Shown one piece after another: positions 1 to 64,000 of a DNA stretch of 64,000 nucleotides. The notes below the pieces were generated by a model, which ran no database searches, was not told where the DNA came from, and was given only the letters and a program-made list of their open reading frames with translations. The number at the start of each line of letters is the position of its first letter. Position 1 is the first letter of the stretch. Position numbers and translations under genes: made by a program. The DNA is from Acidobacteriota bacterium (lineage in GTDB: Bacteria; Acidobacteriota; UBA4820; DSQY01). The DNA lies in the NCBI GenBank assembly GCA_037445535.1, contig JBBIKI010000001.1, positions 46,325-110,324 of the forward strand. The letters are read 5' to 3'.

Positions 1-50
1 CCCAGCTCGGCGACGCTGACTGGGCCAAGGATCTTGTCACGAAGCTCCCC

Positions 51-698
51 GTGGTGGACGAGACGCTCGTGGCCAAGCTCCTTACCAACGGCTATGACCT
101 CTTCCTCCTGTTCATCGTGGCCATCTGGGTGGGGTCGGGGCTCGTGGCGCGGGACCGGAAGGACATGACCCTGGACGTGTTCCTGGGGAGGGCCGTGACC
201 TCCGTCCAGTACCTCTGGGCCAAAGGCGCCGCCCTCGGCGTTTTCCTGCTCCTCTTCTCGTTTCTTCCCACCCTCATCTTGGTCATCTTTCAAGTGGGGC
301 TCACGGGGCAGGCGGGGTGGCTCCTGGACCACGTCCGGGTTCTGTGGGGCACCCTGCTTTATACGGCCATCGGGCCGGGCGCCCTGGTTCTCTTCATGCT
401 CGCCCTCTCGTCCATGGCACGCTCACCCCGCGTGGTGGGGCTGGCCTTCATCGCCCTCGTCTTCTTTGGAGACATGGCCTGCGGCGTGGTGTACGCCATC
501 ACCAAGGTGAGCGCGGTCTGGTTTTTCTCTCTTTCGCGGGAGCTCACCGCCCTGGCCTCCCTTTGCTTGGGGGCACCGCCCCCCTTCGCCTCGGCGGATC
601 TCCACCCGGCCCTCGTGGCCCTGTTCTTCGCGGGCCTCGCCACCGCCAGCTTGGCGGTATTGTGGGCTCGGTTCTCGCGCCGCGGGGTGCTGCGGTGA
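51..698 (+). CDS. ABC-2 type transporter permease (reading frame is open to the window edge, so the 5' end may lie outside)
   Basis: Highly hydrophobic 215-aa product with multiple predicted TM helices. Its stop overlaps (GTGA) the start of the downstream ABC ATPase. No in-frame stop between position 3 and 51. Confidence 0.55.
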   Translation: MVDETLVAKLLTNGYDLFLLFIVAIWVGSGLVARDRKDMTLDVFLGRAVTSVQYLWAKGAALGVFLLLFSFLPTLILVIFQVGLTGQAGWLLDHVRVLWGTLLYTAIGPGALVLFMLALSSMARSPRVVGLAFIALVFFGDMACGVVYAITKVSAVWFFSLSRELTALASLCLGAPPPFASADLHPALVALFFAGLATASLAVLWARFSRRGVLR

Positions 699-1609
699 TC
701 CGCGTGCAAAGCGTCTCCAAGTGGTATGGGCTGGTGGTGGGCGTGAACCGCATCTCCCTGTCTGTGGAGCCAGGAGTCACGGGCCTTCTTGGGGTCAACG
801 GCGCGGGCAAGAGCACGCTCCTCAACCTCATGGCGGGCCTCCTCAGGCCCAGCTCTGGCACCGTGGACCTGGACGGCAAACCCATGTTCGCCAACCCCGA
901 GGCCCTGAAGTCCCTGGGCTACTGTCCAAGCCCCGATCACTTCTATGAGGACGTGACGGGGCTGGAGTTCGTGGCGTACCTGGGCCGCCTCTCGGGGCTC
1001 TCCCCGGCGCAGGCCCGCGAGCGGGCCGTGGAGGCGTGCCGCGAGGTAGCCCTGGGGGAGGAAGCGGGCAAGAAGGTCCGGGCCATGAGCAAGGGCATGC
1101 GGCAGAAAGTGAAAATGGCCCAGGCGCTGGTGCACGATCCGCCGGTTCTCCTGCTGGACGAACCCCTCAACGGCATGGACCCGCCGAGTCGCGCCCAGGC
1201 CATCGAGGCCATCCGGCGGTGGGGCCAGCAGGGCAAGTCTGTCCTCGTCTCCTCCCATATGCTTCACGAAGTGGAGGCTATGACGAGCCGCATCCTCCTC
1301 CTTCACCACGGCAAACTCCTGGCCTCAGGGGAAGTGCCCCAGGTGAGGCAGGCCATCGCTTCCAGGCCCATGAACGTATTCGTTCGGTGCGCCGACGCGA
1401 GGAACCTGGCCGCGGCCCTCATCACCTGGCCCTGCGTTCAATCCGTGTCCTTCGGCACGGAGGGCAAAGCCCTCACCACGGAGGTGACGGACATGGGCGA
1501 CTTCCGCGTGCGGCTCGGTGACCTCATGGCGGACCGGGAGCTGGGTTTAGAGATCCTCAACCCCCTCGACGACAACTTGTCCGCCGTCTTCTCCTATTTG
1601 GTGGCGTGA
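695..1609 (+). CDS. ABC transporter ATP-binding protein
   Basis: Walker A GVNGAGKST, ABC signature and Walker B LLLDEP. The six-frame ORF 317-1609 has a spurious upstream extension; the GTG at 695 (VIRVQSVSKWYG) overlaps the permease stop. Confidence 0.85.
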   Translation: MIRVQSVSKWYGLVVGVNRISLSVEPGVTGLLGVNGAGKSTLLNLMAGLLRPSSGTVDLDGKPMFANPEALKSLGYCPSPDHFYEDVTGLEFVAYLGRLSGLSPAQARERAVEACREVALGEEAGKKVRAMSKGMRQKVKMAQALVHDPPVLLLDEPLNGMDPPSRAQAIEAIRRWGQQGKSVLVSSHMLHEVEAMTSRILLLHHGKLLASGEVPQVRQAIASRPMNVFVRCADARNLAAALITWPCVQSVSFGTEGKALTTEVTDMGDFRVRLGDLMADRELGLEILNPLDDNLSAVFSYLVA

Positions 1610-2409
1610 TGATTGAAGGACCAGTGCGGGCGATCTTCGGCTTCACGGCTCGGGGCATGACTTGCTCCGTGAAGGGCTGGCTCTTCGGCCTGCTCCTCGT
1701 TCTGCCCTGGGCCGCGGCCCTCCTTCTGCGCCTGCTCATCTGGAAGGGCGTCCAGGTGCCGATGGGCGGAGTGACCCTCTACGGCATTCTGGTTTTGGCC
1801 TATGTCACGGGGTTCCTCGTGCCCATCGCCACTCTCTTTTTCGGTACCTCCCTGGTGGCCGACGAGGTGGAGGGCGGCACCTTGCCCTACCTCTTTGGCC
1901 GGCCCCTTCGGCGGGAGAAGATCTTCCTCGCCAAGGTGGCCGCCATGACGGTGGTTCTCGCCGCGGGGTGCTGGCTTTCCATTCTGGGCACCTACCTGCT
2001 GTCCCTGTCCCTCGACGGCGCCGGTGCCCTGGGACGGGGAGCGGGAACCCTCCTAGGAGATCTAGCTACCACGGCCCTGGCGGTGGCGGCTTACGGGGCG
2101 CTCTTCGCCTTTCTCGGCTTGGCCATGAAGAAGCCCCTCTTTTGGGGCCTCATCATCGGCTTCGGCTGGGAGAACCTCGTGGCATGGCTGCCGGGCTTCC
2201 TCAAGCGCCTGACCCTCCTTTTCCACCTCCATACGCTTCTGCCTCACAGCGCCGCCCCCCAGGGTGTCGTCCAGCAGATGCTCGCCTCCAGCGAATCCCG
2301 CATCACCGCCCTCGCTTTTCTCCTGGGCTACACGGCGCTCTTTCTGGGCCTAGGGTGCGTCCTCATCAGGCGCATGGAAGCAAGCGCCGCGGAGCGCGAA
2401 GGGGGATGA
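1606..2409 (+). CDS. ABC-2 family permease (second membrane subunit)
   Basis: 267-aa polytopic membrane protein. ATGA start/stop overlap with the ATPase gene. Confidence 0.7.
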   Translation: MMIEGPVRAIFGFTARGMTCSVKGWLFGLLLVLPWAAALLLRLLIWKGVQVPMGGVTLYGILVLAYVTGFLVPIATLFFGTSLVADEVEGGTLPYLFGRPLRREKIFLAKVAAMTVVLAAGCWLSILGTYLLSLSLDGAGALGRGAGTLLGDLATTALAVAAYGALFAFLGLAMKKPLFWGLIIGFGWENLVAWLPGFLKRLTLLFHLHTLLPHSAAPQGVVQQMLASSESRITALAFLLGYTALFLGLGCVLIRRMEASAAEREGG

Positions 2410-2425
2410 CCCCCACGAGGCGAAG

Positions 2426-2908
2426 GTGACCGCCGGCGCCAGGGCAACGCCCCGGCTCTGGGCCGTCCGAAACTCTCCCATTCACGGCAAGGGGATTTTC
2501 GCCCGGTGCGCCATCGCCGCGGGAGCCCGCATCATCGAATACACGGGGGAGCGCCTCTCAGGAGATGAAGCCTCGGCGCGTTACGGCGGCGAAGGTTCGG
2601 GCCCGGTGCACGTGGTCCTCTTTTCCCTTGAGGATGGCATGGCTATTGATGGGGGCCGCGGGGGCAACGAGGCCCGGTTCATTAATCATTCATGCCAGCC
2701 CTCGTGCCAGGCCGTGGAGGAGGAGGGACGCATTTTCATCGAGGCCCTCCGGACCATCGCGCCAGGTGAGGAGCTGACCTACGACTATCACCTGGAGCTT
2801 CCGGGCCGCCACACCCGCGCCGTCAAGGCGCGCTATCCCTGCCACTGCGGCGCCCCCAAGTGCCGGGGCACCTTGCTGGCACCCAAGGGCCGGGCCCGCC
2901 AGGGCTAG
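2426..2908 (+). CDS. SET-domain protein-lysine N-methyltransferase-like protein
   Basis: RFINHSCQPS (NHSC motif), ELTYDY, and a post-SET Cys cluster CHCGAPKCRG. Begins only 16 nt after the ABC permease stop. Confidence 0.8.
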   Translation: MTAGARATPRLWAVRNSPIHGKGIFARCAIAAGARIIEYTGERLSGDEASARYGGEGSGPVHVVLFSLEDGMAIDGGRGGNEARFINHSCQPSCQAVEEEGRIFIEALRTIAPGEELTYDYHLELPGRHTRAVKARYPCHCGAPKCRGTLLAPKGRARQG

Positions 2909-2928
2909 CGAGGCTCGCCCGGAACGGG

Positions 2929-2951
2929 AAAAGGGCGGGCTGGGCCCGCCC
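2929..2951 (-). terminator. Rho-independent terminator (GC hairpin GGGCGGGC-TGG-GCCCGCCC with a U-tract on the minus strand) between convergent SET and sod genes
   Basis: 8-bp perfect GC stem with a 3-nt loop. AAAA on the plus strand gives UUUU after the hairpin on the minus strand, immediately downstream of the sod stop. Confidence 0.5.
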
Positions 2952-2993
2952 TTGCCGGCCGTCTCATCATGTCCCTGCGGGGTGCTTGGAGAC

Positions 2994-3611
2994 CTAGAAC
3001 CTAGCGGGGATTTTCCCGGCGGAAGCCTCCTCGTAGCGCTGGCTCACGGCGTCCCAGTTGATGTTCTCGGCGAAGGCCTTGATGTAGTCGGGACGGCCCG
3101 TGGCGGTCTGGTCGACCATGTAGGCGTGCTCCCATACGTCCATGACCAGGATCGGCACGAACCCGGCCACGTTGCCCTCCTCGTGGAGCTGGACGAAGTG
3201 GTTGGCCAGGACGCCCGCGGCGGGGTCGAGGTAGAGGATGGCCCAGCCGATGGAGCGGGAAGCGCCCGTCTTGGCGAAGTCGTCCTTCCATGCATCGAAG
3301 GAGCCGAACTGCGCGGCCAGGGCGGTCTTCAGCGCCGAGGCGTTGGCCGGTTCGGCCACGCCCGCCTTCAGGTTGCCGAAGTAGTACTCGTGCAGAACCA
3401 TGCCATTGAATTCGAATCCGAAGCGGCGGCGGCGGTCGGCGTAGAGCGGCGAGGCGCCTTTGCCGTCTTTTCGCAGGGCTTCCAGCTCGGTGAGGAGCCC
3501 ATTGGTGTTGGCTACGTAGCCTTCGTAAAGCTTCCAGTGCTGCGCGATTTGATTCTCCGAGATGCCTTTGAGTCCAGACGGTTTGAGGTGGACTTTCACT
3601 TCGTAGGCCAT
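2994..3611 (-). CDS. sod: Fe/Mn-family superoxide dismutase
   Basis: 205 aa, with QHWKLYEGYV, FEFNGMVLHEYYF and DVWEHAYMVDQ motifs. Strong RBS AAAGGAGGAATTTCC before the ATG. Confidence 0.9.
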   Translation of the reverse strand: MAYEVKVHLKPSGLKGISENQIAQHWKLYEGYVANTNGLLTELEALRKDGKGASPLYADRRRRFGFEFNGMVLHEYYFGNLKAGVAEPANASALKTALAAQFGSFDAWKDDFAKTGASRSIGWAILYLDPAAGVLANHFVQLHEEGNVAGFVPILVMDVWEHAYMVDQTATGRPDYIKAFAENINWDAVSQRYEEASAGKIPARF

Positions 3612-3848
3612 GGAAATTCCTCCTTTATGTGTGGGCGGGCAGGGGACCGGAAGGGTTCCGGCTCCGGTCGTTTGCGGGAAAAGGGACGAGGGCGGTCTGT
3701 TGCCCCGAGGGCAGAGAAGGGCGGCTGTACGTGAAGCTGCTGCATGTCATCGCTCTTCCCCCCCGGGCGAAGTGTTTGAAACAAAGTACTCCTGAGGTGA
3801 AACGGAGGGCCCTGGCGCGCTATTCCAAGAGCAGGCGTCATCACTGCA

Positions 3849-5267
3849 TCACCGGAGTGCGGCTGTAGGGACGCCGCCGTCCGACGGTCTTTTTCCCGTC
3901 CACAGCCTGAATTGCAGCGCCGCCTGAGGCACGAGCATGGCCTCGCCGGGGATCGCCTCCAGCCCCCTCGCGGCCGCCGTCTGGAGCAGGGGCGTGCTCC
4001 CCGCCCGAACAACCATGTCCAGGACCCACCGGCCCGAAAGCCCATCCAGAGGATAGGGGGTTTCATCACCCTCGCGGCCTAAGGGTGTGGCGTTGATGAG
4101 GAGGTCCCAGGAGCTCGAACCCCTGTGTTCCCAGGAAACAGGCTCCGCGCCGAATCGGAACGCGAACGCGTTTGTTTTGGCTTCGTCCCGGCCCGCCACC
4201 CCCACGGGACCCCTCGCCGCCATCGCCAGGGCCGCCGCCGCCGCGGCTCCTCCGCAGCCGAGGACGAGGGTTCGGGTTCCACGGGGTACCTTCCTAAGGG
4301 CCCGGCGCACTCCGTAGACGTCCGTGTTGGCGGCGATCCAGCCCTCCTTTTCCGCCACGAGGGTGTTGCAGGCGCCCGCGCGCCGCACCAGTCGTGAGGC
4401 GCGGACGGCCAGGGAGGAGGCGGTTCCCTTGTGGGGGATAGTGAAAGCCACGCCCGCCAGGGGCAGGCCGCTGTCCAGGAGTTCTCGCGGGCTCATGCAT
4501 GGGAAGGGAAGATAGCGGCCGGGGAGGCGGGCCTCCTCCAGCCAGGGGTTGAAGAAGGCGGGGGTCTTGGTGAACGGCAGGGGCCAGCCCGCCAGGGCGT
4601 AGAGGGAGTCGCTCCGGCGCAGGCTGCAGGGCCTGTAAACCGACAGGAGATCCTCCAGCGCCATCTGGCCGGGCCCGGCGGGCTCGCACCCCGGGGCCGA
4701 GGCGTAGGTGGCGATGGATCCCCAGGCGAGGGCCAAGATGCGCGAGGGGCATCCCGGCGTTCCCATGGCGAAGGCGCAGAGATCGCCGCGCCCGCGCTCA
4801 CGGCCGAGCAGGCTCAGTACGGCCAAAGTGGCGGACACATCGCGTGCCGTGGGCACGAGCTTGTATGCCGCCGCCCGCCGGGAGCGAAGGCGTGAGAGGA
4901 GGCCTTCGAGGTCCGGCGGGGTTCCGTCCATGCCGTGCCAGGAGACCACGAGACGGGAGGGGTCAAGGCCGCCAGTCCGCTCAGGTTCGGCCTCCGCGAA
5001 GGGCACGTCCACCCAAGCGCCGAGGCTCTGGGCCCGCTGGAGCAGAGGCCCCTCGTGGGGCCTGAGCCCGTCGCGGTGGCCCGAGACGAGCAGCGGCATC
5101 TCCTCGGCAAGGGACAGCAGAGCGTAAGGATCTTGCCCCGGGGCCAAGAGATCCAGGCGCACCTCGGCGCGATCTGCTCCCGACGCCATGGCCGCCCTGG
5201 CCGCGGCGGCGGCCTGGGTGACGGTAAGGGCGGCGGCGGTGGCGATGACGGGTCCCAGGCGTTCCAT
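3849..5267 (-). CDS. aroDE: Bifunctional 3-dehydroquinate dehydratase (type I) / shikimate 5-dehydrogenase (AroD-AroE fusion)
   Basis: N-terminal half has type-I DHQase features (AEVRLDLL, VVSWHGMDGTP, Schiff-base Lys in AAYKLV, AMGTPGCPSRIL). C-terminal half has shikimate DH motifs (FTIPHK, NTD, GCGGAAAAAA Rossmann). 472 aa. Confidence 0.8.
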   Translation of the reverse strand: MERLGPVIATAAALTVTQAAAAARAAMASGADRAEVRLDLLAPGQDPYALLSLAEEMPLLVSGHRDGLRPHEGPLLQRAQSLGAWVDVPFAEAEPERTGGLDPSRLVVSWHGMDGTPPDLEGLLSRLRSRRAAAYKLVPTARDVSATLAVLSLLGRERGRGDLCAFAMGTPGCPSRILALAWGSIATYASAPGCEPAGPGQMALEDLLSVYRPCSLRRSDSLYALAGWPLPFTKTPAFFNPWLEEARLPGRYLPFPCMSPRELLDSGLPLAGVAFTIPHKGTASSLAVRASRLVRRAGACNTLVAEKEGWIAANTDVYGVRRALRKVPRGTRTLVLGCGGAAAAAALAMAARGPVGVAGRDEAKTNAFAFRFGAEPVSWEHRGSSSWDLLINATPLGREGDETPYPLDGLSGRWVLDMVVRAGSTPLLQTAAARGLEAIPGEAMLVPQAALQFRLWTGKRPSDGGVPTAALR

Positions 5268-5332
5268 GGCTGAAGTATACTTGTCCCTGCACCGCCTAGA
5301 AACCGCGGGAGCACCCGCACGGGAGAGAATCC

Positions 5333-5911
5333 ATGAGCTTGCAGCGCGCGTTTGAGGCCGAACGGAGGGCGATTCGGGAAAATCTGCGGCGGCAGGAGGA
5401 GGCCCTGGAGGCGCTCCAGGGTTCCATCCTCGAGGCGGCGGAGCTCCTGCGCGCCTGCCTATCTTCGGGCGGCAAGGTCCTCTTCTTCGGCAACGGCGGC
5501 AGCGCGGCCGACGCCCAGCACTGGGCCGCCGAACTCACGGGCCGTTACTTGCGCGAGCGCCCTGGGATGGCAGCCCTCGCCCTCACTACGGACACCTCCG
5601 CCCTCACAGCCATCGGCAACGACTACGGCTTCGGCCAGGTCTTCGCCCGCCAGGTGGAGGCCCTGGCCCGCCCCGGCGACGCGGCCGTGGGTGTCTCCAC
5701 CTCCGGCAACTCGCCCAACGTCCACGCGGCCCTGGAGCGAGCCAAAGCCCAGGGGTGCAAGACGGTGGCCGTTCTAGGCCGGGACGGGGGCACCATCGCT
5801 GCCCTCGTGGACGTGGCCCTCGTCTATGGAGCGAGCGAAACCCCTCGCATCCAGGAGTTTCACGCCGTCCTCGGCCACGTGCTCTGCGCCCTCGTCGAAT
5901 CGGAACCCTAG
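5333..5911 (+). CDS. gmhA: SIS-domain phosphoheptose isomerase (GmhA/DiaA family)
   Basis: 192 aa. [23 protein letters not shown] and STSGNSPNV match the GmhA SIS domain. Confidence 0.8.
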
Positions 5912-5935
5912 CCTGCTGGCGGCTCTCCTCGGCCC

Positions 5936-7141
5936 TCACGCCTCCCGGAACGCCCTGCTCATCCACGCTGCAGGGGCGCACAGAGCCGCCCCCACGGCGA
6001 TGACCCCGAAGATGACGTTCACCGGCACCGCTGTGGCCACCAGGCCCGTGAGGCCCGAGGAGGCAGCTGTGAGGCCCAGGACGGTGATGCCAATAAGGGC
6101 GAAGATGCGGCCGAGCTGCTCCGGGGGGGTGATGCGCTGGACGAGGCTGGACCGGGTCACGGTGATGAGGGGGACGGAGATCCCGTGCAGGCCGATGGCC
6201 AGCCCCGCCGCCCAAAGGTGGCTGATCCACAGAAGGGGCAGGTAGGTGATGCCGTCCAGGAAGATGCCCGCCATGAGGACCTTGCCCTGGCCCATGCGCC
6301 GGTTGAGCCACGCCGTGAGGGGCAGGCCCAGGAAGACCCCCGCCGCCAGGGCCGCCTCCATGAGGGCGTACTCGGTTCCCGTGCCGCCGTACCTTCCCTT
6401 CACGAGGAGGGGCGTGCCCACGATGGCGGGCCCCATGATGAAGAGATTGTCCACCGCCGTGATGATGAGGAGCCACCGGAGGCGCACGTCCCGCCATGCC
6501 GCCGTGAAGCCCTCCATGATGGCCTTCACGGGCGGCGCCGCCTCGCGCTTCTCCGCATGGAGGCGCGGGAGGGCCAGGAGGAACGCCACGGAAACGAGGA
6601 ACAACAGGCCCACGCCACCCATGAGGTTCTCGGGGGAAACCCACGCCAGGAACACGGAACACAGGGCCGGGCCGAAGAGCCAGCCCATGGGGACGCTGAC
6701 CTGGATGAGGGCATTGGCCCGGACCAGGTCCTCCTTCGCCACGAGGGCGGGGATGTAGGCGTCCCTCGCGGGGTTGAAGAAGGCCGAGGCCGTGAAGAGG
6801 CAGAACCCCGCGGCCGCAAGGACCCAGGGGTTCAAAAGGTGCAGATGGCCTAGGAGGGGCACGCAGAGGGCGATGGCCGCGCGGGTGCCGTCCGAAGCCA
6901 CCATTAGGCCGCGCCGGGGGAAGCGGTCCGCGGCCAGGCCGCCGATCATGCCGAAGAGGAGGATGGGGAGGTAGTTGAGCGTGGCCACGACGCCCACCAG
7001 GGCCTTGTTGCCGGTCATGCCCAGGACGGACCAGAGGAGGAGGATCCCGAAGGCCGCGTCGCCCATCTGCGAGGCTATTTGCGCCGAGAGGAGGAGCCAC
7101 ACGCCTTTCGGAGTCCTACCGGCTGAATGCCCTGTGGCCAT
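5936..7141 (-). CDS. MFS transporter
   Basis: 401 aa with about 12 predicted TM helices and the MFS loop motif ADRFPRRG. Confidence 0.8.
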   Translation of the reverse strand: MATGHSAGRTPKGVWLLLSAQIASQMGDAAFGILLLWSVLGMTGNKALVGVVATLNYLPILLFGMIGGLAADRFPRRGLMVASDGTRAAIALCVPLLGHLHLLNPWVLAAAGFCLFTASAFFNPARDAYIPALVAKEDLVRANALIQVSVPMGWLFGPALCSVFLAWVSPENLMGGVGLLFLVSVAFLLALPRLHAEKREAAPPVKAIMEGFTAAWRDVRLRWLLIITAVDNLFIMGPAIVGTPLLVKGRYGGTGTEYALMEAALAAGVFLGLPLTAWLNRRMGQGKVLMAGIFLDGITYLPLLWISHLWAAGLAIGLHGISVPLITVTRSSLVQRITPPEQLGRIFALIGITVLGLTAASSGLTGLVATAVPVNVIFGVIAVGAALCAPAAWMSRAFREA

Positions 7142-7198
7142 GGCCGGCTCCTTCCTCTTGGTCCAGCCTACCGGCGAGGACCGGTTTCGCCTCCGGCG

Positions 7199-8431
7199 TC
7201 AAGGGTGCCGCAGGAGGTTCACGCCTTCACAATTTGGCGGCGGCGGTATGCCCAGGCAGGCGCACAGGGTGGGGGCCACGTCAGCGGCGCGGACCTCCTT
7301 CAGCACACGGCCCGGGGCGAAGTCCGGCCCCTCGGCGTAGAAAATTCCTCCCATCTCCGCTAGGGCGGGGTCGTACCCGTGCATGCCGCGGGGCAGGCCG
7401 CGGTCGCCCTTTCGGTTAAAGCTGGAGAACATGGCGCCGGGCGGGCACAAGAGGACAAAATCTCCCGTGCGGGAAGGGTCGCTGTACGCGAACCGCCGCG
7501 AAGCCTCCTCCCGCGTCATGACGGCCACATCTCTGGGGAGGCGGCTCAGCCCCGAGGCAACCTGCCGCCGCTGAGACTCATTCGTGACGTAGACGTTGCA
7601 CAGGGGGCCCGAGGGGGCGATGAACGGGAAATAGCCCTCCTTGGGGATAACCTTCACCACGTCCACCACGCGGTTCACCGCCGCCATGCCGTGGTCGCTC
7701 ACGACCATCAGGTCCACGGGTACGGAAGGTCCCAGGGCGGCGATGCGCGTCCGAAGCCGTCCCAGAAGCCCGTCGGCGGCGGCCATGGCCCTGTGCACGC
7801 CGTCCGAGTCCGGGCCCTCGCCGTGTCCGGCCCCGTCGGCACCCGAGGTCCAGGCCATGATGAGGCGCGGGCGCTCGGCAGCTGGCTTTCGCAGAAGATC
7901 GAGAATCCACTCCGCGGTCTCCGAATCGTGGTTGCCCCGGGCGTAGGGCTGAAAAAAGGCCGGCGATGTGCCGTTCCACGGGCCGCTGGAGCAGGGCCAC
8001 GAGCGGACCGCCGCCTTGCGCCCCGCCCGCTCGCTAAGGACCCAGAGGGGCGGCGCCTTCAGCCACGCCGCTTCGGGTTCGTCGGAGAACCGGCGGTCCA
8101 GGGTCCGGTCCAGAAAGGAGTTGGCCACGATGCCGTGGCGGGAGGGGCCCACGCCTGTGGCGAGGGTGGCGTGGCTGGCGAAGGTGAGGGAGGGGAACGG
8201 AGGCCTGAGCCGCCCGGCGGTCCAGCCTGACCGGGCCATGGCGGCGAAGGCGGGGAGCCGGTCCCTGCCCGGGTAGTCCCATCGCACGCCGTCCATGCTG
8301 ATCAGGACCACGGTGGGGGGCGTCTTGACAGGCGGGGCGGGCGCCGCCCCCGTGAGGAGAAGGATCAGCGCCAGCCCCAGGAGGGCTCCCAAGGCTATGA
8401 TCCCAGGACCGGTCCGCGATGTTCGTGCCAT
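7199..8431 (-). CDS. Alkaline-phosphatase-superfamily nucleotide pyrophosphatase/phosphodiesterase (type I PDE), secreted
   Basis: N-terminal signal/TM segment. Contains VVLISMDGVRWDY and TFASHATLATG, characteristic of the NPP/type-I phosphodiesterase family. Confidence 0.75.
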   Translation of the reverse strand: MARTSRTGPGIIALGALLGLALILLLTGAAPAPPVKTPPTVVLISMDGVRWDYPGRDRLPAFAAMARSGWTAGRLRPPFPSLTFASHATLATGVGPSRHGIVANSFLDRTLDRRFSDEPEAAWLKAPPLWVLSERAGRKAAVRSWPCSSGPWNGTSPAFFQPYARGNHDSETAEWILDLLRKPAAERPRLIMAWTSGADGAGHGEGPDSDGVHRAMAAADGLLGRLRTRIAALGPSVPVDLMVVSDHGMAAVNRVVDVVKVIPKEGYFPFIAPSGPLCNVYVTNESQRRQVASGLSRLPRDVAVMTREEASRRFAYSDPSRTGDFVLLCPPGAMFSSFNRKGDRGLPRGMHGYDPALAEMGGIFYAEGPDFAPGRVLKEVRAADVAPTLCACLGIPPPPNCEGVNLLRHP

Positions 8432-8433
8432 GT

Positions 8434-11079
8434 TCAGGACTCCTTGTTGTTGCCGGCCGGTTCCTTCGCCCGCGCCACTTCAAGGGCGAGGGCAAGCTCT
8501 TCCTCCTTGGTCGCGCAGCGGCCCTCGAGTTTGGCGGCGCGCGCTGCGTCCAGAGCCCTGGCGATGACGTTGGAGGGCGGAACCCCGGCCCGGGTTAAGT
8601 CCCGCCCCGTGATCTCCAGGGCCAGGAATCGGTCCCGGACGAGGAAATCGCGGACCCGGGCCTGTCCCGCGGGGCCGTCCACCTTAGCCAGGAGGAAGAG
8701 GACCCACTCGATGGGCTGTCCCGCCAGGGCACGGTAGGCCCGCGAGCGGGGAGCGAGACCTTCTCCGCCAACCTCCCGCAGGGCGTGCCACGTGGTGCTC
8801 CGGTACCGGGACAGGAGCTCCTTGGTCTTGCGCGAGAAGGGGTAGCGGGCCAGGAAATCGGCCGTGTTCTGCGTGGGCAGGCGCTCAAGGAGGGCCATGA
8901 AGTACACGCAGGGCCGGTCCAAAGGCGAGTCGGGGAACTGGGTCTCGAAAAAATCCACGGCCTTTTGCACCCGGTAAAGGGATTCCACCACTTTGGGGGT
9001 GAGTTTGAGCGCGGGCCAGAACACCTGGAGGAGGCCGTAGGTCTCCATGGCCTTGAGGCCCTCCACGGCGTTGGACCCGGAGAGGGCCTGGGCCACCTCC
9101 GCCAGCACGCGCTTGGGGGACAGGTGGCGGAAAACGCCCTGTCGGTGAGCCGCGGCGATGAGCCTCTCGGTTTCGGGCATGAGGGTGAACCCGAGGCGCA
9201 CGGCAAAGCGCACGGCCCGAAAGGCGCGGGTGGGGTCTTCCACGAACGAGAGGCCGTGGAGAACCCTCAGGCGCCCCGCCTTGAGGTCCCTCACGCCCCC
9301 GAAGAGATCCAGGATTTCCCCATGCCGGTCCGGGGTAATGGCCATGGCCAGGGCGTTGATGGTGAAATCCCGCCGGTAGAGGTCCTGGTAGAGGGCCGCG
9401 TGGGCCACCGTGGGCAGCGCCGCCGGGGCTTCGTAGTACTCCGCGCGGGCCGTGGCGAAGTCCCAGTGGCCGCCCCCGGGGCGAACCCACACGGCGGTGC
9501 CGAAGGCGGAATGGGCCCTGACATGGCCTCCCTGCTCGGCGGCCCACGCTTCGGCCAAGTCTGCCGCGTCTCCCTCCACCACGAAGTCCACATCCTTCAC
9601 TGGGCGCCTGAGGAGGAGGTCCCTCACGGCCCCCCCCACGAGCAGGCAGGAAACCTCCCTGGCCGCGGCCAGTCTGCCGAGAGCCAGGAGCCGCTCGCCT
9701 TCTTCCGCGGTGAAGGAGGCCTTCACCAAGTGGGATACCTCCCAGGCCGAGGGATGGCCTCCTCCGCGATGGAAGGGGCGGTCGCCCGTCTCCCGGTAGA
9801 GGGTTTTGAAGAGGGCCATGCGGGAGATGAGGCCCTCCACCCGCTCGGGAGAATCGCCGAAGAGGGCGATGCGCCAATTGCGCTCCATCATCTGGCGCCG
9901 CACCTCCTCCACGGGGGTATCAGGCGGCAAGAGGGGGGGCCGGGAGACCACCAGGTCCCCCACGGGAGATTCGCCCAGCCCGTGCTGCAGGGCCCCGTCC
10001 ACCTCCTGGCGCGTCACGACGCCCGCCAGGCGGCCTTCCGCGAACATGGGGAGGGCGTTGACGCGGAACCGGTTCATCTCCCGGAACGCTTCGCGCGTGG
10101 TGGCGGACCCTTCGATGCGCCGGAAGTTCCGCGTCATGACGTCCGCCGCCTTCAGCCCCACGGGGTGGGCGGACGTGAGCTCGTCCAGAAGCAAGAGGCG
10201 AGCTTCCTCGGGGGTCCGGTCGCGGACCACGGCCGAGGCGGCCGAGGCGTGCCCGCCCCCGCCGAAGACCGCCAGCACCTGCCGGACGTCCACGAGGGGA
10301 GTCCGTGACCTCGCGATGATGTGGACGCGGCTCTCCATGGAGGCGAGGAGGAAGAGGGCTTCCAGCCCCTCGATGGCCAAGATTTCATGGGCGAGCAGGC
10401 TCAGGTCGGGCACGTAGGCGGGGGCGCTCAGGGTTGTTATGTGGACGCGCGCGCCGCCCACCAGGACCGACTCCAGGTTCTCCAGCAGGGGAGGCAGGAG
10501 CCGGAGCTGCTCCTCCGTAAGGCCCCGCCGGAGGGTCCGGGATACCTGGCTCAGGTCTCCGCCCCAGGCCAGGCATGCCAGGACCGCCTCGAAATCCTCG
10601 GGCCGGGTGGTAGGGAAGGTAAGAAACCCCGTGTCCTCGTAAATGCCCAAGAGGAAAAGGGAGGCCTCGGCAGGTGAGGGGACCAGGCCCGCGCCTTGGA
10701 TGTGTTTAATGAGGACGGTCGTGCAGGCCCCCGCCTCGCTGACGGCATGGGTCTGGCCCCGGAGATCTCCCGGGCCCTCGTGATGATTGAAGACGTCCAA
10801 GATCACGGGGGGCTGGCGGTCCAGGAGCTCGGCCAGGGGGCCGATCCGGTCCCGGGAGGACACGTCCACGCACACCAAGCGCTCCACGGCGCCTAGGTCG
10901 AGGTCTTTCAAGGGCAGAACTTCGGAGACCTTCCCTCGGTGATCCTCCAGATACCGCCGCACGAGGGCCTCGGAGGCTCCCGAGAAGACCAGGGCCGCGC
11001 CCGGGTAAAGGAGGCGCGCGGCCACCATGCTGGCGAGGGAGTCAAAGTCCGCATTGGTGTGCGTCGTGATGACGATCAT
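8434..11079 (-). CDS. Multidomain DHH/DHHA1 phosphoesterase - tandem CBS - tRNA nucleotidyltransferase/poly(A) polymerase (CCA-adding-like) protein
   Basis: 881 aa. N-terminus MIVITTHTNADFDSLASMV (DHH) with GGGHASAA (DHHA1). Central CBS pair. C-terminal LLVGGAVRDLLLRRPVKDVDFVVEG and RRDFTINALA are hallmarks of the PolyA-pol head. Confidence 0.8.
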   Translation of the reverse strand: MIVITTHTNADFDSLASMVAARLLYPGAALVFSGASEALVRRYLEDHRGKVSEVLPLKDLDLGAVERLVCVDVSSRDRIGPLAELLDRQPPVILDVFNHHEGPGDLRGQTHAVSEAGACTTVLIKHIQGAGLVPSPAEASLFLLGIYEDTGFLTFPTTRPEDFEAVLACLAWGGDLSQVSRTLRRGLTEEQLRLLPPLLENLESVLVGGARVHITTLSAPAYVPDLSLLAHEILAIEGLEALFLLASMESRVHIIARSRTPLVDVRQVLAVFGGGGHASAASAVVRDRTPEEARLLLLDELTSAHPVGLKAADVMTRNFRRIEGSATTREAFREMNRFRVNALPMFAEGRLAGVVTRQEVDGALQHGLGESPVGDLVVSRPPLLPPDTPVEEVRRQMMERNWRIALFGDSPERVEGLISRMALFKTLYRETGDRPFHRGGGHPSAWEVSHLVKASFTAEEGERLLALGRLAAAREVSCLLVGGAVRDLLLRRPVKDVDFVVEGDAADLAEAWAAEQGGHVRAHSAFGTAVWVRPGGGHWDFATARAEYYEAPAALPTVAHAALYQDLYRRDFTINALAMAITPDRHGEILDLFGGVRDLKAGRLRVLHGLSFVEDPTRAFRAVRFAVRLGFTLMPETERLIAAAHRQGVFRHLSPKRVLAEVAQALSGSNAVEGLKAMETYGLLQVFWPALKLTPKVVESLYRVQKAVDFFETQFPDSPLDRPCVYFMALLERLPTQNTADFLARYPFSRKTKELLSRYRSTTWHALREVGGEGLAPRSRAYRALAGQPIEWVLFLLAKVDGPAGQARVRDFLVRDRFLALEITGRDLTRAGVPPSNVIARALDAARAAKLEGRCATKEEELALALEVARAKEPAGNNKES

Positions 11080-11186
11080 GGCCCCGGGAGCACGAACCTG
11101 AGGACAGGGCTCCGATCCGGCCGCCGCGTCCCCCTCCGGCCCCCCTCCTTCCGTCTTGCCCCCTGCCGTCCACCCCTCGTATTCTC

Positions 11187-12278
11187 CTACCTGCCCAGCA
11201 CCTTCTTGGTAGCGGCGAGGAACCGGTTGTTGCCGTCGCGGGTGTGCACCGTGACGCGCACGGACCGGGGGAAGCCGCCGCTCTTCTGGGGCCGAACGAT
11301 GACGCCCTCGCGCAGCAGCGCGCGGAAAAATTCGTCGGCGTCCATGGGGACGTCTACCATGAGGAAATTGGTCACGGAGGGGGTCACCTGGAGGCCCATG
11401 GCCTTCAGCTCGCCCGTGAGGTAGGCCAGCTCCACACGGTTGAGGGCCAGATAGGTCTGGACGAAGGCCTCGTCGTCGAGGGCCGCCAGGGCCGCTACCT
11501 GGGCCGGAGCGCTCGTGTTGAAGGGGGACCGGACCTTGTGGAGGGTCGTGATGACCTCGGGCTGGGCGAATCCGTACCCGACCCTGAGCGCCGCGAGCCC
11601 GTAAGCCTTGCTGAAGGTTCCAAGGACCAGGAGATTGGGGAACCGGTCCAGGAGGGGCAGCGCGGAGCCGTAGTCCGGGGTCTCCGCGAATTCCTTGTAG
11701 GCCTCATCCATGACCACCAGGGCCGTTTCGGGAACGCGCTCCAGAAACCGCTCCACGTCCCTTAGGGCATTATAGGTGCCCGTGGGATTGTTGGGGTTGG
11801 CCACGATGACCAAGCGGGTCTTCTCGTCCATGAGGTCCAGCATGGCGTGGAGGTCGTGGGTCCGGTCCCGCATGGGTGATTGGCGGACCTCTCCGTTCAC
11901 GATTTGGCAGGCGATCGCGTACATGGCGAAGGAGCCTTGGCTGAAGACCGCGTTCACTCCGGGGCACAGGTAGGCCCGGGCCGACATCTCCACCAGCTCC
12001 ACGGAGCCGTTGCCCAGGATGACCCGCGCCGGATCCACTCCGTACCGGGCGCCCAGAGCCCGGCAGAGGTAAAATCCCGCCCCGTCGGGGTAGATGTGAA
12101 TCTTGTCCAGGAATCCCTTGAGAGCCTCGATGGCCCTGGGAGAGGGACCCAGCGGGTTTTCGTTGGAGGCCATTTTCACGGTGCGGGTCAGGCCCAACTC
12201 GCGCTCCACCTCTTCGATGGGTTTGCCTGGGATGTAAGGCTTGATGGTCTCGATGTAGGGCGGGGCGGGGATCCTCAT
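11187..12278 (-). CDS. hisC: Histidinol-phosphate aminotransferase
   Basis: 363 aa. KMASNENPLGPSP motif, a class-II aminotransferase fold, and PLP-Lys context FSKAYGLA. Confidence 0.85.
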   Translation of the reverse strand: MRIPAPPYIETIKPYIPGKPIEEVERELGLTRTVKMASNENPLGPSPRAIEALKGFLDKIHIYPDGAGFYLCRALGARYGVDPARVILGNGSVELVEMSARAYLCPGVNAVFSQGSFAMYAIACQIVNGEVRQSPMRDRTHDLHAMLDLMDEKTRLVIVANPNNPTGTYNALRDVERFLERVPETALVVMDEAYKEFAETPDYGSALPLLDRFPNLLVLGTFSKAYGLAALRVGYGFAQPEVITTLHKVRSPFNTSAPAQVAALAALDDEAFVQTYLALNRVELAYLTGELKAMGLQVTPSVTNFLMVDVPMDADEFFRALLREGVIVRPQKSGGFPRSVRVTVHTRDGNNRFLAATKKVLGR

Positions 12279-12288
12279 TCAATCCTCC

Positions 12289-13044
12289 TCAGGGTTCCGG
12301 CGGCATTCCCGTGTGCTTCCTCAGGGCGGCAACCTCTTCGGGAGTGAGCGGGCGGACCTCGCCGGGTTTCATTTTGCCAAGCAGGACCGGGCCCATGGCA
12401 GTCCGCTTGAGCTTGATGACGGGGTGTTCCACGCGGAAGAACATTTCGCGGAGCTGGTTTTTTCGGCCTTCGGTCATGTCCACCTGGAGCCAGGTGTGGC
12501 GCGTCTCCCGGGCGGGTATGCGCCGGATCGTGACAGGCTGGGTGCGGCGGCCCTCCAGCACGATGCCCCTTCGGAGGCGGTCGAGAGCCTCGTGGGGCGG
12601 ATCGCCCTTGACCTTCACGTGATACGTTTTAACCACTTTATAGCGGGGATGGAGGAGGCGGTTGGCCATCTCGCCGTCGCTGGTGAGGAGCAGGAGCCCC
12701 TCGCTGTGGTAGTCCAGCCGCCCCACGGGGAAGACACCCTTGGAGGCCTTGGGCAGGAGGTCCTTCAGGCACGGGCGGCCCTCGGGGTCCTCCAGGGTGC
12801 TCACCACTTCTTTGGGCTTGTAGAGGGCGAAATAGGCGCCGCCCTTGAGCAGGTGGACCCGGCGGCCGTCCACCTTCACGGCGTCCCGTCCCGGATCCAC
12901 GAGGGTGGCGAGTTCCGGCGCCACCTGGCCGTTGATGGTCACCCGGCCATCCAGGACGAGGGCTTCGGCGGCGCGCCGGGAGGCCACGCCGGCCCGGGCC
13001 AGGAACTGATTGATCCGCATGGTTCCGCGCTCGTCATTGGACAC
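12289..13044 (-). CDS. rluB: Pseudouridine synthase, RsuA/RluB family
   Basis: S4 domain MRINQFLARAGVASRR, with the catalytic region VFPVGRLDYHSEGLLLLTSDG. Confidence 0.8.
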   Translation of the reverse strand: MSNDERGTMRINQFLARAGVASRRAAEALVLDGRVTINGQVAPELATLVDPGRDAVKVDGRRVHLLKGGAYFALYKPKEVVSTLEDPEGRPCLKDLLPKASKGVFPVGRLDYHSEGLLLLTSDGEMANRLLHPRYKVVKTYHVKVKGDPPHEALDRLRRGIVLEGRRTQPVTIRRIPARETRHTWLQVDMTEGRKNQLREMFFRVEHPVIKLKRTAMGPVLLGKMKPGEVRPLTPEEVAALRKHTGMPPEP

Positions 13045-13738
13045 GGCAGGCCTCCTCTTCGGCCCCGCCGGCGGGGGCCTCCGTCTTCTGGAGCCCGTCC
13101 TCGGAGGGTTCGGTGGGGGGCTCGGCGGTCGTCTCCGAGGCGGGTTCGGCGGCGGGCGCAGGCCCCGCGTCCTTGAACAGGCTTTCCTGCCGGACGCCCT
13201 CGCGGAAGACCTCCTCGATCTCCCTGAAGGACGGCAGGTCTTCTAGGGAGTTCAATCCGAAATGAACGAGAAACTCCTTGGTGGTGCCATAGAGGAGGGG
13301 CTTGCCCACCACGTTTTTCCGGCCCGTGATCCGGATGAGTTTCTTGTCCAGAAGTCCTTTCACGACGGAGCCCGACTCGGTGCCCCGGATGGCGCTCACC
13401 TCGGCGCTGGTAACGGGCTGCTTGTAGGCCACGATGGCCAGGGCTTCCACGGAGGCGGGAGTGAGCTTGCGCAGGTTCTGGGCCTTGAGGAAGCTGCGGA
13501 CGAAAAGGGCGTGGGGCGGGCGCGTCACCAAACGGAACCCCTCCGCCACCCGCTCTACCCTCAAGCCCTGGGACTCCTGCTCATAGCGGGACTGGAGGGC
13601 CTCAAGAAGGGAGAGGGCTACGGCGGGGGTCACCTCCCCGTCTAGGGCCTCCGTGACCTGCTGAGCCGTGACGGGGCCCGAGGAGACAAAGAGGATGGCC
13701 TCCACGGCGCCCAGCCGGTCCGATTCTCGCATGGCCAC
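13034..13738 (-). CDS. scpB: Segregation and condensation protein B
   Basis: Winged-helix ScpB motifs [12 protein letters not shown] and [15 protein letters not shown]. Overlaps rluB by 11 nt. Confidence 0.85.
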
Positions 13739-13887
13739 CTCCCGCCGAACACCAATTCTACCAGAAACTTGCCTCTGGCACCGCCTGTCGGAGGGACGGA
13801 CCCTTGCCAGCCCGCCGCCGTCCTGGTAGGGTACTTCCGGGCCGACGCGCCACTGCCCCGGAGGACGTTGCCGTGATCAAACCCGTG

Positions 13888-16800
13888 ATGCCCAAGTCCG
13901 TCCTGGTTATCGGCTCAGGACCCATCGTCATCGGCCAAGCCTGCGAGTTTGACTATTCGGGCGTCCAGGCGCTCAAAGCCTTGAAAGAAGAAGGCATCCG
14001 CACGATCCTCGTGAACAACAATCCGGCCACCATCATGACGGACCCCGATCTGTGCGGCGCCACCTACCTGGAGCCCATCGAGCCCTGGGCCCTGGAGGCG
14101 ATCCTGGACAAGGAGCGGCCCGAAGCCATCCTTCCCACGGTAGGCGGCCAGACGGCCCTCAATGCGGCCATGGTCCTGCACCAGAGCGGGGTCCTGGACC
14201 GATTCGGATGCCACCTCATCGGGGCAAGCCCTCAGGCCATCCGCGCCGCGGAGGACCGGGACGCCTTCAAGGCCGTCCTGGCCCGGCACGGCATGGAAAC
14301 CTCCCGCTCCTTCGTGGCACGGTCCGTGGAAGAGGGGCTGGCACGGGTGGCGGAGGTTGGCTATCCCGCGATCCTGCGCCCCTCCTTCACCTTAGGCGGG
14401 GCAGGAGGAGGCATCGCCAGAACGGAGGCGGAGTTCGGACCGCTCTTGGCCTACGGCCTGGCCCTGAGCCCCTCGGGCAGCGTGCTGGTGGAGGAATCCC
14501 TCATCGGGTGGAAGGAATTCGAGCTGGAGGTGATACGGGACCGGGCCGACAACGTGGTGGTCATCTGCTCCATCGAGAATCTGGACCCCATGGGTGTGCA
14601 CACGGGCGATAGCGTCACCGTGGCCCCCGCCCAGACCCTCTCCGACAAGGAATACCAATGGATGCGCGACTGGGCCAAGCGGGTCATCCGCGCCGTAGGC
14701 GTGGACACGGGGGGCAGCAACATCCAGTTCGCCCTCCACCCCCAGACGGGCCGCATGGTCGTCATCGAAATGAACCCCCGTGTATCGCGGTCCTCGGCCC
14801 TGGCGAGCAAGGCCACGGGCTACCCCATCGCCCGCGTGGCCACCCAGCTCGCCCTCGGCTACACCCTGGACCAGCTCCCCAACCTCATCACCCGGACCAC
14901 CCCCGCGGCCTTCGAACCGGCCCTGGACTACGTGGTCGTGAAAATCCCCCGGTGGTCCTTCGACAAGTTCCGGGAGACGGACCCCACCCTTTCCACCCAC
15001 ATGAAGTCCATCGGCGAGGTCATGGCCATCGGGCGCACCTTCAAGGAAGCCCTCCAAAAGGCCCTGCGCTCCGTCGAGATAGGGCGGTACGGACTGCTCG
15101 ACGGCGTGCCTCCCGTGCCCGATGCGGACACCCTCAAGGCCAAGCTCGCCATCCCCAACTGGGAACGCCTCTTCTACACGGCGCTGGCCTTCCAGCACGG
15201 CCTCTGTGTGGATGAGGTCCGGGACCTCTCGGGGATGGACCCGTGGTTCCTGGAGCAGATGGCCCAGCTCGTGGCCACGGAGAACCGCCTTCGCTTCTTC
15301 AGCGCCGAGTCCTGCCCCGCGGACCTCCTGATTCAGGCCAAGGAGGAGGGGTTCGCGGACCGAAGGCTATGCAAGCTGTGGGACGTGCCCGAGGCGCAGG
15401 TTCGCCAGCGCCGGGAGGCCATGGGGCTGAGACCCGTCTACCTCGGCGTGGACACCTGCGCCGCCGAGTTCGAGGCCAAGACTCCCTACTTTTACAGCTC
15501 CTACTCGGGGATATCCGAGGGTGTCCCCCTGGCGGGGAAAAAAGTGGTCGTGGTAGGAAGCGGCCCCAACCGGGTGGGCCAGGGCATCGAATTCGACTAC
15601 TGCTGCTGCCAGGCCGTCTTCGGCCTGAGGGACGAGGGTTACGAGACGATCATGGTGAACTGCAACCCGGAGACCGTGTCCACGGATTTCGACACGGCCG
15701 GGCGCCTCTACTTCGAGCCCGTGACCCTGGAGGACGTGAAGGCCATTCTGGACAGGGAACGGCCCGGCGGCGTGGTCCTCACCTTCGGCGGGCAGACCCC
15801 CCTCAAACTGGCCAGAGAACTGGAATCTCTCGGCTACCCCCTGTGGGGCACCTCGCCGCGGGCCATCCACCGGGCCGAGGACCGCCAGGAGTTTCAAGCC
15901 CTGTGCCAGAAGCTCGGCCTGAACGCCCCGCCGGGCACCACGGCGCGCAACCTCGAAGAGGCCCACGCCAAGGCCCGCGAGCTCGGGTTTCCCCTCATGG
16001 TACGGCCCTCCTACGTCCTCGGCGGCCAAGGGATGGCCCTCCTCACCGAGGAAGCCCACCTGGACCAGTACCTTGCCCAGGCCATTGAAGTCAGCGAGGA
16101 CCACCCGCTCCTGCTGGACACCTTCCTCCAGGACGCCGTGGAGATCGACGTGGACGCCCTGTGCGACGGGCGGGACGTGGTGATGGCGGGGATGCTCGAG
16201 CACATCGAGAAAGCGGGCATCCATTCAGGAGACTCCTCCCAGGTCTTTCCGCCCCAGACTCTTCCCCCGGACATCCAGGCCCGGGTGGAGAATCTCACGC
16301 GCCAGGTGGCGCTGGAACTGGGAGTCGTGGGCATGCTGAATCTCCAGTTCGCCTGGAACCGGGAGGGCCTCTTCGTCCTGGAGGTGAACCCCCGCGTTTC
16401 CCGCACCGTCCCCTTCCTGTCCAAGGCCCGCAAGGTGCCCTTCGCACGGCTGGCCGCCCGCCTCATGGCCGGGCGCATGCTATCAGACATGCCTGAGCTC
16501 ACGGGCTTGGCCGGGGACCGCCCAGAGGGCCTGGTGTTCGTCAAAGCCAGCGTCTTCCCCTTCGCGCGGCTTTTGGGAGAGGACCCCGTTCTGGGTCCCG
16601 AGATGAAGTCCACGGGCGAGGTCATGGGCGTAGCCCCCGCGTTCGGAGCGGCCTTTGCCAAGGCACTGTCCGGTGCCGGCGTGCCCCTCCCCCAAGGCGG
16701 GGCCGTCTTCCTCAGCGTACGGGACCAGGACAAGGAGGCCCTCGTGCCCGTGGCCCGGGGGCTGGCGGACCTCGGGTTCGCCCTCGTCGCCACCCAGGGC

Positions 16801-17088
16801 ACCCGGCTCCACCTGGAGCAACGAGGCGTCCCCGTGGGTGCCGTCAACAAGGTAGGGGAGGGCAAGCCCAACGCCGCGGACCTTCTCAAGGCCGGAACCT
16901 TGCGCCTCGTCATCAACACGCCCATGGGCCGGAAGAGCCAGCGGGACGAGGCCAGCATCCGGTGCCAGGCCATGGCCTTGGGCGTGCCCTGCATCACCAC
17001 CGTGGAAGGCGCCCGCGCTGCCCTCGAAGGAATTCGCGCGCTCAAAGGCGGCCGTCTCTCCGTCTCTCCTCTCCAGTTCTGGCCCTGA
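13888..17088 (+). CDS. carB: Carbamoyl-phosphate synthase large subunit
   Basis: [25 protein letters not shown], with duplicated ATP-grasp halves and a C-terminal MGS-like domain. The six-frame ORF starts earlier at a TTG; the ATG at 13888 matches the canonical CarB N-terminus. About 1067 aa. Confidence 0.95.
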
Positions 17089-17222
17089 CGCGAGCAGGAA
17101 CTGGTGCCAGCCCCCTCGTGGGCTACCCCTGGAGCCGGCGGGGCAGTATACTGTCCAGGAGATTGGTGCGCAGGTTATCTTGAAGGCGGCGAGGGTGAAA
17201 GCCTGCGCGAAGGAGGTGGGAC

Positions 17223-17888
17223 GTGCGCGTGGTAGCCGTTGCATCCGTGAATCCGGAGGAAGCACGGGCCATCGGTCTTGGGCTTGGCCTTCTGGCCAGG
17301 GCCGATCTTCGCGTGGAGCATGTGCAGCCCGAGGAGACCCTCGTGGACAGGCTCGTCCTTCGGGACCCGCCGGACCTTCTCCTCATAGACGCCGACATGG
17401 CCAGGTTTCAGCCCTTCCTCGCCATCAAGGCGCTCAGGCGGTTCAGCGCGTTCATGCTCCTGCCCATCTTCGTGGTGTCCGAGGTGGATCGTGCCGAGGA
17501 TGCCAGGGCGGCCGGGGCTACGCGGTTTTTCAGAAAACCGGTCCAAGAGAAGGACCTGGAGGACGCGCTGGCGCGCTTTGTAAAGCCCGTCCTGCGCAAG
17601 GCGCCGCGCAAGGGGCTGCGCGGGCCGTGCGTGGTGTCCAAGGGCGGCCTCAAGTACGAGGGGCGCATCAGCGATGTCTCCATCTTGGGGGCGCAGGTGG
17701 TGGTCTCCGACCGTATACCCGTGGGGACCATGATCCAGCTTGGCTTTGCCCTCATCATGCAGAAGACGCCCCACGTCATCCGGGTCAACGCCCGCATCGT
17801 GCGGGAGGTCCCAGGGGGATACGGCCTGGCGTTCAGCGCCCTGGATCAGCAGGCCCGGGGTCTCATCGCGGCCTTCGCCAAAGCGTGA
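17223..17888 (+). CDS. Response-regulator receiver (REC) - PilZ domain protein (putative c-di-GMP binding)
   Basis: N-terminal REC-like fold (LLLIDADMA Asp, conserved Ser and FFRKP Lys). C-terminal PilZ signatures RKAPRKGLR (RxxxR) and DVSILGAQV (DxSxxG). RBS AGGAGG 6 nt before the GTG. Confidence 0.7.
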   Translation: MRVVAVASVNPEEARAIGLGLGLLARADLRVEHVQPEETLVDRLVLRDPPDLLLIDADMARFQPFLAIKALRRFSAFMLLPIFVVSEVDRAEDARAAGATRFFRKPVQEKDLEDALARFVKPVLRKAPRKGLRGPCVVSKGGLKYEGRISDVSILGAQVVVSDRIPVGTMIQLGFALIMQKTPHVIRVNARIVREVPGGYGLAFSALDQQARGLIAAFAKA

Positions 17889-18051
17889 GAGTCCGGCGGC
17901 ATGTGACCAGAAGGATGATGCATTCATCAAGCATCAGAAGGCCCAAGGGTACACCGCGATAGACCATCGGTTCATGCGTAGCTCCTGCGGCGTATTCCTT
18001 TGCTTTTCACGTTTTACTATTGACGTTGCACTAGCCTTTTAGGGGGATGTC

Positions 18052-19410
18052 ATGCGATCCGTCAATCCGGCTACGGGAGAGATCATCGGCGACTACCCGG
18101 AACACGGGCCAGAGGAAGTTACGGCCATTCTGTCTCGCGCCCAGGACGCCTTTCAGGCCTGGAGGAACGTACCCTTCGCCGGGCGGAGAGCCCTCATGAA
18201 AGGCGCGGCGGCGGAGCTTCGATGCCACCAGGAAGACTATGCACGGCTCATGACCGCCGAGATGGGGAAGACCCTCGCGGCGGCCAAGGCCGAGGCGGAA
18301 AAGTGCGCCCTGTGCTGTGATTTCTACGCCGAACACGGGGAGTTTTTCCTGGCTCCCGAGACCGTGGCCACGGACGCCTCCCGCAGCCTGATTCGGTACG
18401 ACCCCCTTGGGCCCATCCTGGCGGTCATGCCTTGGAACTTTCCCTTCTGGCAGGTCTTCCGTTTCGCCGCCCCGGCCCTCATGGCGGGCAACGTTGGGCT
18501 CCTGAAGCACGCGTCAAACGTGCCCGGATGCGCCCTGGCCATCGAGGCCATTTTCAAGGAGGCGGGCTTCCCCCCGGGCTGTTTCCAAACGCTCATGATC
18601 GGGTCCGGGGCCGTGGACGCGGTCATCGCCAACCCCGCCGTCAGGGCGGTGACTCTCACGGGGAGCGAACCAGCGGGCATGGCCGTGGCGGCGGCGGCGG
18701 GGCGCGAGCTGAAGAAGACGGTCCTGGAGCTGGGCGGCTCGGACCCCTTCATCATCCTGGAAGACGCCGACATCCAGGCCGCGGCCCTCACGGCGGCCCA
18801 GGCCCGGTGCATCAACAACGGGCAGAGCTGCATCGCCGCCAAGCGCTTCATCGTGGTGGAGCCCGTGGCGGAGGCCTTTGAACAGGCCTTCCTGGCGGCC
18901 ATGGGGGCTCTGCGCGTGGGCGACCCCATGGATCCGGGGACGGATGTGGGACCCATGGCCCGCGAGGATCTTCGGAAGGAGCTACACGGCCAGGTGGAGC
19001 GCTCCGTGGCGGCGGGCGCCGTGCTCAGGCTCGGCGGCAAGCCCATGGAGGGGGAAGGCGCCTTCTACCCGCCCACGGTCCTGACGGGGGTGAAGCCGGG
19101 CGTGGCCGCCTTCGATGAGGAGACCTTCGGCCCCGTGGCGGCGGTGATCCGCGCCAAGGACGCAGGGGAGGCCGTATCCCTGGCCAACAGGTCGCCCTTC
19201 GGCCTCGGGGCGAGCCTGTGGACGAAAGACCTGCGTCGCGGCGAGGCTCTGGCCGCGCAGATCGAATCGGGCTCCGTTTTTATTAACGGCATGGTCAAAA
19301 GCGACCCCCGCCTTCCCTTCGGCGGCGTCAAGCACTCCGGCTACGGCCGCGAGCTGAGCGCCTTCGGCATCCGCGAGTTCGTCAACATCAAGACCGTGTG
19401 GATCGCCTAG
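18052..19410 (+). CDS. NAD(P)-dependent aldehyde dehydrogenase (succinate-semialdehyde dehydrogenase-like)
   Basis: 452 aa. ALDH family, with catalytic Cys in NNGQSCIAAKR and Glu in LELGGSDP. Confidence 0.85.
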   Translation: MRSVNPATGEIIGDYPEHGPEEVTAILSRAQDAFQAWRNVPFAGRRALMKGAAAELRCHQEDYARLMTAEMGKTLAAAKAEAEKCALCCDFYAEHGEFFLAPETVATDASRSLIRYDPLGPILAVMPWNFPFWQVFRFAAPALMAGNVGLLKHASNVPGCALAIEAIFKEAGFPPGCFQTLMIGSGAVDAVIANPAVRAVTLTGSEPAGMAVAAAAGRELKKTVLELGGSDPFIILEDADIQAAALTAAQARCINNGQSCIAAKRFIVVEPVAEAFEQAFLAAMGALRVGDPMDPGTDVGPMAREDLRKELHGQVERSVAAGAVLRLGGKPMEGEGAFYPPTVLTGVKPGVAAFDEETFGPVAAVIRAKDAGEAVSLANRSPFGLGASLWTKDLRRGEALAAQIESGSVFINGMVKSDPRLPFGGVKHSGYGRELSAFGIREFVNIKTVWIA

Positions 19411-20579
19411 GGATGTACCACCAAGGCGCCTTGGCGTCTGGGTGGTTCACTCGTTTTTCCCGCCGTGTAGGCGGCGGCGGGATACCCGACGAAGTGGTAG
19501 AGGTTGGACGGCGCCGTCACGCCGAGCCCCGGCGTTTTCACCGGGAGCTGGGGCCACCCCGCGGAGGTGGCGTAGGCCAAGGGCCAGCCTTGCAAGGTAG
19601 CGCCCTGGGCCGAGGCGAGCTTCTGCAGCAGGAGCAGGCCGAGAGGGACGCAGTAGCGCCCGCACCAGGTGAGGCGGCACTGGGCCGGGTCCTTGGGATC
19701 GCAGAACGTTTCAAAAGCCTGCCGTACCTTGGCGGCGGTCATGGTTCCCGCCAGCGGCCCTGCGAGGAGGGCGCGGTCCATGGCGCAGGCGTGTGTGTAG
19801 GCCTCCACGCCGCCCTCCCCGTGGGGTGTGTAGTTGAAATCGGGGCCGTAGTGCACGCCGTCGGAGGACATCACCACCGCCACATCCCGCCCGAGCACCC
19901 AGCCGCGCGCCTCGAGGCTGGAGCCGAGGGCGGTGCCAAGGTGCGCCGCCAGCGCCTGCATTCGGTTCAAATCCATGACGGGGACCATGACCGGCACGAT
20001 GTCCAGGTCCGGGGTCTGGTGTTTGAGCCAGTAGACGACGGCCTCCACCGAATGCTCCGAATCGTGCATGGCGGCGCTCTGCACCGCGTCCTCCTTGGGG
20101 AGCTTGTCCAGCAGGTCTTCTCTGAGCGAGGAAACGGGCACCTCTCCGTCTGGACTTCGCCACGCCCGGTAGGGGTCGAAGACCAGGGTGTCCTTTGCAC
20201 CGAATTTGCGCCACCCGTGGAATACGCCCAGCACGATGACGTGCTTAGCCTTCACCAGGGGTAGCACGGCCCGGTAGACACGGCCTGCGTAGAGGTAGTC
20301 GTCGTGGGGGCAGACCGCTCCCCAGACGGGGCCGGCGGGTGCGTCTCCGAGTTTGTCCGGGCGGGGTTCCGTGGAGGAGCGGTCCCACACCTCGGCCATC
20401 TGGGGCGCGGTGGAGGCGAATCCCACGGCATCCTTCTGGCCGCGGACACCGCCCTGAGAGGGGAGTCCCATGTCCTTCCGGACTTGGCCGAGTGCGGGCA
20501 GCTCAGGGTGGCCGCCGGTGCCCCCCGCGCGGACCGAGAGAAGGACCGCCACCAGCGCGAGGAACAGCAGAGAGCGCAT
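19407..20579 (-). CDS. MEMO1-family protein (AmmeMemoRadiSam system protein B-like) with N-terminal signal peptide
   Basis: Motifs align to MEMO1: CPHDDYLYAG (PHAGYxY), VLGVFHG (GPSHH), SEHSVEA (DEHSIE), SSDGVHYG (SSDFCHWG) and CGRY (CGRH). N-terminus MRSLLFLALVAVLLSVRA looks like a signal peptide. Overlaps the ALDH stop by 4 nt, convergent. Confidence 0.65.
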   Translation of the reverse strand: MRSLLFLALVAVLLSVRAGGTGGHPELPALGQVRKDMGLPSQGGVRGQKDAVGFASTAPQMAEVWDRSSTEPRPDKLGDAPAGPVWGAVCPHDDYLYAGRVYRAVLPLVKAKHVIVLGVFHGWRKFGAKDTLVFDPYRAWRSPDGEVPVSSLREDLLDKLPKEDAVQSAAMHDSEHSVEAVVYWLKHQTPDLDIVPVMVPVMDLNRMQALAAHLGTALGSSLEARGWVLGRDVAVVMSSDGVHYGPDFNYTPHGEGGVEAYTHACAMDRALLAGPLAGTMTAAKVRQAFETFCDPKDPAQCRLTWCGRYCVPLGLLLLQKLASAQGATLQGWPLAYATSAGWPQLPVKTPGLGVTAPSNLYHFVGYPAAAYTAGKTSEPPRRQGALVVHP

Positions 20580-20600
20580 GGGCTCACCTCCGGCAGGCTG

Positions 20601-21917
20601 CTAGCCTGTGATTTGGGTCCCCTTGGTCTCCGGAAGGGTCCACACCCAGAGGCCCGTGAATAGGGCGAAGAAGGCCCCGATGGAGATGCCAGCCCCCAGG
20701 CCGTTGCTCTGGGCCAGGGGAAGGGTGGTGACCCAGGTGATGATGACCGGCGTGAAGAACTGCGCGCCGCGGGAGAGGTTGAAGGCGACGCCCATGGCGC
20801 TGTTTCGGATGCGTGTGGGGAAAAGCTCGGAGAAAATGGGGCCGTAGCCCGAGAAGTTTCCGGTCCCCAGCCCCACCAGCATCATGAAGGCCAGGGGCAG
20901 CCAGGGGAACCGGCCCGTGGTCCCCCAGAACCACGTGATGCCGAGGAGCCCCAGGGCCCATATCATGGAGTAGGCGGAATAGGCCCACCGGCGCCCCTTC
21001 CAGTCGGCTACCACCCCGAAGGAGAGGTACCCGGCAAAGGCCGCCACTTGGGTGAGAATCATCCACAGGCCGCTCTTCACCAGGGAAAAACCCAGGTGGT
21101 CGTAAAGATACTTGGGCATCCACGTGTAGGTGAACCAGTAGGCGGACATGTCCGCCACGGCCAGGACGAGCCCCAGGAGAAAGAGCTTGCGCAGGAGGCC
21201 GTCGGCGCGAAGCTCGCGCAGGAGCCCCGGCGTGCGGGCCGGCTCGCTTCGCCGGCTGGAGGCCCAAACATCAGATTCGGGCATGTGGCGCCGGATCACG
21301 ACCACGAGGCTTGCGGGGAGGAGGGAGACGAAGAAGCAGGCGCGCCAACCCCAGTCGGGGCCCAGGAAAGACACGAAGAACGGCTCCACGAAGGATCCCA
21401 CTACCGAGGCCAAGAGGATACCGAGGGGGGCGCCCGTCTGCATGACGGCGGCGAACCGGGCCCGCATCCTGGCGGGAAAGGTCTCCCCCACGAGGGTCTG
21501 CCCCGTGGCCCACTCTCCGCCCACGCCGAGGCCCGTCACGATCCTGAAAATGAGAAAGAGCCAGAAAGCGTGGGACATGCCGCAGAGGAAGGTTCCCGCG
21601 GAATAGGTCAGCAGGGTCCAGGTGAGAACCCGCTTGCGCCCGAAGCGGTCCGCCAGGACGCCGAAGATGATGCCTCCCAGCGCCGTGGCCGCGAGGGTGG
21701 TGCCCAGAAGGAGGGAGAGCTCGTAGTCGCTCAGGGCCAAGCTGCGCTTGATGGGAACGAGAAGGAACGACAGGAGCATGAGGTCGTAAAAATCGAAGAG
21801 CCACCCCGCCCAGGCCATGCCCAGAATGACGTAGTGCTTCCTCGTGGGCCGTCCAGTTTGGTTCAGCAGACGGAGCGCGTCCGTTTGGGCCATGGTCCCC
21901 CCCCAGGATGTCTCCAA
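20601..21917 (-). CDS. MFS transporter (sugar/aromatic-acid porter-like)
   Basis: 438 aa, with GRKRVL and twelve predicted TM segments. Confidence 0.8.
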   Translation of the reverse strand: METSWGGTMAQTDALRLLNQTGRPTRKHYVILGMAWAGWLFDFYDLMLLSFLLVPIKRSLALSDYELSLLLGTTLAATALGGIIFGVLADRFGRKRVLTWTLLTYSAGTFLCGMSHAFWLFLIFRIVTGLGVGGEWATGQTLVGETFPARMRARFAAVMQTGAPLGILLASVVGSFVEPFFVSFLGPDWGWRACFFVSLLPASLVVVIRRHMPESDVWASSRRSEPARTPGLLRELRADGLLRKLFLLGLVLAVADMSAYWFTYTWMPKYLYDHLGFSLVKSGLWMILTQVAAFAGYLSFGVVADWKGRRWAYSAYSMIWALGLLGITWFWGTTGRFPWLPLAFMMLVGLGTGNFSGYGPIFSELFPTRIRNSAMGVAFNLSRGAQFFTPVIITWVTTLPLAQSNGLGAGISIGAFFALFTGLWVWTLPETKGTQITG

Positions 21918-22013
21918 GCTAAGCCCGCCTGGGTCCTTTTACAAGCCCGCGAAGGGGGTCCGCCGCCCTCGCGGGGGCAGGGGGGAGTACAATCCTGGCG
22001 AGGAGGGCTGGCC

Positions 22014-22484
22014 ATGAAAGGTGTCTTCGCATGGGCCTTGGGCCTGGCACTCGTGTCCCTCATGGGACCGGCGCCGCGGGGTGCGGCAGGGGCGGACAAG
22101 GGGACGCTGCTGGAGGCGGATATGGCCTTTGCCAGGGCCACGGCCGAGAGGGGCCTGGAGGGATGGCTGTCGTGGTTCGCGCCGGATGCCAGAATCTTCC
22201 CTCCAGGGGAGCCCGTCATCGAGGGGCTGGATGCCATCAAGGCCCACTACCTCAAGACGGGGTTCGATCCCCGGCCGCTGACATGGAAACCGGCCTACGC
22301 CGAACTCAGCGCCTCGGGGGATCTGGGGTACACGGTGGGCTATGCCTCGTGGCCGGGCACGGACGACCAGGGCCGGAAGGTGGCGCATGGCAGCAAGTAC
22401 CTGACCGTCTGGAGGAGGCAGCCCGGCGGCGCGTGGAAGGTGGCGGCGGACATCGGAAACGCTGCGCCTGCCACGCGCCCGTAG
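22014..22484 (+). CDS. Secreted DUF4440/NTF2-like (SnoaL-like) protein
   Basis: ATG at 22014 after AGGAGGG. Signal peptide MKGVFAWALGLALVSLMGPA. C-terminal YLTVWRRQPGGAWKVAAD is typical of DUF4440. The long upstream part of ORF 21048-22484 is antisense to the MFS gene and was rejected. Confidence 0.55.
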   Translation: MKGVFAWALGLALVSLMGPAPRGAAGADKGTLLEADMAFARATAERGLEGWLSWFAPDARIFPPGEPVIEGLDAIKAHYLKTGFDPRPLTWKPAYAELSASGDLGYTVGYASWPGTDDQGRKVAHGSKYLTVWRRQPGGAWKVAADIGNAAPATRP

Positions 22485-22537
22485 GGACAGGTCTTGCATC
22501 GCATGGCCTCTGCGGCCGGCCAGGGGCGGAGAGCACC

Positions 22538-23770
22538 GTGAGCGACCATCCCATTGTGGTCATCGGCGCGGGAGCTTCGGGCCTCATGGCGGCCATCTGG
22601 GCCGCGGGCCGCGGCCGTTCCGTGGTGCTTCTGGAAGGCACGAAGGACGGGGGCCGGAAGATTCTCATCAGCGGCGGCGGCCGGTGCAACATCCTGCCTT
22701 CGGTGGCCGCCCCCGAGCGGTTCGTCACGGATTCCTCCCCCAACGTCCTCAAGAACCTCCTGCGATCCTGGCCCCTCCACGAGCAGCGGCGCTTCTTTGA
22801 GGCGGAGGCAGGTCTCGGCTTGGTGCTGGAGGCGGACACGGGCAAGCTCTTTCCGCGGTCCAACAGCGCGAAAGAGGTCCGCGACGCGCTCGTGGCACTG
22901 GCCCTTCATAGGGGAGTACAGATCCGGTTCGGCGCGCGCGCCGAGGGGCTCGAACCGGGGGCCGGAGCGTGGACAGTGAGCACGGCCACGGAAGGGGCCG
23001 TGACCGCCTCGGCGGTTGTCCTCGCCACGGGGGGCCGGTCCGTTCCCGCCACGGGGAGCGACGGCTGGGGGCTGGACCTCCTCGCGCGCTTGGGACACCG
23101 GATCCATCCGGCCTACCCGGCCCTCACGCCTCTCACGGCCGAGCCTCCGGTCCACGCACACCTGTCGGGCATCTCGCTGGAGGTCGCCCTGGAGGCGCCT
23201 GGACCGAAAAAGAAGATCGCCACGAGGGGCGGCTTTCTCTTCACCCACCGGGGCTACAGCGGGCCGGCGATCCTGAACATCTCCCACGTGGCTGTGCGCT
23301 CCCGGCTTGCGAAGGAGGCGAGGCAGCCCATCTTTGCCAGGTGGACGGAGCTGGACGCCGCCGGTTGGGAGCGGCGGCTTCTTCAGCACCGGGGGGCGGT
23401 GTCCTCCCTGCTGGCGGGGTACATCCCTTCCCGGCTGGCGGAAACGCTTTGCGGGGAAGCGGGGCTTGAAGCAGGGGTGACCACGGCGCAGCTCCGGCGG
23501 GATAAGCGGCTCGCGCTCCTCCGGTGTCTCACGCGGTATTCCTTGCCATGGACAAGCGACGAGGGATATGCCAAGGCCGAGGTGACGGGGGGCGGGGTGG
23601 ATCTGGGCGAGATCGACGCGAAGACCATGGAAAGCCGTCTTCACCGCGGACTCTTTCTTTGCGGAGAATTGCTGGATGCTTTCGGGCCCATCGGCGGCCA
23701 CAACTTCCAGTGGGCCTGGGCCACGGGGCGGGCTGCGGGGCTTGGCGCGGCGGGGCAAGACGGGATCTGA
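22538..23770 (+). CDS. HI0933/BaiN-family NAD(P)/FAD-dependent flavoprotein (aminoacetone-oxidase-like)
   Basis: IVVIGAGASGLMAA and ILISGGGRCNI are diagnostic of TIGR00275-like flavoproteins. About 410 aa from the GTG at 22538. Confidence 0.8.
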   Translation: MSDHPIVVIGAGASGLMAAIWAAGRGRSVVLLEGTKDGGRKILISGGGRCNILPSVAAPERFVTDSSPNVLKNLLRSWPLHEQRRFFEAEAGLGLVLEADTGKLFPRSNSAKEVRDALVALALHRGVQIRFGARAEGLEPGAGAWTVSTATEGAVTASAVVLATGGRSVPATGSDGWGLDLLARLGHRIHPAYPALTPLTAEPPVHAHLSGISLEVALEAPGPKKKIATRGGFLFTHRGYSGPAILNISHVAVRSRLAKEARQPIFARWTELDAAGWERRLLQHRGAVSSLLAGYIPSRLAETLCGEAGLEAGVTTAQLRRDKRLALLRCLTRYSLPWTSDEGYAKAEVTGGGVDLGEIDAKTMESRLHRGLFLCGELLDAFGPIGGHNFQWAWATGRAAGLGAAGQDGI

Positions 23771-23974
23771 GCCCCAAGGCACGAACCCTATCAGAGCATA
23801 AGGCGAGTGGCGCGATCGTACGGCGCAGCGCACATGAGAAACGCGGAGGCAACCCTGGCTCCCACACGGCAGAACACGGTTAGGGAGTCTTTGCGCTCCG
23901 CCGGCTGCTGCTAGAAGGCCCTGTGTTTCCCCTGGTCTCTCGGTGTCCTTGTGTCTTGGTGGTGATGTCTTGTT

Positions 23975-24940
23975 CTAATCAATCCCGCAGGCCCTCCGGG
24001 CGCGGGCGAGGGTGGTGGCGGCGATGGGCTCCACGCGCGCGGCACCTTCGCGAAGGACGTCCTCCACGTAATCCTTGTCCTTGGCGAGCTCCTTGCGCCG
24101 CTCCCTGGCGGGGCCGAAGGTTTCGTCCAGGACTTGGAGGAGGCGCTTTTTGGCGTCGGAGTACTTCAGGCCACCCGCAAGGAAGCGGTTCCGCCATTCG
24201 GACTGCTCCTCCGCCGAGACGAAGAGCTTCAGCAGGTTGAAGACGTTGTTTGAATCGGGGTCTTTGGGCGCGTCCACGGGGGCCGAGTCGGTGACCACGG
24301 AGAAGACCCGCTCCTTGAGCGCCTTCCCCTCCAGGAAGATGTCGATGGCGTTGCCGTAGGACTTGCTCATCTTTTGGCCGTCGATGCCGGGGACCACGCC
24401 CGCCTCGGGCAGGATTCGGTCCTCGGGAATCACAAAGACCTCGGACTGATAAAGGTTGTTAAAACGTCCCGCGATGTCCCTCGTGACCTCCACGTGCTGT
24501 TTCTGGTCTTTGCCCACGGGCACCACGTTGGAGTCCACGAGGAGGATGTCCGCGGCCATGAGCACGGGGTACGCGAAAAGGCCGTGGTCCGCCGGGATGC
24601 CTTTGGCTACTTTGTCCTTGTAAGAGTGGCATCGCTCTAGCAGGCCCATGGGGGTCACGGTGGTGAGGATCCAGGCCAGCTCAGGCACCTGGTGGATATC
24701 GGACTGGCGGTAAAAGGTGCACGTTGTCGGGTCCAGCCCGAGGGCCAGGTAATCCAGGGCCACGTCACGGATGTGGTCGCGAAGGGCCTGGGGCTCCTTC
24801 ACCGTCGTGAGGGCGTGAAAATCGGCGATGAAATAGAACGCCTCGCCCTTGTCCTGGAGATCCAGGTGCTGTTTCATGGCTCCCAGGTAGTTCCCGACAT
24901 GGAGCTTGCCCGAAGGCTGGATGCCCGACAAGATACGCAT
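23975..24940 (-). CDS. trpS: Tryptophanyl-tRNA synthetase
   Basis: MRILSGIQPSGKLHVGNYLGA (HIGH-type) and KMSKS. 321 aa. Confidence 0.9.
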   Translation of the reverse strand: MRILSGIQPSGKLHVGNYLGAMKQHLDLQDKGEAFYFIADFHALTTVKEPQALRDHIRDVALDYLALGLDPTTCTFYRQSDIHQVPELAWILTTVTPMGLLERCHSYKDKVAKGIPADHGLFAYPVLMAADILLVDSNVVPVGKDQKQHVEVTRDIAGRFNNLYQSEVFVIPEDRILPEAGVVPGIDGQKMSKSYGNAIDIFLEGKALKERVFSVVTDSAPVDAPKDPDSNNVFNLLKLFVSAEEQSEWRNRFLAGGLKYSDAKKRLLQVLDETFGPARERRKELAKDKDYVEDVLREGAARVEPIAATTLARARRACGID

Positions 24941-25012
24941 GGAGTCATGCCTCCCCGTGAAGGTTTGGGTACCTGCCGGCGGGGCAGGCCCTCCAGCGCC
25001 AGCGCTGCGCCC

Positions 25013-26017
25013 TCACTGGACGGTGATCAGCACGGGAGCCCCCGTGGCCGATCCCCCAAGAGAATCGGCTACCGAGAGGACCACTTGGTAGATCCCCGAG
25101 TGCGTGTAAGTATGGGTTGGGGTCTGGAGGGCGGAGACCGGTGTCCCGTCGCCGAAGTCCCACTGGTATTGATAGAGCGGTGTGCCACCGGAGGCCGAAC
25201 CGATGAAGGTTATGGTGAGGGGCGTGGGCCCCGAGATCCTGTCCGCGGTGGCCGTGGCCACGAGATCCCAGTCCACGAGGGAAACGGCTTTGGATTTCGC
25301 GAGGCCCGCCGACACCAGCACAGTCCTTACGCTCACGGCGTTTTTAGCTTTGGCCGCCACGCTGATGGCAACGGGGACAACGACCGTGGTGTTAGTCTGC
25401 CCGGCGGCGGCAAGCGTGGGGTACTTCCACGAGGCCACCTTCGCGCCCTTACGGTTTCTGAATTTGAGGACCAGCTTGGCGTGAAGCGGCTTCGACTTGG
25501 GGTTGATGATGCGGTAGGCAATTTGGCTGTCCTGGGTCGTGTAGAGCATGGCCGTGGCCGGGGCATTCAAGAGCCAGCCACTCGATTTGGGGGACACCGG
25601 CGAAGCGATGAGAGTGGCGTCCACGTCATCAAGCCATGGGCCTACCTGGCCCTGCAGCGTCACGGTCTCTCCGATGGCGAACGGGGCGAGCTTGTTCGCC
25701 CCGATGATCACGGTGCAGGCATTGGGTCCAGGAGCAAGATGGAGGAGGGTCCGGTCAAGGGGCACCGAAACGAGGCCATCCTCGGAGACCAGCGTGAAAC
25801 TGGCGGGCAGGCGTTGGTCTAGGGATGAATACACTTCAAAAGAGATGGTGTTGTCCACCTGGACCGACAGATATTCCGGCTGGGCGATGCTCAGGCCGGA
25901 CTCTTGCGCACCCGCCGCCATCGTCGCCATGGCAACCAGAAGCAGAAGAATCCCCGCCGCCAAACCCCACGCCCAACGGTTCGTTGCCTCGCTCATGACT
26001 AGCCCTCCTTCGCCCAC
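25013..26017 (-). CDS. Secreted PKD-domain protein
   Basis: N-terminal TM/signal segment. C-terminal PKD domain LYQYQWDFGDGTPVS...HTYTHSGIYQVVLSVAD. Confidence 0.7.
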   Translation of the reverse strand: MGEGGLVMSEATNRWAWGLAAGILLLLVAMATMAAGAQESGLSIAQPEYLSVQVDNTISFEVYSSLDQRLPASFTLVSEDGLVSVPLDRTLLHLAPGPNACTVIIGANKLAPFAIGETVTLQGQVGPWLDDVDATLIASPVSPKSSGWLLNAPATAMLYTTQDSQIAYRIINPKSKPLHAKLVLKFRNRKGAKVASWKYPTLAAAGQTNTTVVVPVAISVAAKAKNAVSVRTVLVSAGLAKSKAVSLVDWDLVATATADRISGPTPLTITFIGSASGGTPLYQYQWDFGDGTPVSALQTPTHTYTHSGIYQVVLSVADSLGGSATGAPVLITVQ

Positions 26018-26206
26018 TCAAGAAGTGTAAGCCACAGCGGTTCTGACCACAACCCGGTGACCGCCACGGACTGTCTCCGTGACCAACCCCTGTTGTTTCA
26101 GGGCGGGATGGCAAGCCCAGGAGGCAGTGCTGGTACGCCGAAGCCGGTTCCAATTGCCACACCACCCCAAATCCGATATTGTAGTCTCTCTTTCGAAGGA
26201 GAAAGC

Positions 26207-26941
26207 ATGTCGCAGAGAGTGGCGCTCGTAACGGGGGGGAGCCGGGGCATCGGTGCCGCCATCGTGCGAGGGCTCGCGGCGAAGGGGTTCACCGTCGCCG
26301 TGAACTGCCTCAAGAACACGGCGCTGGCGGAGAAGGTCCTGGGGGAGATCGGGGGCCGGGGAGCCGTCTTCCAGGCGGACGCCCGCGATCACGGCCAGGT
26401 GGCCGCCATGGTGAAGGCCGTGGAGGCCAAGCTGGGCCCCGTGGACGCGGCGGTGCACAACGCCAACATTCACTTCCCCATGGGACCGTTCTGGCGCCTG
26501 CCATGGGATGAGGTGCGGGCCAAGCTCGAAGGAGAGCTGGGAGCCTTCCACGCCCTCGCGGCTGCCGTGGGGCCCGGCATGGTGGAGCGGAAGCACGGAC
26601 GTATCGTGGCCGTCTCCAGCAGCCTTTCCCGGTTTGCGAGCGACGGCTTCGGCGCCCACGCCGCGGCCAAGTCTGCCCTCGACGGCGCCGTACGCGTCCT
26701 TTCCCGTGAGATGGGCCCCAGCGGCATCACCGTGAACGTGGTGGCGCCGGGCCTAGTGGAAACAGATGCCACGTCCCGCCAGCCGGAAGAGATGAAGCGG
26801 GCCGTGGCCCTCTTCACGCCTCTTCGGCGCGTCGGGCAGCCCGAGGACATCGGGGGCGTCGTGGCCTTCCTCTGCTCAGAGGAGGCCCGGTGGGTGACGG
26901 GGCAGTACATCCCGCTCAATGGGGGGATCAATACGGTTTGA
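26207..26941 (+). CDS. Short-chain dehydrogenase/reductase (FabG-like)
   Basis: MSQRVALVTGGSRGIGAAI (TGxxxGxG). Its YxxxK is not located in the 244-aa product; NAAKSAL is the candidate catalytic Lys region. ATG at 26207 after GGAGAAAG. Confidence 0.85.
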   Translation: MSQRVALVTGGSRGIGAAIVRGLAAKGFTVAVNCLKNTALAEKVLGEIGGRGAVFQADARDHGQVAAMVKAVEAKLGPVDAAVHNANIHFPMGPFWRLPWDEVRAKLEGELGAFHALAAAVGPGMVERKHGRIVAVSSSLSRFASDGFGAHAAAKSALDGAVRVLSREMGPSGITVNVVAPGLVETDATSRQPEEMKRAVALFTPLRRVGQPEDIGGVVAFLCSEEARWVTGQYIPLNGGINTV

Positions 26942-27033
26942 AAGGGCGAAACGCAAGGCGCGAGACGCACTCAGCCTAGAGTATGTGCGTTCATGAACGC
27001 GGGTCATGGCCCGTGTCCCGAGAGGAGTCTTCG

Positions 27034-28476
27034 ATGATGTACCCGACCTTTGAACAGATGCGCGACGATGTGCATAAGACGGTGGAGCACTGCGGCGAGG
27101 CGGGCAGCCTCAAGGTGACCGATCCCCGGGCATGGCAGGGGCCCCTATGCGATAACGTAGTTTGGACCGCCGTCTTCGCCCCCGATCAGGAGCTTCGGGG
27201 CCGGGCGCGGTTCATCCTCAAGAACGTGGCCCGGGCCTTAGGCATTCACCTTGCCTCCATCCAGGATCTCTACCTCGCCTCGGGACGGGGGGAGGCCGGC
27301 CCCTTCACGGTGCCGGCCATGAACATCCGCGGCCTCAGCTACGACACGGCCCGGGCCTTCTACCGCGCCGCCAACGCCACGTCCTGCGGAGCCTATGTCT
27401 TCGAGATCGCCAGGAGCGAGATGGGCTACACGGACCAGCGGCCCCATGAATACGTGGCGGTCATGCTGGCGGCGGCCATCCGGGAGGGCTTCACGGGCCC
27501 CGTCTTCATCCAGGGGGACCACTTCCAGGCCGCGGCGAAGGGGTATTTCGACAACCCCGGCGCCGAGGTGGACCGGCTCCGTGCCCTCATTCGCGAGTCC
27601 ATCGGAGCGGGCTTCTACAACATCGATATCGATTCCTCCACCTTGGTGGTCCTGGAGCGCGAAGGCCTGGGTGCCCAGCAGCGGGACAACGGAGCCGTCT
27701 GCGCCGGTCTCACCCGGTTCATCCGTGAGCACGAGCCGGAGGGCATCACCGTCTCCGTGGGCGGCGAGATCGGCGAGGTGGGGGGCCACAACAGCACCGT
27801 GGAGGAGTTCGAAGCCTTTATGGGCGAGTACCGCAAGGGCTTAGGAGAGGGCGTTCAGGGCATCTCCAAGATCTCGGTCCAGACGGGCACCAGCCACGGC
27901 GGCGTGGTCCTCCCAGACGGGACGGTGGCCAAGGTCAAGCTCGATTTCGGCGTCCTCAAGGCCATTTCCGATTCGGCCCGCAGCCGTTATGGGCTAGGCG
28001 GGACGGTGCAGCACGGGGCCTCCACCTTGCCCGACGACATGTTCCACCAGTTCCCGCAAAACGGCGCCGTGGAAGTCCACTTGGCCACGGGCTTCCAGAA
28101 CCTTGTCTACGATCACCCCGCCCTGCCCGCCCAGTTCAAGGCTCACGTATACGACTATCTGAGGGGCGCCTGCGCCAAGGAGCGCAAGGAGGGTGAGACG
28201 GAGGAGCAGTTTCTCTACAAAACTCGCAAGAAGGGCTTCGGCGGCACACTGAAGCGGCAGTGGTGGTCCCTCCCCTCGGGGGTGCGCGAGGAGGTAGGAG
28301 CGGCCCTGGAGGCCAAGTTTGCTTTCCTCATCGGCCAGCTCGGCGTGAGAGACACGAAGGGGACGGTGGCCCGCTTGGTGAAGACCGAGGCGCCCGCCCC
28401 GGACCGGGAAGCGGAGATCGCCGCCTGCAAGACGGTGGTAGTGGAGGCGCCCGAATCCAATCCGAGGGCGGACTGA
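27034..28476 (+). CDS. Class II fructose/ketose-bisphosphate aldolase family protein (long form)
   Basis: FIQGDHF, GEIGEVGG and TSHGG metal-binding motifs of class-II aldolases. About 480 aa with a C-terminal extension. RBS AGAGGAG before the ATG at 27034. Confidence 0.8.
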   Translation: MMYPTFEQMRDDVHKTVEHCGEAGSLKVTDPRAWQGPLCDNVVWTAVFAPDQELRGRARFILKNVARALGIHLASIQDLYLASGRGEAGPFTVPAMNIRGLSYDTARAFYRAANATSCGAYVFEIARSEMGYTDQRPHEYVAVMLAAAIREGFTGPVFIQGDHFQAAAKGYFDNPGAEVDRLRALIRESIGAGFYNIDIDSSTLVVLEREGLGAQQRDNGAVCAGLTRFIREHEPEGITVSVGGEIGEVGGHNSTVEEFEAFMGEYRKGLGEGVQGISKISVQTGTSHGGVVLPDGTVAKVKLDFGVLKAISDSARSRYGLGGTVQHGASTLPDDMFHQFPQNGAVEVHLATGFQNLVYDHPALPAQFKAHVYDYLRGACAKERKEGETEEQFLYKTRKKGFGGTLKRQWWSLPSGVREEVGAALEAKFAFLIGQLGVRDTKGTVARLVKTEAPAPDREAEIAACKTVVVEAPESNPRAD

Positions 28477-28480
28477 TTCT

Positions 28481-28537
28481 GGGGACAAGGGACAGGGGAC
28501 AAGGGGCAGGGGGCAGGACGGGGGGGCGCGTCCGGGG
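28481..28537 (+). repeat. G-rich degenerate tandem repeat (GGGGACAA-like units) / G-quadruplex-forming tract
   Basis: GGGGACAAGGGACAGGGGACAAGGGGCAGGGGGCAGGACGGGGGGG starts 5 nt after the aldolase stop. Seven G-runs of at least 3 within about 55 nt. Confidence 0.6.
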
Positions 28538-28552
28538 TTCGTGAGCAAACTC

Positions 28553-28581
28553 TTGACTAATGAGCCACTTGGAGGGATAAT
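28553..28581 (+). promoter_or_regulatory. Predicted sigma70-type promoter for yajC-secDF (TTGACT-N17-GATAAT)
   Basis: -35 TTGACT at 28553-28558, a 17-nt spacer, and -10 GATAAT at 28576-28581. A near-consensus hexamer pair in an otherwise GC-rich region. Confidence 0.4.
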
Positions 28582-28699
28582 CCGGGTTCGGAACGCTGGA
28601 AGTCCGGTGTTCCGCTCTCCGGATTTGGCCGCCTGGGACCGGAAGCGGTCCGGCGGAAGCTCCGGGCGCCGGGAGGCGCGGAGGGCCCGGCGGGGCCGT

Positions 28700-28722
28700 G
28701 GACGCGCGGGGCGTCCTTTTTT
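28700..28722 (+). terminator. Intrinsic terminator-like hairpin within the yajC leader (possible attenuator)
   Basis: GGACGC-GCGGG-GCGTCC followed by TTTTTT, about 25 nt upstream of the yajC RBS and downstream of the predicted promoter. Confidence 0.4.
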
Positions 28723-28745
28723 ATGGTTGAGCGAGGGAGGTTCCC

Positions 28746-29060
28746 ATGTCCTGGTTCCTGTTGATGGCCCAGCCGGGCGGTGGCGGCGCGCAGAGCAACC
28801 CCATCGCGGCGTTTCTGCCCATCGTTTTCATCATCGTGATCTTTTACTTCCTTTTGATCCGGCCCCAGCAGAAACGGGCCAAGCAGCAGCGGGCCATGCT
28901 GGACTCCCTCAAGAGCGGTGACCAGGTGGTGACCGTGGGGGGCCTCCACGGGACCGTGGCCGGGGTGGACCAGGACACGGTCATCCTGCGTGTAGCCGAC
29001 AACGTGAAGCTGACCTTCAACAAGGCCGCCATCGCGGCCCTCGTGAGCCAGAAGGAATAG
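28746..29060 (+). CDS. yajC: Preprotein translocase subunit YajC
   Basis: FLPIVFIIVIFYFLLIRPQQKRAKQQRAMLDSLKSGDQVVTVGGLHGTV is the classic YajC sequence. RBS GAGGGAGG. Confidence 0.85.
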   Translation: MSWFLLMAQPGGGGAQSNPIAAFLPIVFIIVIFYFLLIRPQQKRAKQQRAMLDSLKSGDQVVTVGGLHGTVAGVDQDTVILRVADNVKLTFNKAAIAALVSQKE

Positions 29061-29069
29061 GGGGGCATC

Positions 29070-31844
29070 ATGCGCGACAACATCAAATGGCGAGTTCTTC
29101 TGGTCATAGGGGTCATCGCCCTTTGCGTCTTTTTCTTTTGGAAGAATGGCCTGAAAGAGGGTCTGGACCTGCGCGGCGGCGTCCACCTGGTCCTTCTCAT
29201 GGACACCAACGTTTCGGTTTACAACCGCGTGCAGACGGACATCCTTGCGGCGGAAGAACAACTCAAATCCAAGAACATCCCCTACAGCAAGATTTACTCC
29301 GAGAACCAGAACATCAACACGATCTTCGTGTCAGGCGACAGCCCCAACCTGGGGGTGGCCATACGGGACCTGGCGGACAAGTCGCTCAGCAACTACGACT
29401 TCAAAGCCCTGGGCGGCGGCCAATACACCCTCACGCTCAAAGGGCCCTTCGAACGCGATTTGCGGGACAAGGCCGTCCAGCAGTCCGTGGAGGTCATCCG
29501 GAACCGCATCGACAAGTACGGCGTCTCAGAGCCCTCCATTCACCGGCAGGGGCTGGGTTCCAACAAGATCGTGGTGGAGCTGCCGGGGGTTGAGGACTCA
29601 ACCGAGATCAAGGCCCTCATCGGCAAGGCCGCCCAGCTAGAGTGGCACATCGCCGTGGATCCCAAGCAGGGAGCTCCGAGCCGCGAAGCCATCCTGAAAC
29701 AGTACGGCGGCACCCTTCCTCCGGACGTGGCCGTCTACCCGGGAAGCCGAGATAAGTTCGGCTCCGAGATCTACTTCGCCCTCAAGACCGTGGCCCCCAT
29801 CACCGGGGCGGATATCCAGGAAGTGAGGGTGGAGGCCAACCAGTACGGCCAGCCCGCCGTAGGCTTCATCCTGACGGCTACCGCGGGCCAGCGGTTCCGC
29901 GAGCTGACCCGCGCGCACCTCCACGAACCCCTCGCCATCGTCCTGGACGGGAATGTCATCTCCGCGCCGGTCATCAACGCCGAGATCGGCGACCGGGGCA
30001 TCATCGAGGGCAACTTCACGACCCAGGAAGCCCAGGAGCTGGTCTTCCAGCTCAAGTCGGGGGCCCTTCCGGCCATTCCGCGCTTCGCCGAGGAGCGCAC
30101 CATCGGGCCCAGCATGGGCCTCAGCTCCATCAAGAAGGGGACCGTATCGGGGCTCATCGGCCTCATCGCCATCCTGGCCTTCATGTTCATCTACTACCGG
30201 GCCTCGGGCATCAACGCCAACTTCTGCCTGCTGCTCAACCTCGTCATCCTCGTCGGCATCATGTCCACCTTCGGCTTCACCCTTACCGTCCCTGGCATCG
30301 CGGGCATCATCCTCACGCTGGGCATGGCCATCGACGCCAACGTTCTGATCTTCGAGCGGATCAAGGATGAGATCATCGAGAACAAGACCGTCCAGACGGC
30401 CATAGCCAACGGGTTCTCCAAGGCCTTCATCACCATTTTCGACACCCACGTCACGGACTGGGTCTCGGCGCTCTTCCTCCTGCAGTTCGGTACGGGGCCC
30501 GTGCGGGGGTTCGCCGTCACCCTCACGGTGGGCCTCATCGCCAACATGTTCACGGCGGTCTTCGTGTCCCGCATCATCTACGACATCGTGATGGACCTGC
30601 GGACCAAGGGCGGAAAGCGGCCCACGGACATCTCCATCGGTCCCATCCATTCCTTCCGAGGCTTCAAGATCCCCTTCATGAAGTACAAGGTCCACTTCAT
30701 CGTGGGTTCGGCCATCCTCATCGGCATAGGCGTCTGGAGCGTGGCCACCCGGGGTATCAACTGGGGCATCGACTTCCGGGGCGGCCAGGAGATGCAAGTC
30801 CGGTTCAGCCACCAGGTGGACCCCCGTGCCGTAGAAGCGACCATCAAGAAAAACACCGCGGGGACCGTGACCGTCGTGAGCTACGGCAAGCCCGAGGATC
30901 ACGAAGTTTTGGTCCGCATGGACGCCCGCAATAAGGAAGGCCAGCTCCTGGACGAAGTGGCCCTCGCCACGCGAAGCCAGCAAATCATGAGCGGCCTGCG
31001 CGGCCCGGCGATCCAGCAGGCCATCGCCGCGGGCAAGCTCGATGTGAACAGCACGAACGCCAAAACCGTCGAGGATCTTATCCTGGGCGGCATGAGGTCC
31101 GGTGCCATTTCGGGTACGGACGAGCAGGGCAAAGCCGTGGCTCAAGCCATCCAGGACTATAAGCGGGAGCACGGAGGCATGGTGGCCACCGTGGACGACC
31201 TGAAAAAGGTCCCCGGCATGACCGACGCCATGTTCAACTTCCTCAAGGACAAGGTCGTCACGGGTGACTTCGCCATCCAGCGCATCGATACGGTGGGCCC
31301 CACCGTCGGCAAGGAGCTTCAGAACAAAGCCCTCCAGGCCGTCATCGGATCCCTCATCGGCATCCTGCTCTACGCTTGGTTCCGCTTCCAGTTCCGGTTC
31401 AGCGTGGGAGCCATCCTCTCCCTGGTCCACGACACGCTCATGGCCATCGGCCTCGTGTCCCTCTTCCAGGTCGAAGTGAACCTGCCCACCATCGCCGCCC
31501 TCCTGACCCTCCTGGGCTACTCCATCAACGACACCATCGTGGTCTTTGACCGCGTTCGCGAACACATGAAGAAGGAGCGGAAAAAGGAGGACGACGACCT
31601 CTTCGACCGGTCCATCAACGAAACCCTGTCCCGTACCATGATCACCTCCATGCTCACCTTCTTCGTGGTGGTGGCCATGCTCATCTTCGGCGGCGAAGTC
31701 CTCTTCTCCTTCAGCTTCGTCATGACCGTGGGTATCATCGTGGGAACCTACTCCTCCATCTTCGTGGCCAGCCCGTACGTGCTGTGGTGGGACAAGCTCG
31801 GAGTCGAGAAGTACTTCAAGAAGTCCGGCGGGCGCCGGCGGTAA
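29070..31844 (+). CDS. secDF: Protein-export membrane protein SecDF (fused SecD-SecF)
   Basis: 924 aa, with two RND-like 6-TM modules, SecD periplasmic domain motifs and the SecF region (TIFDTHVTDW). Sits directly after yajC. Confidence 0.9.
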   Translation: MRDNIKWRVLLVIGVIALCVFFFWKNGLKEGLDLRGGVHLVLLMDTNVSVYNRVQTDILAAEEQLKSKNIPYSKIYSENQNINTIFVSGDSPNLGVAIRDLADKSLSNYDFKALGGGQYTLTLKGPFERDLRDKAVQQSVEVIRNRIDKYGVSEPSIHRQGLGSNKIVVELPGVEDSTEIKALIGKAAQLEWHIAVDPKQGAPSREAILKQYGGTLPPDVAVYPGSRDKFGSEIYFALKTVAPITGADIQEVRVEANQYGQPAVGFILTATAGQRFRELTRAHLHEPLAIVLDGNVISAPVINAEIGDRGIIEGNFTTQEAQELVFQLKSGALPAIPRFAEERTIGPSMGLSSIKKGTVSGLIGLIAILAFMFIYYRASGINANFCLLLNLVILVGIMSTFGFTLTVPGIAGIILTLGMAIDANVLIFERIKDEIIENKTVQTAIANGFSKAFITIFDTHVTDWVSALFLLQFGTGPVRGFAVTLTVGLIANMFTAVFVSRIIYDIVMDLRTKGGKRPTDISIGPIHSFRGFKIPFMKYKVHFIVGSAILIGIGVWSVATRGINWGIDFRGGQEMQVRFSHQVDPRAVEATIKKNTAGTVTVVSYGKPEDHEVLVRMDARNKEGQLLDEVALATRSQQIMSGLRGPAIQQAIAAGKLDVNSTNAKTVEDLILGGMRSGAISGTDEQGKAVAQAIQDYKREHGGMVATVDDLKKVPGMTDAMFNFLKDKVVTGDFAIQRIDTVGPTVGKELQNKALQAVIGSLIGILLYAWFRFQFRFSVGAILSLVHDTLMAIGLVSLFQVEVNLPTIAALLTLLGYSINDTIVVFDRVREHMKKERKKEDDDLFDRSINETLSRTMITSMLTFFVVVAMLIFGGEVLFSFSFVMTVGIIVGTYSSIFVASPYVLWWDKLGVEKYFKKSGGRRR

Positions 31845-31871
31845 AGCTCGGCCTCTGTTTTGACGTTCGCA

Positions 31872-31901
31872 GGCCCGGGGGTTAGCCCCCGGGCCTTTTT
31901 G
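31872..31901 (+). terminator. Rho-independent terminator after secDF
   Basis: GGCCCGGGGG-TTAG-CCCCCGGGCC, a perfect 10-bp stem, followed by TTTTTG. Confidence 0.7.
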
Positions 31902-31948
31902 CGTATACCCTGGCACTATGGGTAGAATCAAGTGAGAAGGCACCCTCC

Positions 31949-32497
31949 TTGACCACGGCATGGCTGACCGCCCTGAGCGCCGTCTTCCTCCTTCTGGCTG
32001 CCCTGGCCTGGGCGTCCAGCGTCTTTAGCCTTCCGGGTAACTGGATCATGCTTCTGCTCGCTCTCGTCTACGGCTGGGGAGAGGGGTTCCGCGCCATGCG
32101 CCCATGGGTGCTCGCCACGGGGTTCGTCCTGTTCGCCGCGGCGGAGGTGGCGGAACACCTCTCCGGCTACTTGGGCGCCCGAACCTTTGGCGGGAGCCGG
32201 CGGAGCGGTCTCTTCGCCCTGGCGGGCGCCATCGCCGGGGCCCTGCTCGGCGCCGGGTTTGGGTACGGCCTGGGGGCCATACCTGGAACGGTCCTCGGGG
32301 CGTTTCTTGGAGCCCTGGCCTCGGAGTTCTACCGCCAGAGGCACGCGGGGCGCGCGGCCCTAGCCGGTCTTGGAGCCGCCTTGGGCCGGGCCGTGGGATT
32401 GGGCGCCAAACTGGGAAGCGGCGGGGCCTTTCTGGCTCTGGCAGCGGTGCGGGTTCTGTGGGGTCTGGCGAAAGCTTGGGGGCAACGGGGCGGGTGA
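31949..32497 (+). CDS. DUF456-like small membrane protein (Gly/Ala-rich TM helices)
   Basis: 182 aa and very hydrophobic, with GxxxG-rich helices. No catalytic motif recognised. Confidence 0.5.
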   Translation: MTTAWLTALSAVFLLLAALAWASSVFSLPGNWIMLLLALVYGWGEGFRAMRPWVLATGFVLFAAAEVAEHLSGYLGARTFGGSRRSGLFALAGAIAGALLGAGFGYGLGAIPGTVLGAFLGALASEFYRQRHAGRAALAGLGAALGRAVGLGAKLGSGGAFLALAAVRVLWGLAKAWGQRGG

Positions 32498-32531
32498 TCT
32501 CCGTCCAGCTACCTGGGACAAAAACCCAGCC

Positions 32532-32990
32532 TCAGCTCTTCTGGTCCGGAGGCTTGCCCTTCTTCCCGCCGTCCTGCACTTGGATAATCACTTCGATATC
32601 CTTGGGCGAAGCCTCGCCTTGAGCAGGGACGTCGTGTATCGTTGGCCGGGCTCCCTCGAAGAGCTCTGGGAACTTGGCTTCCAGCGCCTGCACCAGCTCC
32701 CGGGTTGTTCCTTCGAATTCAAGTCCCGCCCGGTACATGAGCACTTTCTTCCCCTCGTGCTCCGTCCAGCCTAGGACCGTGCAGCGTCGCACCGTCCCCG
32801 TCAGAGAGAGGTCCGCCCCTCCGTTCTGCAGGCGGACGTCGCATCGTGTTCGCAGGGGGAGCGAGTAGGACAGCTCCACCTGCACACCAAGGGAGGAGAT
32901 GTCCACCACCCTGGCCGTAAGGGACGTCTTCACCTTGGCCTTAATGGGCCTCTTGGGCGAAACTCTTAGCGCGCGGCGGCGGTCCAACAT
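32532..32990 (-). CDS. Stand-alone PilZ-domain protein
   Basis: RRRALRVSPKRPIK (RxxxR-like) and ARVVDISSLGVQV (DxSxxG). 152 aa. Confidence 0.65.
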   Translation of the reverse strand: MLDRRRALRVSPKRPIKAKVKTSLTARVVDISSLGVQVELSYSLPLRTRCDVRLQNGGADLSLTGTVRRCTVLGWTEHEGKKVLMYRAGLEFEGTTRELVQALEAKFPELFEGARPTIHDVPAQGEASPKDIEVIIQVQDGGKKGKPPDQKS

Positions 32991-33083
32991 AGGGAACCCC
33001 CCTGAAACCTGGCTCGATTCTGCTCCAAGTATGATCCCCCGGGAAGAGGATGTCCAGAAAGGGTCCGCCCCAAAATAGAATAA

Positions 33084-33103
33084 GGGGCCCGAAGGCCCCT
33101 TTT
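33084..33103. terminator. Bidirectional hairpin terminator downstream of cspA (GGGGCC-CGAA-GGCCCC)
   Basis: 6-bp GC stem with a tetraloop. TTTT follows on the plus strand and a U-rich stretch follows on the minus strand. Lies 27 nt beyond the cspA stop. Confidence 0.5.
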
Positions 33104-33129
33104 GGGTTGTCCGTCGTCACCGCGGGCGG

Positions 33130-33336
33130 TTAGTCGCGGAGCGCCTGAACTTGGTCCGCCTGCGGACCTTTGGCCCCCTCCTTGACCTCAAAGGAGACCT
33201 TTTCTCCCTCAGCGAGCTTGCGGAACCCGCTGCCGACGATGGCGCTGTAGTGGACGAACACGTCCTTACCGCCATCTTCCGTGATGAACCCGTAGCCCTT
33301 TTTCTCGTCGAACCACTTCACTGTTCCTGTAGACAT
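33130..33336 (-). CDS. cspA: Cold-shock protein (CspA family)
   Basis: [33 protein letters not shown], with RNP1/RNP2 motifs. 68 aa. Confidence 0.9.
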
Positions 33337-33465
33337 TGCAGCTCCTTCATTTGAAAATCGTCCCTCCGGTAAACGGGCTCACCGGAGACCCGAACGTACC
33401 ATCCCATCCCGCCCTCTGTCAAGCTGGCACAGTCTTTCAGGGCCTTTCCGCCGGGCCGCGCCGCG

Positions 33466-33494
33466 TTGACGCTGGGGTCGGGCCACGGTAAACT
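33466..33494 (+). promoter_or_regulatory. Predicted sigma70 promoter of the pyrR-pyrB-pyrC operon (TTGACG-N17-TAAACT)
   Basis: -35 TTGACG at 33466-33471 and -10 TAAACT at 33489-33494, about 100 nt upstream of the pyrR ATG. Confidence 0.4.
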
Positions 33495-33596
33495 GAACCA
33501 TGACCGGAGAGACCGCGCCACCCCTTCCGTCGTCCGTGAGGGGTAGTCCCGGGGAGGGGCGCCCAGCGCCAGCCCCCGGCCAAGGAGACCGATCCC

Positions 33597-34154
33597 ATGA
33601 AGCGGAAGACCATCCTCGACGCGGCGGGCATCCAGCGCACCCTGGGCCGCCTGGCCCTGGAACTCGCCGAGCGCCTCCAGGGGTGCGAGGGCGTGGTGCT
33701 CATCGGCATCCACCGGCGGGGCGTACCTCTGGCCCGGCGCATCGCTGACAAGCTCAGCGAGGTGGAGAAGGTGCAGGTGCCCGTGGGGAGCCTGGACATC
33801 AACCTCTACCGGGACGATTTCTCCAGCGCGGGGACGGCTCCCGTCCTCCGTGGAACCCAGGTGGACTTCGACATCGAGGGGCGGACCGTGGTTCTGGTGG
33901 ATGACGTCCTTTTCACCGGGAGGACCATCCGCGCGGCCCTCGACGCCCTCGTAGACTTGGGGCGCCCGGCCCGGGTCCAGCTCGCGGTCCTCGTGGACCG
34001 CGGCCACCGGGAACTGCCCGTTCAGGCCGACTATGTGGGCCTCTCCCTCAACACGCGGCGAGAGGACCACGTGGAGCTGCACCTAACCGAGTTCGACGGC
34101 GAGGACGCGCTCCTGTTGGAGACGCAGATCACCGCCAAGGAGGGGAGACCATGA
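33597..34154 (+). CDS. pyrR: Bifunctional pyrimidine operon regulator / uracil phosphoribosyltransferase PyrR
   Basis: 185 aa. PRPP-binding [18 protein letters not shown] and PyrR N-terminus [15 protein letters not shown]. Confidence 0.9.
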
Positions 34155-35089
34155 ACTGGCGCCACAAACACCTCCTGGGCATCGAAGGGCTCGCGCCGGA
34201 AGAGATCAACCTCGTCCTGGACACGGCGGACAAGATGGCCGAGGTGGCCACGCGTCCCGTTAAAAAAGTGCCCGCCCTCCGCGCCAAACTCGTGGTGAAC
34301 CTGTTCTTCGAAAATTCCACCCGCACCCGTTCCTCCTTCGAGATCGCCGAGAAGCGCCTGAGCGCCGACACCCTCAACTTCTCCGCCAGCACCTCCTCGG
34401 TGAACAAGGGCGAATCCCTCGTGGACACCATCCTCAACATCGAGCGCATGATGCCCGACTGCTACGTCATGCGGCACCCCAGCCCCGGCGCGGGCCAGCT
34501 CATCAGCGGGTTCACCAAGGCCTCCATCGTCAACGCGGGGGACGGTGCCCATGAACACCCCACGCAGGCCCTCCTCGATGCCATGACCATCCGCCAGCGG
34601 AAGGGCGGCTTCAAGGGGCTCCAAGTCCTCATCGCCGGGGACATCGCCCACTCCCGCGTGGTGCGGTCCAACATCCACCTCCTCAACACGATGGGTGCCG
34701 AGGTCACGGTGTGCGGCCCAGCCACCCTGCTCCCGCCGCACATCGAGAGCCTCGGTGTGAGAGCGAGCACGGACTTCGAGGAGGCGATCAAGGGCAAGGA
34801 CGTGGTCATGATGCTGCGCATCCAACTCGAGCGGCAGAAGCGCGGCCTTTTCCCCTCCCTCACGGAGTACTACCAGCGTTACGGCCTCACCGAAGAGCGG
34901 CTGAAGCTGGCGGCTAAGGACGTCATCGTCATGCACCCCGGGCCCATGAACCGGGGGGTGGAAATCGCCTCCGAGGTGGCCGACGGGCCCACTTCGGTGA
35001 TCCTGGACCAGGTGGAGAACGGCGTGTCGGTGCGCATGGCCGTGCTGTACCTCCTGCTGGGCGGAGGGGAAGATGTATCTGCTCATTAA
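34151..35089 (+). CDS. pyrB: Aspartate carbamoyltransferase catalytic subunit
   Basis: STRTR, HPTQAL and HPGP motifs. ATGA overlap with pyrR. Confidence 0.9.
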
Positions 35090-36350
35090 GAACGGCCGCG
35101 TGGTGGACCCCTCCTCGGGCACCGACGAGACCCTCGACGTGCTCATTAAGGACGGCCGCGTGGAGGCCGTGGACAAAAAGCTGGAGGCAAAGGGGGCCGA
35201 GGTCCTGGACGCCACGGGCCTCATCGTGGCCCCGGGATTCTTGGACATGCACGTGCACCTGCGGGAGCCAGGCTACGAACGCAAGGAGACGATCGCCACG
35301 GGTTTGGCGGCCGCTCTCGCGGGAGGCTTCACGGGGGTCTGCTGCATGCCCAATACGGACCCCGTCAACGACAGCGCCTCCGTGACCCGATTCATCCTGG
35401 ACCGGGCTAGGGCGGTGAGCCCCGTCCGTGTCTATCCCATCGGTGCCATCACGAAAGAGTCCAAGGGCGAGGAGCTGGCCCCCTACGCGGAGCTGAGAGA
35501 GGCCGGCGTGCGGGCCCTATCGGACGACGGCAAGCCCGTGGTGAAGGCCTCGGTCATGCGCCGGGCCATGGAATACGCGGGCTCCCTGGGGCTGCTGGTC
35601 ATTGACCACTGCGAAGACCCGGATCTGGCCGGAGAGGGTTCCATGCACGAAGGCACGGTTTCGGTGCGCCTGGGACTCAAGGGCATCCCCGCGGAGGCTG
35701 AGGTCATTCCCATCCGCCGTGACATCTCCCTGGCGCGCCTCACGGGACAGCGAGTCCACATCGCCCACGTCTCCACCCGGCTGGGCGTGGAAGCCATACG
35801 CGCCGCCAAGAAAAAGCGCCTTCCCGTCACCGCCGAGGCTACGCCCCACCACTTCACCCTCACGGATGAAGCGGTGGCGGGCTTTGACACGAACGCCAAG
35901 ATGAACCCCCCCTTGAGGGGCAAGGACGACGTGGACGCGGTCATCGAGGGTTTGGCCGACGGCACCCTCGACGCCATCGTCACGGATCACGCCCCTCATG
36001 CCTACGAGGAGAAGATGGTGGAGTTCGACCGGGCCCCCAACGGGATCATCGGCCTCCAAACGGCCGTCCCCCTGGCGCTGGACCGCCTCGTGAAGACCGA
36101 CCGCATTTCCCTCAAGCGCATGGTGGACGCCTTCTCCTGCGCCCCCGCGCGCCTGCTGGGTCTCACGGACAAGGGAAAGATCGCTCCGGGGGTGGAGGCG
36201 GATCTCACCCTCTTTTCCCTGCGCAAAGAGACGCGTCTCACGGCCGGGGACATCAAATCCCTGAGCAAGAACACTCCCTTCCTGGGGATGAAACTCAAGG
36301 GCGCCGTAGTGGCCGTGGTCATCGGCGGCCGGGTGTACCCGGCGAGATGA
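35073..36350 (+). CDS. pyrC: Dihydroorotase (multifunctional-complex type)
   Basis: [10 protein letters not shown], and Asp/His metal ligands of the amidohydrolase fold. 425 aa. Confidence 0.85.
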
Positions 36351-36492
36351 CAGGGAGACTTACCCCCAAGGCGCCCAGACACCGCGAGAGCGGAAAACTG
36401 TTCCGCACGAACGTGGACCGGTGGCACTGTGTTATAACACGCTACGAGTTTCTCAATAACCCCAAGCTAGTTCCAGGTGCCTTGGTGCCAGG

Positions 36493-37860
36493 GTGGTTCG
36501 TTCCTTGAAATCCTCGACGGTGTTTGTGTGCCAGTCGTGCGGGACCCAGAGCCCCAAGTGGTTGGGACGCTGCCCAGGGTGCGGCGAGTGGAACACCCTG
36601 GTGGAAGAGATCTCGGGCGGCGAGGAGCCGCGCCCAGGCCTCCCGCGCAAGGCGGGCCGGGCTACGCCCCTTCCGGAGGTGTCCTTCGACGAGGGGGCGC
36701 GCCTGTCCACGGGCATGGCCGAAGTGGACCGGGTGCTTGGGGGCGGCCTCTTTCCCGGCGGCGTCACCCTCCTGGGAGGAGATCCTGGGGTCGGCAAATC
36801 AACCCTCCTCCTCCAGCTCTTCGGGCACCTCGCCCGGGGCCGCACCCTCCTCTACGCCAGCGGCGAGGAATCCCTGGCGCAGGTAGCCGCCCGTGCGGGC
36901 CGGCTCGGCATTGACTCATCCACGCTGCACCTCTACGCCGAGACCTCCCTCGAAGCCATCCTCGGGGAGGTGGAGCGCCTGGCGCCAGCCGCGCTGGCCG
37001 TAGACTCCATCCAGACCGCGGGCACCTCGGCCCTGAACGCTACGCCCGGATCCCTCTCTCAGGTTCGGGAGTGCTCAGCTCGCCTCATCGAGGTGGCCAA
37101 GGGGAGGGGCATGCCGGTGGTGATGGTGGGCCACATTACGAAGGACGGCATGATCGCCGGCCCTAAGGCCCTGGAGCACATGGTGGATACGGTCCTGTAC
37201 CTGGAGGGGGAGAAGTACCGCCACCTGAAGGTCCTGCGGGCGCAGAAGAACCGCTTCGGAGCCACCTCCGAACTGGCCCTCTTGGACATGACCGGAGAAG
37301 GCCTCAAAGAAGTGGAGAACCCTTCGGCGGCCCTCCTGGCGGACCGTCCCCTTCACGTCCCCGGCTCCCTCATCGGCGTGGCCGTCCAGGGGACGAGGCC
37401 TCTCCTCTTCGAAATCCAGGCCCTTACCAGTCCCTCTGCTTTCGGCTTGGCCAAGCGCATGAGCCTGGGGCTGGACCGCAACCGCGTGCAGCTCCTCACC
37501 GCCGTGCTGGAGCGCGCGGCGCGCATGACCATGGGGGACCGGGATCTCTTCGTGAACGTGGTGGGCGGGGTGGAGCTGGACGAGCCGGCCCTTGACCTGC
37601 CCCTGTGCATGGCGGTGGCATCGGCCTACCGGGGCGAGGCTCTCCCGTCCGACCTGGCTGCCTTCGGCGAAGTGGGCCTCGCGGGCGAAATTCGAGGGGT
37701 GGGTTCGGCCCGTGCCCGTGCCGCTGAAGCGGCCGCGCTTGGCTTCACGCGCTGTCTCCTCCCCGCCTCAGACCACAAGCGCCTGGAGACCCCTCCCAAG
37801 GGGATCACCCTGCACCCCGTCACCCGCCTGGACGAAGCCCTCGCCCTGCTCCTGCCCTAG
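36493..37860 (+). CDS. radA: DNA repair protein RadA (Sms)
   Basis: Zn ribbon CQSCGTQSPKWLGRCPGCGEWNT, Walker A GDPGVGKST, KNRFG motif and a Lon-like C-terminal domain. Confidence 0.9.
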   Translation: MVRSLKSSTVFVCQSCGTQSPKWLGRCPGCGEWNTLVEEISGGEEPRPGLPRKAGRATPLPEVSFDEGARLSTGMAEVDRVLGGGLFPGGVTLLGGDPGVGKSTLLLQLFGHLARGRTLLYASGEESLAQVAARAGRLGIDSSTLHLYAETSLEAILGEVERLAPAALAVDSIQTAGTSALNATPGSLSQVRECSARLIEVAKGRGMPVVMVGHITKDGMIAGPKALEHMVDTVLYLEGEKYRHLKVLRAQKNRFGATSELALLDMTGEGLKEVENPSAALLADRPLHVPGSLIGVAVQGTRPLLFEIQALTSPSAFGLAKRMSLGLDRNRVQLLTAVLERAARMTMGDRDLFVNVVGGVELDEPALDLPLCMAVASAYRGEALPSDLAAFGEVGLAGEIRGVGSARARAAEAAALGFTRCLLPASDHKRLETPPKGITLHPVTRLDEALALLLP

Positions 37861-37880
37861 CAGCCTGCCGAGCCTCGCCC

Positions 37881-37911
37881 CAAAAGGAAAGGGCCCGGCA
37901 TGGCGCCGGGC
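37881..37911 (-). terminator. Hairpin terminator for the minus-strand lipoprotein gene (GCCCGGC-ATGGC-GCCGGGC followed by a U-rich tract on the minus strand)
   Basis: 7-bp GC stem. The plus strand has CAAAAGGAAAG upstream, which gives a U-rich run on the minus strand after the hairpin. Confidence 0.45.
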
Positions 37912-37937
37912 ACCCTCGTCTCATCAAAGAGACAGGC

Positions 37938-38507
37938 CTAGTTTCCCTTGGAATGGGTCGCCGGTGTCTGTGCCGGGGCGGGGCGGGTATCCACCGGAGG
38001 ATGGCCCGCGGGGAGGCCCGTGGCGTCTCCGTGGGCCGGCATGCCCGAAGGCGCGCCCTCGCCTCCCATGGCGGGGTGGCCGGGAGGCATCTCGCCCGCG
38101 CCCGGGGACATACCGCCGCTGTGGGCGCCGCTCTTGGATTTGGAGGAGGTGACCTTCCAGGCGCCGTTCTCCTGGGCCAGCTCGTAGGTGTATTCCATGG
38201 GCGCCATCCCGCCGCCCTTCACGGTGAAGGTAACATCACAGGTTGCCTTGTTACCTTCAATTTTCTGGCCCGTCACCGCCACCTCCATCTTGGACAGGTT
38301 CAGCTGGCGCACATCCTGGAGGTACGCGTAGACGGCTTTCTGGATGGGGTCAGAGGGGGCAGGCGCGCCAGCGGACTCGGGCGCGGCCACCGGGGCGGCG
38401 ATCTGTCCCGTCTGGGCCTGGTCGTTGGGGGTGGCGGGCTTGGAACAGGCCAGGCCAAGGCAGGCCAGAAGCAGGGCAGCCGGGATCGCGATGGGCTTCA
38501 GGTGCAT
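37938..38507 (-). CDS. Putative lipoprotein with C-terminal Met/His/Gly/Pro-rich tail (candidate periplasmic metal-binding protein)
   Basis: Start chosen at the ATG (MHLKPIAIPAALLLACLGLACS) because the RBS GGAGAAA lies 6 nt upstream. Lipobox-like LAC/LAC. Small folded domain followed by GMSPGAGEMPPGHPAMGGEGAPSGMPAHGDATGLPAGHPP. Confidence 0.6.
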   Translation of the reverse strand: MHLKPIAIPAALLLACLGLACSKPATPNDQAQTGQIAAPVAAPESAGAPAPSDPIQKAVYAYLQDVRQLNLSKMEVAVTGQKIEGNKATCDVTFTVKGGGMAPMEYTYELAQENGAWKVTSSKSKSGAHSGGMSPGAGEMPPGHPAMGGEGAPSGMPAHGDATGLPAGHPPVDTRPAPAQTPATHSKGN

Positions 38508-38703
38508 GGGTTGTTTCTCCTCAAAACAGGGACGGAACACCAAATCGCGAGCCCCCGCTTTTCGGGGGCCGCGAGCACGGCTAGTGTACCCCAGCCTTCC
38601 TCCCCATGGAAAACTGCACTGGACAACTTCCCGAAGGTCTCGCGGCGTGAAACCTTCCTCAACGGTCCCGCGTTTAAATCAACACGGGGTGAGGAGGTGG
38701 ATC

Positions 38704-39534
38704 ATGAAACGCCAGCTAGCGGTTGCGGTGATGGCGCTGTTCCTGTGGATGACCGTGGGGTGCGCCCAAGCATGGCTGAGCGCCTCGGCGACGGACCGGC
38801 AGGAGCAAACGATCCCCCTGGACCAGGGAGGGACCTTATCCCTCGACAACGTGAATGGCAACGTGACGGTGAAGGCCGTGGAGGGACACTCGGTCCACTT
38901 CGTGGCCGTGAAGCGGGCCAGGGCCCTGGATGAGAGCAAGGCCCGTGAGGGCTTGTCCAAACTCACGGTGGCCGTGGAGAGCTCCCCCGCGGCCATTTCC
39001 ATCACCACCCGGTACCCCTCCAACCCGAGCGGGATGCTCTTCGGGGCCGGTGTGTATCTGGCCGTGGACTACACCATCGAGGTGCCCCGGGGCACGAAGG
39101 TGAAGCTCTCGGGAGTGAACGGGTCCATGGACGTGGACGCTCCCGGCTCGGAGGTGGCCTGCGAGGCTACCAACGGCACCATCCGCGTGGAGGGAGCCGC
39201 GGTGCTCAGCGCCACCACCGTCAACGGGCGCATCCGCTTCGCCGCTGACCAAGTGGGCGAGGTGAATTCCACCAACGGCTCCGTGGAAGGATCCCTGTTG
39301 GGACTGGCCCCCGGGGCGGGGCACGTGGAGACCGTGAACGGGCATGTGGCGCTCGCGATTCCATTGAAGGCGGCCTTGAGGATCGAGGCGGAGAACGTGA
39401 ACGGATCTATCCGCAGCGTCCTGCCGGGCCTGACGGCGGAGAAGCACAGCCTCACAGGGAACTTGAACGGCGGCGGGGCGACCCTCACCGTGGAGACGGT
39501 CAACGGGGGCATCGAGATCAAGTCGGCTTCGTAA
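38704..39534 (+). CDS. Secreted DUF4097-family (putative adhesin / beta-helix repeat) protein
   Basis: ATG at 38704 after GAGGAGGTGG. Signal peptide [23 protein letters not shown]. Repeated VNGxI/V motifs ([42 protein letters not shown]) are typical of DUF4097. The upstream part of ORF 38344-39534 was rejected. Confidence 0.65.
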
Positions 39535-39567
39535 GGCTCTGCACGCACCTCCAACCTGAAACCTCCT

Positions 39568-39602
39568 GGCGGAGGGGTCGAATCAAGGCCCCTCCGCTTT
39601 GT
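39568..39602 (+). terminator. Rho-independent terminator after the DUF4097 gene
   Basis: GCGGAGGGG-(11-nt loop)-CCCCTCCGC followed by TTTGTT. Confidence 0.55.
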
Positions 39603-39717
39603 TAGTGATAGCCGGCGCATGGTACTGGAAGCGGCCCCACCCATCCTGAATGGCCCCTCGCCATGCCCGCTGGCCAAGGTGCCAAGTCTGTGATAACATG
39701 GAAGTTTCGGAGGATTG

Positions 39718-42537
39718 ATGGAACACATTCGCATCAGAGGCGCCCGGGAGCACAACCTCAAAAACCTGGACGTGGTCCTTCCCAAGAACAAGCTGGTGGT
39801 CATCACGGGACTTTCGGGCTCGGGGAAGTCCTCCTTGGCCTTTGACACCCTCTACGCCGAGGGCCAGCGGCGTTACGTGGAGAGCCTTTCGGCCTATGCC
39901 CGCCAATTTCTCGATTTGATGGAAAAGCCCGACGTGGATGCCATCGAAGGCCTCTCGCCGGCCATCTCCATCGAGCAGAAGAGCACCTCCCACAACCCGC
40001 GGTCCACGGTGGGCACGGTGACGGAGATCTACGACTACCTCCGCGTGCTCTTCGCGCGCATTGGCAAGCCCTTCTGCCCCAAGTGCGGGCGGCCCATCGA
40101 GAGCCAGACGGTCCAGCAGATGGTGGACGCGGTCCTGGCCTTCCCCGAGGGGGAGAGGATCTTCGTCCTAGCCCCCGTGGTCCGGGGCCGGAAGGGCGAG
40201 TACCGCAAACTCTTCCTGGACCTCCTACGAGAAGGCTTCGTCAGGGCCCGGGTGGACGGCAAGGTGGTGGAGCTGGAGGGGATCGCCGACCTGGCCCGGT
40301 ATAAGGCGCATACCATCGAGGTGGTGGTGGACCGGCTCGTCATCAAAGCAGGGATCCAGGGCCGCCTCACGGAATCGGTGGAGCTGGCCCTGCAGAAGGG
40401 GGAAGGCCTCATGGTGGTTCACCGCTTGGAGTCGGGGGAGGACCAGCTTTTCTCCGAGCGGCTCTCCTGCCCCGCATGCCAGACGGCCCTGCCCGAGATG
40501 GAGCCGCGCCTCTTCTCGTTCAACAGCCCCCACGGCGCCTGTCCCGAGTGTTCGGGATTGGGGGTGAAGATGGAGCTGGACCCCTCCAAGATCGTGCCCA
40601 ATCCGTCCCTGTCCATCGCCCAGGGCGTTCTGGCGCCGTGGCCAGTGGAGGGAGGCTTCTGGTACCGGGAGATGCTGGAGGGGCTGGGACGGGAGTTGAA
40701 CTTCTCCCTCAAGACGCCCTGGAACAAGCTTCCCGAGGAGGCGCGGCGCGCCGTCCTTTACGGCACCAACGGCAAGAAGATCGCCTACGACGTGAAGCGG
40801 GACACGAGCCGCTACCAGTTCCAGCACGCCTTCGAAGGGATCATTCCCAACCTCCTGCGCCGCTATAAGGAGACCAAGTCGGACCTGTCCCGCGGAGAAA
40901 TCGAGGCCTACATGTCCTCCAACCCCTGCCCCGCCTGCTCCGGACTGCGGCTGAAGCCCGAGGCCCTTTCCGTGCGGGTGGGAGCCTACAACATCGCCTC
41001 CTTCAGTGCCCTGCCCGTGAGCCAGGCCCGGCGGGCGATTGAGAGCCTGAACCTGGGCGCCCGGGACCGGGAGATCGCCCGCCTGATCATGAAGGAGATT
41101 CGCAGCCGGCTGGCCTTTTTGGAGAACGTGGGGCTCGGGTACCTGGCCCTTTCTCGGTCCGCTACGACCCTCTCGGGGGGAGAGAGCCAGCGCATCCGGC
41201 TCGCGACCCAGGTGGGCAGCCAGCTCACGGGGGTTCTCTACGTGCTGGACGAGCCCTCCATCGGCCTCCATCCGAGGGACAACCGCAAGCTCCTGGACAC
41301 CCTGGAGGCCATGAGAGACCTGGGCAACACGGTGGTGGTGGTGGAGCACGACGAGGAGACCATCCGCACCGCGGACCACGTGCTGGACTTGGGGCCGGGC
41401 GCGGGCGTGCTGGGGGGCGAAGTGGTGGCCCAAGGCACCGTGCCGGACCTCTGCGCCCAGGAGCGCTCTCTCACGGGTGCCTATCTCTCGGGGCGCCGCA
41501 GTGTTCCCGTTCCCGCCAAGCGCCGGCTCTCCCGCGGCGTTCTTTGGGTGCGAGGGGCGCAAGAGAACAACCTGAAAGATATCGACGTGTCCATCCCCTT
41601 GGGCACCTTCACGGTGGTGGCGGGGGTGTCCGGTTCGGGCAAGTCCACCCTAGTGCACGAGATCCTGTACAAGGGGCTCGTGCAGAAGGTCTACCATGGC
41701 GTGGACCGGCCCGGCGCGCACCGGAGCATCGAAGGCTGGCCGCTCCTGGACAAGGTCATCGAGATCGATCAGGCACCCATCGGGCGCACGCCCCGCAGCA
41801 ATCCGGCCACCTATACGGGCCTCTTCACCCCCATCAGGGACCTCTTCGCTCAGGTCCCCGAGGCACGGGCCCGAGGGTACAAACCCGGCCGCTTCTCCTT
41901 CAACGTGAAGGGGGGCCGCTGCGAGGCCTGCCAGGGCGACGGTGTGTTGAAGATCGAGATGCACTTCCTGCCGGACGTGTATGTCACGTGCGAGACGTGC
42001 AAAGGCCGGCGGTACAACCGGGAGACGCTGGAAGTGCGATTCAAGGGCAAGACCATCGCCGAAGTCCTGGACATGACCGTGAGCGAGGCTCTCCTGCTGT
42101 TCGACAAGGTTCCCCTCGTGGCCAAGAAGCTGAAGACTCTCGAAGACGTGGGTTTGGGGTACGTCCACCTGGGCCAGCAGGCCACCACCCTCTCGGGAGG
42201 AGAGGCTCAGCGCATCAAGCTCGCCCGGGAGTTGTCCCGGCGGGCCACAGGCAGTACCCTGTATGTCTTGGACGAGCCCACGACGGGCCTTCACTTCGAG
42301 GACGTGCGGTGCCTTCTGGAGGTCCTCCAGCGCTTGGTGGATACGGGCAATACGGTGGTGGTCATTGAGCACAACCTGGATGTCATCAAGTGCGCGGACC
42401 ACATCATCGAGCTCGGGCCAGAGGGCGGCGACGGGGGGGGCTACGTGGTAGCCCGCGGCGCGCCCGAAGATGTCGCCTTGGTAGCGGCCTCGCCGACGGG
42501 GGCCTATCTCAAGAGGCTCCTTGGCGGAAGGACATAG
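39718..42537 (+). CDS. uvrA: Excinuclease ABC subunit A
   Basis: [22 protein letters not shown], two ABC modules ([18 protein letters not shown]) and zinc-finger Cys clusters. 940 aa. Confidence 0.95.
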
Positions 42538-42625
42538 AACGGGGGCTGGACGGGGAGGACCGGGCTCGCCATGGGCGGTAGGTTGTGCCCGGGGCGCTCC
42601 ATCCGCAGGTTTAGGGGGGTGATGA

Positions 42626-43999
42626 ATGTTGCACGATCCGGAGCCGTACCGCATCAAGATGGTGGAGGCGATCCGCCAGACGTCCAAAGAAGAGCGTTTG
42701 CGCCTCCTCAAACAGGCAGGGTACAACCTCTTTCTGGTTCCCGCGGAGGCCGTTTTCATCGACCTCCTCACCGATTCTGGGACGGGAGCCATGAGCGACC
42801 GCCAGTGGTCCGCTCTCATGCGGGGGGACGAGTCCTACGCCCAGGCCCGCTCGTGGTTTCGCTTCTACGACGTGGTGAAGGGCATCACGGGCATGAGTCA
42901 CGTGCTGCCCACGCACCAAGGGAGGGCGGCCGAGAACATCCTCTTCTCCGAGATCTCCAAGCCGGGCCTCGTGATTCCGAGCAACAGCCACTTCGATACG
43001 ACCCGGGCCAACATCGAATTCTTCGGCGCCGAGGCCGTGGACCTGGTGGTTCCCGAAGGCCATGACCTCCACGCTCGACTTCCCTTCAAGGGAAACATGG
43101 ACCTGGACCGCCTGGAGGCTTTGCTCAAGGCCAAGGGGCGGGAGAAGATCCCCCTCTGCATGCTCACGGTTACCAACAACACGGGAGGCGGGCAGCCCGT
43201 GTCCCTGGAGAACATCCGGGGAGCGTCGGCCCTCTGCCGTGCCCACGGTGTGCCCTTCTTCCTGGACGCCTGCCGGTTTGCGGAGAACGCGTGGTTCATC
43301 CAGCGGCGCGAAGAAGCCTGCAGAGCCATGACCGTGGGAGAGATCGCGCGGGCCATGTTCGCCTGCGCGGACGGGGCCACCATGAGCGCCAAGAAGGACG
43401 GCTTGGGCAACATCGGAGGCTTCCTGGCGCTGAGGGATGACGACTTGGCCGCGCGGCTGAAGAGCGCCCTCATTCTGCGTGAGGGATTTCCCACGTACGG
43501 CGGTCTGGCCGGGCGCGATCTGGAGGCGCTGGCCACGGGCCTGGAAGAGGTCCAGGACGAGGCCTACCTTGCGGCACGCATCGGACAGGTAGAGCGCTTC
43601 GGGGAGGCGCTCAAAGCGGCCGGGATGCCCATCCTCGAACCCACGGGGGGGCACGCGGTGTACCTCGACGCCCGCGGCGCCTTTCCGCACATCGCCCCCG
43701 AGGGTCTCCCGGCCCAGAGCCTCACGGTGGCCCTCTACGCCGAGGGGGGAGTGCGCGGCGTGGAGATCGGGTCCCTCATGTTTGGCCGGACGTTGCCCGA
43801 CGGGACCTTCCAAGGAGCGGACCTGGAGCTGGTCCGGCTCGCCGTGCCCCGCCGGGTCTATACCGACAACCATCTGGGCTACGTGGCCGAAGTGGCGGGG
43901 GAGATCATGCGGCGGAAAGGGAGTTACGGCGGCTACCGCATCGTGGAGGAGCCACCCTTCCTCCGTCACTTTTCCGCGCGGCTGGTTCCCCTGACCTGA
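42626..43999 (+). CDS. tnaA: Tryptophanase / tyrosine phenol-lyase family beta-eliminating lyase
   Basis: 457 aa. N-terminus EPYRIKMVEAIRQTSKEER and the PLP-lysine region SAKKDGLGNIGGFL are highly similar to TnaA/Tpl. Tryptophan versus tyrosine specificity cannot be decided by eye. Confidence 0.8.
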   Translation: MLHDPEPYRIKMVEAIRQTSKEERLRLLKQAGYNLFLVPAEAVFIDLLTDSGTGAMSDRQWSALMRGDESYAQARSWFRFYDVVKGITGMSHVLPTHQGRAAENILFSEISKPGLVIPSNSHFDTTRANIEFFGAEAVDLVVPEGHDLHARLPFKGNMDLDRLEALLKAKGREKIPLCMLTVTNNTGGGQPVSLENIRGASALCRAHGVPFFLDACRFAENAWFIQRREEACRAMTVGEIARAMFACADGATMSAKKDGLGNIGGFLALRDDDLAARLKSALILREGFPTYGGLAGRDLEALATGLEEVQDEAYLAARIGQVERFGEALKAAGMPILEPTGGHAVYLDARGAFPHIAPEGLPAQSLTVALYAEGGVRGVEIGSLMFGRTLPDGTFQGADLELVRLAVPRRVYTDNHLGYVAEVAGEIMRRKGSYGGYRIVEEPPFLRHFSARLVPLT

Positions 44000-44051
44000 A
44001 GCGCCGCCGCTGGCTCGCAGAGGGACAGCGGGCTTGTGCGCGCCCTCCCCC

Positions 44052-44080
44052 TTGAGCCGGAGCCGATTGTTGCTTATGCT
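44052..44080 (+). promoter_or_regulatory. Possible sigma70 promoter (TTGAGC-N17-TATGCT) for the unknown-protein/ThiS-like pair
   Basis: Hexamers at 44052-44057 and 44075-44080, about 27 nt upstream of the ATG at 44107. Confidence 0.3.
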
Positions 44081-44106
44081 GTACGACTGGGGGAAGCGAA
44101 GGGCGC

Positions 44107-44751
44107 ATGATCACGGGATTCAACCAGGACGTCACCTACAAGGGTAAGGTCTACCACGTCCAGACGGAGGACCGGGGCACGAATAACCCGGTCATCGAAA
44201 CCCTCATCTACGCGGGGGGGGAAATCCTGTCCTCCAAGAAGAGCTCGTACGAAGACCTCCTTCAGGAGGGATACGAGGAGCCCAAGCTCATGGCCCGGCT
44301 GGAGCAGCAGCACCGGCGCGTGGTGGTGGACATCAAGTTGGGCAAATACGCCAAGGAGCCGGAGGAGGCTTTCGGCGCAGGCCTCGTATCTTCGAGAAGC
44401 CTGGACGAGGTGATCCTAGACTACCTTACCAGCGAGGCGGAAGGAGAGAAGCTGTCCGTGGCCATCCTTGACCAGCAGCAGCCCGTGGCGGGAGAGCGAG
44501 CCTGGATCAAGCTCAAGGCCGCCACCGACATCAGCAAAACGGCTCTTGCGGGAGCCCACGTTACGGTGAGGCTCACCTCCACCAGCGGACAGACCCAGGA
44601 TCTCTTCGCCGGCCGCACCGACGACCAAGGGCTCTGCTCCGCCGAGTTTCTGGTGCCGGCCGTGGCCGAGAACGCCGTGGTCCTCACGGAGGTGACCCAC
44701 GCCAAGGGTGCGTACCAGCACAAGGCGCTGGTGGCTAAGAAGGCGCCATGA
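44107..44751 (+). CDS. Hypothetical protein (214 aa, no recognisable domain)
   Basis: Clean ORF with an ATG start. Soluble, acidic N-terminal half and Ala/Val-rich C-terminal half. No motif I can assign. Stop overlaps (ATGA) the start of the downstream ThiS-like gene. Confidence 0.5.
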   Translation: MITGFNQDVTYKGKVYHVQTEDRGTNNPVIETLIYAGGEILSSKKSSYEDLLQEGYEEPKLMARLEQQHRRVVVDIKLGKYAKEPEEAFGAGLVSSRSLDEVILDYLTSEAEGEKLSVAILDQQQPVAGERAWIKLKAATDISKTALAGAHVTVRLTSTSGQTQDLFAGRTDDQGLCSAEFLVPAVAENAVVLTEVTHAKGAYQHKALVAKKAP

Positions 44752-44951
44752 TGACGGTGCGCCTCAACGGCCAGGACAGGGAATGCCCCGAGGGGATGAC
44801 CATGGGCGAGCTGCTCCAATCCCTCGGTCTTTCCGCGGTGCGCGTGGCTGTGGAACGCAACGGGGCCATCGTTTCTCGGGAGCGGTTCTCGGACACCGTT
44901 CTTGCCGGGGGCGACCGGCTGGAGGTCGTCCAGTTCGTGGGCGGAGGATGA
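44748..44951 (+). CDS. thiS: ThiS/MoaD-family sulfur-carrier (ubiquitin-like beta-grasp) protein ending in Gly-Gly
   Basis: 67 aa. MTVRLNGQDRECPEGMTMGELLQSL...DRLEVVQFVGGG is collinear with E. coli ThiS (MQILFNDQ...ILLFQVIAGG). Translationally coupled to the upstream unknown ORF. Confidence 0.7.
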   Translation: MMTVRLNGQDRECPEGMTMGELLQSLGLSAVRVAVERNGAIVSRERFSDTVLAGGDRLEVVQFVGGG

Positions 44952-45054
44952 AAGGGTAGATCGGACAAGCAAGTGAACGGGGGCGGGGGGGATAAGAGCG
45001 CAAGGCTTTGGTGATGGGCGCGTGTTTCGGCCTGCGGGCCGCCGTGTGTGCAGA

Positions 45055-45129
45055 TGGTGGGCGGTGAGGGATTCGAACCCCCGACATCCTGCGTGTAAGG
45101 CAGGCGCTCTTCCGCTGAGCTAACCGCCC
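45055..45129 (-). tRNA. tRNA-Val (anticodon UAC)
   Basis: The reverse complement GGGCGGTTAGCTCAGCGGAAGAGCGCCTGCCTTACACGCAGGATGTCGGGGGTTCGAATCCCTCACCGCCCACCA folds as a cloverleaf: 7-bp acceptor stem, D-arm, anticodon loop CTTACAC, TPsiC loop TTCGAAT, 3' CCA. Confidence 0.85.
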
Positions 45130-45219
45130 GGAAGCCCGCGCAGTGTAACGGATGGATGGAGCGAAGGTCAAACGGAGGGGGTTTTCTCGCCAAAAGGCCA
45201 AGACTTTTTCTACAAAGCC

Positions 45220-45248
45220 TTGACCGGATAGGAGAAATCTGATAATGT
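45220..45248 (+). promoter_or_regulatory. Predicted sigma70 promoter of the atp sub-operon (TTGACC-N17-TAATGT)
   Basis: -35 TTGACC at 45220-45225 and -10 TAATGT at 45243-45248, about 45 nt upstream of the atpF' GTG. Confidence 0.45.
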
Positions 45249-45293
45249 CTATCATCTTCCTTAGGAACGGGGTTCCGTTCGGGAGATCTGACC

Positions 45294-45737
45294 GTGCTTG
45301 AAGAGATCGTCAAAAACCTGTGGCATATCCCTATCCTGATGGCCATGATCCTGGTCTACGGATTCCTGCTCAACCGCGTCCTTTTCCGGCCCGTCCTGCG
45401 GGTTCTTGACGACCGGAAAGGCAGGATCCGCGAGGCCGGCGCCCTCTCGGAGCAGTCCCGCGAGTCTCTCAAGCAGCGGTTCGCCGATTACGAGCAGGCC
45501 GTGCTGGAGGCCCACCGCAAGGGCACGCACATCAAGGAAGAGGCGCGCGGCAAAGCGTACGCGTACCGCTCCCAGGTGCTGGGTGCCATGAAAGCCGAGA
45601 TGGACGCGGAGATTCGCAAAACTGAGTCGGAGCTCAAGGCGAGCACGGAAACCATCAAGAAAGAATTGGACGCCACGACGCCCGACCTCGTAAAGATCAT
45701 GACCTCCAAGATCCTCGGCCGCGAGGTGGCCCCGTGA
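45294..45737 (+). CDS. atpF2: F0F1 ATP synthase subunit b' (second b-type subunit)
   Basis: Single N-terminal TM helix IPILMAMILVYGFLLNRVLF followed by a long charged coiled coil. First gene of the atp cluster. Confidence 0.7.
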   Translation: MLEEIVKNLWHIPILMAMILVYGFLLNRVLFRPVLRVLDDRKGRIREAGALSEQSRESLKQRFADYEQAVLEAHRKGTHIKEEARGKAYAYRSQVLGAMKAEMDAEIRKTESELKASTETIKKELDATTPDLVKIMTSKILGREVAP

Positions 45738-46348
45738 GGCGCCGGGCCGCCGCCTTCGCCCTGCTCCTGCCGGGCGCGGCGATGCTGGCTCAGGAGGCCG
45801 GAAAGGCCGCTGAGGGTGCCGTGGAACATGCCCCTGGCTGGGTGGACCCCATCTGGGGCGTCCCCATGATCGTTTGGCAGATCATCAACCTTCTCCTCGT
45901 GGTTGGGCTCTTCGTGTACCTCCTTCGGAGGCCCGCACCGCAGTTCTTCCAGGGGCGCGCCAAGGAAATTCAAGACCTCCTGGAGAAAGCGGTGCGTGAG
46001 AAGGAGGAGGCCACACAGCGCCTGAAGGAGGTCGAAGCCAAGATGGAGCGCCTCCAGGACGAAGTCTCCGCCATTGAGACCGCGGCCAAGCAGCAGGCCG
46101 AGGTGGACAGGCAGCGCGTGCAGGCTGAGGCCGAACAGGCCCGAGAACGCATCCAGCAGGAAACCAAAGACGAGATCGAACGCCGTCTCACGGAGGCCCG
46201 CCGTGACTTGCGGACCTACGCGGCGGACAGCGCCGTGGCGGCGGCCAGGGACATCTTGGCCAAAGCGGTGACGGACGCGGATGAGGACAGGCTCCGCGGC
46301 CGGTTCCTTTCGGAAATGGAGGAGGAAGCCCATGAGCGCCAGGGCTAA
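45734..46348 (+). CDS. atpF: F0F1 ATP synthase subunit b
   Basis: N-terminal hydrophobic segment, single TM IINLLLVVGLFVYLL, and a long Glu/Arg/Ala-rich coiled coil. ATGA overlap with atpF2. Confidence 0.7.
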   Translation: MRRRAAAFALLLPGAAMLAQEAGKAAEGAVEHAPGWVDPIWGVPMIVWQIINLLLVVGLFVYLLRRPAPQFFQGRAKEIQDLLEKAVREKEEATQRLKEVEAKMERLQDEVSAIETAAKQQAEVDRQRVQAEAEQARERIQQETKDEIERRLTEARRDLRTYAADSAVAAARDILAKAVTDADEDRLRGRFLSEMEEEAHERQG

Positions 46349-46865
46349 GCGTTACGCCCAGGTCCTCATGCAGGGCCTAGGGGACGCGAGTGCGGACAAG
46401 GTTTTGTCGGACCTGGAATCGTTCGGCCAGTGGGTGGCAGGCGTGCCCGCCCTTCGGGGGGCCGTGGAGAACCCCGGAATCCCAAGCTCCCTCAAGGAGA
46501 GCTTCCTCAAGGACCTGTGCAAGAAGGCGGGGTTCGAGCCCGTTTCGGAGCGGTTTGTGCAGATGGTGGTGGCCAACCGCCGCCTCCGCGAGTGGGGCGA
46601 CCTGGCGGACGCCTTCCGCGGTTTAGTGGATGAGAAACACGGAGTGGTCCGGGCACGAGTCCGCACCGCCCGTCCCATGAAGGATGTGACCAGGACCGAC
46701 TTGGCGGCTCGCCTGGGCAGAGTGTTGGGCCGCCGCGTCGAGCTTGAACCGGGCGTGTCGCCGGCCCTCCTCGGGGGTGTGGAGCTCCGGCTGGGATCCA
46801 CCGTCTACGACGGAACCGTGGCAGGAGCGCTGAAGGCCCTGCGCCAGGACCTCGTGAAGGGGTAG
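46332..46865 (+). CDS. atpH: F0F1 ATP synthase subunit delta (OSCP)
   Basis: ATG at 46332 after GGAGGAAG. The C-terminus LLGGVELRLGSTVYDGTV is typical of delta/OSCP. 177 aa. Confidence 0.8.
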   Translation: MSARAKRYAQVLMQGLGDASADKVLSDLESFGQWVAGVPALRGAVENPGIPSSLKESFLKDLCKKAGFEPVSERFVQMVVANRRLREWGDLADAFRGLVDEKHGVVRARVRTARPMKDVTRTDLAARLGRVLGRRVELEPGVSPALLGGVELRLGSTVYDGTVAGALKALRQDLVKG

Positions 46866-46871
46866 GAAGAG

Positions 46872-48392
46872 ATGATCAAGACGGACGAGATCAGCAAGAT
46901 TCTCAAGAGCCAGCTGGAGGGCTTCGAGAACCGGCTGGACGTGGCGGAGGTGGGCTACGTCACCTCCGTGGGCGACGGCATCGCTCGCATTTACGGCCTG
47001 GAGAAGGTCATGGCGGGCGAACTGCTCTCCTTCGGGGGGGACATGTACGGCATGGCCCTGAACCTCGAGGAAGACAGCGTCGGCGCCGTGCTCATGGGCG
47101 AGACCTCCGAAGTGAAGGAGGGCGACGAGGTCCGGCGCACGGGGCAGATCATGTCGGTGCCCGTGGGCGAGGGCATGATCGGACGGGTCATCAACCCCCT
47201 GGGTGCTCCAGAGGACGGCCGCGGGCCCATCGCCTCCACGCAGCGGTATCCCATCGAGCGCATCGCGCCCGGCATCGTCCAGCGGGAGCCCGTGAGGTTC
47301 CCCATGCAGACGGGCCTCAAGGCCATTGACGCCATGATTCCCATCGGGCGCGGCCAGCGCGAGCTCATCATCGGCGACCGCCAGACGGGTAAGACGGCCG
47401 TGGCCATTGACTCCATCATCAACCAGAAGGGCAAGGACGTCATCTGCATCTACGTGGCCATCGGGCAGAAGCGCTCGACCATCGCGCAGGTCGTGAAGAC
47501 GCTCACCGACAACGGGGCCATGGAGCACACGATCGTGCTGTCCGCCTCGGCCTCCGAGCCCGCCTCCCTCCAGTACATCGCTCCCTACTCGGGGTGTGCC
47601 ATCGGCGAATACTTCATGGACAAGGGGCAGCACGTCCTGGTGATCTATGACGATCTCTCCAAGCACGCCGCGGCCTACCGTGAGGTCTCCCTCCTGCTTC
47701 GCCGCCCGCCGGGCCGCGAAGCCTACCCGGGAGACGTGTTTTACCTCCACTCCCGGCTCTTGGAGCGTTCGGCCAAGCTCAGCGCCAAGCAAGGCGGCGG
47801 GTCCCTCACGGCCCTTCCCATCATCGAAACCCAGGCCGGCGACGTTTCGGCCTACATTCCCACCAACGTCATTTCCATCACCGACGGGCAGATCTACCTG
47901 GAGACGGACCTCTTCTACCAGGGCGTTCGTCCGGCCGTGAACCCGGGCATCTCCGTAAGCCGCGTGGGCGGCAACGCCCAGATCAAAGCCATGAAGTCCG
48001 TGGCGGGCACCCTGCGCCTGGAGCTGGCCCAGTACCGCGAGCTGGCGGCCTTCGCCCAGTTCGGCTCGGACCTGGATAAGGCGACGCAGGCCCAGCTCAA
48101 CCGCGGCGTGCGGCTGATGGAGATCCTCAAGCAGAACCAGTACCAGCCTCTTGACGTGGCCAAACAGGTCGCCATCATCTACGCGGCCACCCACGGGTAT
48201 CTGGACGATGTGGACGTAGCCAAGTGCCGCACCTTAGAAAAAGGTCTCTACAATTACCTCGACCTGAACGGCCAGGCCTGGATGGATTCGCTGCGCGACA
48301 AGAAGGTCATGGACGATTCTCTCGCCGGCCAGCTGGACCAATTCCTCAAGGAGTTCAAGCACCAGTTCCTCAAGGAGCAGGAAGCGAACTAG
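46872..48392 (+). CDS. atpA: F0F1 ATP synthase subunit alpha
   Basis: [10 protein letters not shown]-loop, about 506 aa, and highly conserved throughout. Confidence 0.95.
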
Positions 48393-48395
48393 GCC

Positions 48396-50713
<2,318 letters not shown>

Positions 50714-50724
50714 GGACGGAGCCC

Positions 50725-51153
50725 ATGGCGACCTTCGAGCTCCCCAAGGCTATTGAACTGATCATCGTGACCCCCGAGCGGAGCCTCGTGAACCAGAGTG
50801 TGGACGAGGTGACCCTTCCAGGTGTAGAAGGGTACCTGGGCATTCTCCCGGGGCACACGCCGCTGTTGACTGCCCTGAAGATCGGAGAGATCAGGTACCG
50901 GTTCGGAACCACCGTGAAGTACCTGTTTGTATCGTGGGGCTTCGTAGAGGTTCTACCCGACCGGGTAACGGTTCTCGCGGACATCGCCGAGCAGCCGGAG
51001 GACATTGATTTGGCTGCGGCGCATGAGGCGCGCGAGCAGGCAGAGCGCACATTGAAACACCCGGACGCGGACTTCCTCTCGGCGCAGATTTCGCTGGAGC
51101 AGGCCCTCGTTCGGATGCAGGTGGCGGCGAAGGCGGCCCCCCTGCCCCGATAG
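50725..51153 (+). CDS. atpC: F0F1 ATP synthase subunit epsilon
   Basis: 142 aa. N-terminal beta-sandwich LPGVEGYLGILPGHTPLLTAL. Confidence 0.9.
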   Translation: MATFELPKAIELIIVTPERSLVNQSVDEVTLPGVEGYLGILPGHTPLLTALKIGEIRYRFGTTVKYLFVSWGFVEVLPDRVTVLADIAEQPEDIDLAAAHEAREQAERTLKHPDADFLSAQISLEQALVRMQVAAKAAPLPR

Positions 51154-51189
51154 GTCCTAGGCAATCGAACCTTTTGTAAGGAAGATCCT

Positions 51190-51327
51190 ATGAAGAGAAC
51201 GTTCCAGCCCAACCGGCACCGCAGGGCAAAGACGCACGGGTTCCGCGCCCGCATGGCCACCAAAGGCGGCCGCGAGGTGCTCGCGCGCAGGCGCGCCAAG
51301 GGGCGATGGCGGCTCACGCCAGCGTAA
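51190..51327 (+). CDS. rpmH: 50S ribosomal protein L34
   Basis: [45 protein letters not shown]. Absent from the ORF track because it is under 60 aa. Confidence 0.85.
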
Positions 51328-51689
51328 CCCCTCCGACCGGGCCTTTTTGCAAGGGCGACAAGGTCCGAAAGCGGCCGGAGTACAAATTGGTCTACAAACG
51401 GGCCGCGCCCATGTACACCGCGCGGCTCGTGTTTTATGCTTGCCCGGGGGAAGGGCCGAGGCGCAGGCTGGGGTGCACGGTGCCCAAAGTGGTGGGAGGC
51501 GCGGTGGAGCGGAACCGCATCAAGCGTCTCATCCGTGAGGCCTTCAGACGGACGCGGGGCCGTTTCCCCGAAGGGTGCGTCGTGGTAGTGAACGCCAAGC
51601 GAAGCGCGGCGGGAGTGCGATTGGAGGATGTCCTCCGGCACTTCCTGGACGTGGCGGGGCGAATCGAGCGGGAGGGTTACCTCTCGTGA
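51306..51689 (+). CDS. rnpA: Ribonuclease P protein component
   Basis: Basic 127-aa protein, with the RnpA region KRLIREAFR and the usual position after rpmH (22-nt overlap). Confidence 0.8.
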
Positions 51690-51916
51690 GGCGCATGGTG
51701 CTGTGGCTGATTAAGGCGTACCAGTGGACCCTAAGCCCGCTTCTGGGCAACGCGTGCAGGTTCTACCCTTCCTGCTCGCATTACACGTACGAGGCGGTGG
51801 ATCGGTATGGGTTGATGCGCGGGTGCTGGATGGGCTTCAAGCGCCTGCTCAGGTGCAATCCCTGGTTCGAAGGCGGATACGACCCGGTCCCCAAGGCGGG
51901 TGGCGAAGGGAGTTGA
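51686..51916 (+). CDS. yidD: Membrane protein insertion efficiency factor YidD
   Basis: [35 protein letters not shown], with conserved Cys residues. GTG at 51686 overlaps the rnpA stop. The long upstream part of ORF 51575 was rejected. Confidence 0.8.
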
Positions 51917-51918
51917 GG

Positions 51919-53706
51919 ATGGAACAGCTGGGACAAGAAGATCCGCAGAGCTTCAAGCGCCTCATCTGGGCCATGATCCTCATGGCCGTCGTATTCGGCG
52001 GCAGTACCTACTTCATGCGAAGCAAGGCTCCGCCCGCCGAGCCGGCCCAAGGCGGGAAGGCGGCTAAAAGTGCATCAGTTCAGGGCGCGGCAGGGACGCA
52101 GGCGGGGGTCCAAGCGCCGCTGGCTGCGCTGGCGGCTCCGGAGGCGAATCCGGCTCCTGTGCAGGGGGAGAAGGAGGAGACCTTCACCCTGGAGAATGAT
52201 GACCTTCGCTTGGTATTTGGAAACAAGGGCGGCATCTTGCGGAGCGCGGTCCTGAAGAAGTACAGGGCTAAGGGCGGGCCCAACGACGACCTGGTGTCGC
52301 CCCTGTCGGCCATGACGGGAGCCTACCCGCTGGCCGTCAGGACAGGGGATGCACCCTTCGACAAGGCCGTATCGGAGGCGTTGTTCCACGTGGAACAATA
52401 CGCCGGTCCGCAGGGAGCGAGAGGGCTTCGGATGAGCTGGGCGGACGGCAAGGGCAACGCCGTAACCAAGACCGTCACGCTGCCCGCCTCAGGCTATGAG
52501 CTAGGCCTGCAGGTTTCGGCGCTGAAAGGGGGGCGATCGCTTGAGGGCGTTCCCCTTACCTGGGGCTCAGGTCTGGGGACCCTGACGGAAGCGGAGGCCA
52601 AGAACAAGTATTTCCAGCAGGAGTTCCTCGCGGTGGTGACGCCGGAGGGGTACAAAAAAGTTGAGCGGGACCGCAAGGTCGGGACCGGAAAGCCTGAGTC
52701 GGCCACGGCCTTCGCCGGCGGCGACACGTGGGCGGGGCTGAGCACGGGGTATTTCGCGGCTATCTTCATTCCTAAACAGCCCCTTATGGGTGTTACGTTT
52801 GAGACCTTCGCGCTCACCACCGAGGAGCGAAAGGTTCACCCCTCCGATTCGTCTGTCACCCTCGTCGTTGGCTTCCCCGGCGAGGGCAAGCTCTTCATCG
52901 GCCCGAAGGAATACAAGCGCTTGCGGGACATGGGTGATTCCTTCTACAGGATTCTGGATTGGGGCTCCTATGGATTCTCGAACGCCATCCTCAACCCCAT
53001 CTGCGCAGCCCTTCTGTGGGGCCTCAAGGGCTTGCACGGCCTGGTGGGAAACTACGGGGTGGCCATTCTGCTCCTGACGCTCATCATCAAGCTTGCCTTC
53101 TACCCGCTGACCCAGCGGTCCATGGTCAAGATGAAAGAGATGGGTGAGGGGATGAAGAAACTCAAGCCCCAGCTCGATCGCATCAAGGCCAAGTATAAAA
53201 AGCTGCCCAAAGACATGGCCAACCGGGCCAAGCTGAACGAAGAAATGATGGGTCTCTACCAGCGGGAGGGCATCAATCCCCTCGGGGGTATGAGCGGCTG
53301 CCTGCCTCTTCTGCTGCAGATGCCCATCTTTTTCGCCCTATTCACGCTGCTGCCCAAAACCCTGGAGCTGAGGGGAGCGCCCTTTTTCGGCTGGATCCAC
53401 GACCTCTCGATGCAGGATCCCTACTACGTAACGCCGATCCTCATGGGCCTGTCCATGTTCGCGTCCACGAGGATGACCAGCTCCACGGGCATGGAGGGGA
53501 GCCAGAAGATGCTCCTCTATTTCATGCCGGTCATGTTCACGTGGATCTGCCTGTGGGCCCCTGCCGGCTTGACCCTCTACTGGCTTGCCAACAACGTCCT
53601 GACCATGGGCCAGCAGGCCATCATCAACCATCAGGTCCAGGCCAGGCAGGAGGCCGCGGCCAAAGGCAGGAAGTCAACGCCCAAGGGGCCGTCCCGGCCA
53701 TCCTGA
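51919..53706 (+). CDS. yidC: Membrane protein insertase YidC
   Basis: N-terminal TM, large periplasmic domain and a C-terminal 5-TM core (LKPQLDRIKAKYK, PLLLQMPIFFALF). 595 aa from the ATG at 51919. Confidence 0.9.
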   Translation: MEQLGQEDPQSFKRLIWAMILMAVVFGGSTYFMRSKAPPAEPAQGGKAAKSASVQGAAGTQAGVQAPLAALAAPEANPAPVQGEKEETFTLENDDLRLVFGNKGGILRSAVLKKYRAKGGPNDDLVSPLSAMTGAYPLAVRTGDAPFDKAVSEALFHVEQYAGPQGARGLRMSWADGKGNAVTKTVTLPASGYELGLQVSALKGGRSLEGVPLTWGSGLGTLTEAEAKNKYFQQEFLAVVTPEGYKKVERDRKVGTGKPESATAFAGGDTWAGLSTGYFAAIFIPKQPLMGVTFETFALTTEERKVHPSDSSVTLVVGFPGEGKLFIGPKEYKRLRDMGDSFYRILDWGSYGFSNAILNPICAALLWGLKGLHGLVGNYGVAILLLTLIIKLAFYPLTQRSMVKMKEMGEGMKKLKPQLDRIKAKYKKLPKDMANRAKLNEEMMGLYQREGINPLGGMSGCLPLLLQMPIFFALFTLLPKTLELRGAPFFGWIHDLSMQDPYYVTPILMGLSMFASTRMTSSTGMEGSQKMLLYFMPVMFTWICLWAPAGLTLYWLANNVLTMGQQAIINHQVQARQEAAAKGRKSTPKGPSRPS

Positions 53707-55055
53707 TGAAGGACCTGTCGGGCACGATCGCCGCCGAGGCCACCCCTCCGGGACGGGGGAGCGTCCGCATCGTGAGGCTGAGCGGGCCCGAGGCCGTACC
53801 TCTCTTGCAATCGCTGTTCGTACCGCAGGGGCCGCTCCCGTGGGAGCGGCCCCGGTGTTTGTGCCTGGGCGGCGTGCGTGCTCGGGGCCAGGGGGTCCTC
53901 GATCGGGCACTGGCGGTATGTTTCCTGGGTCCCGATTCTCTCACCGGCGAGGATGTAGTGGAGCTCCAGGTCCATGGCGCGCCGGGGGTGGTGCGGGGCA
54001 TCCTCGATCTTCTGGGTGCTGCCGGAGCCCGAATGGCGCTGCCTGGGGAGTTCTCGTACAGAGCCTTCCTCAACGGCAAGCTCTCGGTCATGGAAGCAGA
54101 GGCCGTCAACGCCCTGGTGGATGCGGAAACGGAAGGGCAGGCGGCGGGGCTGGCGGGAGGCTTGCACGGGGGAATCGAGGGGGAGCTCAGGGCCTTGCTG
54201 GAAGAGGTTCTGGACCTGCGAGCCGGCTGGGAGGCGGGCATAGATTTCCCCGAAGACGTGGGCGACATAGGCCTGCCGGATTCACTGGAGCGCCTTCGGT
54301 CCGTGGTGGGCCGGATGGAGGGGCTTCTGCGGACCGCTCCGGCCCTGCGCTACCTTAGGGAGGGTTGGCGCCTCGCGTTGGTGGGGCCGGTGAACTCGGG
54401 CAAGTCATCCCTCTTCAACGCGCTCCTCAAGAGAGAGCGCGCCTTGGTGACCCCTCATCCGGGAACCACCCGCGATGTTCTTGAGGAATCAGTACAAATT
54501 GGGGGATACCCGCTGATCCTCATGGATACGGCGGGAGTACGCACGACCAGCGACCCGGTGGAGAGCTTGGGGGTCGAGCGGGGGCTGAAAGCGGCGAGCG
54601 TGGCCGATGGCGCCGTGTTGGTGTTCGACGGCCGAAAGGGCTGGGGCGACGAGGAGGAGAGTCTCCTGGGGCGTTTGAACGGGGCTCCCGTAGCCATTGT
54701 GGCCAACAAAGCCGACCTAGGCTTCCAGGCAGGTCACATGCCAGACAGGACGATGTCCCTCAGTGCCGCGACCGGGGCGGGCCTTCAGAGCCTCTCTACG
54801 TATCTCGGGGCCTGGATGGAGGCGGCGGCCCCCAAGGGGCGGGAAGTCCTGTCGTCGGATCGCCAAGTGGAAACCCTCCGGGGAGCCCTTGCCGGATGCC
54901 TCTCGGCTCTCAGGACCGCCGAGGAGGGCGGCGGGGAGGACTTGGCCTGCGAAGGGCTCATGGAAGCACAGCGAGCGCTGGAGTCATGCGTCACGGGCGG
55001 ATCGATGGAAGATCTCTACGACCGGATTTTCTCCCGGTTTTGTATAGGCAAGTGA
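53706..55055 (+). CDS. mnmE: tRNA modification GTPase MnmE (TrmE)
   Basis: G-domain GPVNSGKSS, DTAG and NKAD, and the C-terminal CIGK. ATG overlaps the yidC stop. Confidence 0.9.
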   Translation: MKDLSGTIAAEATPPGRGSVRIVRLSGPEAVPLLQSLFVPQGPLPWERPRCLCLGGVRARGQGVLDRALAVCFLGPDSLTGEDVVELQVHGAPGVVRGILDLLGAAGARMALPGEFSYRAFLNGKLSVMEAEAVNALVDAETEGQAAGLAGGLHGGIEGELRALLEEVLDLRAGWEAGIDFPEDVGDIGLPDSLERLRSVVGRMEGLLRTAPALRYLREGWRLALVGPVNSGKSSLFNALLKRERALVTPHPGTTRDVLEESVQIGGYPLILMDTAGVRTTSDPVESLGVERGLKAASVADGAVLVFDGRKGWGDEEESLLGRLNGAPVAIVANKADLGFQAGHMPDRTMSLSAATGAGLQSLSTYLGAWMEAAAPKGREVLSSDRQVETLRGALAGCLSALRTAEEGGGEDLACEGLMEAQRALESCVTGGSMEDLYDRIFSRFCIGK

Positions 55056-55070
55056 GTGGAGCGGCCACCC

Positions 55071-56933
55071 ATGTCGGTCCGAGGGTCCGGAGATAGGAAC
55101 GTCGAAGCTACATGCGACGCCGTCGTCGTGGGCGCGGGCCACGCGGGCTGCGAGGCGGCTCGGATCATGGCACGAAAGGGACTGGAGACAGTCCTCGTAA
55201 CCGAATCCCTCTCGGCTATCGCAAGGCAGTCATGCAACCCCTCCATCGGGGGCGTCGGCAAGGGTCACATGGTTCGGGAACTGGACGCCCTGGGCGGCCT
55301 CATGGCTAGGGCCGCGGACGCCACGGGGATTCACTTTCGCCTGCTCAACGCCAGCAAAGGCCCGGCGGTTCAAGGGCTGAGGTGCCAGACGGACCGCCTG
55401 GCTTACCATGGAGTGGTGCGTAGGATCCTCGAAGGAACCCCGGGGCTGCGCCTCGTAGAGGGGCGGGCGGTGGGGCTCCTGCTGAACGGCGGCAACGCCG
55501 CAGGCGTGGAGATCGAGGATGGCCGGCGGGTGATGGCCCGGGCCGTGATCATCACCGCGGGGACCTTCCTGGACGGTCTCATGCACGTGGGTCCGGAGCA
55601 GACACCAGGAGGGCGCATGGGGGAGTTCGCGGCCGTAGGCCTGGCGAGAAGCCTGCGAGACCTCGGGCTTCCCGTGGCCAGGTTTAAGACGGGCACGCCG
55701 CCGCGGCTCGACCGGAGCACCATCGCCTGGGACCAGCTCAAACCTCAGCCCGGCGACCCCGATCCCGAGCCCTTCTCCTTGCTGAGCAAGCCCTTCCCCC
55801 TTCTGCCCCAGCAGCTCTGCTACCTCACCCGCACCACTTCGGAGACGAGGAGGATCATCGAGAGGAACCTTCACAGGTCCCCCCTCTTCGCCGGAGCCAT
55901 CCAGGGGAGGGGACCGCGCTACTGCCCGTCCATCGAAGACAAGATGGTGCGGTTCCCCCACAACGAAACCCATCACATCTTTCTAGAGCCCGATGGGGCC
56001 CGCTCGGAAGAGATCTACCCCAACGGCATTTCTACCTCGCTGCCCAAGGACGTGCAGGATAAGGTGGTTCACAGCATTCCTGGGCTGGAGGAGGCGCGGA
56101 TCTTGAAGTACGGCTACGCCGTGGAATATGACTATGTGGACCCCCGGGCCCTGCGCGAAACGCTGGAATGCAAGGCCTTGCCCGGACTCTACCTGGCGGG
56201 CCAAGTGAACGGCACTACGGGCTACGAGGAGGCGGCCGCCTTGGGACTCTGGGCCGGGCTCAACGCGGCGAGGGCCCTGAGGGGCGAGGAGCCTTTCCTG
56301 CCGGGGAGGGAGGAGACCTACCTCGCCGTCCTCGTGGACGACCTGGTGACTCGCGGCGTCACCGAACCCTACCGGATGTTTACGTCCCGCGCCGAATACC
56401 GCCTCCTTCTGGACCGGCACAGCGCCTATCGGCGGCTCGCGCACCTCGTGGAGAAGGATGGCCTCCATCCGGAGGACGATCGAGCGGACCTCGCCCAACG
56501 GGCCACGCGGTTCTCCGATCTCATGGGGGTTCTGTCAGCGACCTGGGTGGAAGAGGATGGCCAGCGCTTTCCCTTGGCCCAAATCTTGAGCCGTCCTCGG
56601 GTGACTCTGGCGGACATCAAAGGCGACTTGGCCGGCCTGGTATGGGACCGCTGGGTTGGCCTGGACGTTGAAGCGGAGGTGAAGACGCAGGGCTACCGGG
56701 ATCGGGAGCGTGCCTCGGTGAGGAGAACGAGGGAGGCACGCGGGAGGAGAATCCCGGAGGGCTTCCAATACGGTGGACTGCCCAATCTCAGCGGCGAGAT
56801 GGTGGAGCGGCTGGCGGCGGTGCGCCCCGAGACACTGGACCAGGCTTCGCGGATTCCGGGGGTAACCCCCGTGGCTCTGACGGTGATCCGCATCGCATTG
56901 GAGCAGGGGAGGAGGGTCCATGGCGGTCCCTAG
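55071..56933 (+). CDS. mnmG: tRNA uridine 5-carboxymethylaminomethyl modification enzyme MnmG (GidA)
   Basis: FAD motif [15 protein letters not shown] and GidA-family conservation throughout. About 620 aa. Confidence 0.9.
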
Positions 56934-57495
56934 CGTGGAGGACTTTCTCGCCCTCCTTTTCAAATGGAATCAGACCTACAGGCTCACGGCCTTCAAGGGC
57001 CCTGAAGAAGCCATGGCGCTGGGTGTAAAGCCCTCCCTGGCGATCCTGGACCAACTGCCCCAGGGTGCCCGCCTCCTCGACGTGGGCTCAGGCGGCGGGT
57101 TTCCGGCCATTCCCCTGGCCCTGGTGCGACCCGATCTACACGTGACGTGCACCGAACCGAGCCGCCAGAAAACTGCTTTTTTAAGAGAAGCGGCCGCCTC
57201 TTTCGGCCTGCAGGTTCAGGTGGAGAACCTCCCCGTCGAGGTGGTCCTGCGCCAGGGAGAGACGCGCCGATGGGACGTCATCACGGTGCGGGGCGTGCAC
57301 CTGCGCCACGGCCTTCTCAGGCGCCTGTCCAAGGCCCTCGCCCCTGGCGGAGTGCTGGCCGTGTGGAGCGGCGGGGAGCGGGAGCAAAGCTACGCCAAGT
57401 GGGCCTCCGAGGCCGGACTGGTGGTGGAGGAACGCCTCCTGCCAACGGTGCCGCCGGTGCCCCTCCTCCTGGCACGTGTTCCACGTGGAACATAA
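56920..57495 (+). CDS. rsmG: 16S rRNA (guanine527-N7)-methyltransferase RsmG (GidB)
   Basis: SAM motif [17 protein letters not shown]. 191 aa. Overlaps the mnmG end. Confidence 0.85.
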
Positions 57496-57640
57496 GGCGC
57501 GAAGGGCCGCCAAACGGGACGCAATTGGCCCTCGTGAGCGTTCGTTCAAAGGCCCGCCTCCCATCCCGTTGATGGCTCCCGGCCCTATCCTCCCCCATGG
57601 CTCCCATGGTACATTGGCCACCTGTCTTGGAGGGAAATCC

Positions 57641-58405
57641 GTGGGTCTAATCGTCGCTGTTGCCAACCAGAAGGGCGGGGTTGGGAAGACCACCACCGTC
57701 ATCAACCTCGGTGCGTGCCTCGCCGCCGCCGAGAAGAAGGTCCTCCTGGTGGATTTTGATCCCCAGGCCAACTGCACGTCCGGCATGGGCATCTCTAAAT
57801 CGCGGGACGGCCTCAATGCCTATGCGGTCTTGAGCGGGGCCGCTCTGGTGGAGGAAGCAGTGGCCGCCTCGGACCTGCCCCACCTCTCCATCCTTCCCGG
57901 ATCCATTTCCCTGGCCGGGGCCGAAGTGGAGTTGACGGGGATGGAGGAACGGGAATTCGTATTGAAGAAGGCCCTGGCTCCGGTCAAGGACCGATACGAC
58001 TATATTTTAATTGACTGTCCTCCATCATTGGGCCTGCTCACGCTCAACGCCTTGGTGGCGGCCGACGAGGTGCTCATCCCCATCCAGGCGGAATACTACG
58101 CCATGGAGGGGGTCAGCGAGCTGCTCAGAACCCTGGAGCGGGTCCGGGAATCGCTGAACCCGGACTTGGCGGTTCGAGGCGTCCTCCTCACCATGGTGGA
58201 CCAGAAGACCAACCTGGGACGGCAGGTCTCCTCGGAGGTCCAGAGGTTTTTCGGCGACAAGGTCTATCACGGCGTCATACCCCGGAACATCCGGCTGGCG
58301 GAGGCCCCGTCCTTCGGCAAGCCCATCATTCTCTACGACATCGCCTCACGAGGTGCGCAGAGCTATCTTCAAATCGCGCAGGAGTTTATGGCCAATGAAT
58401 GCTAA
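57641..58405 (+). CDS. parA: Chromosome partitioning ATPase ParA (Soj)
   Basis: Deviant Walker A VANQKGGVGKTTT. GTG at 57641 preceded by GGAGGGA. The upstream part of ORF 57476 was rejected. Confidence 0.85.
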   Translation: MGLIVAVANQKGGVGKTTTVINLGACLAAAEKKVLLVDFDPQANCTSGMGISKSRDGLNAYAVLSGAALVEEAVAASDLPHLSILPGSISLAGAEVELTGMEEREFVLKKALAPVKDRYDYILIDCPPSLGLLTLNALVAADEVLIPIQAEYYAMEGVSELLRTLERVRESLNPDLAVRGVLLTMVDQKTNLGRQVSSEVQRFFGDKVYHGVIPRNIRLAEAPSFGKPIILYDIASRGAQSYLQIAQEFMANEC

Positions 58406-59243
58406 AAACGCCCTCGGCCGAGGCCTCGACGCCCTCCTCAACGCCCCCGGGTCCGAGCCCCGCCGCGTTCTCGAGGTGGAGGTCCACCGCCTCCAGCCCA
58501 ATCCCAGCCAGCCTCGGGCCCGGTTCGAGACAGAGGCCCTCGAGGACCTCGCCCGCTCCATCCAGGCCAATGGGGTCCTCCAGCCCATTCTCGTGCGGCC
58601 CAGCAACGGCAAATACGAGATCATCGCGGGTGAACGTAGGTGGCGCGCGGCGCAGCGCGCGGGCCTCCAGCGGGTGCCCGTCATCGTCCGGGAGACGGCG
58701 GACGCCCAAATGCTGGAGCTGGCTCTTGTTGAAAACCTCCAGCGCGAGGATTTGAACCCCGTTGAGCAGGCCCGTGCCTATCAGGTACTCGTGGAGGACC
58801 TGGACCTGAGCCAGGAGGAGGTCGCGCGGAAGGTCGGCAAGGAGCGGGCCACCGTGGCCAACACCCTGCGCCTTCTCCATCTGCCCAAGATGGCCCTGGA
58901 CGCCTTGGAGGCGGGCCAGATCACCACGGGCCATGCCAAGGCCATCCTGTCCCAGAAACGGCGGGAAGAGCAGGAAGCGCTCCTGGAGGAGGTTCTCAAG
59001 CGGGGGCTTTCGGTTAGGGAGGCGGAGGCCTTTCACCGGCGCGTGCAAGGCAAGGCCAGGGGCAAGCGCGCCATGGACCCGGACACGGCGGCGGCGGCCC
59101 AGCGCCTTTCCATGGAGCTGGGCATGCCCGTGGAGATCAGGCGGCGCGGGCGGGGCGGTGAGGTTTCACTACGGTTTCGAGACGAGCAGGAGCTGCACCG
59201 GCTCTTCGAATGGCTTCAGGGCCAGCGGGGGAAATCGCGATGA
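58395..59243 (+). CDS. parB: Chromosome partitioning protein ParB (Spo0J)
   Basis: ParB box GERRWRAA, and the HTH region. ATG at 58395 overlaps the parA end. Confidence 0.9.
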   Translation: MNAKNALGRGLDALLNAPGSEPRRVLEVEVHRLQPNPSQPRARFETEALEDLARSIQANGVLQPILVRPSNGKYEIIAGERRWRAAQRAGLQRVPVIVRETADAQMLELALVENLQREDLNPVEQARAYQVLVEDLDLSQEEVARKVGKERATVANTLRLLHLPKMALDALEAGQITTGHAKAILSQKRREEQEALLEEVLKRGLSVREAEAFHRRVQGKARGKRAMDPDTAAAAQRLSMELGMPVEIRRRGRGGEVSLRFRDEQELHRLFEWLQGQRGKSR

Positions 59244-59650
59244 TGACGAAACGGCCGGCGGAGACGCCGCAGGTAGGGGGTATGCTGGGCGAAGGCGTGG
59301 CCGTGGAAGGGACCCTGGTCTTCTCCCAAACCTTTCGCGTGGACGGGGAATTCAAGGGGAAAATCACCCGTTCTGACCGGCTCGTGGTGGGGGAGAAGGG
59401 CAAGGTGTCGGGCGAGATCGACGTAAACACCTTGGTCGTGTATGGCAGGGTGGAGGGAAAGGTGCGTGTCAAGAGCCACCTGGAGGTCCACCCCAAGGGG
59501 CGCATCGCGGGCGAGCTGGACATGGCCGTCCCAGCGCTCTCCGTCATGGAGGGAGGCTTCATCGAAGGGACCATTAAGCTGGGCGGGAGTGGCAAGCCCG
59601 AAGCCCTGCCCGCCGCAGACTCGGCCTCCAAGCAGGGGAACAAGCCGTGA
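59240..59650 (+). CDS. Bactofilin (DUF583/CcmA family cytoskeletal protein)
   Basis: Repetitive beta-helical pattern (VEGTLVFSQTFRVDGEFKGKI..., VSGEIDVNTLVVYGRVEGKVRV..., GRIAGELDM). 136 aa. ATGA overlap with the parB stop. Confidence 0.8.
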   Translation: MMTKRPAETPQVGGMLGEGVAVEGTLVFSQTFRVDGEFKGKITRSDRLVVGEKGKVSGEIDVNTLVVYGRVEGKVRVKSHLEVHPKGRIAGELDMAVPALSVMEGGFIEGTIKLGGSGKPEALPAADSASKQGNKP

Positions 59651-60963
59651 AACGCCCCTCCGCCTCCCGCGCCAGTACGGGAAAAGGCGGACCCGCGGCC
59701 CCCCCGCCCGGGGAACGCTTCGCCCTCCGGCGGGAACGCTTCAAGGAGGCCATCAGGGACGCGGCGTTGGGGCGCCCGGCGATGGTCCTCATCCACTCGG
59801 GCGAGGAACACGGCCTCCGTGCCTTCAGCCCGGACGCGGCCTTCTATTATTTGACAGGGCTGCAGAGCCCGGATTCCCTTTACTTTCTTGCCATCTCCCC
59901 ACCGCGCGAAATGGAGATCCTCCTCCTTCCCGCCACCGACCCTACGAAGGAGCGGTGGACGGGCAAAGTCCTATCCGCGGGCGGTTTTACGGAGGCCTGC
60001 GAGCCCGACGCGCGGCGCCAGGAAGCGGCCCGCCTCACGGGCTTGCCCCTGATCGGTACCTTCCAGCAGATCGAGGAGATCCTGGCCCGGCCCCTGAATG
60101 AAGCTGAGATGGTCTTTCTCAACTTTCCCGAGGAGTCTCCCCCTGGACAGGTGGGCTGGGTTCAACACCTGGCCCAGCGGCTGGCCGCCAGCCATCCCCA
60201 CCTCCGGTTTCGCCGCGCCGGGAAGCTCGTAGGAGACTTGCGGAGGGTCAAGGATTCGGGCGAGCTTGCGCTCATGCGTGAGGCCATGGCCATTACGGAC
60301 GAGGCCCATGGGGCCATCCTGCGCCATTTGCGTCCAGGCATGGCCGAGTATCAGGTGCAGGCCCTCGTGGAATATGCGTTTATGTCCCTGGGAGCCCAGA
60401 GCACGGCCTTCCCCTCCATTGTCGGCTCGGGCCCCAATACTTGCGCCCTGCACTATGATAAAAACCGCAGCGTCATGTCGCGGGGGGACCTGGTGGTCTG
60501 CGACATCGGATGCCGCAAGGACCTCTATTGCGCCGATGTGACGCGAACCTATCCCGTGTCCGGCCGGTTCACCCGGCGCCAGCGGTCCGTTTATGAGGTG
60601 GTTTTGAAGGCTCAGGAGGCGGCCCTTGACGCCGCCGCTCCGGGGGTCCTCATCAAAGACGTCCACCGGGCCGCTATGGAGGTCATGGCGGGAGCCGGGC
60701 TTGCCCCCTACTTTTTCCATGGAACGAGCCACTACCTGGGCCTTGAACCTCACGATGCCGGCTCCAATGAGGTTCCCTTGGAACCCGGCGTGGTCATCAC
60801 CATCGAGCCGGGTGCCTACATCGCTTCTGAAGAACTGGGAGTCCGCGTCGAGGACGACGTCCTGATTACTCGCCAGGGCGCCGAACGCATGACCCATGCC
60901 CCGAGGGACCCCGGGGAGATCGAAAAGGCGCTGGCCCGGCCCAGGCGCACCGTCATCCTTTAG
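59647..60963 (+). CDS. pepP: Xaa-Pro aminopeptidase (M24B family)
   Basis: M24 metal ligands in DLVVCDIGC...YCADVTRT, HGTSHYLGLEPHD and ITIEPG...GVRVEDDV. The N-terminus may start later than 59647. Confidence 0.8.
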   Translation: MKRPSASRASTGKGGPAAPPPGERFALRRERFKEAIRDAALGRPAMVLIHSGEEHGLRAFSPDAAFYYLTGLQSPDSLYFLAISPPREMEILLLPATDPTKERWTGKVLSAGGFTEACEPDARRQEAARLTGLPLIGTFQQIEEILARPLNEAEMVFLNFPEESPPGQVGWVQHLAQRLAASHPHLRFRRAGKLVGDLRRVKDSGELALMREAMAITDEAHGAILRHLRPGMAEYQVQALVEYAFMSLGAQSTAFPSIVGSGPNTCALHYDKNRSVMSRGDLVVCDIGCRKDLYCADVTRTYPVSGRFTRRQRSVYEVVLKAQEAALDAAAPGVLIKDVHRAAMEVMAGAGLAPYFFHGTSHYLGLEPHDAGSNEVPLEPGVVITIEPGAYIASEELGVRVEDDVLITRQGAERMTHAPRDPGEIEKALARPRRTVIL

Positions 60964-61077
60964 CGCGCGCCACGCCGATGCCCGGGTTCCTTGCCTCGCG
61001 GGGAATAGGGTGACCCGGCAAGGTGGTTTCAAGCGTGTGATCCCTTTAAGATCACGCCGGCGAGGTAGCCGCGTGAG

Positions 61078-62256
61078 GTGAACAGGGTGGACTCGAGCCC
61101 AGCTTACGATCTAGCCGTCGTCGGGGCAGGTCCGGCGGGTAGCTCCGCAGCGCGGCGCGCCTCCCAGCTCGGCCTCCGAGTCCTCCTTGTGGACAAGGCC
61201 GCCATGCCGCGCGAGAAGACCTGTGGCGGGGCGGTGTCCAAGCAGGCCCAGGGCTATCTAGATTTCTCTCTTCCGCGCCACTTGCTCGACTCGGAATGCT
61301 ACGGGGCCCGCGTGCGCTACGGCACCCTGTCCTCCGTGGGGAGGTGTTCGGAGCCGATCGCCGTCTTGGTGAGCCGGGAGCGTTTTGACTCCTTCCTTCT
61401 GCACAAGGCGCAGGAGAGCGGGGCAAAGCACCTGACGGCTGACGTGCGCGGCGTTCAGGAGGAGGGCCGCACCGTCCTTCTGCGAACCCCGGAGGGAAAG
61501 GTGCGGGCCCGCGCCGCCATCCTGGCCCACGGCGCCCACGGGAACCTCTACCAAAGGGTCCGCCCTCCCGATACTCTCTCCCAGTCAGGCATCTGTCTGG
61601 AGGCCAGGATCCCCGCTGCCGCCGCGTCCCTCCCGGCAGGGTTGCTGGACATCTACTTCGGCGTCTCGGGGTTTGGCTACGGCTGGGTCTTTCCCCACGG
61701 GAGTTACTGCTCCGTGGGTGTGGGTGGCCTTCGTGACCGGTTTCCCAGGCCTCGTGAGGCCTTTGAGGGGTTCTGCAAGGATCTGGAAATCCCGGCGAAG
61801 GACATCAGGGCCCGGGGGCACTTCATCCCTTGCGGTGGGGTTCCCAGGACCCTCGTGGCCAGCCGGCTCTTCTTGGCTGGCGACGCGGCGGGCTTTGTGG
61901 ACCCTTTTAACGGCGAGGGGATTGCTTACGCCATACGATCGGGCCAGCTTGCGGCCGAATCGGTTCACGAGAGCCTCCGCGGCCATGAAGATTTTTCCGC
62001 GGGCGCCAGGAGCTACACGTCACGGTGCCACTCGGAGTTTGGGAAGAATCTAGGGTACTCCCTCCTCCTGTCCAGGCTGATGCACCGCTTCCCAGGCCTT
62101 CTTCTCAGAATCCTTGCGGGAGACCGGCGAGTCCTGGAGCGCTATCTCGACGTTCCCTTGCGGGATCTCTCCTACCAAGGCTTTCTGGCCTGGTTAACCC
62201 TCCGGATGCCCGTCTCCCTCTTCAAGGGTGCCCTCCATGTCTCCCGGATGGCCTGA
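61078..62256 (+). CDS. Geranylgeranyl reductase family FAD-dependent oxidoreductase
   Basis: YDLAVVGAGPAGSSAA (FAD-binding GxGxxG), then REKTCGGAVS, typical of ChlP/GGR-family enzymes. An alternative GTG start lies at 61087. Confidence 0.75.
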   Translation: MNRVDSSPAYDLAVVGAGPAGSSAARRASQLGLRVLLVDKAAMPREKTCGGAVSKQAQGYLDFSLPRHLLDSECYGARVRYGTLSSVGRCSEPIAVLVSRERFDSFLLHKAQESGAKHLTADVRGVQEEGRTVLLRTPEGKVRARAAILAHGAHGNLYQRVRPPDTLSQSGICLEARIPAAAASLPAGLLDIYFGVSGFGYGWVFPHGSYCSVGVGGLRDRFPRPREAFEGFCKDLEIPAKDIRARGHFIPCGGVPRTLVASRLFLAGDAAGFVDPFNGEGIAYAIRSGQLAAESVHESLRGHEDFSAGARSYTSRCHSEFGKNLGYSLLLSRLMHRFPGLLLRILAGDRRVLERYLDVPLRDLSYQGFLAWLTLRMPVSLFKGALHVSRMA

Positions 62257-62259
62257 GCC

Positions 62260-62766
62260 CTAAACGGGCTTCTCGAAGCAGACGCTGAGCGGGCGCTGGG
62301 CATAGGGGCCGAAGCGCGGAATCCGGCTGTAGCCCCCCTTGACGAACAAGTGGATGGCCTCGGACTCCCGGAGCCCCGTGACGAGCCGGATGGTGGCGTA
62401 GCCCATGGATACCGCCTTCTCCTCCATGTGGCGCAACAGCGTGCGCGAAAGGCCCTGCCCTCGTACGGCGGGCATCAAAAAGAGACCCCTAGCCTCACAA
62501 ACCTTGGGCTCTTGCGGGGCGAATGGCCCGATCGCAAAACAGCCCACGGCTTCCTCATTCAGGCGGGCTACCAGGAAGGCCCGCCCGATGCCTTTGAGCT
62601 CCTCAGGCGAAAAGATCACCGGGCCCTCGTCTCCGTAACGCTCGCTTAGCTCCTGCGCGAAGGCTTGAATCAACCGCCGCGCGTCAGGTCCCGCCGGGTC
62701 CTCAACTTGAATCTCCAGCTTGTTGGGGTCCATCCGTTCCTCCGCTTCTTGGAAACCTTGGGGCAA
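62260..62766 (-). CDS. GNAT family N-acetyltransferase
   Basis: Acetyl-CoA motif LFLMPAVRGQGLSRTLL (R/Q-x-x-G-x-G/A). About 160 aa. Confidence 0.7.
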   Translation of the reverse strand: MPQGFQEAEERMDPNKLEIQVEDPAGPDARRLIQAFAQELSERYGDEGPVIFSPEELKGIGRAFLVARLNEEAVGCFAIGPFAPQEPKVCEARGLFLMPAVRGQGLSRTLLRHMEEKAVSMGYATIRLVTGLRESEAIHLFVKGGYSRIPRFGPYAQRPLSVCFEKPV

Positions 62767-62818
62767 ACCGCGGGTCTACATCTTCGCTAAACCGCCGGTC
62801 ACTTTACGGCCCTTGACC

Positions 62819-64000
62819 TCACTCCACGGTGACGCTCTTGGCGAGGTTGCGGGGCTGGTCCACGTCGCAGCCACGCTTGACGGCGATGTGGTAGGCCAGG
62901 AGCTGCAAGGGGATAACCGTTAGGACAGGCATGAGGAGGGGATCGGTGTCCGGCAAAGGCAGCTTTTCGTCGGCCAGGGAAGCGATCTTGGTGTCCCCCT
63001 GGCTGCATACGGCGATGACCTTCCCGTCCCGGGCCTTCACCTCCTCAAGGTTGGATACCAGTTTGTCGTAGGCGGCGTCCTTGGGGGCGATGCCCACTAC
63101 GGGCAGGTTCTCGTCGATGAGGGCGATGGGGCCGTGCTTCATTTCGCCCGAAGGGTAACCCTCCGCATGGATATAGCTGATTTCTTTGAGCTTGAGGGCC
63201 CCTTCCAGGGCGATGGGATATTGGATGCCCCGGCCGAGGTAGAGGAAGTCGCTGTAGCGGCTAAAGTGGCGTGACATTTCCTCGATCCGTGCTTCGAGCC
63301 CGAGAGCCTGCTCCACTTGGCCCGATAGGAGGGTGAGGGCTTGAAGGTGGCTGGCCACTTGGGCGAGGGACAGGACGCCTCGCGTCTGGCCAAGGTAGAG
63401 GGCCAGCAAGTCCAGGGCCACAAGCTGGGTCGTGAAGGCCTTGGTGGAGGCCACGCCGATTTCGGGTCCCGCGTGGGTGTAAAGGACGCCGTCCGCGTCG
63501 CGCGTGATCATGCTCCCCACCACGTTGCAGATAGCCGCCGTGCGGGCTCCTTTGGCTTTCGCCTCGCGCAGGGCCGCCAGGGTGTCGGCTGTTTCCCCCG
63601 ACTGGGAGATGAAAACGCAGAGGGTGTCCTCGTCCACCATGGGATCCCGGTAGCGGAACTCGGAGCCATAGTCCACTTCGGCGTGCAGGCGGGCCAGCTT
63701 TTCGATCATGTACCGGCCACACAGGGCGGCATGCCATGAGGTTCCGCAGGCCACAAGGACCACGCGCCGGATGGCGCGGACCGCCTCTGGCGGGAGATTC
63801 AGCTCCTCCAGGTAAAGCTGGCTGGAATCGAGGGAGAATCGCCCGGCGAGGGTGTCCTGGATGGCCCGTGGCTGTTCGTAGATCTCCTTCTGCATAAAGT
63901 GCTTAAAGCCGGCCTTCTCGGCCTGGATGGGGTCCCAGGTGATGCGCGTGGGGCTCTTGGTCAGGGGGTCCCCGCCCAAGGCCGAGAACCGGACTTGGTC
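62819..64000 (-). CDS. glmS: Glutamine--fructose-6-phosphate aminotransferase, C-terminal isomerase part (N-terminus beyond the window end)
   Basis: Tandem SIS domains ([21 protein letters not shown]) and the canonical C-terminus LAKSVTVE. The reading frame is open to the window edge. Confidence 0.85.

Follow-up and report, generated by a model that had tools for sequence, protein, structure and literature searches.

The locus considered here raises the question of what a Memo-family protein does in a bacterium when it carries an apparent export leader and stands apart from the AMMECR1 and radical-SAM genes after which its relatives are named. The gene lies in a 64-kb stretch of Acidobacteriota DNA (the window, to which all positions refer), and its GC3 of 0.84 is like that of other genes there. 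The gene, its translation signal and the parts of its product are:

19407..20579, minus strand: Memo-like protein, predicted to be exported; complete ORF of 390 aa plus stop, ATG start
20584..20591, minus strand: Shine-Dalgarno GGAGGTGA, seen in the sequence itself, with 4 nt between it and the ATG (20579-20577)
20526..20579, minus strand: predicted Sec signal peptide, residues 1-18 (MRSLLFLALVAVLLSVRA), from manual n/h/c-region analysis; predicted cleavage after A18
20325..20498, minus strand: family-specific N-terminal extension, residues 28-85; conserved columns in three alignments, absent from MEMO1
19455..20324, minus strand: Memo/LigB-fold catalytic core, residues 86-375
19410..19454, minus strand: lineage-specific C-terminal tail of 15 residues (376-390), not shared with homologues; low model confidence, with pLDDT 65-81 over the last two blocks

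The preliminary description assigned the product to the Memo family by its MEMO1 hallmark motifs, and each of these could be located: PHDDYLYAG at residues 91-99, GVFHG at 118-122 (with a single His where MEMO1 carries an HH pair), EHSVE at 175-179, SSDGVHYG at 238-245 and CGR at 306-308. The Pfam Memo model PF01875 matches with an E value of 1.7e-17 and 64 bits (cutoff 27) over profile positions 36-241 of 269, and TIGR04336, the model for AmmeMemoRadiSam protein B, scores 72 bits against a cutoff of 26 in a partial match covering profile positions 36-200 of 270. Identity to human MEMO1 (PDB 3BCZ, 7KQ8, 7L5C) is only 17-20%; a PDB search with the single sequence returned no match, and MEMO1 was reached only by family profiles. 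The alignment with MEMO1 that had been proposed as a check pairs H92, H121, C306, D240 and H243 with metal-site residues, and all five are invariant in 79 sequences:

20304..20306, minus strand: His92 codon, aligned with the MEMO1 metal ligand His49, in the invariant PHDD motif
20217..20219, minus strand: His121 codon, aligned with the MEMO1 metal ligand His81
19662..19664, minus strand: Cys306 codon (in WCGR), aligned with the MEMO1 metal ligand Cys244
19851..19862, minus strand: D240-H243 codons (in SSDGVHYG), aligned with the MEMO1 second-shell residues D189/H192

In crystals, H49, H81 and C244 of MEMO1 bind Fe and Cu, and binding is lost in the H49A and C244S variants (PMC11081632; PMC9477392); on standard catechols MEMO1 has shown no activity as a dioxygenase (PMC11081632). 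The mature protein encoded here would belong to the Memo branch of the LigB/extradiol-dioxygenase fold, retaining as a predicted metal site the His-His-Cys triad H92/H121/C306, the counterpart of the Fe(II)- or Cu(I)-binding site of human MEMO1, and near it the Asp/His pair D240/H243 as well as H176. A fold test returned a Memo-type fold, nearer to MEMO1 than to the class III (LigB-type) extradiol dioxygenases, to which structural similarity is much lower. Compared with LigAB, DesB, aminophenol dioxygenase and MhpB, the third ligand is Cys306 rather than Glu, a departure from the 2-His-1-carboxylate site, and, unlike the genes for class III dioxygenases, the Memo-like gene is not surrounded by a ring-cleavage pathway operon. 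TK2203 of Thermococcus kodakarensis (PDB 5HEE) is much more remote than MEMO1, lacks both leader and N-terminal extension, and has a length of 262 as against 390. Conservation extends well beyond the ligands: some 30 non-ligand residues, among them D93, D94, W140, R153, E175, E179, Y244, W305 and H362, show little or no variation among sequences that share only 30-45% identity.

Human MEMO1 is cytosolic and has no leader; a Sec leader is predicted here, and its reality depends in the first place on the start codon. Were translation to begin at the internal Met37, the leader would be an artefact and the protein cytoplasmic, and four database entries for relatives (P0004, P0005, P0041 and P0106) do begin at the equivalent Met of an MGIPS motif. 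These short entries, however, are scattered singletons amid leader-bearing relatives in the tree, and the leader is present in full-length relatives from isolate genomes. GGAGGTGA is ideally spaced before ATG-1, and we take this ATG, and with it the hydrophobic N-terminus, as the true start on that account; the sole purine-rich stretch before Met37 is AAGGA, which ends only 1 nt from the Met37 ATG. Residues P28, V33 and R34, upstream of Met37, are moreover kept as protein, being invariant or nearly so in the alignment. A start at Met37 is accordingly scarcely credible, and the leader persists when the correct start codon is used. A scan for promoters and terminators around the gene gave nothing above shuffled expectation.

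We assessed the leader manually, looking for a positively charged n-region, an h-region of 7-15 hydrophobic residues followed by small residues at positions -3 and -1. In the present case, MRSLLFLALVAVLLSVRA/GG, we see an M-R n-region with one Arg, SLLFLALVAVLLS as h-region (a hydrophobic core of 13-14 residues, with a best 10-residue Kyte-Doolittle mean of 3.38), and V-R-A before G, placing V at -3 and A at -1. Equivalent leaders ending in AQA or xRA occur in 22 aligned relatives, which bears out the signal-peptide-like segment noted earlier, and a hydrophobic leader is found in 225 of 252 full-length family members (about 89%), some with a lipobox-like Cys and only 2 of a Tat-like kind. Some relatives are fused to typically exported domains (DUF1080, metallophosphoesterase, BD-FAE esterase) and have leaders of their own, and SecDF, YajC and YidC are all encoded in the same window. 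The precursor would thus be exported by the Sec system, and probably cleaved by signal peptidase I after Ala18, with the mature form, some 372 residues long, freed in the periplasm of this diderm Acidobacteriota bacterium. One could instead propose an uncleaved signal anchor tethering the Memo domain at the periplasmic side of the inner membrane, a reading to which the single helix formed by residues 2-18 in the AF2 model lends something, as does the lipobox-like Cys of some relatives, which would likewise give membrane attachment; but the core of 13-14 residues is shorter than a typical membrane span, and -3 and -1 are occupied by small residues, as expected of a signal peptidase I site (V-R-A in this protein, A-Q-A in most relatives), so we regard tethering as quite unlikely. 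A free Cys in the active site would be uncommon for a protein of an oxidising compartment, which counts against the exported-enzyme reading. A leader is genuinely missing from one clade of seven members (in P0368 an in-frame stop lies 16 codons upstream of the start), and the chemistry of the subfamily is therefore not confined to the periplasm.

The segment following the leader had been described as a Gly/Pro-rich linker of roughly 60 residues, and here the preliminary description does not stand. Only residues ~19-29 are linker-like; residues ~30-85 instead form a conserved and confidently folded extension, modelled at pLDDT 95-97, with a motif R46-x3-D50-x-V-G53-F54 in which R46, D50 and G53 are nearly invariant down to 30% identity. 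The MEMO1 alignment begins only at about residue 74-84, and relative to MEMO1 the protein has this conserved N-terminal segment of ~55 residues plus a C-terminal insert. The subfamily, distinct and widespread, is marked by its leader, by the structured N-terminal segment with R-x3-D-x-V-G-F, by PHDD in place of the PHAG of MEMO1, and by a C-terminal insert in which T355 and H362 are invariant.

It was also claimed that the AMMECR1 and radical-SAM partners are missing, and this proved correct across every neighbourhood searched, the search covering 6-10 kb around homologous loci from several phyla. Of the ~46 window proteins scanned, none has an AMMECR1 or radical-SAM domain, and neither gene is conserved beside the Memo gene in 86 Acidobacteriota-type and 28 other loci. 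Neither the window nor the flanking DNA of 85 homologous loci holds a credible LRGCIG-type AMMECR1 motif, the sole RGCLG match being in a 108-aa ORF judged spurious; the contexts that come with annotation list no AMMECR1 gene either, and ORFs with a radical-SAM-like CxxxCxxC number only three among the 86 loci, scattered over L024, L047 and L067. The relatives at these loci show no conserved partner operon. The three-gene context of AmmeMemoRadiSam protein B is absent from the loci examined, and the predicted export and the partial TIGR04336 match set the protein apart further, although it shares with that family a score above the model cutoff and the database name given to its relatives. On the strength of that score and that name it might still be a true protein B with its partners encoded elsewhere in the genome. 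Radical-SAM enzymes require cytoplasmic reductants and SAM, however, which would be out of reach for an exported B component; no homologous locus in any of the phyla has a partner within 6-10 kb; the match ends at profile position 200; and the subfamily lies well apart from other Memo proteins, as seen in the failed single-sequence PDB search and in the few sequences reached in the large database (below). We consider a dispersed system very improbable, and suggest that the subfamily acts alone rather than supplying the B protein to an AMMECR1/radical-SAM system.

Nor is the exported, stand-alone Memo protein the one-off it might have seemed. It is an ordinary member of a subfamily of more than 1000 sequences spanning Acidobacteriota, Eisenbacteria, Bacteroidota and other phyla, and 906 of 1.84 billion cluster representatives reach an E value of 0.001 or better; a scan of a genome collection with one of the three alignments gave only the Acidobacteriota/Eisenbacteria-type clade. 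The gene is a distinct variant of the known Memo family and no new kind of system. Burroughs et al. in 2019 reportedly delineated five Memo-clade families, along with contexts beyond AMMECR1/radical SAM. Literature searches returned no report of an exported bacterial Memo, the comparative survey of the Memo clade lying outside their coverage. PGAP and JGI name the relatives "AmmeMemoRadiSam system protein B", which is probably an over-annotation, because no AMMECR1 or radical-SAM neighbour is conserved and the flanks differ between lineages.

The immediate neighbours in the window are those reported before:

18052..19410, plus strand: aldehyde dehydrogenase (succinate-semialdehyde dehydrogenase-like), convergent; adjoins the Memo gene in 6 of 86 loci
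20601..21917, minus strand: MFS transporter, same strand, 21-nt gap upstream of the Memo gene
22014..22484, plus strand: DUF4440/SnoaL-like protein (Pfam), encoded divergently from the MFS gene; its N-terminus has a hydrophobic leader

The stop codons of the aldehyde dehydrogenase and Memo genes overlap by 4 nt, in CTAG at 19407-19410. The MFS gene, whose best NCBIfam match is to an aromatic acid/H+ symporter subfamily (below cutoff), is probably co-transcribed with the Memo gene, an arrangement that recurs in only 3 of 86 loci. Neighbours vary from lineage to lineage: clustering of ORFs within 6 kb in the 86 loci gave no neighbour family present in more than 20, and the top-ranking clusters consist of housekeeping or generic genes (PAS kinase, UvrD, CysRS, MnmA, a dienelactone-hydrolase-type protein (DLH) and an amine-oxidase-like flavoprotein). 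We considered a functional connection with alpha/beta hydrolases on account of the 16 loci in which DLH adjoins the Memo gene (convergent and not co-transcribed in Acidobacteriota), the one BD-FAE fusion (P0146) and a Bacteroidia neighbour. We downgraded it to a weak lead, since hydrolase adjacency in 23 Bacteroidota-type metagenome loci is confined to relatives at least 76% identical. In 4 of 86 loci, that of Geothrix among them, the next gene upstream is a Fur gene in the same orientation, and in L087 one lies within 7 kb; this adjacency, like that of a fatty-acid desaturase (2 of 86), is too rare to build on.

Taken as a whole, the locus is best explained as encoding a Sec-exported, partner-free periplasmic metal enzyme of a Memo subfamily, a reading we hold to be reasonably probable. 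Our best guess for the protein itself is a periplasmic His2Cys enzyme using Fe(II) or Cu(I), that is, a mononuclear-metal enzyme that would act on a small periplasmic substrate. Alternatively it might be no enzyme but a periplasmic buffer, chaperone or sensor of Fe(II) or Cu(I), paralleling the iron-homeostasis and copper-sequestering roles proposed for MEMO1. Geothrix and related bacteria reduce iron and so produce Fe(II) outside the cytoplasm, which would fit such a role, as would the few Fur-adjacent loci. The His2Cys site is conserved, and MEMO1 binds Fe(II) and Cu(I) there without demonstrated catalysis (PMC11081632; PMC9477392). Fur adjacency is nonetheless rare, no metal transporter or chaperone gene recurs beside the Memo gene, and the ~30 near-invariant non-ligand residues exceed what a simple metal-binding site needs, leaving metal handling a minor possibility. 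It is because those residues are held nearly constant at 30-45% identity that we favour a specific enzyme over a simple metal carrier. As to the substrate of such an enzyme, scattered neighbours and fusions (dienelactone-hydrolase-type and feruloyl-esterase-type hydrolases, the aromatic-acid-type MFS transporter, the aldehyde dehydrogenase), all lineage-specific, offer a weak lead toward a phenolic or aromatic compound. O2-dependent ring cleavage is disfavoured, since most of the host lineages are anaerobic and MEMO1 has shown no catechol dioxygenase activity. The more definite proposal, that a free-standing periplasmic enzyme turns the Memo His2Cys site on a defined small substrate, whether a phenolic/aromatic compound or an envelope lipid, is one we put forward tentatively and regard as rather improbable.

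A large subfamily with the metal site, predicted export and no partners separates the Memo domain from its usual companions, and suggests that Memo activity is intrinsic and self-sufficient. The name "AmmeMemoRadiSam system protein B" is probably wrong for hundreds of database entries, and a separate family model for the subfamily would be warranted. Its presence in cultivable Geothrix species opens it to experimental study. Human MEMO1 has been connected with the migration of cancer cells and with the handling of iron and copper; if the subfamily does consist of free-standing enzymes, it would provide a simple bacterial system for working out the chemistry of the Memo fold.

The Memo-like gene converges on an aldehyde dehydrogenase (ALDH) gene and follows a co-oriented transporter gene, and the neighbours named in the preliminary description, with the 4-nt overlap and the leader on the DUF4440 protein, are as it described them:

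18052-19410, + strand: aldehyde dehydrogenase, convergent with the Memo-like gene (Pfam)
19407-20579, - strand: Memo-like ORF, 390 codons, ATG start
20601-21917, - strand: MFS transporter, 21 nt upstream of the Memo-like gene and on the same strand (Pfam)
starting at 22014, + strand: DUF4440/SnoaL-like protein with a hydrophobic leader (Pfam)

The GC3 of the Memo-like ORF (0.84) is in line with that of the window's other genes. Its first codon, ATG-1, is the start, because GGAGGTGA lies 4 nt upstream of it, the second in-frame Met (residue 37) has no comparable ribosome-binding site, and P28, V33 and R34, upstream of Met37, are kept as protein in 22 relatives. The stop codons of the ALDH and Memo-like genes overlap in the palindrome CTAG (19407-19410), and the window protein ends in a tail of 15 residues (GKTSEPPRRQGALVVHP; 19410-19454, - strand) that is absent from every homologue. 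Since homologues lack this tail and its frame stays open up to the CTAG common to the ALDH stop, the arrangement suggests that the ancestral stop codon of the Memo-like gene was lost.

With ATG-1 upheld as start, the signal-peptide-like N-terminus claimed earlier also stands by manual criteria. Residues 1-18 (MRSLLFLALVAVLLSVRA) comprise one positive charge, a hydrophobic core of 13-14 residues (best 10-residue Kyte-Doolittle mean 3.38), and small residues at position -3 (V) and position -1 (A). Comparable leaders, most of them with AQA at the end, occur in relatives. From this manually assessed leader we infer that the protein is exported, and genes for SecDF, YajC and YidC are present in the window. 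The roughly 60-residue Gly/Pro-rich linker proposed to follow the leader was not borne out: the spacer-like stretch is limited to residues about 19-29, while residues about 30-85 are conserved and modelled by AlphaFold with pLDDT 95-97. In 79 sequences sharing 31-85% identity with the query, D50 and G53 never vary and R46 and F54 hardly do, and in distant members the motif R-x3-D-x-V-G-F comes directly after the leader.

Among 252 family members of 330-420 aa, scored for a hydrophobic segment ahead of the R-x3-D-x-G-F motif, 225 have a leader. By a looser regular expression, a lipobox-like Cys occurs in about 36 members with a leader and a twin-arginine-like motif in only 2. The 27 leaderless exceptions are mostly scattered singletons, gene calls beginning at internal Met codons, together with one coherent clade of seven (P0344, P0359, P0360, P0363, P0366, P0367 and P0368; locus L090 7761-8120) whose members start a few residues ahead of the motif. 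The lack of a leader is confirmed for P0368 by an in-frame stop codon lying 16 codons before its start. This clade is apparently a cytoplasmic branch within a family that is otherwise exported. Some members join the Memo-like domain to DUF1080, a metallophosphoesterase or a BD-FAE/alpha-beta hydrolase. The multi-domain proteins P0146, P0161, P0362 and P0121 have the architectures BD-FAE/alpha-beta hydrolase + Memo-like, metallophosphoesterase + Memo-like, DUF1080 (3-keto-disaccharide hydrolase) + Memo-like, and Memo-like + GH94 supersandwich; P0146 and P0161 carry their own N-terminal leaders, and some such proteins may reflect errors in assembling the metagenomes or in calling genes.

Sequence model, fold and metal-site residues all place the protein in the Memo family. 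It matches only two generic Memo-type models among Pfam and NCBIfam, namely PF01875 (E 1.7e-17, 64 bits against a cutoff of 27, residues 88-323) and TIGR04336, AmmeMemoRadiSam system protein B (72 bits against 26), and it misses the cutoff of the MEMO1 equivalog NF001987 widely (51 bits against 295). An AlphaFold2 model built from the 79-sequence alignment (mean pLDDT 94.7, pTM 0.90) retrieved human MEMO1 first from the PDB by Foldseek (3BCZ, E 4.5e-17, target TM-score 0.76). Searching the PDB with the query sequence alone gave zero matches, and the family profile found MEMO1 at E 1e-9. All the MEMO1 hallmark motifs initially reported are present, and the profile alignment pairs them as follows:

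PHDDYLYAG, residues 91-99: PH92DD here, PH49AG in MEMO1
GVFHG, residues 118-122: GVxH121 here, GPSH81 in MEMO1
EHSVE, residues 175-179: EH176SxE here, EH131SIE in MEMO1
SSDGVHYG, residues 238-245: SSD240xxH243YG here, SSD189FCH192WG in MEMO1
WCGR, residues 305-308: WC306GR here, IC244GR in MEMO1

Crystal structures of MEMO1 show H49, H81 and C244 as the ligands of Fe and Cu, and iron is no longer bound when H49 is changed to Ala or C244 to Ser (PMC11081632; PMC9477392). Because H92, H121 and C306 align with these ligands, the metal site is retained; D240 and H243 likewise pair with D189 and H192. Unlike MEMO1, the Memo-like family has invariant D93 and D94 beside the first ligand, one His to MEMO1's two, the N-terminal extension, and a C-terminal insert in which T355 and H362 do not vary.

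The Pfam scan found no AMMECR1 or Radical_SAM domain among the about 46 window proteins, which include the housekeeping products CarB, ATP synthase, YidC-MnmE-MnmG-RsmG-ParAB, UvrA and SecDF. We surveyed ORFs within 6 kb of the gene at 86 loci (85 fetched, plus the window). No neighbour family is conserved in more than 20 of the 86, no flank carries the AMMECR1 signature RGC[IVL]G, and radical-SAM-like CxxxCxxC proteins occur at only 3 scattered loci, so that the absence of both partners noted at first holds for the window and for conserved neighbours. The sole signature match, a 108-aa ORF in the window, was judged spurious.

Genes adjacent to the Memo-like gene in the 86 loci
Dienelactone hydrolase (DLH): 16, downstream, convergent
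Amine-oxidase-like flavoprotein: 11, upstream, same strand
MnmA: 7, downstream, convergent
Aldehyde dehydrogenase: 6, downstream, convergent
Fur: 4, upstream, same strand
Zn alcohol dehydrogenase: 3, upstream, same strand
MFS transporter: 3, upstream, same strand
Fatty-acid-desaturase-like: 2, upstream, same strand

Annotated contexts of distant members are just as varied. Relatives at 68-71% identity keep the synteny of the window (CarB, PilZ, ALDH, Memo, DUF4440, HI0933-like). The slot directly upstream holds the MFS gene (20601-21917) in the window and in the two relatives closest to it, and a membrane fatty-acid-desaturase/hydroxylase-like gene in the 68-71% relatives (L003 9004-9978, L004 2091-3065); as synteny on both sides is identical and only the slot content differs, this looks like gene replacement at one position. 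In the neighbourhoods examined, the Memo-like gene stands by itself. Of the three components that define the AmmeMemoRadiSam system, two are missing from its surroundings and from those of all relatives examined, which places the protein outside that system as defined.

An enzyme is favoured over a metal carrier, because sequences of 30-45% identity still share about 30 invariant or almost invariant residues besides the metal ligands. The main rival, a periplasmic role in handling Fe(II)/Cu(I), would match what has been proposed for MEMO1 and agrees with the Fur gene that is now and then adjacent (4/86 loci), but the same non-ligand conservation argues against it. For the favoured enzyme there are weak hints of phenolic or aromatic substrates: the co-oriented MFS is most like aromatic-acid/H+ symporters (186 bits, under the family cutoff), exported DLH-type or S9/BD-FAE-type hydrolases are recurrent neighbours (with their own leaders in both translated cases, L001 and L086), a fusion to a BD-FAE esterase domain occurs in one family member, and the fold is related to ring-cleaving dioxygenases. 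The hints are weak because each association is restricted to a sub-lineage and most hosts of the family are anaerobes. They are weakened too by the third metal ligand, which is Cys and not the Glu of LigB-type dioxygenases, and by MEMO1 itself, which has no dioxygenase activity on standard substrates (PMC11081632). With that carboxylate missing, the protein is not a LigB-type dioxygenase.

Elsewhere in the window, a bacterial SET-domain protein (2426-2908, + strand; 160 aa; Pfam SET E 3.8e-23) is encoded beside an ABC-2 transporter pair and an Fe/Mn superoxide dismutase, and an 881-aa protein (8434-11079, - strand) has DHH and CBS domains together with the head domain of poly(A) polymerase/CCA-adding enzymes, a multi-domain tRNA nucleotidyltransferase-like architecture. 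Two PilZ-domain proteins are encoded at 17223-17888 (+) and 32532-32990 (-); the former has an N-terminal receiver-like domain scoring under the Pfam threshold, and its gene is kept beside CarB in relatives (L004). YidC, MnmE, MnmG, RsmG, ParA and ParB stand in a row (51724-59243, + strand), a set typical of the chromosome origin region; ahead of them come four genes for ATP synthase subunits (delta, alpha, gamma and beta; 46281-50713) and an ORF of 142 codons (50725-51153). Cumulative GC skew climbs over most of the window. Three ORFs of 214-396 aa with coding-like GC3 (38344-39534, +; 44107-44751, +; 45488-46333, -) have no Pfam match at E 1e-6, and a tRNA-Val (tac; 45055-45129, -) lies between the last two. 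ORFs 33318-35248 (-) and 12313-13176 (+) overlap adjacent calls and have atypical codon-position GC (first position at least equal to third); they may be wrong-frame or degraded. The ScpB-aminotransferase interval, which holds an S4/pseudouridine-synthase gene in relatives, is merely about 750 bp here.

A word-indexed protein search gave 1034 matches, the best 120 of which are all 338-506 aa with at least 55% identity, and an exhaustive search of 50%-identity cluster representatives gave 89 clusters with E <= 1e-30 and 906 with E <= 0.001. The hosts given by name are Geothrix, Holophaga, Thermoanaerobaculia, other Acidobacteriota, Eisenbacteria, Bacteroidota, Ignavibacteriales, Krumholzibacteria and Anaeromyxobacteraceae. 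Where a source name is given, relatives are called either AmmeMemoRadiSam system protein B, for this subfamily probably a misannotation, or else MEMO1 family protein. Our literature searches returned no description of an exported bacterial Memo. The clade may already have been delineated, since a 2019 study by Burroughs et al. in J Biol Chem reportedly covers five families of the Memo clade, as well as contexts other than AMMECR1/radical SAM. The Memo-like family is a real, consistent subfamily and not a new type of system, in which export is the predicted dominant, yet not universal, state, given leaders in 225 of 252 members and one clade of seven that lacks them.

Follow-up and report, generated by a model that had tools for sequence, protein, structure and literature searches.

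A G-rich, copy-number-variable heptamer repeat with predicted G-quadruplex capacity between an aldolase stop codon and the yajC-secDF promoter

The G-rich tract that directly follows the stop codon of a class-II FBP-aldolase-like gene is probably a lineage-specific, copy-number-variable heptamer/14-mer repeat of recent expansion, in which any effect of G-quadruplex (G4) formation would be incidental and not selected. It belongs to the window, that is, the whole 64-kb stretch of DNA analysed here, and is the fastest-evolving piece of its locus, located beside two of the slowest-evolving. The spacers of the nearest relatives, which take two forms named type A and type B, carry one 14-nt unit less or degenerate heptamers at the same place. 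An earlier reading made from the letters alone (the sequence-only reading) is partly supported by these comparisons: the G4 capability and the slippage proposed for the tract are supported, and the proposed function as a boundary of transcription or a stability element is without comparative support.

The tract is situated between two genes on the + strand. The upstream ORF (26983–28476) matches PF01116 (class-II FBP aldolase, E 4.9e-14), and the closest relatives of its product in the genome collection are Acidobacteriota MAGs with a protein identity of 67–73%. Between the TGA of this ORF and the tract lie 4 nt, and another 15 nt separate the end of the tract from a promoter-like site. This bears out the position first described, at the end of the aldolase gene and ahead of the yajC-secDF promoter. 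The GC content of the window is 65.8%, slightly below the 68% given in the sequence-only reading. In the spacer (28477–28552), no intrinsic terminator is found by a scan of 27500–29500, where sites are placed only at 28700 and 29108. In-frame read-through of the TGA into a 27-residue Gly-rich tail, noticed by eye, was considered and dismissed, as all relatives keep the NPRAD-stop but diverge in the sequence that follows it. The features of the locus and two further G-rich tracts of the window are collected in Table 1.

Table 1. Positions of the repeat, of the predicted structures and of neighbouring features in the window
Feature	Position	Strand	Evidence or remark
TGA stop of the class-II FBP-aldolase-like gene	28474..28476	+	ORF list; Pfam; C-terminal NPRAD-stop common to relatives
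Non-coding spacer, 76 nt, aldolase stop to -35 hexamer; hypervariable, contains the tract	28477..28552	+	identity to relatives
Repeat unit 1, GGGGACAAGGGACA, two heptamers	28481..28494	+	TRF period 14 and period 7; one copy in type A
Repeat unit 2, GGGGACAAGGGGCA, extra 14-nt unit missing from type A	28495..28508	+	alignment gap
Four-tetrad G4 motif (predicted), GGGG-ACAA-GGGG-CA-GGGGG-CAGGAC-GGGGGGG	28495..28526	+	regex scan; ViennaRNA with G-quadruplex energies
Fifth heptamer GGGGGCA, degenerate	28509..28515	+	TRF period-7 array; common to type A
Weak 5-bp hairpin (predicted), GGACG(GGGGGGCG)CGTCC, no T-run after it	28516..28533	+	MFE structures
Sigma-70-like promoter TTGACT-17-GATAAT; context, outside the repeat	28553..28581	+	consensus scan, 10/12 matches
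yajC leader, 164 nt, structured, conserved; context	28582..28745	+	terminator scan, fold z-score, identity in close relatives
yajC	28746-29060	+	
secDF, fused	29070-31844	+	
G-rich post-stop tract after hisC-like gene	11080-11186	-	
G-rich post-stop tract	42538-42625		

The core of the tract, GGGGACAAGGGACAGGGGACAAGGGGCAGGGGGCAGGACGGGGGGG, occupies 28481–28527, and the G-rich stretch extends to 28537. Seven runs of at least three G are present within 28481–28537, six of which contain at least four G, in agreement with the at least six runs within about 55 nt counted previously. The imperfect GGGGACA(A) repetition noticed by eye is recovered by TRF at two periods. At period 7, the consensus is GGGGACA, with 5.3 copies and 83% matches over an array at 28481–28517; at period 14, the unit is GGGGACAAGGGACA, with 2.3 copies, 94% matches, and a score of 57. 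The individual heptamers read GGGGACA, AGGGACA, and GGGGGCA. With up to two mismatches allowed, the 14-mer is found nowhere else in the 64-kb window, and the possibility raised beforehand, that the motif is one copy of a common dispersed repeat, does not hold within this window. The tract is neither a dispersed element of the 64-kb window nor coding. At its 3' end, the weak hairpin of Table 1 looks like a remnant of a hairpin present in relatives; its GCGTCC is common to type A, L083, and L084.

Relative to the aldolase gene, the G-runs lie on the coding (non-template) strand. A PQS is defined here by at least four runs of at least three G on one strand, separated by loops of 1–7 nt. Two adjoining three-tetrad PQS of the canonical intramolecular kind are found at 28481–28506 and 28509–28537, in addition to the four-tetrad motif. 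G4Hunter values above approximately 1.5–2 are commonly taken as high; the 25-nt maximum at the tract is 2.6, the top of the window, and the next region reaches 2.08. With G-quadruplex energies, ViennaRNA predicts a four-layer G4 over 69 nt at -37.7 kcal/mol versus -18.6 kcal/mol without G4, a gain of approximately 19 kcal/mol. In longer segments, the G4-aware and ordinary folds reach -57.7 versus -38.8 kcal/mol (121 nt) and -89.2 versus -72.7 kcal/mol (201 nt). The Watson-Crick RNA fold itself is no more stable than that of shuffled sequences (z 0.24 over 121 nt; spacer MFE -18.9 kcal/mol, z -0.55). In these models, the predicted G4 is favoured over the competing Watson-Crick structure, and the sequence requirements for an intramolecular G4, claimed earlier by inspection, are confirmed by the PQS scans and by the G4Hunter maximum.

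Real sequence, most of it coding, avoids tracts of this kind, which makes them rare there, yet one lies within reach of composition alone. The present tract contains the sole four-tetrad PQS in the 64-kb window. In 380 kb of other fetched loci with a GC content of at least 60%, the only four-tetrad PQS belongs to L081 and is an identical copy of the tract; across the approximately 444 kb examined, the tract therefore stands alone, with L081 counted as its copy. The null model consists of first-order Markov sequences with the dinucleotide content of the window, in 64-kb trials. Of these trials, 53% reach a 25-nt G4Hunter value of 2.6 or more, and 75% contain seven or more G3 runs within 57 nt; one or more four-tetrad PQS occur in 40%, and a TRF score of 57 or higher in 25%. 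The only unusual measure is the strand asymmetry over a width of 57 nt, which occurs in 2.3% of trials. The rarity ascribed to strand-asymmetric G-runs in the sequence-only reading thus stands for real sequence and for the asymmetry, but not for the density of the G-runs, which is common in the Markov trials. Simultaneously, three-tetrad PQS are depleted in the window, with 14 observed versus 25 ± 4.6 expected, and the persistence of the tract could mean that it is tolerated or useful. G-run counts alone are hence a poor criterion in GC-rich genomes, where random sequence matches them and real sequence is depleted of them.

The same trials, in which composition-matched random sequence equals the G-run density in 53–75% of cases and the TRF score in a quarter of them, favour a chance cluster of G-runs with no repeat history. 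Poly-G artefacts are also known from two-colour sequencing. Such a cluster, or an assembly artefact, is nevertheless barely credible as the origin of the tract, which is a structured repeat and not poly-G, in the middle of a syntenic locus. In the type A contigs, which stem from several samples and assemblers, unit 1 and the flanks of the window recur, and the difference amounts to one exact unit. Furthermore, the whole region is identical in L081, an independent Logan assembly, although this may share reads with the window.

The strongest evidence for a recent, lineage-specific expansion comes from the nearest relatives. P0241, a member of the 90% YajC cluster of the window, leads to ten contigs (L130–L139) from several samples and assemblers. 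Identities to the window were computed segment by segment for L133, L130, and L138, and at third codon positions for L133 and L130. They amount to 92–93% in the 3' part of the aldolase gene, 95–97% in yajC, 88–95% in the 5' part of secDF, and 94–97% in the leader. The promoter is 100% identical in all three contigs. In the spacer, the identity falls to 57–70%, the lowest value of the locus and lower than the 77–91% at third codon positions of the flanking genes, which speaks against the boundary or stability role suggested in the sequence-only reading. The spacer and the leader of the window are closer to type A, and its secDF to type B; on these sequence similarities, recombination among the window, type A, and type B lineages is suggested.

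In type A (L131, L133, L137, and L139), the spacer has 62 nt versus 76 nt in the window and reads TTCT-GGGGACAAGGGACA-GGGGGCAGCATGGGGGCCCGCGTCC..., which is the sequence of the window minus exactly one 14-nt unit. In L131 and L133, the alignment gap measures exactly 14 nt, at 28495–28508. This indel of one exact unit between the window and type A directly supports the earlier suggestion of a slipped-strand hot spot. In the 3' part of the type A spacer, C stands where the window has G, and the G-runs of the window are longer. In type B (L130, L132, L134–L136, and L138), the spacer has 80 nt and reads TTAGGAGGACAGCGGACACGGAACGGGAGG..., with degenerate GGACA heptamers, one G3 run, and no PQS. The 25-nt G4Hunter maximum is 1.84 in type A and 0.84–0.88 in type B. 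The G-rich arm of type A is predicted to form a hairpin with CCCGCGTCCC, the C residues of which are gone in the window. The G4-aware fold equals the ordinary hairpin fold in type A, in type B, and in seven more distant spacers; across the compared spacers, ViennaRNA with G4 energies predicts a G4 in the window alone (-37.8 versus -18.9 kcal/mol). The 14-nt unit and several C/G substitutions together produce the four-tetrad motif, which is absent from the relatives. According to these predictions, the strong G4 capacity is specific to the lineage of the window, which is represented by two identical assemblies, the window and L081, that may derive from the same reads.

A plausible course of events can be proposed for the expansion. 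The extra 14-nt unit would have been gained by replication slippage or tandem duplication, the usual source of such indels, and the C-to-G differences in the 3' part would have lengthened the G-runs into a four-tetrad motif on the coding strand. Because no terminator precedes the tract, it presumably forms the 3' tail of the aldolase transcript. A G4 in this tail, or in the displaced non-template strand, may slow RNA polymerase or 3' exonucleases, and in a window with no canonical terminator at this site the predicted G4 could be the sole structural element at the aldolase 3' end. However, the G4, the repeat number, and the terminator are all unconserved among the close relatives, in which the promoter and the leader are near-invariant; any G4 effect is therefore most likely a by-product. 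A recent function limited to this lineage is compatible with the missing conservation.

The more distant relatives retain the framework of the locus. The order of aldolase, spacer, promoter, leader, yajC, and secDF is kept in L002, and the same aldolase-to-secDF order occurs in many metagenomic contigs reached via YajC homologues. A metagenome scan with a degenerate promoter pattern yields 17 loci, of which three (L091, L095, and L100) are relevant and the rest are AT-rich chance matches. The promoter-like element pointed out in the sequence-only reading, fully conserved in the close relatives, is recognisable in all Acidobacteriota relatives examined as TTGAC, a conserved AGCCACTT-like spacer, and ATAAT. 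At the end of the leader, the relatives have a hairpin and a T-run just 5' of the yajC Shine-Dalgarno sequence. From the aldolase stop to the -35 hexamer, the spacer cannot be aligned outside the nearest clade, beyond the genus, and its structures differ. In L002, it contains a terminator hairpin of 14 perfect base pairs, followed by a T-run (z -4.35), and in L128, a classical terminator. In L118, it contains an 8-bp hairpin whose gain in stability over shuffles is only nominal (z -1.78), and in L122–L125, a short GC hairpin. In L082–L084, a G- and purine-rich start is followed by weak hairpins equal to shuffles (z ~0). Hairpin terminators were first considered in L082–L084 as well; with z ~0 there, the terminator claim is restricted to L002 and L128.

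In the near clade, the first approximately 30 nt past the stop are purine-rich and GGA-rich in all relatives, which hints at some compositional constraint. In L109, whose YajC is 86% identical, a single copy of GGGGACAAGGGA lies directly after TGATTC and matches unit 1 at 12/14 positions. CsrA-type GGA sites or Shine-Dalgarno-like repeats were considered, with GGA seen by eye two to five times after the stop in all near-clade spacers, and set aside, since this number would be expected in purine-rich sequence.

These comparisons bear on the possibility that the tract is a functional boundary, at which a G4 or a DNA:RNA hybrid G4 would pause or terminate the polymerase or protect the mRNA 3' end and insulate the yajC promoter. 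The four-tetrad PQS on the coding strand near the stop, the G4-aware gain in folding energy, and the rarity of motifs this strong in real GC-rich sequence argue for such a boundary, as does the spacer devoid of a canonical terminator versus the hairpins at this place in L002, L128, and L118. G-rich non-template strands are moreover able to terminate transcription via an RNA or hybrid G4 at the mitochondrial CSB II (PMC3488243, PMC4176368). A boundary function is nonetheless unlikely. The closest relatives, with the same genes, promoter, and leader, either have no G4 (type B) or form a predicted hairpin (type A), so that the G4 capacity is lost in one form and weakened in the other, and the spacer changes faster than synonymous sites. 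No canonical terminator is found at the site of the tract in any close relative, and the near-clade spacers have z ~0 versus shuffles, which means that a strong boundary is not a conserved requirement at this site. Less probable still is that the expanded repeat replaced a lost stem-loop terminator, in which case a four-tetrad RNA or hybrid G4 would end the aldolase transcript and insulate the leader promoter of yajC-secDF. If this were true, it would amount to a natural bacterial termination that is G4-based and hairpin-independent, seen at its evolutionary origin, with type A and type B as built-in controls.

The proximity of the tract to the promoter raises another explanation, namely that an upstream regulatory element of yajC-secDF is formed by the GGGGACA/GGACA units, or by a DNA G4, between positions -16 and -72 counted from the -35 hexamer. 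Its mode would be the binding of an activator or repressor, or an altered opening of the promoter. The end of the tract lies 15 nt 5' of a strongly conserved promoter, and GGACA-type heptamers recur in type A and type B. According to work cited in PMC4692102, a G4 near an E. coli promoter can increase or decrease expression, and its position and strand decide which. However, the conservation across the family is confined to the promoter core and its internal spacer, and the 60–80 nt upstream are unalignable beyond the genus. The unit number and the spacing to -35 vary by 14–18 nt among close relatives, which a positioned protein site would tolerate poorly, and units repeated every 7 nt do not keep in phase with the DNA helix. 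Such an element, together with either mode of action, is very improbable.

On the opposite strand, the C-rich complement could be imagined as a Rho-loading (rut) site that halts antisense transcripts from the yajC side before they reach the aldolase gene. Rho prefers a C-rich, G-poor composition, and the minus strand of 28481–28537 is extremely C-rich and G-poor. No antisense promoter is found by the scan of 27500–29500, though, where the one promoter-like site is on the + strand, and type B shows no C-rich strand bias. A Rho-loading function is consequently extremely unlikely. Among these explanations, the preferred one remains the slippage-prone repeat with an incidental G4.

Downstream of the tract, the yajC promoter and leader form a separate subject. 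Both are more conserved than synonymous sites, and the leader fold is more stable than shuffles (z -2.6). The leader begins with a hairpin, P1, at 28590–28613, with a conserved apical CCGG-NNNN-CCGG and covariation in the lower stem. A terminator hairpin with T6 is located at 28700–28722, followed by the yajC Shine-Dalgarno sequence. The P1 covariance model finds 17/17 relatives with E-values of 8e-9 to 3e-3. In the P1 alignment, 80.8% of cells pair and compensatory changes occur in four pairs; the covariation score is 0.327 versus 0.236 in shuffles, and none of 500 shuffles scores as high. RNAalifold recovers a 10-bp P1 helix on eight near-clade sequences and gives no consensus on 15 full-length leaders, owing to length variation. 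A conserved CUUCC(U)UCC in the leader, noticed by eye on the sequences and their individual folds, may base-pair either with a GGAAG inside the leader or with the Shine-Dalgarno sequence of yajC. Rfam returns nothing relevant for the whole window at gathering thresholds, apart from a tRNA-Val at 45058–45129 and chance lncRNA matches. It likewise returns nothing relevant for 28400–28800 at E up to 10 or for six related loci. A literature search linking yajC to a riboswitch found nothing. The leader looks like an undescribed cis-regulatory RNA, or possibly a small RNA gene. Together with the promoter, it is the more valuable by-product of the analysis, and its regulatory target may be the Sec machinery.

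Two further co-oriented intergenic regions of the window start with G-rich tracts on the sense strand right past a stop codon (Table 1). The 17-mer GGCAGGGGGCAGGACGG has a one-mismatch copy at 11151–11167 (minus strand), for which 0.02 are expected from shuffles of the whole window; the similarity becomes marginal (p ~0.04) when the G-rich intergenic regions themselves are shuffled. A dispersed repeat family including 11080–11186 and 42538–42625 was thus rejected, and the marginal likeness is attributed to shared composition, not homology. For the hisC-like gene, a HisC 96% identical to that of the window is found (P0121).

The tract itself is of little weight, since it adds another G-rich short tandem repeat to those known from bacterial intergenic spacers. 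It is, however, a clean example of how one slippage event and a few substitutions would turn a G-poor ancestor into a strong G4 motif. In addition, the three natural alleles (four-tetrad, three-tetrad, and no G4) in near-identical contexts constitute a handy set for questions of bacterial read-through.

Several known systems share some features with the tract and differ from it in others. Phase-variable contingency repeats are known in, e.g., Neisseria and Haemophilus, and the tract resembles them as a short tandem repeat with a unit number that varies among close relatives. The tract, however, lies outside any ORF and outside the -35/-10 spacing; its unit changes would shift neither the frame nor the promoter spacing, and its neighbours are housekeeping genes. 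A role in phase variation is unlikely, because the repeat is outside both the ORF and the -35/-10 spacer. In comparison with intrinsic terminators, the tract fills the post-stop slot where L002 and L128 have GC-rich hairpins and T-runs, but possesses neither a stable hairpin (z -0.55) nor a T-run, and is thus not a member of this class. In the case of the mitochondrial CSB II, G-runs on the non-template strand likewise give rise to a G-rich nascent RNA, and G-run length polymorphism exists in both. CSB II, by contrast, is a conserved element that has been shown to act in primer formation and works on a single-subunit polymerase; the tract is unconserved and would face a multisubunit bacterial polymerase. 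CSB II serves as a mechanistic model of how the tract could stop a polymerase.

The closest resemblance is to the G-rich heptamer repeats of Xanthomonas and Nostoc, to which the cyanobacterial STRR heptamers are related. Rehm et al. (2015; PMC4692102) describe such G4-capable repeats with the units GGGAATC in Xanthomonas and GGGGA(C/T)T in Nostoc. They are over-represented in non-coding regions, with a preference for positions between co-oriented ORFs; four units are preferred, the unit number varies between related genomes, and G4-capable arrays are described just past stop codons (PMC4692102). The tract differs in the unit sequence, which is GGGGACA and not GGGNATC or GGGGA(C/T)T. It differs as well in its host, an Acidobacteriota-like lineage, and in its distribution, with one array within the 64-kb window compared with many dispersed copies per genome. 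In common with these repeats, each heptamer of the tract holds a run of three to five G, and approximately five units, above the minimum of four, are arranged head to tail. The array is G4-capable by prediction, is located just past a stop codon between co-oriented genes, and varies in unit number and sequence among close relatives with conserved flanking genes. By this analogy, in which the positional and structural features all match, the tract appears to belong with the G-rich heptameric SSRs of Xanthomonas and Nostoc.

Two further intergenic tracts of the window are G-rich on the sense strand, and both begin directly past a stop codon between co-oriented genes. The one that follows the hisC-like gene has a G4Hunter score of 2.04 and includes GGCAGGGGGCAAGACGG, which differs by one mismatch from positions 28505-28521 of the GGGGACA-type repeat behind the aldolase gene; the likeness of the two tracts is marginal after allowing for G-rich composition (p ~0.03-0.04). 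Across the whole window, three-tetrad G-quadruplex (G4) motifs are depleted approximately 1.8-fold, with 14 observed versus 25 ± 4.6 expected under a first-order Markov model, in which a count as low as this occurred in 1% of simulations. Such a depletion fits a tendency of coding sequence to avoid G4 motifs in general.

G-runs are not the feature common to the spacers of the near clade, as compared among the window and its relatives L082-L084, L109, and L130-L139. All of these spacers share a purine-rich start (~70% purine), following TGATT and occupying the first ~30 nt past the aldolase stop, and a count by eye gives each start two to five motifs of the GGA or Shine-Dalgarno-like kind. The purine-rich start could be mere composition, or could be under weak constraint, for instance from the binding of a protein or of ribosomes.

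Positions 27277-30560 of the window were compared with L133, of type A (spacer shorter by one 14-nt unit), and L130, of type B (degenerate GGACA heptamers). The spacer and the leader of the window are closer to type A (leader 97.0% versus 93.9% for type B), whereas its secDF is closer to type B (94.6% versus 88.5% for type A); this mosaic similarity suggests that these close lineages have exchanged DNA by homologous recombination, the breakpoint lying near yajC.

Upstream of yajC-secDF, every Acidobacteriota relative examined (L002, L082-L084, L089, L091, L095, L107, L109, L112, L116-L119, L122, L128, and L130-L139) carries a sigma-70-like promoter that is strongly conserved, followed by a structured 130-220-nt leader. 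Relatives that agree with the window at just 77-91% of third codon positions share its promoter at 100% identity and its leader at 94-97%.

Features of the yajC leader region and of the additional G-rich tracts
Feature	Position	Strand	Remark
Sigma-70-like promoter	28553-28581	+	Within conserved stretch 28553-28745
P1 hairpin of leader	28590-28613	+	CCGG-NNNN-CCGG apex
Terminator of leader	28700-28722	+	With T-run; directly before yajC Shine-Dalgarno
G-rich tract after hisC-like gene	11080-11186	minus	Sense-strand G-rich
G-rich tract after gene ending at 42537	42538-42625	plus	Sense-strand G-rich

The lower stem of P1 covaries among the relatives, and the terminator with its T-run forms the 3' end of the leader, immediately 5' of the yajC Shine-Dalgarno. 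Judged by eye, a CUUCC(U)UCC element of the leader could base-pair either with that Shine-Dalgarno or with a GGAAG inside the leader. Rfam holds no family matching the yajC leader and a literature search found nothing on it; the leader is possibly a not yet described attenuator, riboswitch, or small RNA serving the Sec machinery.

Follow-up and report, generated by a model that had tools for sequence, protein, structure and literature searches.

A translationally coupled romY–thiS gene pair in Acidobacteriota, most likely the relic of a romY–thiS–thiG operon

The locus described here raises the question of what a gene for a small sulfur-carrier protein with a terminal Gly-Gly does in tight coupling with a gene for a 214-aa protein, away from the genes with which such carriers usually work. 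Both genes are located in the window, that is, the whole 64-kb stretch of DNA from an Acidobacteriota bacterium that was analysed. A first-pass annotation had described the 214-aa protein as lacking recognisable motifs and had proposed that it is the dedicated partner of an orphan carrier in a new two-gene module. The analysis presented here leads to a different reading, in which the locus is a two-gene operon formed by a RomY-family gene and a canonical ThiS gene and is most likely, with a confidence somewhat better than even, the relic of an ancestral romY–thiS–thiG operon.

The coupled gene pair and its flanks

The first gene of the bicistronic unit (44107–44751, + strand) encodes the 214-aa protein, a RomY N-terminal-domain-containing regulatory protein according to its match to the RomY_Nterm model, and is followed by thiS (44748–44951, + strand), which encodes a 67-aa sulfur-carrier protein whose Gly-Gly end, VQFVGGG, directly precedes the stop codon. 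At the junction (...GCGCCATGATGACG...), the ATG of thiS (44748–44750) overlaps the TGA stop of the upstream gene (44749–44751), forming an ATGA start/stop overlap (44748–44751, + strand) that translationally couples thiS to the gene before it, and a further in-frame ATG for thiS is found at 44751. Both the ORF list and the sequence agree with the reading frames, the overlap and the VGGG end as first annotated. The purine-rich run AAGAAGG (44737–44743, + strand), located inside the romY-family gene 4 nt before the ATG, is a putative Shine–Dalgarno-like element for thiS. The third-position GC of the two genes (0.84 and 0.81) compares with 0.65 overall in the surrounding 17 kb, and neighbouring real genes behave alike.

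The flanks were likewise correctly recognised. Upstream lies a gene for a beta-eliminating lyase of the tryptophanase/tyrosine phenol-lyase family (42626–43999, + strand; PF01212, E 4.7e-74; NF009709, 639.8 bits), which reaches neither the TnaA nor the TPL equivalog cutoff and keeps its position upstream of romY, as judged by synteny, in the clade of the window and a few others. Downstream, a tRNA-Val(TAC) gene (45055–45129, − strand; ARAGORN; Rfam RF00005, 72 bits) is convergent with thiS and marks the end of the unit, and the atp operon follows beyond it. The promoter and terminator scan of 43700–45400 was uninformative, as was the folding of the spacer between thiS and the tRNA gene (z = 0.67). 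Control of the unit by a TPP riboswitch was considered and dropped, since no TPP element was found in the window, where Rfam at gathering thresholds gave tRNA only, or in 12 related loci; Rfam at E ≤ 10 over 43900–45350 gave no relevant match either. This absence neither supports nor excludes thiamin control of the unit.

The gene content of the window was explored by a Pfam scan of 43 ORFs, consisting of about 40 large ORFs of at least 150 aa picked as likely genes together with the pair and the upstream neighbour; the scan did not extend to ORFs below 150 aa other than the pair, nor to several of the very longest ones (those of the atp genes included). ThiG, ThiF/MoeB, ThiH/ThiO, ThiE, MoaE, JAMM, MglA and MglB were not found among these 43 ORFs, and tblastn with the ThiF, ThiG, ThiH and ThiE of a canonical operon gave no match in the 64-kb window, in accordance with the first-pass annotation, which had seen no thiG, thiF, thiO/H, moaE or JAMM genes nearby. 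Because the GC3-based gene caller erred on some opposite-strand ORFs (atpF in the window, thiG in locus L012), key neighbours were confirmed by tblastn or Pfam. A prokaryotic ubiquitin-like conjugation module (Ubl + E1 + JAMM) was rejected as a candidate, as no ThiF/MoeB or JAMM protein is encoded among the scanned window ORFs.

A thiamin-type sulfur carrier beside a RomY-family protein

The 67-aa protein matches the thiS equivalog TIGR01683 with 75.8 bits, about twice the cutoff of 37.45, and PF02597 with 61.2 bits (cutoff 22.5). The thiS equivalog is its sole NCBIfam match, with no assignment to MoaD, and a MoaD identity was discarded on this ground and because no MoaE is found among the scanned window ORFs. 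A phmmer search against the PDB aligned it over nearly its full length to 1tyg_B (E 3.8e-7), 2k5p_A and 1f0z_A, which are ThiS proteins with solved beta-grasp structures; 1f0z and 1zud are E. coli ThiS and 1tyg is B. subtilis ThiS–ThiG. With such ThiS proteins of the thiamin thiazole pathway (TIGR01683) it has in common the 67-aa length, the C-terminal Gly-Gly and the pattern NG...VAVERNG...GD.LE(I/V)V.FVGGG. The ThiS of a canonical operon (thiS-thiF-thiG-thiH-thiE) is 52% identical to it. Across 25 aligned ThiS proteins, 23 of them romY-linked, the C-terminus keeps the (G/Q)GG (two of the romY-linked ones carry a short tail after it). Moreover, romY-linked ThiS proteins have all conserved ThiS positions in common with the canonical-operon reference, and the alignment revealed no sequence feature that distinguishes the two groups.

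In carriers of the MoaD, CysO, SAMP and TtuB types, E1-like enzymes activate the terminal Gly-Gly. The window protein belongs, like these carriers and ubiquitin-like modifiers, to the beta-grasp family PF02597 and has the Gly-Gly end, but unlike them it has no moaE, cysM, JAMM or dedicated E1 gene in the window, and orthologous loci carry thiG. Since the same pair is directly followed by thiG in related Acidobacteriota, the 67-aa protein is, as far as its sequence tells, a canonical thiamin ThiS, which would form a thiocarboxylate and donate its sulfur to ThiG. Nevertheless, this thiS differs from those of the thiamin pathway in being apart from thiG and thiF, in having no TPP riboswitch nearby and in being co-translated with a homologue of a polarity regulator.

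The partner gene product, in turn, matches NCBIfam NF053858 (RomY_Nterm) with residues 1–82 aligned to positions 1–82 of the 83-position model (E 1.8e-30; 105.2 bits against a cutoff of 50). On this profile evidence, the 214-aa protein is a member of the RomY N-terminal-domain family, and the claim that it lacks recognisable motifs must be abandoned. The N-terminal domain (44107–44352, + strand) consists of four beta-strands followed by two helices and contains the invariant residues T3, G4, N6, D8, H17-V-Q-T-E-D22, G24, E31, L33, Y35, G38, Y48, Q68, H69 and G79; the polar ones among them, namely H17, Q19, T20, E21, D22, Q68 and H69, would likewise be in keeping with a catalytic site or the binding of a ligand. 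A predicted disordered linker follows (residues 85–95; 44359–44391, + strand; pLDDT < 50), whose length varies in the alignment of homologues, some of which carry Pro- and Ala-rich insertions of about 100 aa. The C-terminal module (44401–44730, + strand) is predicted, with an AlphaFold2 pLDDT of about 95, to comprise a helix (residues 99–112), which bears a conserved LDxVIxxYL motif, and a seven-stranded Ig/macroglobulin-like beta-sandwich (residues 116–208). A Foldseek search of this module against the PDB retrieved MG and Ig-like domains, e.g., 2p9r, with TM-target values of 0.59–0.64, and the sandwich may mediate localisation or the binding of a partner. Pfam gave nothing significant for the 214-aa protein; its weak bMG3 match (E 0.14, far below the cutoff) agrees with the structural beta-sandwich result and is not taken as family membership. 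A nearly invariant Lys, K206, is located in the sandwich.

The only experimentally studied reference for this family is RomY of Myxococcus xanthus (MXAN_5749), a co-GAP of the MglA/MglB polarity module, which binds both MglA-GTP and the dimer of MglB and enhances the GAP activity of the latter (PMC9481161). Its residues 1–89 provide most of the MglB-GAP-stimulating activity and bind MglA-GTP and MglB, and in vitro the protein functions with MglA and MglB only; such stimulation and binding are experimentally known for M. xanthus RomY only (PMC9481161). The window protein resembles it in the N-terminal domain (about 83 residues), where the homology spans the entire model and residues 8–89 in M. 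xanthus correspond to 1–82 here. In both small cytoplasmic proteins this domain stands at the extreme N-terminus and precedes a flexible linker. However, the 188-aa M. xanthus protein continues into a C-terminal region of low confidence with a short, partly conserved C-terminal motif, whereas the window protein carries the well-predicted helix and seven-stranded MG/Ig-like sandwich. Thus, a folded beta-sandwich replaces the Myxococcus-type C-terminal region and the architecture differs. The genomic setting differs as well, since thiS is translationally coupled to the gene in the window, while the report on Myxococcus romY contains no mention of thiS and reports no motility-related neighbours of that gene (PMC9481161). 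Furthermore, mglA, mglB, romR and romX were not seen among the scanned ORFs of the window or within 6–10 kb of any thiS-linked romY homologue, and tblastn with an MglA query, which is a weak negative, gave no match in the window or in any locus. It is therefore homology, and not gene context, that would point to a polarity function in this lineage and in the source organism.

Conservation of the adjacency across Acidobacteriota

The search for homologues of the 214-aa protein yielded 613 sequences at E ≤ 1e-3, the named ones all from Acidobacteriota, which were placed in more than 591 genome loci; a further search starting from a divergent 187-aa representative sampled Pyrinomonadaceae, again Acidobacteriota. 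Even distant homologues match RomY_Nterm with 103–118 bits. In 28 of the 75 evaluable genome loci, which span several acidobacterial classes and no fewer than five unrelated flanks, thiS adjoins the romY homologue, and both are neighbours on metagenomic contigs as well. Most of these cases show a 4-nt overlap or a gap of less than 30 nt, the identical 4-nt start/stop overlap recurring across clades in about 20 of the 28, and in one locus (L035) the order of the two genes is inverted while they are still neighbours. Adjacency and coupling are conserved, and the pair is a real two-gene unit. In this respect the original proposal of a coupled module stands, together with its expectation that the neighbourhood would be conserved across genomes, while the picture of the partner as an enzyme of no known family does not. 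The unrelated known functions of both families might suggest that they are accidental neighbours, brought together by chance in one genome with no evolutionary depth; the comparative data have already refuted this hardly credible reading, as the 28 loci encode RomY-like proteins that are 33–96% identical and lie in wholly different flanks.

The neighbours of the pair in related genomes bear directly on the role of the carrier. The thiG gene is found directly 3' of the pair in loci L012, L013, L015, L018, L027 and L051 (tblastn, 48–52% identity to the reference ThiG) and in L090 and L091 (PF05690), an arrangement seen in relatives from Polarisedimenticolia, 'gp22' and Pyrinomonadaceae. Therefore, the view that the usual thiamin context is missing cannot be maintained beyond the window itself. 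A MoeZ-type E1 (ThiF + rhodanese) is located 3–4 kb away in eight clade-D loci (a Thermoanaerobaculia clade). Among the annotated genes of related loci, JAMM was not encountered. In L083, the divergent neighbour is moaA with its own Moco riboswitch, outside the unit.

These results weigh heavily on the idea of an orphan carrier for which the 214-aa protein serves as dedicated enzyme or as conjugation target, in a new thiocarboxylate-dependent step or a ubiquitin-like module. The terminal Gly-Gly, the tight coupling and the absence of detected thi, moa, E1 and JAMM genes from the 64-kb window had spoken for it, and K206 could in principle serve as an acceptor, which is pure speculation. Against this, the 214-aa protein falls in a characterised regulatory family, the carrier appears to be a canonical ThiS that stands beside thiG in relatives, and the pair has no consistently linked JAMM or dedicated E1. 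The RomY family is unrelated to sulfur transfer, the very outcome that the first-pass annotation had named as speaking against its own proposal, and the HMM and structure searches that it had recommended led to this family and to a predicted Ig/macroglobulin-like C-terminal half. The match to RomY_Nterm and the linkage with thiG thus go most of the way to refuting the proposal, which is now very improbable.

The association of the two genes is not obligatory. An intact romY stands without thiS beside it in 47 of the 75 evaluable loci, with clean absence of thiS from the same syntenic slot when L067 is compared with L073, and L016, L017 and L019 with L018. The adjacency is wholly absent in Holophagaceae, where a RomR-like gene ends 10–60 nt upstream of the romY homologue in all 29 of the 29 Holophagaceae-type genome loci. 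The encoded protein has, besides a receiver domain and an acidic/Pro-rich linker, the motif AWEVMPDLA at its C-terminus, and this neighbourhood speaks for the RomY assignment. RomR, and hence the polarity module, has been reported in Acidobacteria (PMC3441718).

Relic operon or functional partnership

The reading that we favour combines these observations as follows. The first gene would encode an acidobacterial form of RomY, with an N-terminal domain homologous to the MglA-GTP- and MglB-binding domain of the M. xanthus protein and with an Ig/macroglobulin-like sandwich in place of the poorly structured Myxococcus tail. Owing to the ATGA overlap, thiS would be translated by ribosomes finishing this gene, and the Gly-Gly end of ThiS would be adenylated by a ThiF/MoeZ-type E1 and then converted into a thiocarboxylate, which ThiG would use to form the thiazole of thiamin; the genes for both would lie outside the window in the source genome. 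An ancestral acidobacterial romY–thiS–thiG operon would still be intact in Pyrinomonadaceae, Polarisedimenticolia and 'gp22' lineages, whereas in the lineage of the window thiG would have been relocated or lost, and the pair is probably the relic of that operon. The RomY-like protein and ThiS would not act on each other, and they would be linked through inheritance of the operon or through co-expression, not by a reaction in common. The genes are taken as independent because romY is found intact without thiS, because Holophagaceae have no such adjacency and because M. xanthus RomY needs MglA and MglB only.

Adjacency that lasts this long, together with coupled translation, is more usually found for proteins with a joint function. 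The survival of the pair in at least five contexts, its coupling and even the swapped order in L035 stand against a mere relic. Accordingly, it has to be considered that ThiS cooperates with the RomY-family protein, whether ThiG takes part or not, a reading that we regard as unlikely while still giving it some weight. ThiS has a ubiquitin fold, like eukaryotic Ras-binding domains, and this beta-grasp protein may join the MglA/MglB/RomY switch; other possible forms are a RomY N-terminal domain that senses the ThiS thiocarboxylate or the thiamin state and makes polarity or motility depend on it, or an acidobacterial RomY-domain protein that is an accessory factor of thiazole synthesis. Besides the depth of the adjacency, its spread over several classes and the conserved overlap, which implies coupled translation, the strong invariance of the polar residues in the N-terminal domain argues for such a partnership, as does the size of the N-domain family (3335 clusters at 50% identity), whose C-termini are highly varied, so that it may have roles beyond the Myxococcus one. 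On the other hand, the characterised activity of RomY requires only MglA and MglB (PMC9481161), the 47 loci with romY intact and no adjacent thiS include some of otherwise identical synteny, and in Holophagaceae romY is paired with the RomR-like gene instead. Moreover, the linked ThiS is ordinary and thiG travels along, and therefore a plain thiamin role is sufficient; in the literature searched, no paper linking RomY and ThiS and no published mention of a romY–thiS(–thiG) operon was found. The stronger claim that both are true functional partners, with ThiS taking part in or modifying the GTPase switch or with the N-terminal domain reading the thiocarboxylate or thiamin state, is more doubtful still.

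Since both of its genes belong to known families, the locus reveals no new sulfur-carrier system. It is unexpected, though, that two seemingly unrelated genes are kept as one operon over much of Acidobacteriota and that romY–thiS(–thiG) persists in several classes amid reshuffled surroundings, which would represent either the long-lived hitch-hiking of a tiny gene or a hint of a link, not recognised so far, between a small-GTPase polarity regulator and thiazole or sulfur-carrier metabolism. Were the partnership true, the coupled operon would be a genomic trace of a tie between polarity or motility and cofactor or sulfur status. The acidobacterial RomY homologues also display a distinct architecture, combining the RomY N-terminal domain with an MG/Ig-like beta-sandwich, and the family of this domain exceeds by far, in size and variety, what the sole studied protein suggests. 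For annotation, the locus illustrates that an 'orphan' thiS can be the remnant of a thiS–thiG unit and not a novel carrier.

A RomY-family protein coupled to ThiS

The 214-aa ORF at 44107-44751 (+) is followed by a 67-aa ORF (thiS, 44748-44951, +) whose product ends in VQFVGGG. At the junction (...GCGCC-ATGA-TGACG...), the start codon of thiS (ATG, 44748) overlaps the stop codon of the 214-aa ORF (TGA, 44749-44751), and a purine run, AAGAAGG, is located 4 nt upstream of this ATG. Third-position GC reaches 0.84 in the 214-aa ORF and 0.81 in the 67-aa ORF, and neighbouring genes are alike. Upstream lies a gene for a beta-eliminating lyase of the tryptophanase / tyrosine phenol-lyase family (42626-43999), which scores 640 bits on the subfamily model, yet remains under the equivalog cutoffs of TnaA and TPL; downstream, a convergent tRNA-Val(TAC) gene (45055-45129) is followed by the atp operon. 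The gene order in the window is pyrB, pyrC, radA, uvrA, lyase, the pair, atp genes (identified by synteny with the related locus L087), yidC, mnmE, mnmG, rsmG, parA, and parB. Since the last six (51724-59243) come after the atp operon, the window is probably close to the chromosomal replication origin, in a region of housekeeping genes.

A Pfam scan of 43 ORFs of the window (about 40 large likely genes, the pair, and its upstream neighbour; thiS was the only ORF below 150 aa included) detected no ThiG, ThiF/MoeB, ThiH/O, ThiE, MoaE, JAMM, MglA, or MglB, and reference ThiF, ThiG, ThiH, and ThiE used as tblastn queries matched nowhere in the 64-kb window. Therefore, the first-pass annotation was accurate in describing a coupled pair flanked by the lyase and tRNA-Val genes, with no thi, moa, E1 (activating enzyme), or JAMM neighbours.

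The same annotation had assigned the 214-aa protein to no family. A Pfam search with it returned nothing significant; its residues 1-82, nevertheless, align with positions 1-82 of the 83 in NF053858, the model of RomY N-terminal domain-containing regulatory proteins (E 1.8e-30, 105 bits, cutoff 50), and distant homologues score 103-118 bits. In Myxococcus xanthus, RomY is a cytoplasmic protein of 188 residues. Residues 8-89, the conserved region at its N-terminus, bind both MglA-GTP and the MglB dimer and account for most of its stimulation of the MglB GAP at the lagging cell pole (PMC9481161). In an AlphaFold2 prediction based on 75-78 homologues, four strands and two helices form a compact N-domain (pLDDT 92 and pTM 0.82 when modelled alone). 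Residues 85-95 are predicted to be a disordered linker, residues 99-112 a helix, and residues 116-208 a seven-stranded beta-sandwich (pLDDT ~95). The 214-aa protein is thus a member of the RomY N-domain family with a new architecture.

The 67-aa protein is, judged by its sequence, a canonical thiamin ThiS. Against the NCBIfam thiS equivalog, whose cutoff is 37.45, its score is 75.8 bits, and PF02597 gives 61.2 bits. It is 52% identical to P0134, a ThiS protein heading a thiS-thiF-thiG-thiH-thiE operon, and matches the solved ThiS proteins 1tyg_B, 2k5p_A, and 1f0z_A. All 25 sequences of a ThiS alignment (that of the window, 23 others linked to romY, and the reference P0134) share NG near the N-terminus, VA(V/I)ExN, and GD.(L/I)E(I/V)V.FV(G/Q)GG, and no feature in this alignment separates the romY-linked proteins from the rest. 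Since, in addition, the romY-thiS unit runs on into thiG in several lineages, the earlier placement of this carrier outside a thiamin context does not hold. Some romY-linked ThiS ORFs carry residues beyond Gly-Gly (L035:5549-5875, …VQGGSPRLR; L058:6786-6998, …VQGGCKE; L090:7872-8078, …VGGGQS); if these extensions are real, C-terminal trimming would be needed before carrier activation.

Conservation of the pair across genomes

Relatives of the 214-aa protein were found in more than 591 loci (one genome per species), of which the best 80 were kept; nearly all of these 80 are labelled Acidobacteriota, with two Deltaproteobacteria and two lacking a phylum name. Of the 75 loci with an evaluable downstream side, 28 have thiS next to the romY homologue according to tblastn and jackhmmer searches. 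Groups were defined from gene maps together with a neighbour-joining phylogeny of RomY-like proteins. In group A, the clade of the window, the order is uvrA, lyase, romY, thiS, and then the atp operon or mutS, with thiS present in nearly all loci. Group B (Polarisedimenticolia, 'gp22') shows romY, thiS, thiG, smpB(-), where the presence of thiS is mixed and, in sister genomes, smpB(-) comes straight after romY. In group C, moaA(-) or fatty-acid genes precede romY, thiS, tRNAs, tig, clpP, clpX, and lon, and thiS occurs in all loci, including L035, where the order is reversed (thiS-romY) and still adjacent. Group D (Thermoanaerobaculia) contains thioesterase and transglutaminase-like genes, romY, thiS in some genomes only, and a phosphodiesterase-TPR gene. 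Group E (Holophagaceae, Geothrix) has a RomR-like gene before romY and never thiS, and both Pyrinomonadaceae (Blastocatellia) loci examined read nuo(-), romY-like, thiS, thiG, recQ(-). The uvrA-lyase-romY order is kept in the clade of the window and a few loci of other clades (L001-L011, L016, L040, L062, L081, L087).

About 20 thiS-positive loci of groups A-D share the 4-nt start/stop overlap of the window; the others mostly show gaps of 3-30 nt, with a maximum of about 60 nt. The pair is a conserved, translationally coupled unit, kept in five or more flanking contexts that are unrelated to one another, and not a gene whose neighbour changes randomly from genome to genome. None of the papers searched names RomY alongside a ThiS sulfur carrier, and the conserved romY-thiS(-thiG) operon in Acidobacteriota is apparently unreported.

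Within one Thermoanaerobaculia clade of group D, a MoeZ/MoeB-type E1 (ThiF plus C-terminal rhodanese) is encoded at a distance of 3-4 kb from romY, with or without thiS beside romY; the loci are L056, L067, L070, L073 (e.g., L073:3819-4946), L074, L075, L078, and L079. Searches of the window and of 12 related loci detected no TPP riboswitch. In L083, a molybdenum-cofactor riboswitch (RF01055, 7694-7794, -, 48 bits) precedes a divergent moaA beside the romY-thiS pair and belongs to moaA, not to the pair.

Probably two independent functions in one inherited operon

The depth to which the adjacency is conserved, the coupled translation, and invariant polar residues in the RomY N-domain would all fit a real functional link between the RomY-like protein and ThiS. 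We nevertheless regard such a link as unlikely, and favour, as the probable reading, two independent functions in one inherited operon, one for a polarity co-GAP homologue, the other for a thiamin sulfur carrier. This is because romY is still intact in genomes that cleanly lack thiS at the same position, Holophagaceae pair romY with a RomR-like gene instead, Myxococcus RomY requires only MglA and MglB, and ThiS functions without RomY in most bacteria. The simplest history would be an ancestral romY-thiS-thiG operon, from which thiG may have been lost or moved away in the lineage of the window. A tiny thiS reliant on the promoter and ribosomes of its upstream neighbour would be difficult to detach, and this dependence could by itself explain the long persistence of the adjacency.

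The first-pass annotation had also proposed a dedicated partner of the carrier, for example an enzyme for a new thiocarboxylate-dependent step or a target of Ub-like conjugation. No support for either was found, and both are highly improbable, since the partner belongs to a characterised family of regulators unrelated to sulfur chemistry and the carrier is a thiamin-type ThiS. Such a family match is the result that the annotation itself had listed first as counting against its proposal. Thus, the candidate two-gene module stands as a gene pair and fails as a new biochemical system, both genes being of known kinds.

RomR-like neighbours and variants of the RomY N-domain

In 29/29 group E loci, a RomR-like gene ends 10-60 nt before romY. 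It encodes about 420 aa with a receiver domain, a linker rich in acidic residues and Pro, and a conserved AWEVMPDLA / ...REIAWEVMPDLA... motif at the C-terminus, an architecture that fits RomR when compared with its published description rather than a curated model; RomR has been reported in Acidobacteria (PMC3441718). The gene is found upstream of romY in L021, L024, L025, L030-L034, L036-L038, L041-L046, L053, L055, L057, L059, L060, L063, L064, L066, L071, L072, L076, L077, and L086 (e.g., L086:6693-7958). The romR-romY and romY-thiS adjacencies never occur together in the sampled loci.

The RomY N-domain family is very large: when grouped at 50% identity, it yields 3335 clusters with E<=1e-3, of which the stricter limit of E<=1e-10 leaves 2453. 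Among the matches listed, the domain is located at or near the N-terminus, followed by variable regions: Pro-rich linkers, a beta-sandwich, or a transmembrane segment plus TonB_C. In L090:7001-7860 and L091:7001-7865, from two independent Pyrinomonadaceae assemblies, the N-domain and beta-sandwich are called as separate ORFs that overlap in different frames (129+157 aa and 144+165 aa). This reflects either a genuine split or a frameshift error that recurs; in related representatives such as P0229 (422 aa), a single protein contains both. The proteins P0249 and P0275 and the product of L092:6001-7434 (457-477 aa) combine the N-domain with a long acidic linker, a transmembrane segment, and TonB_C. 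This membrane anchoring is unexpected for a cytoplasmic co-GAP domain, and the fusion gene adjoins a Ser/Thr kinase gene.
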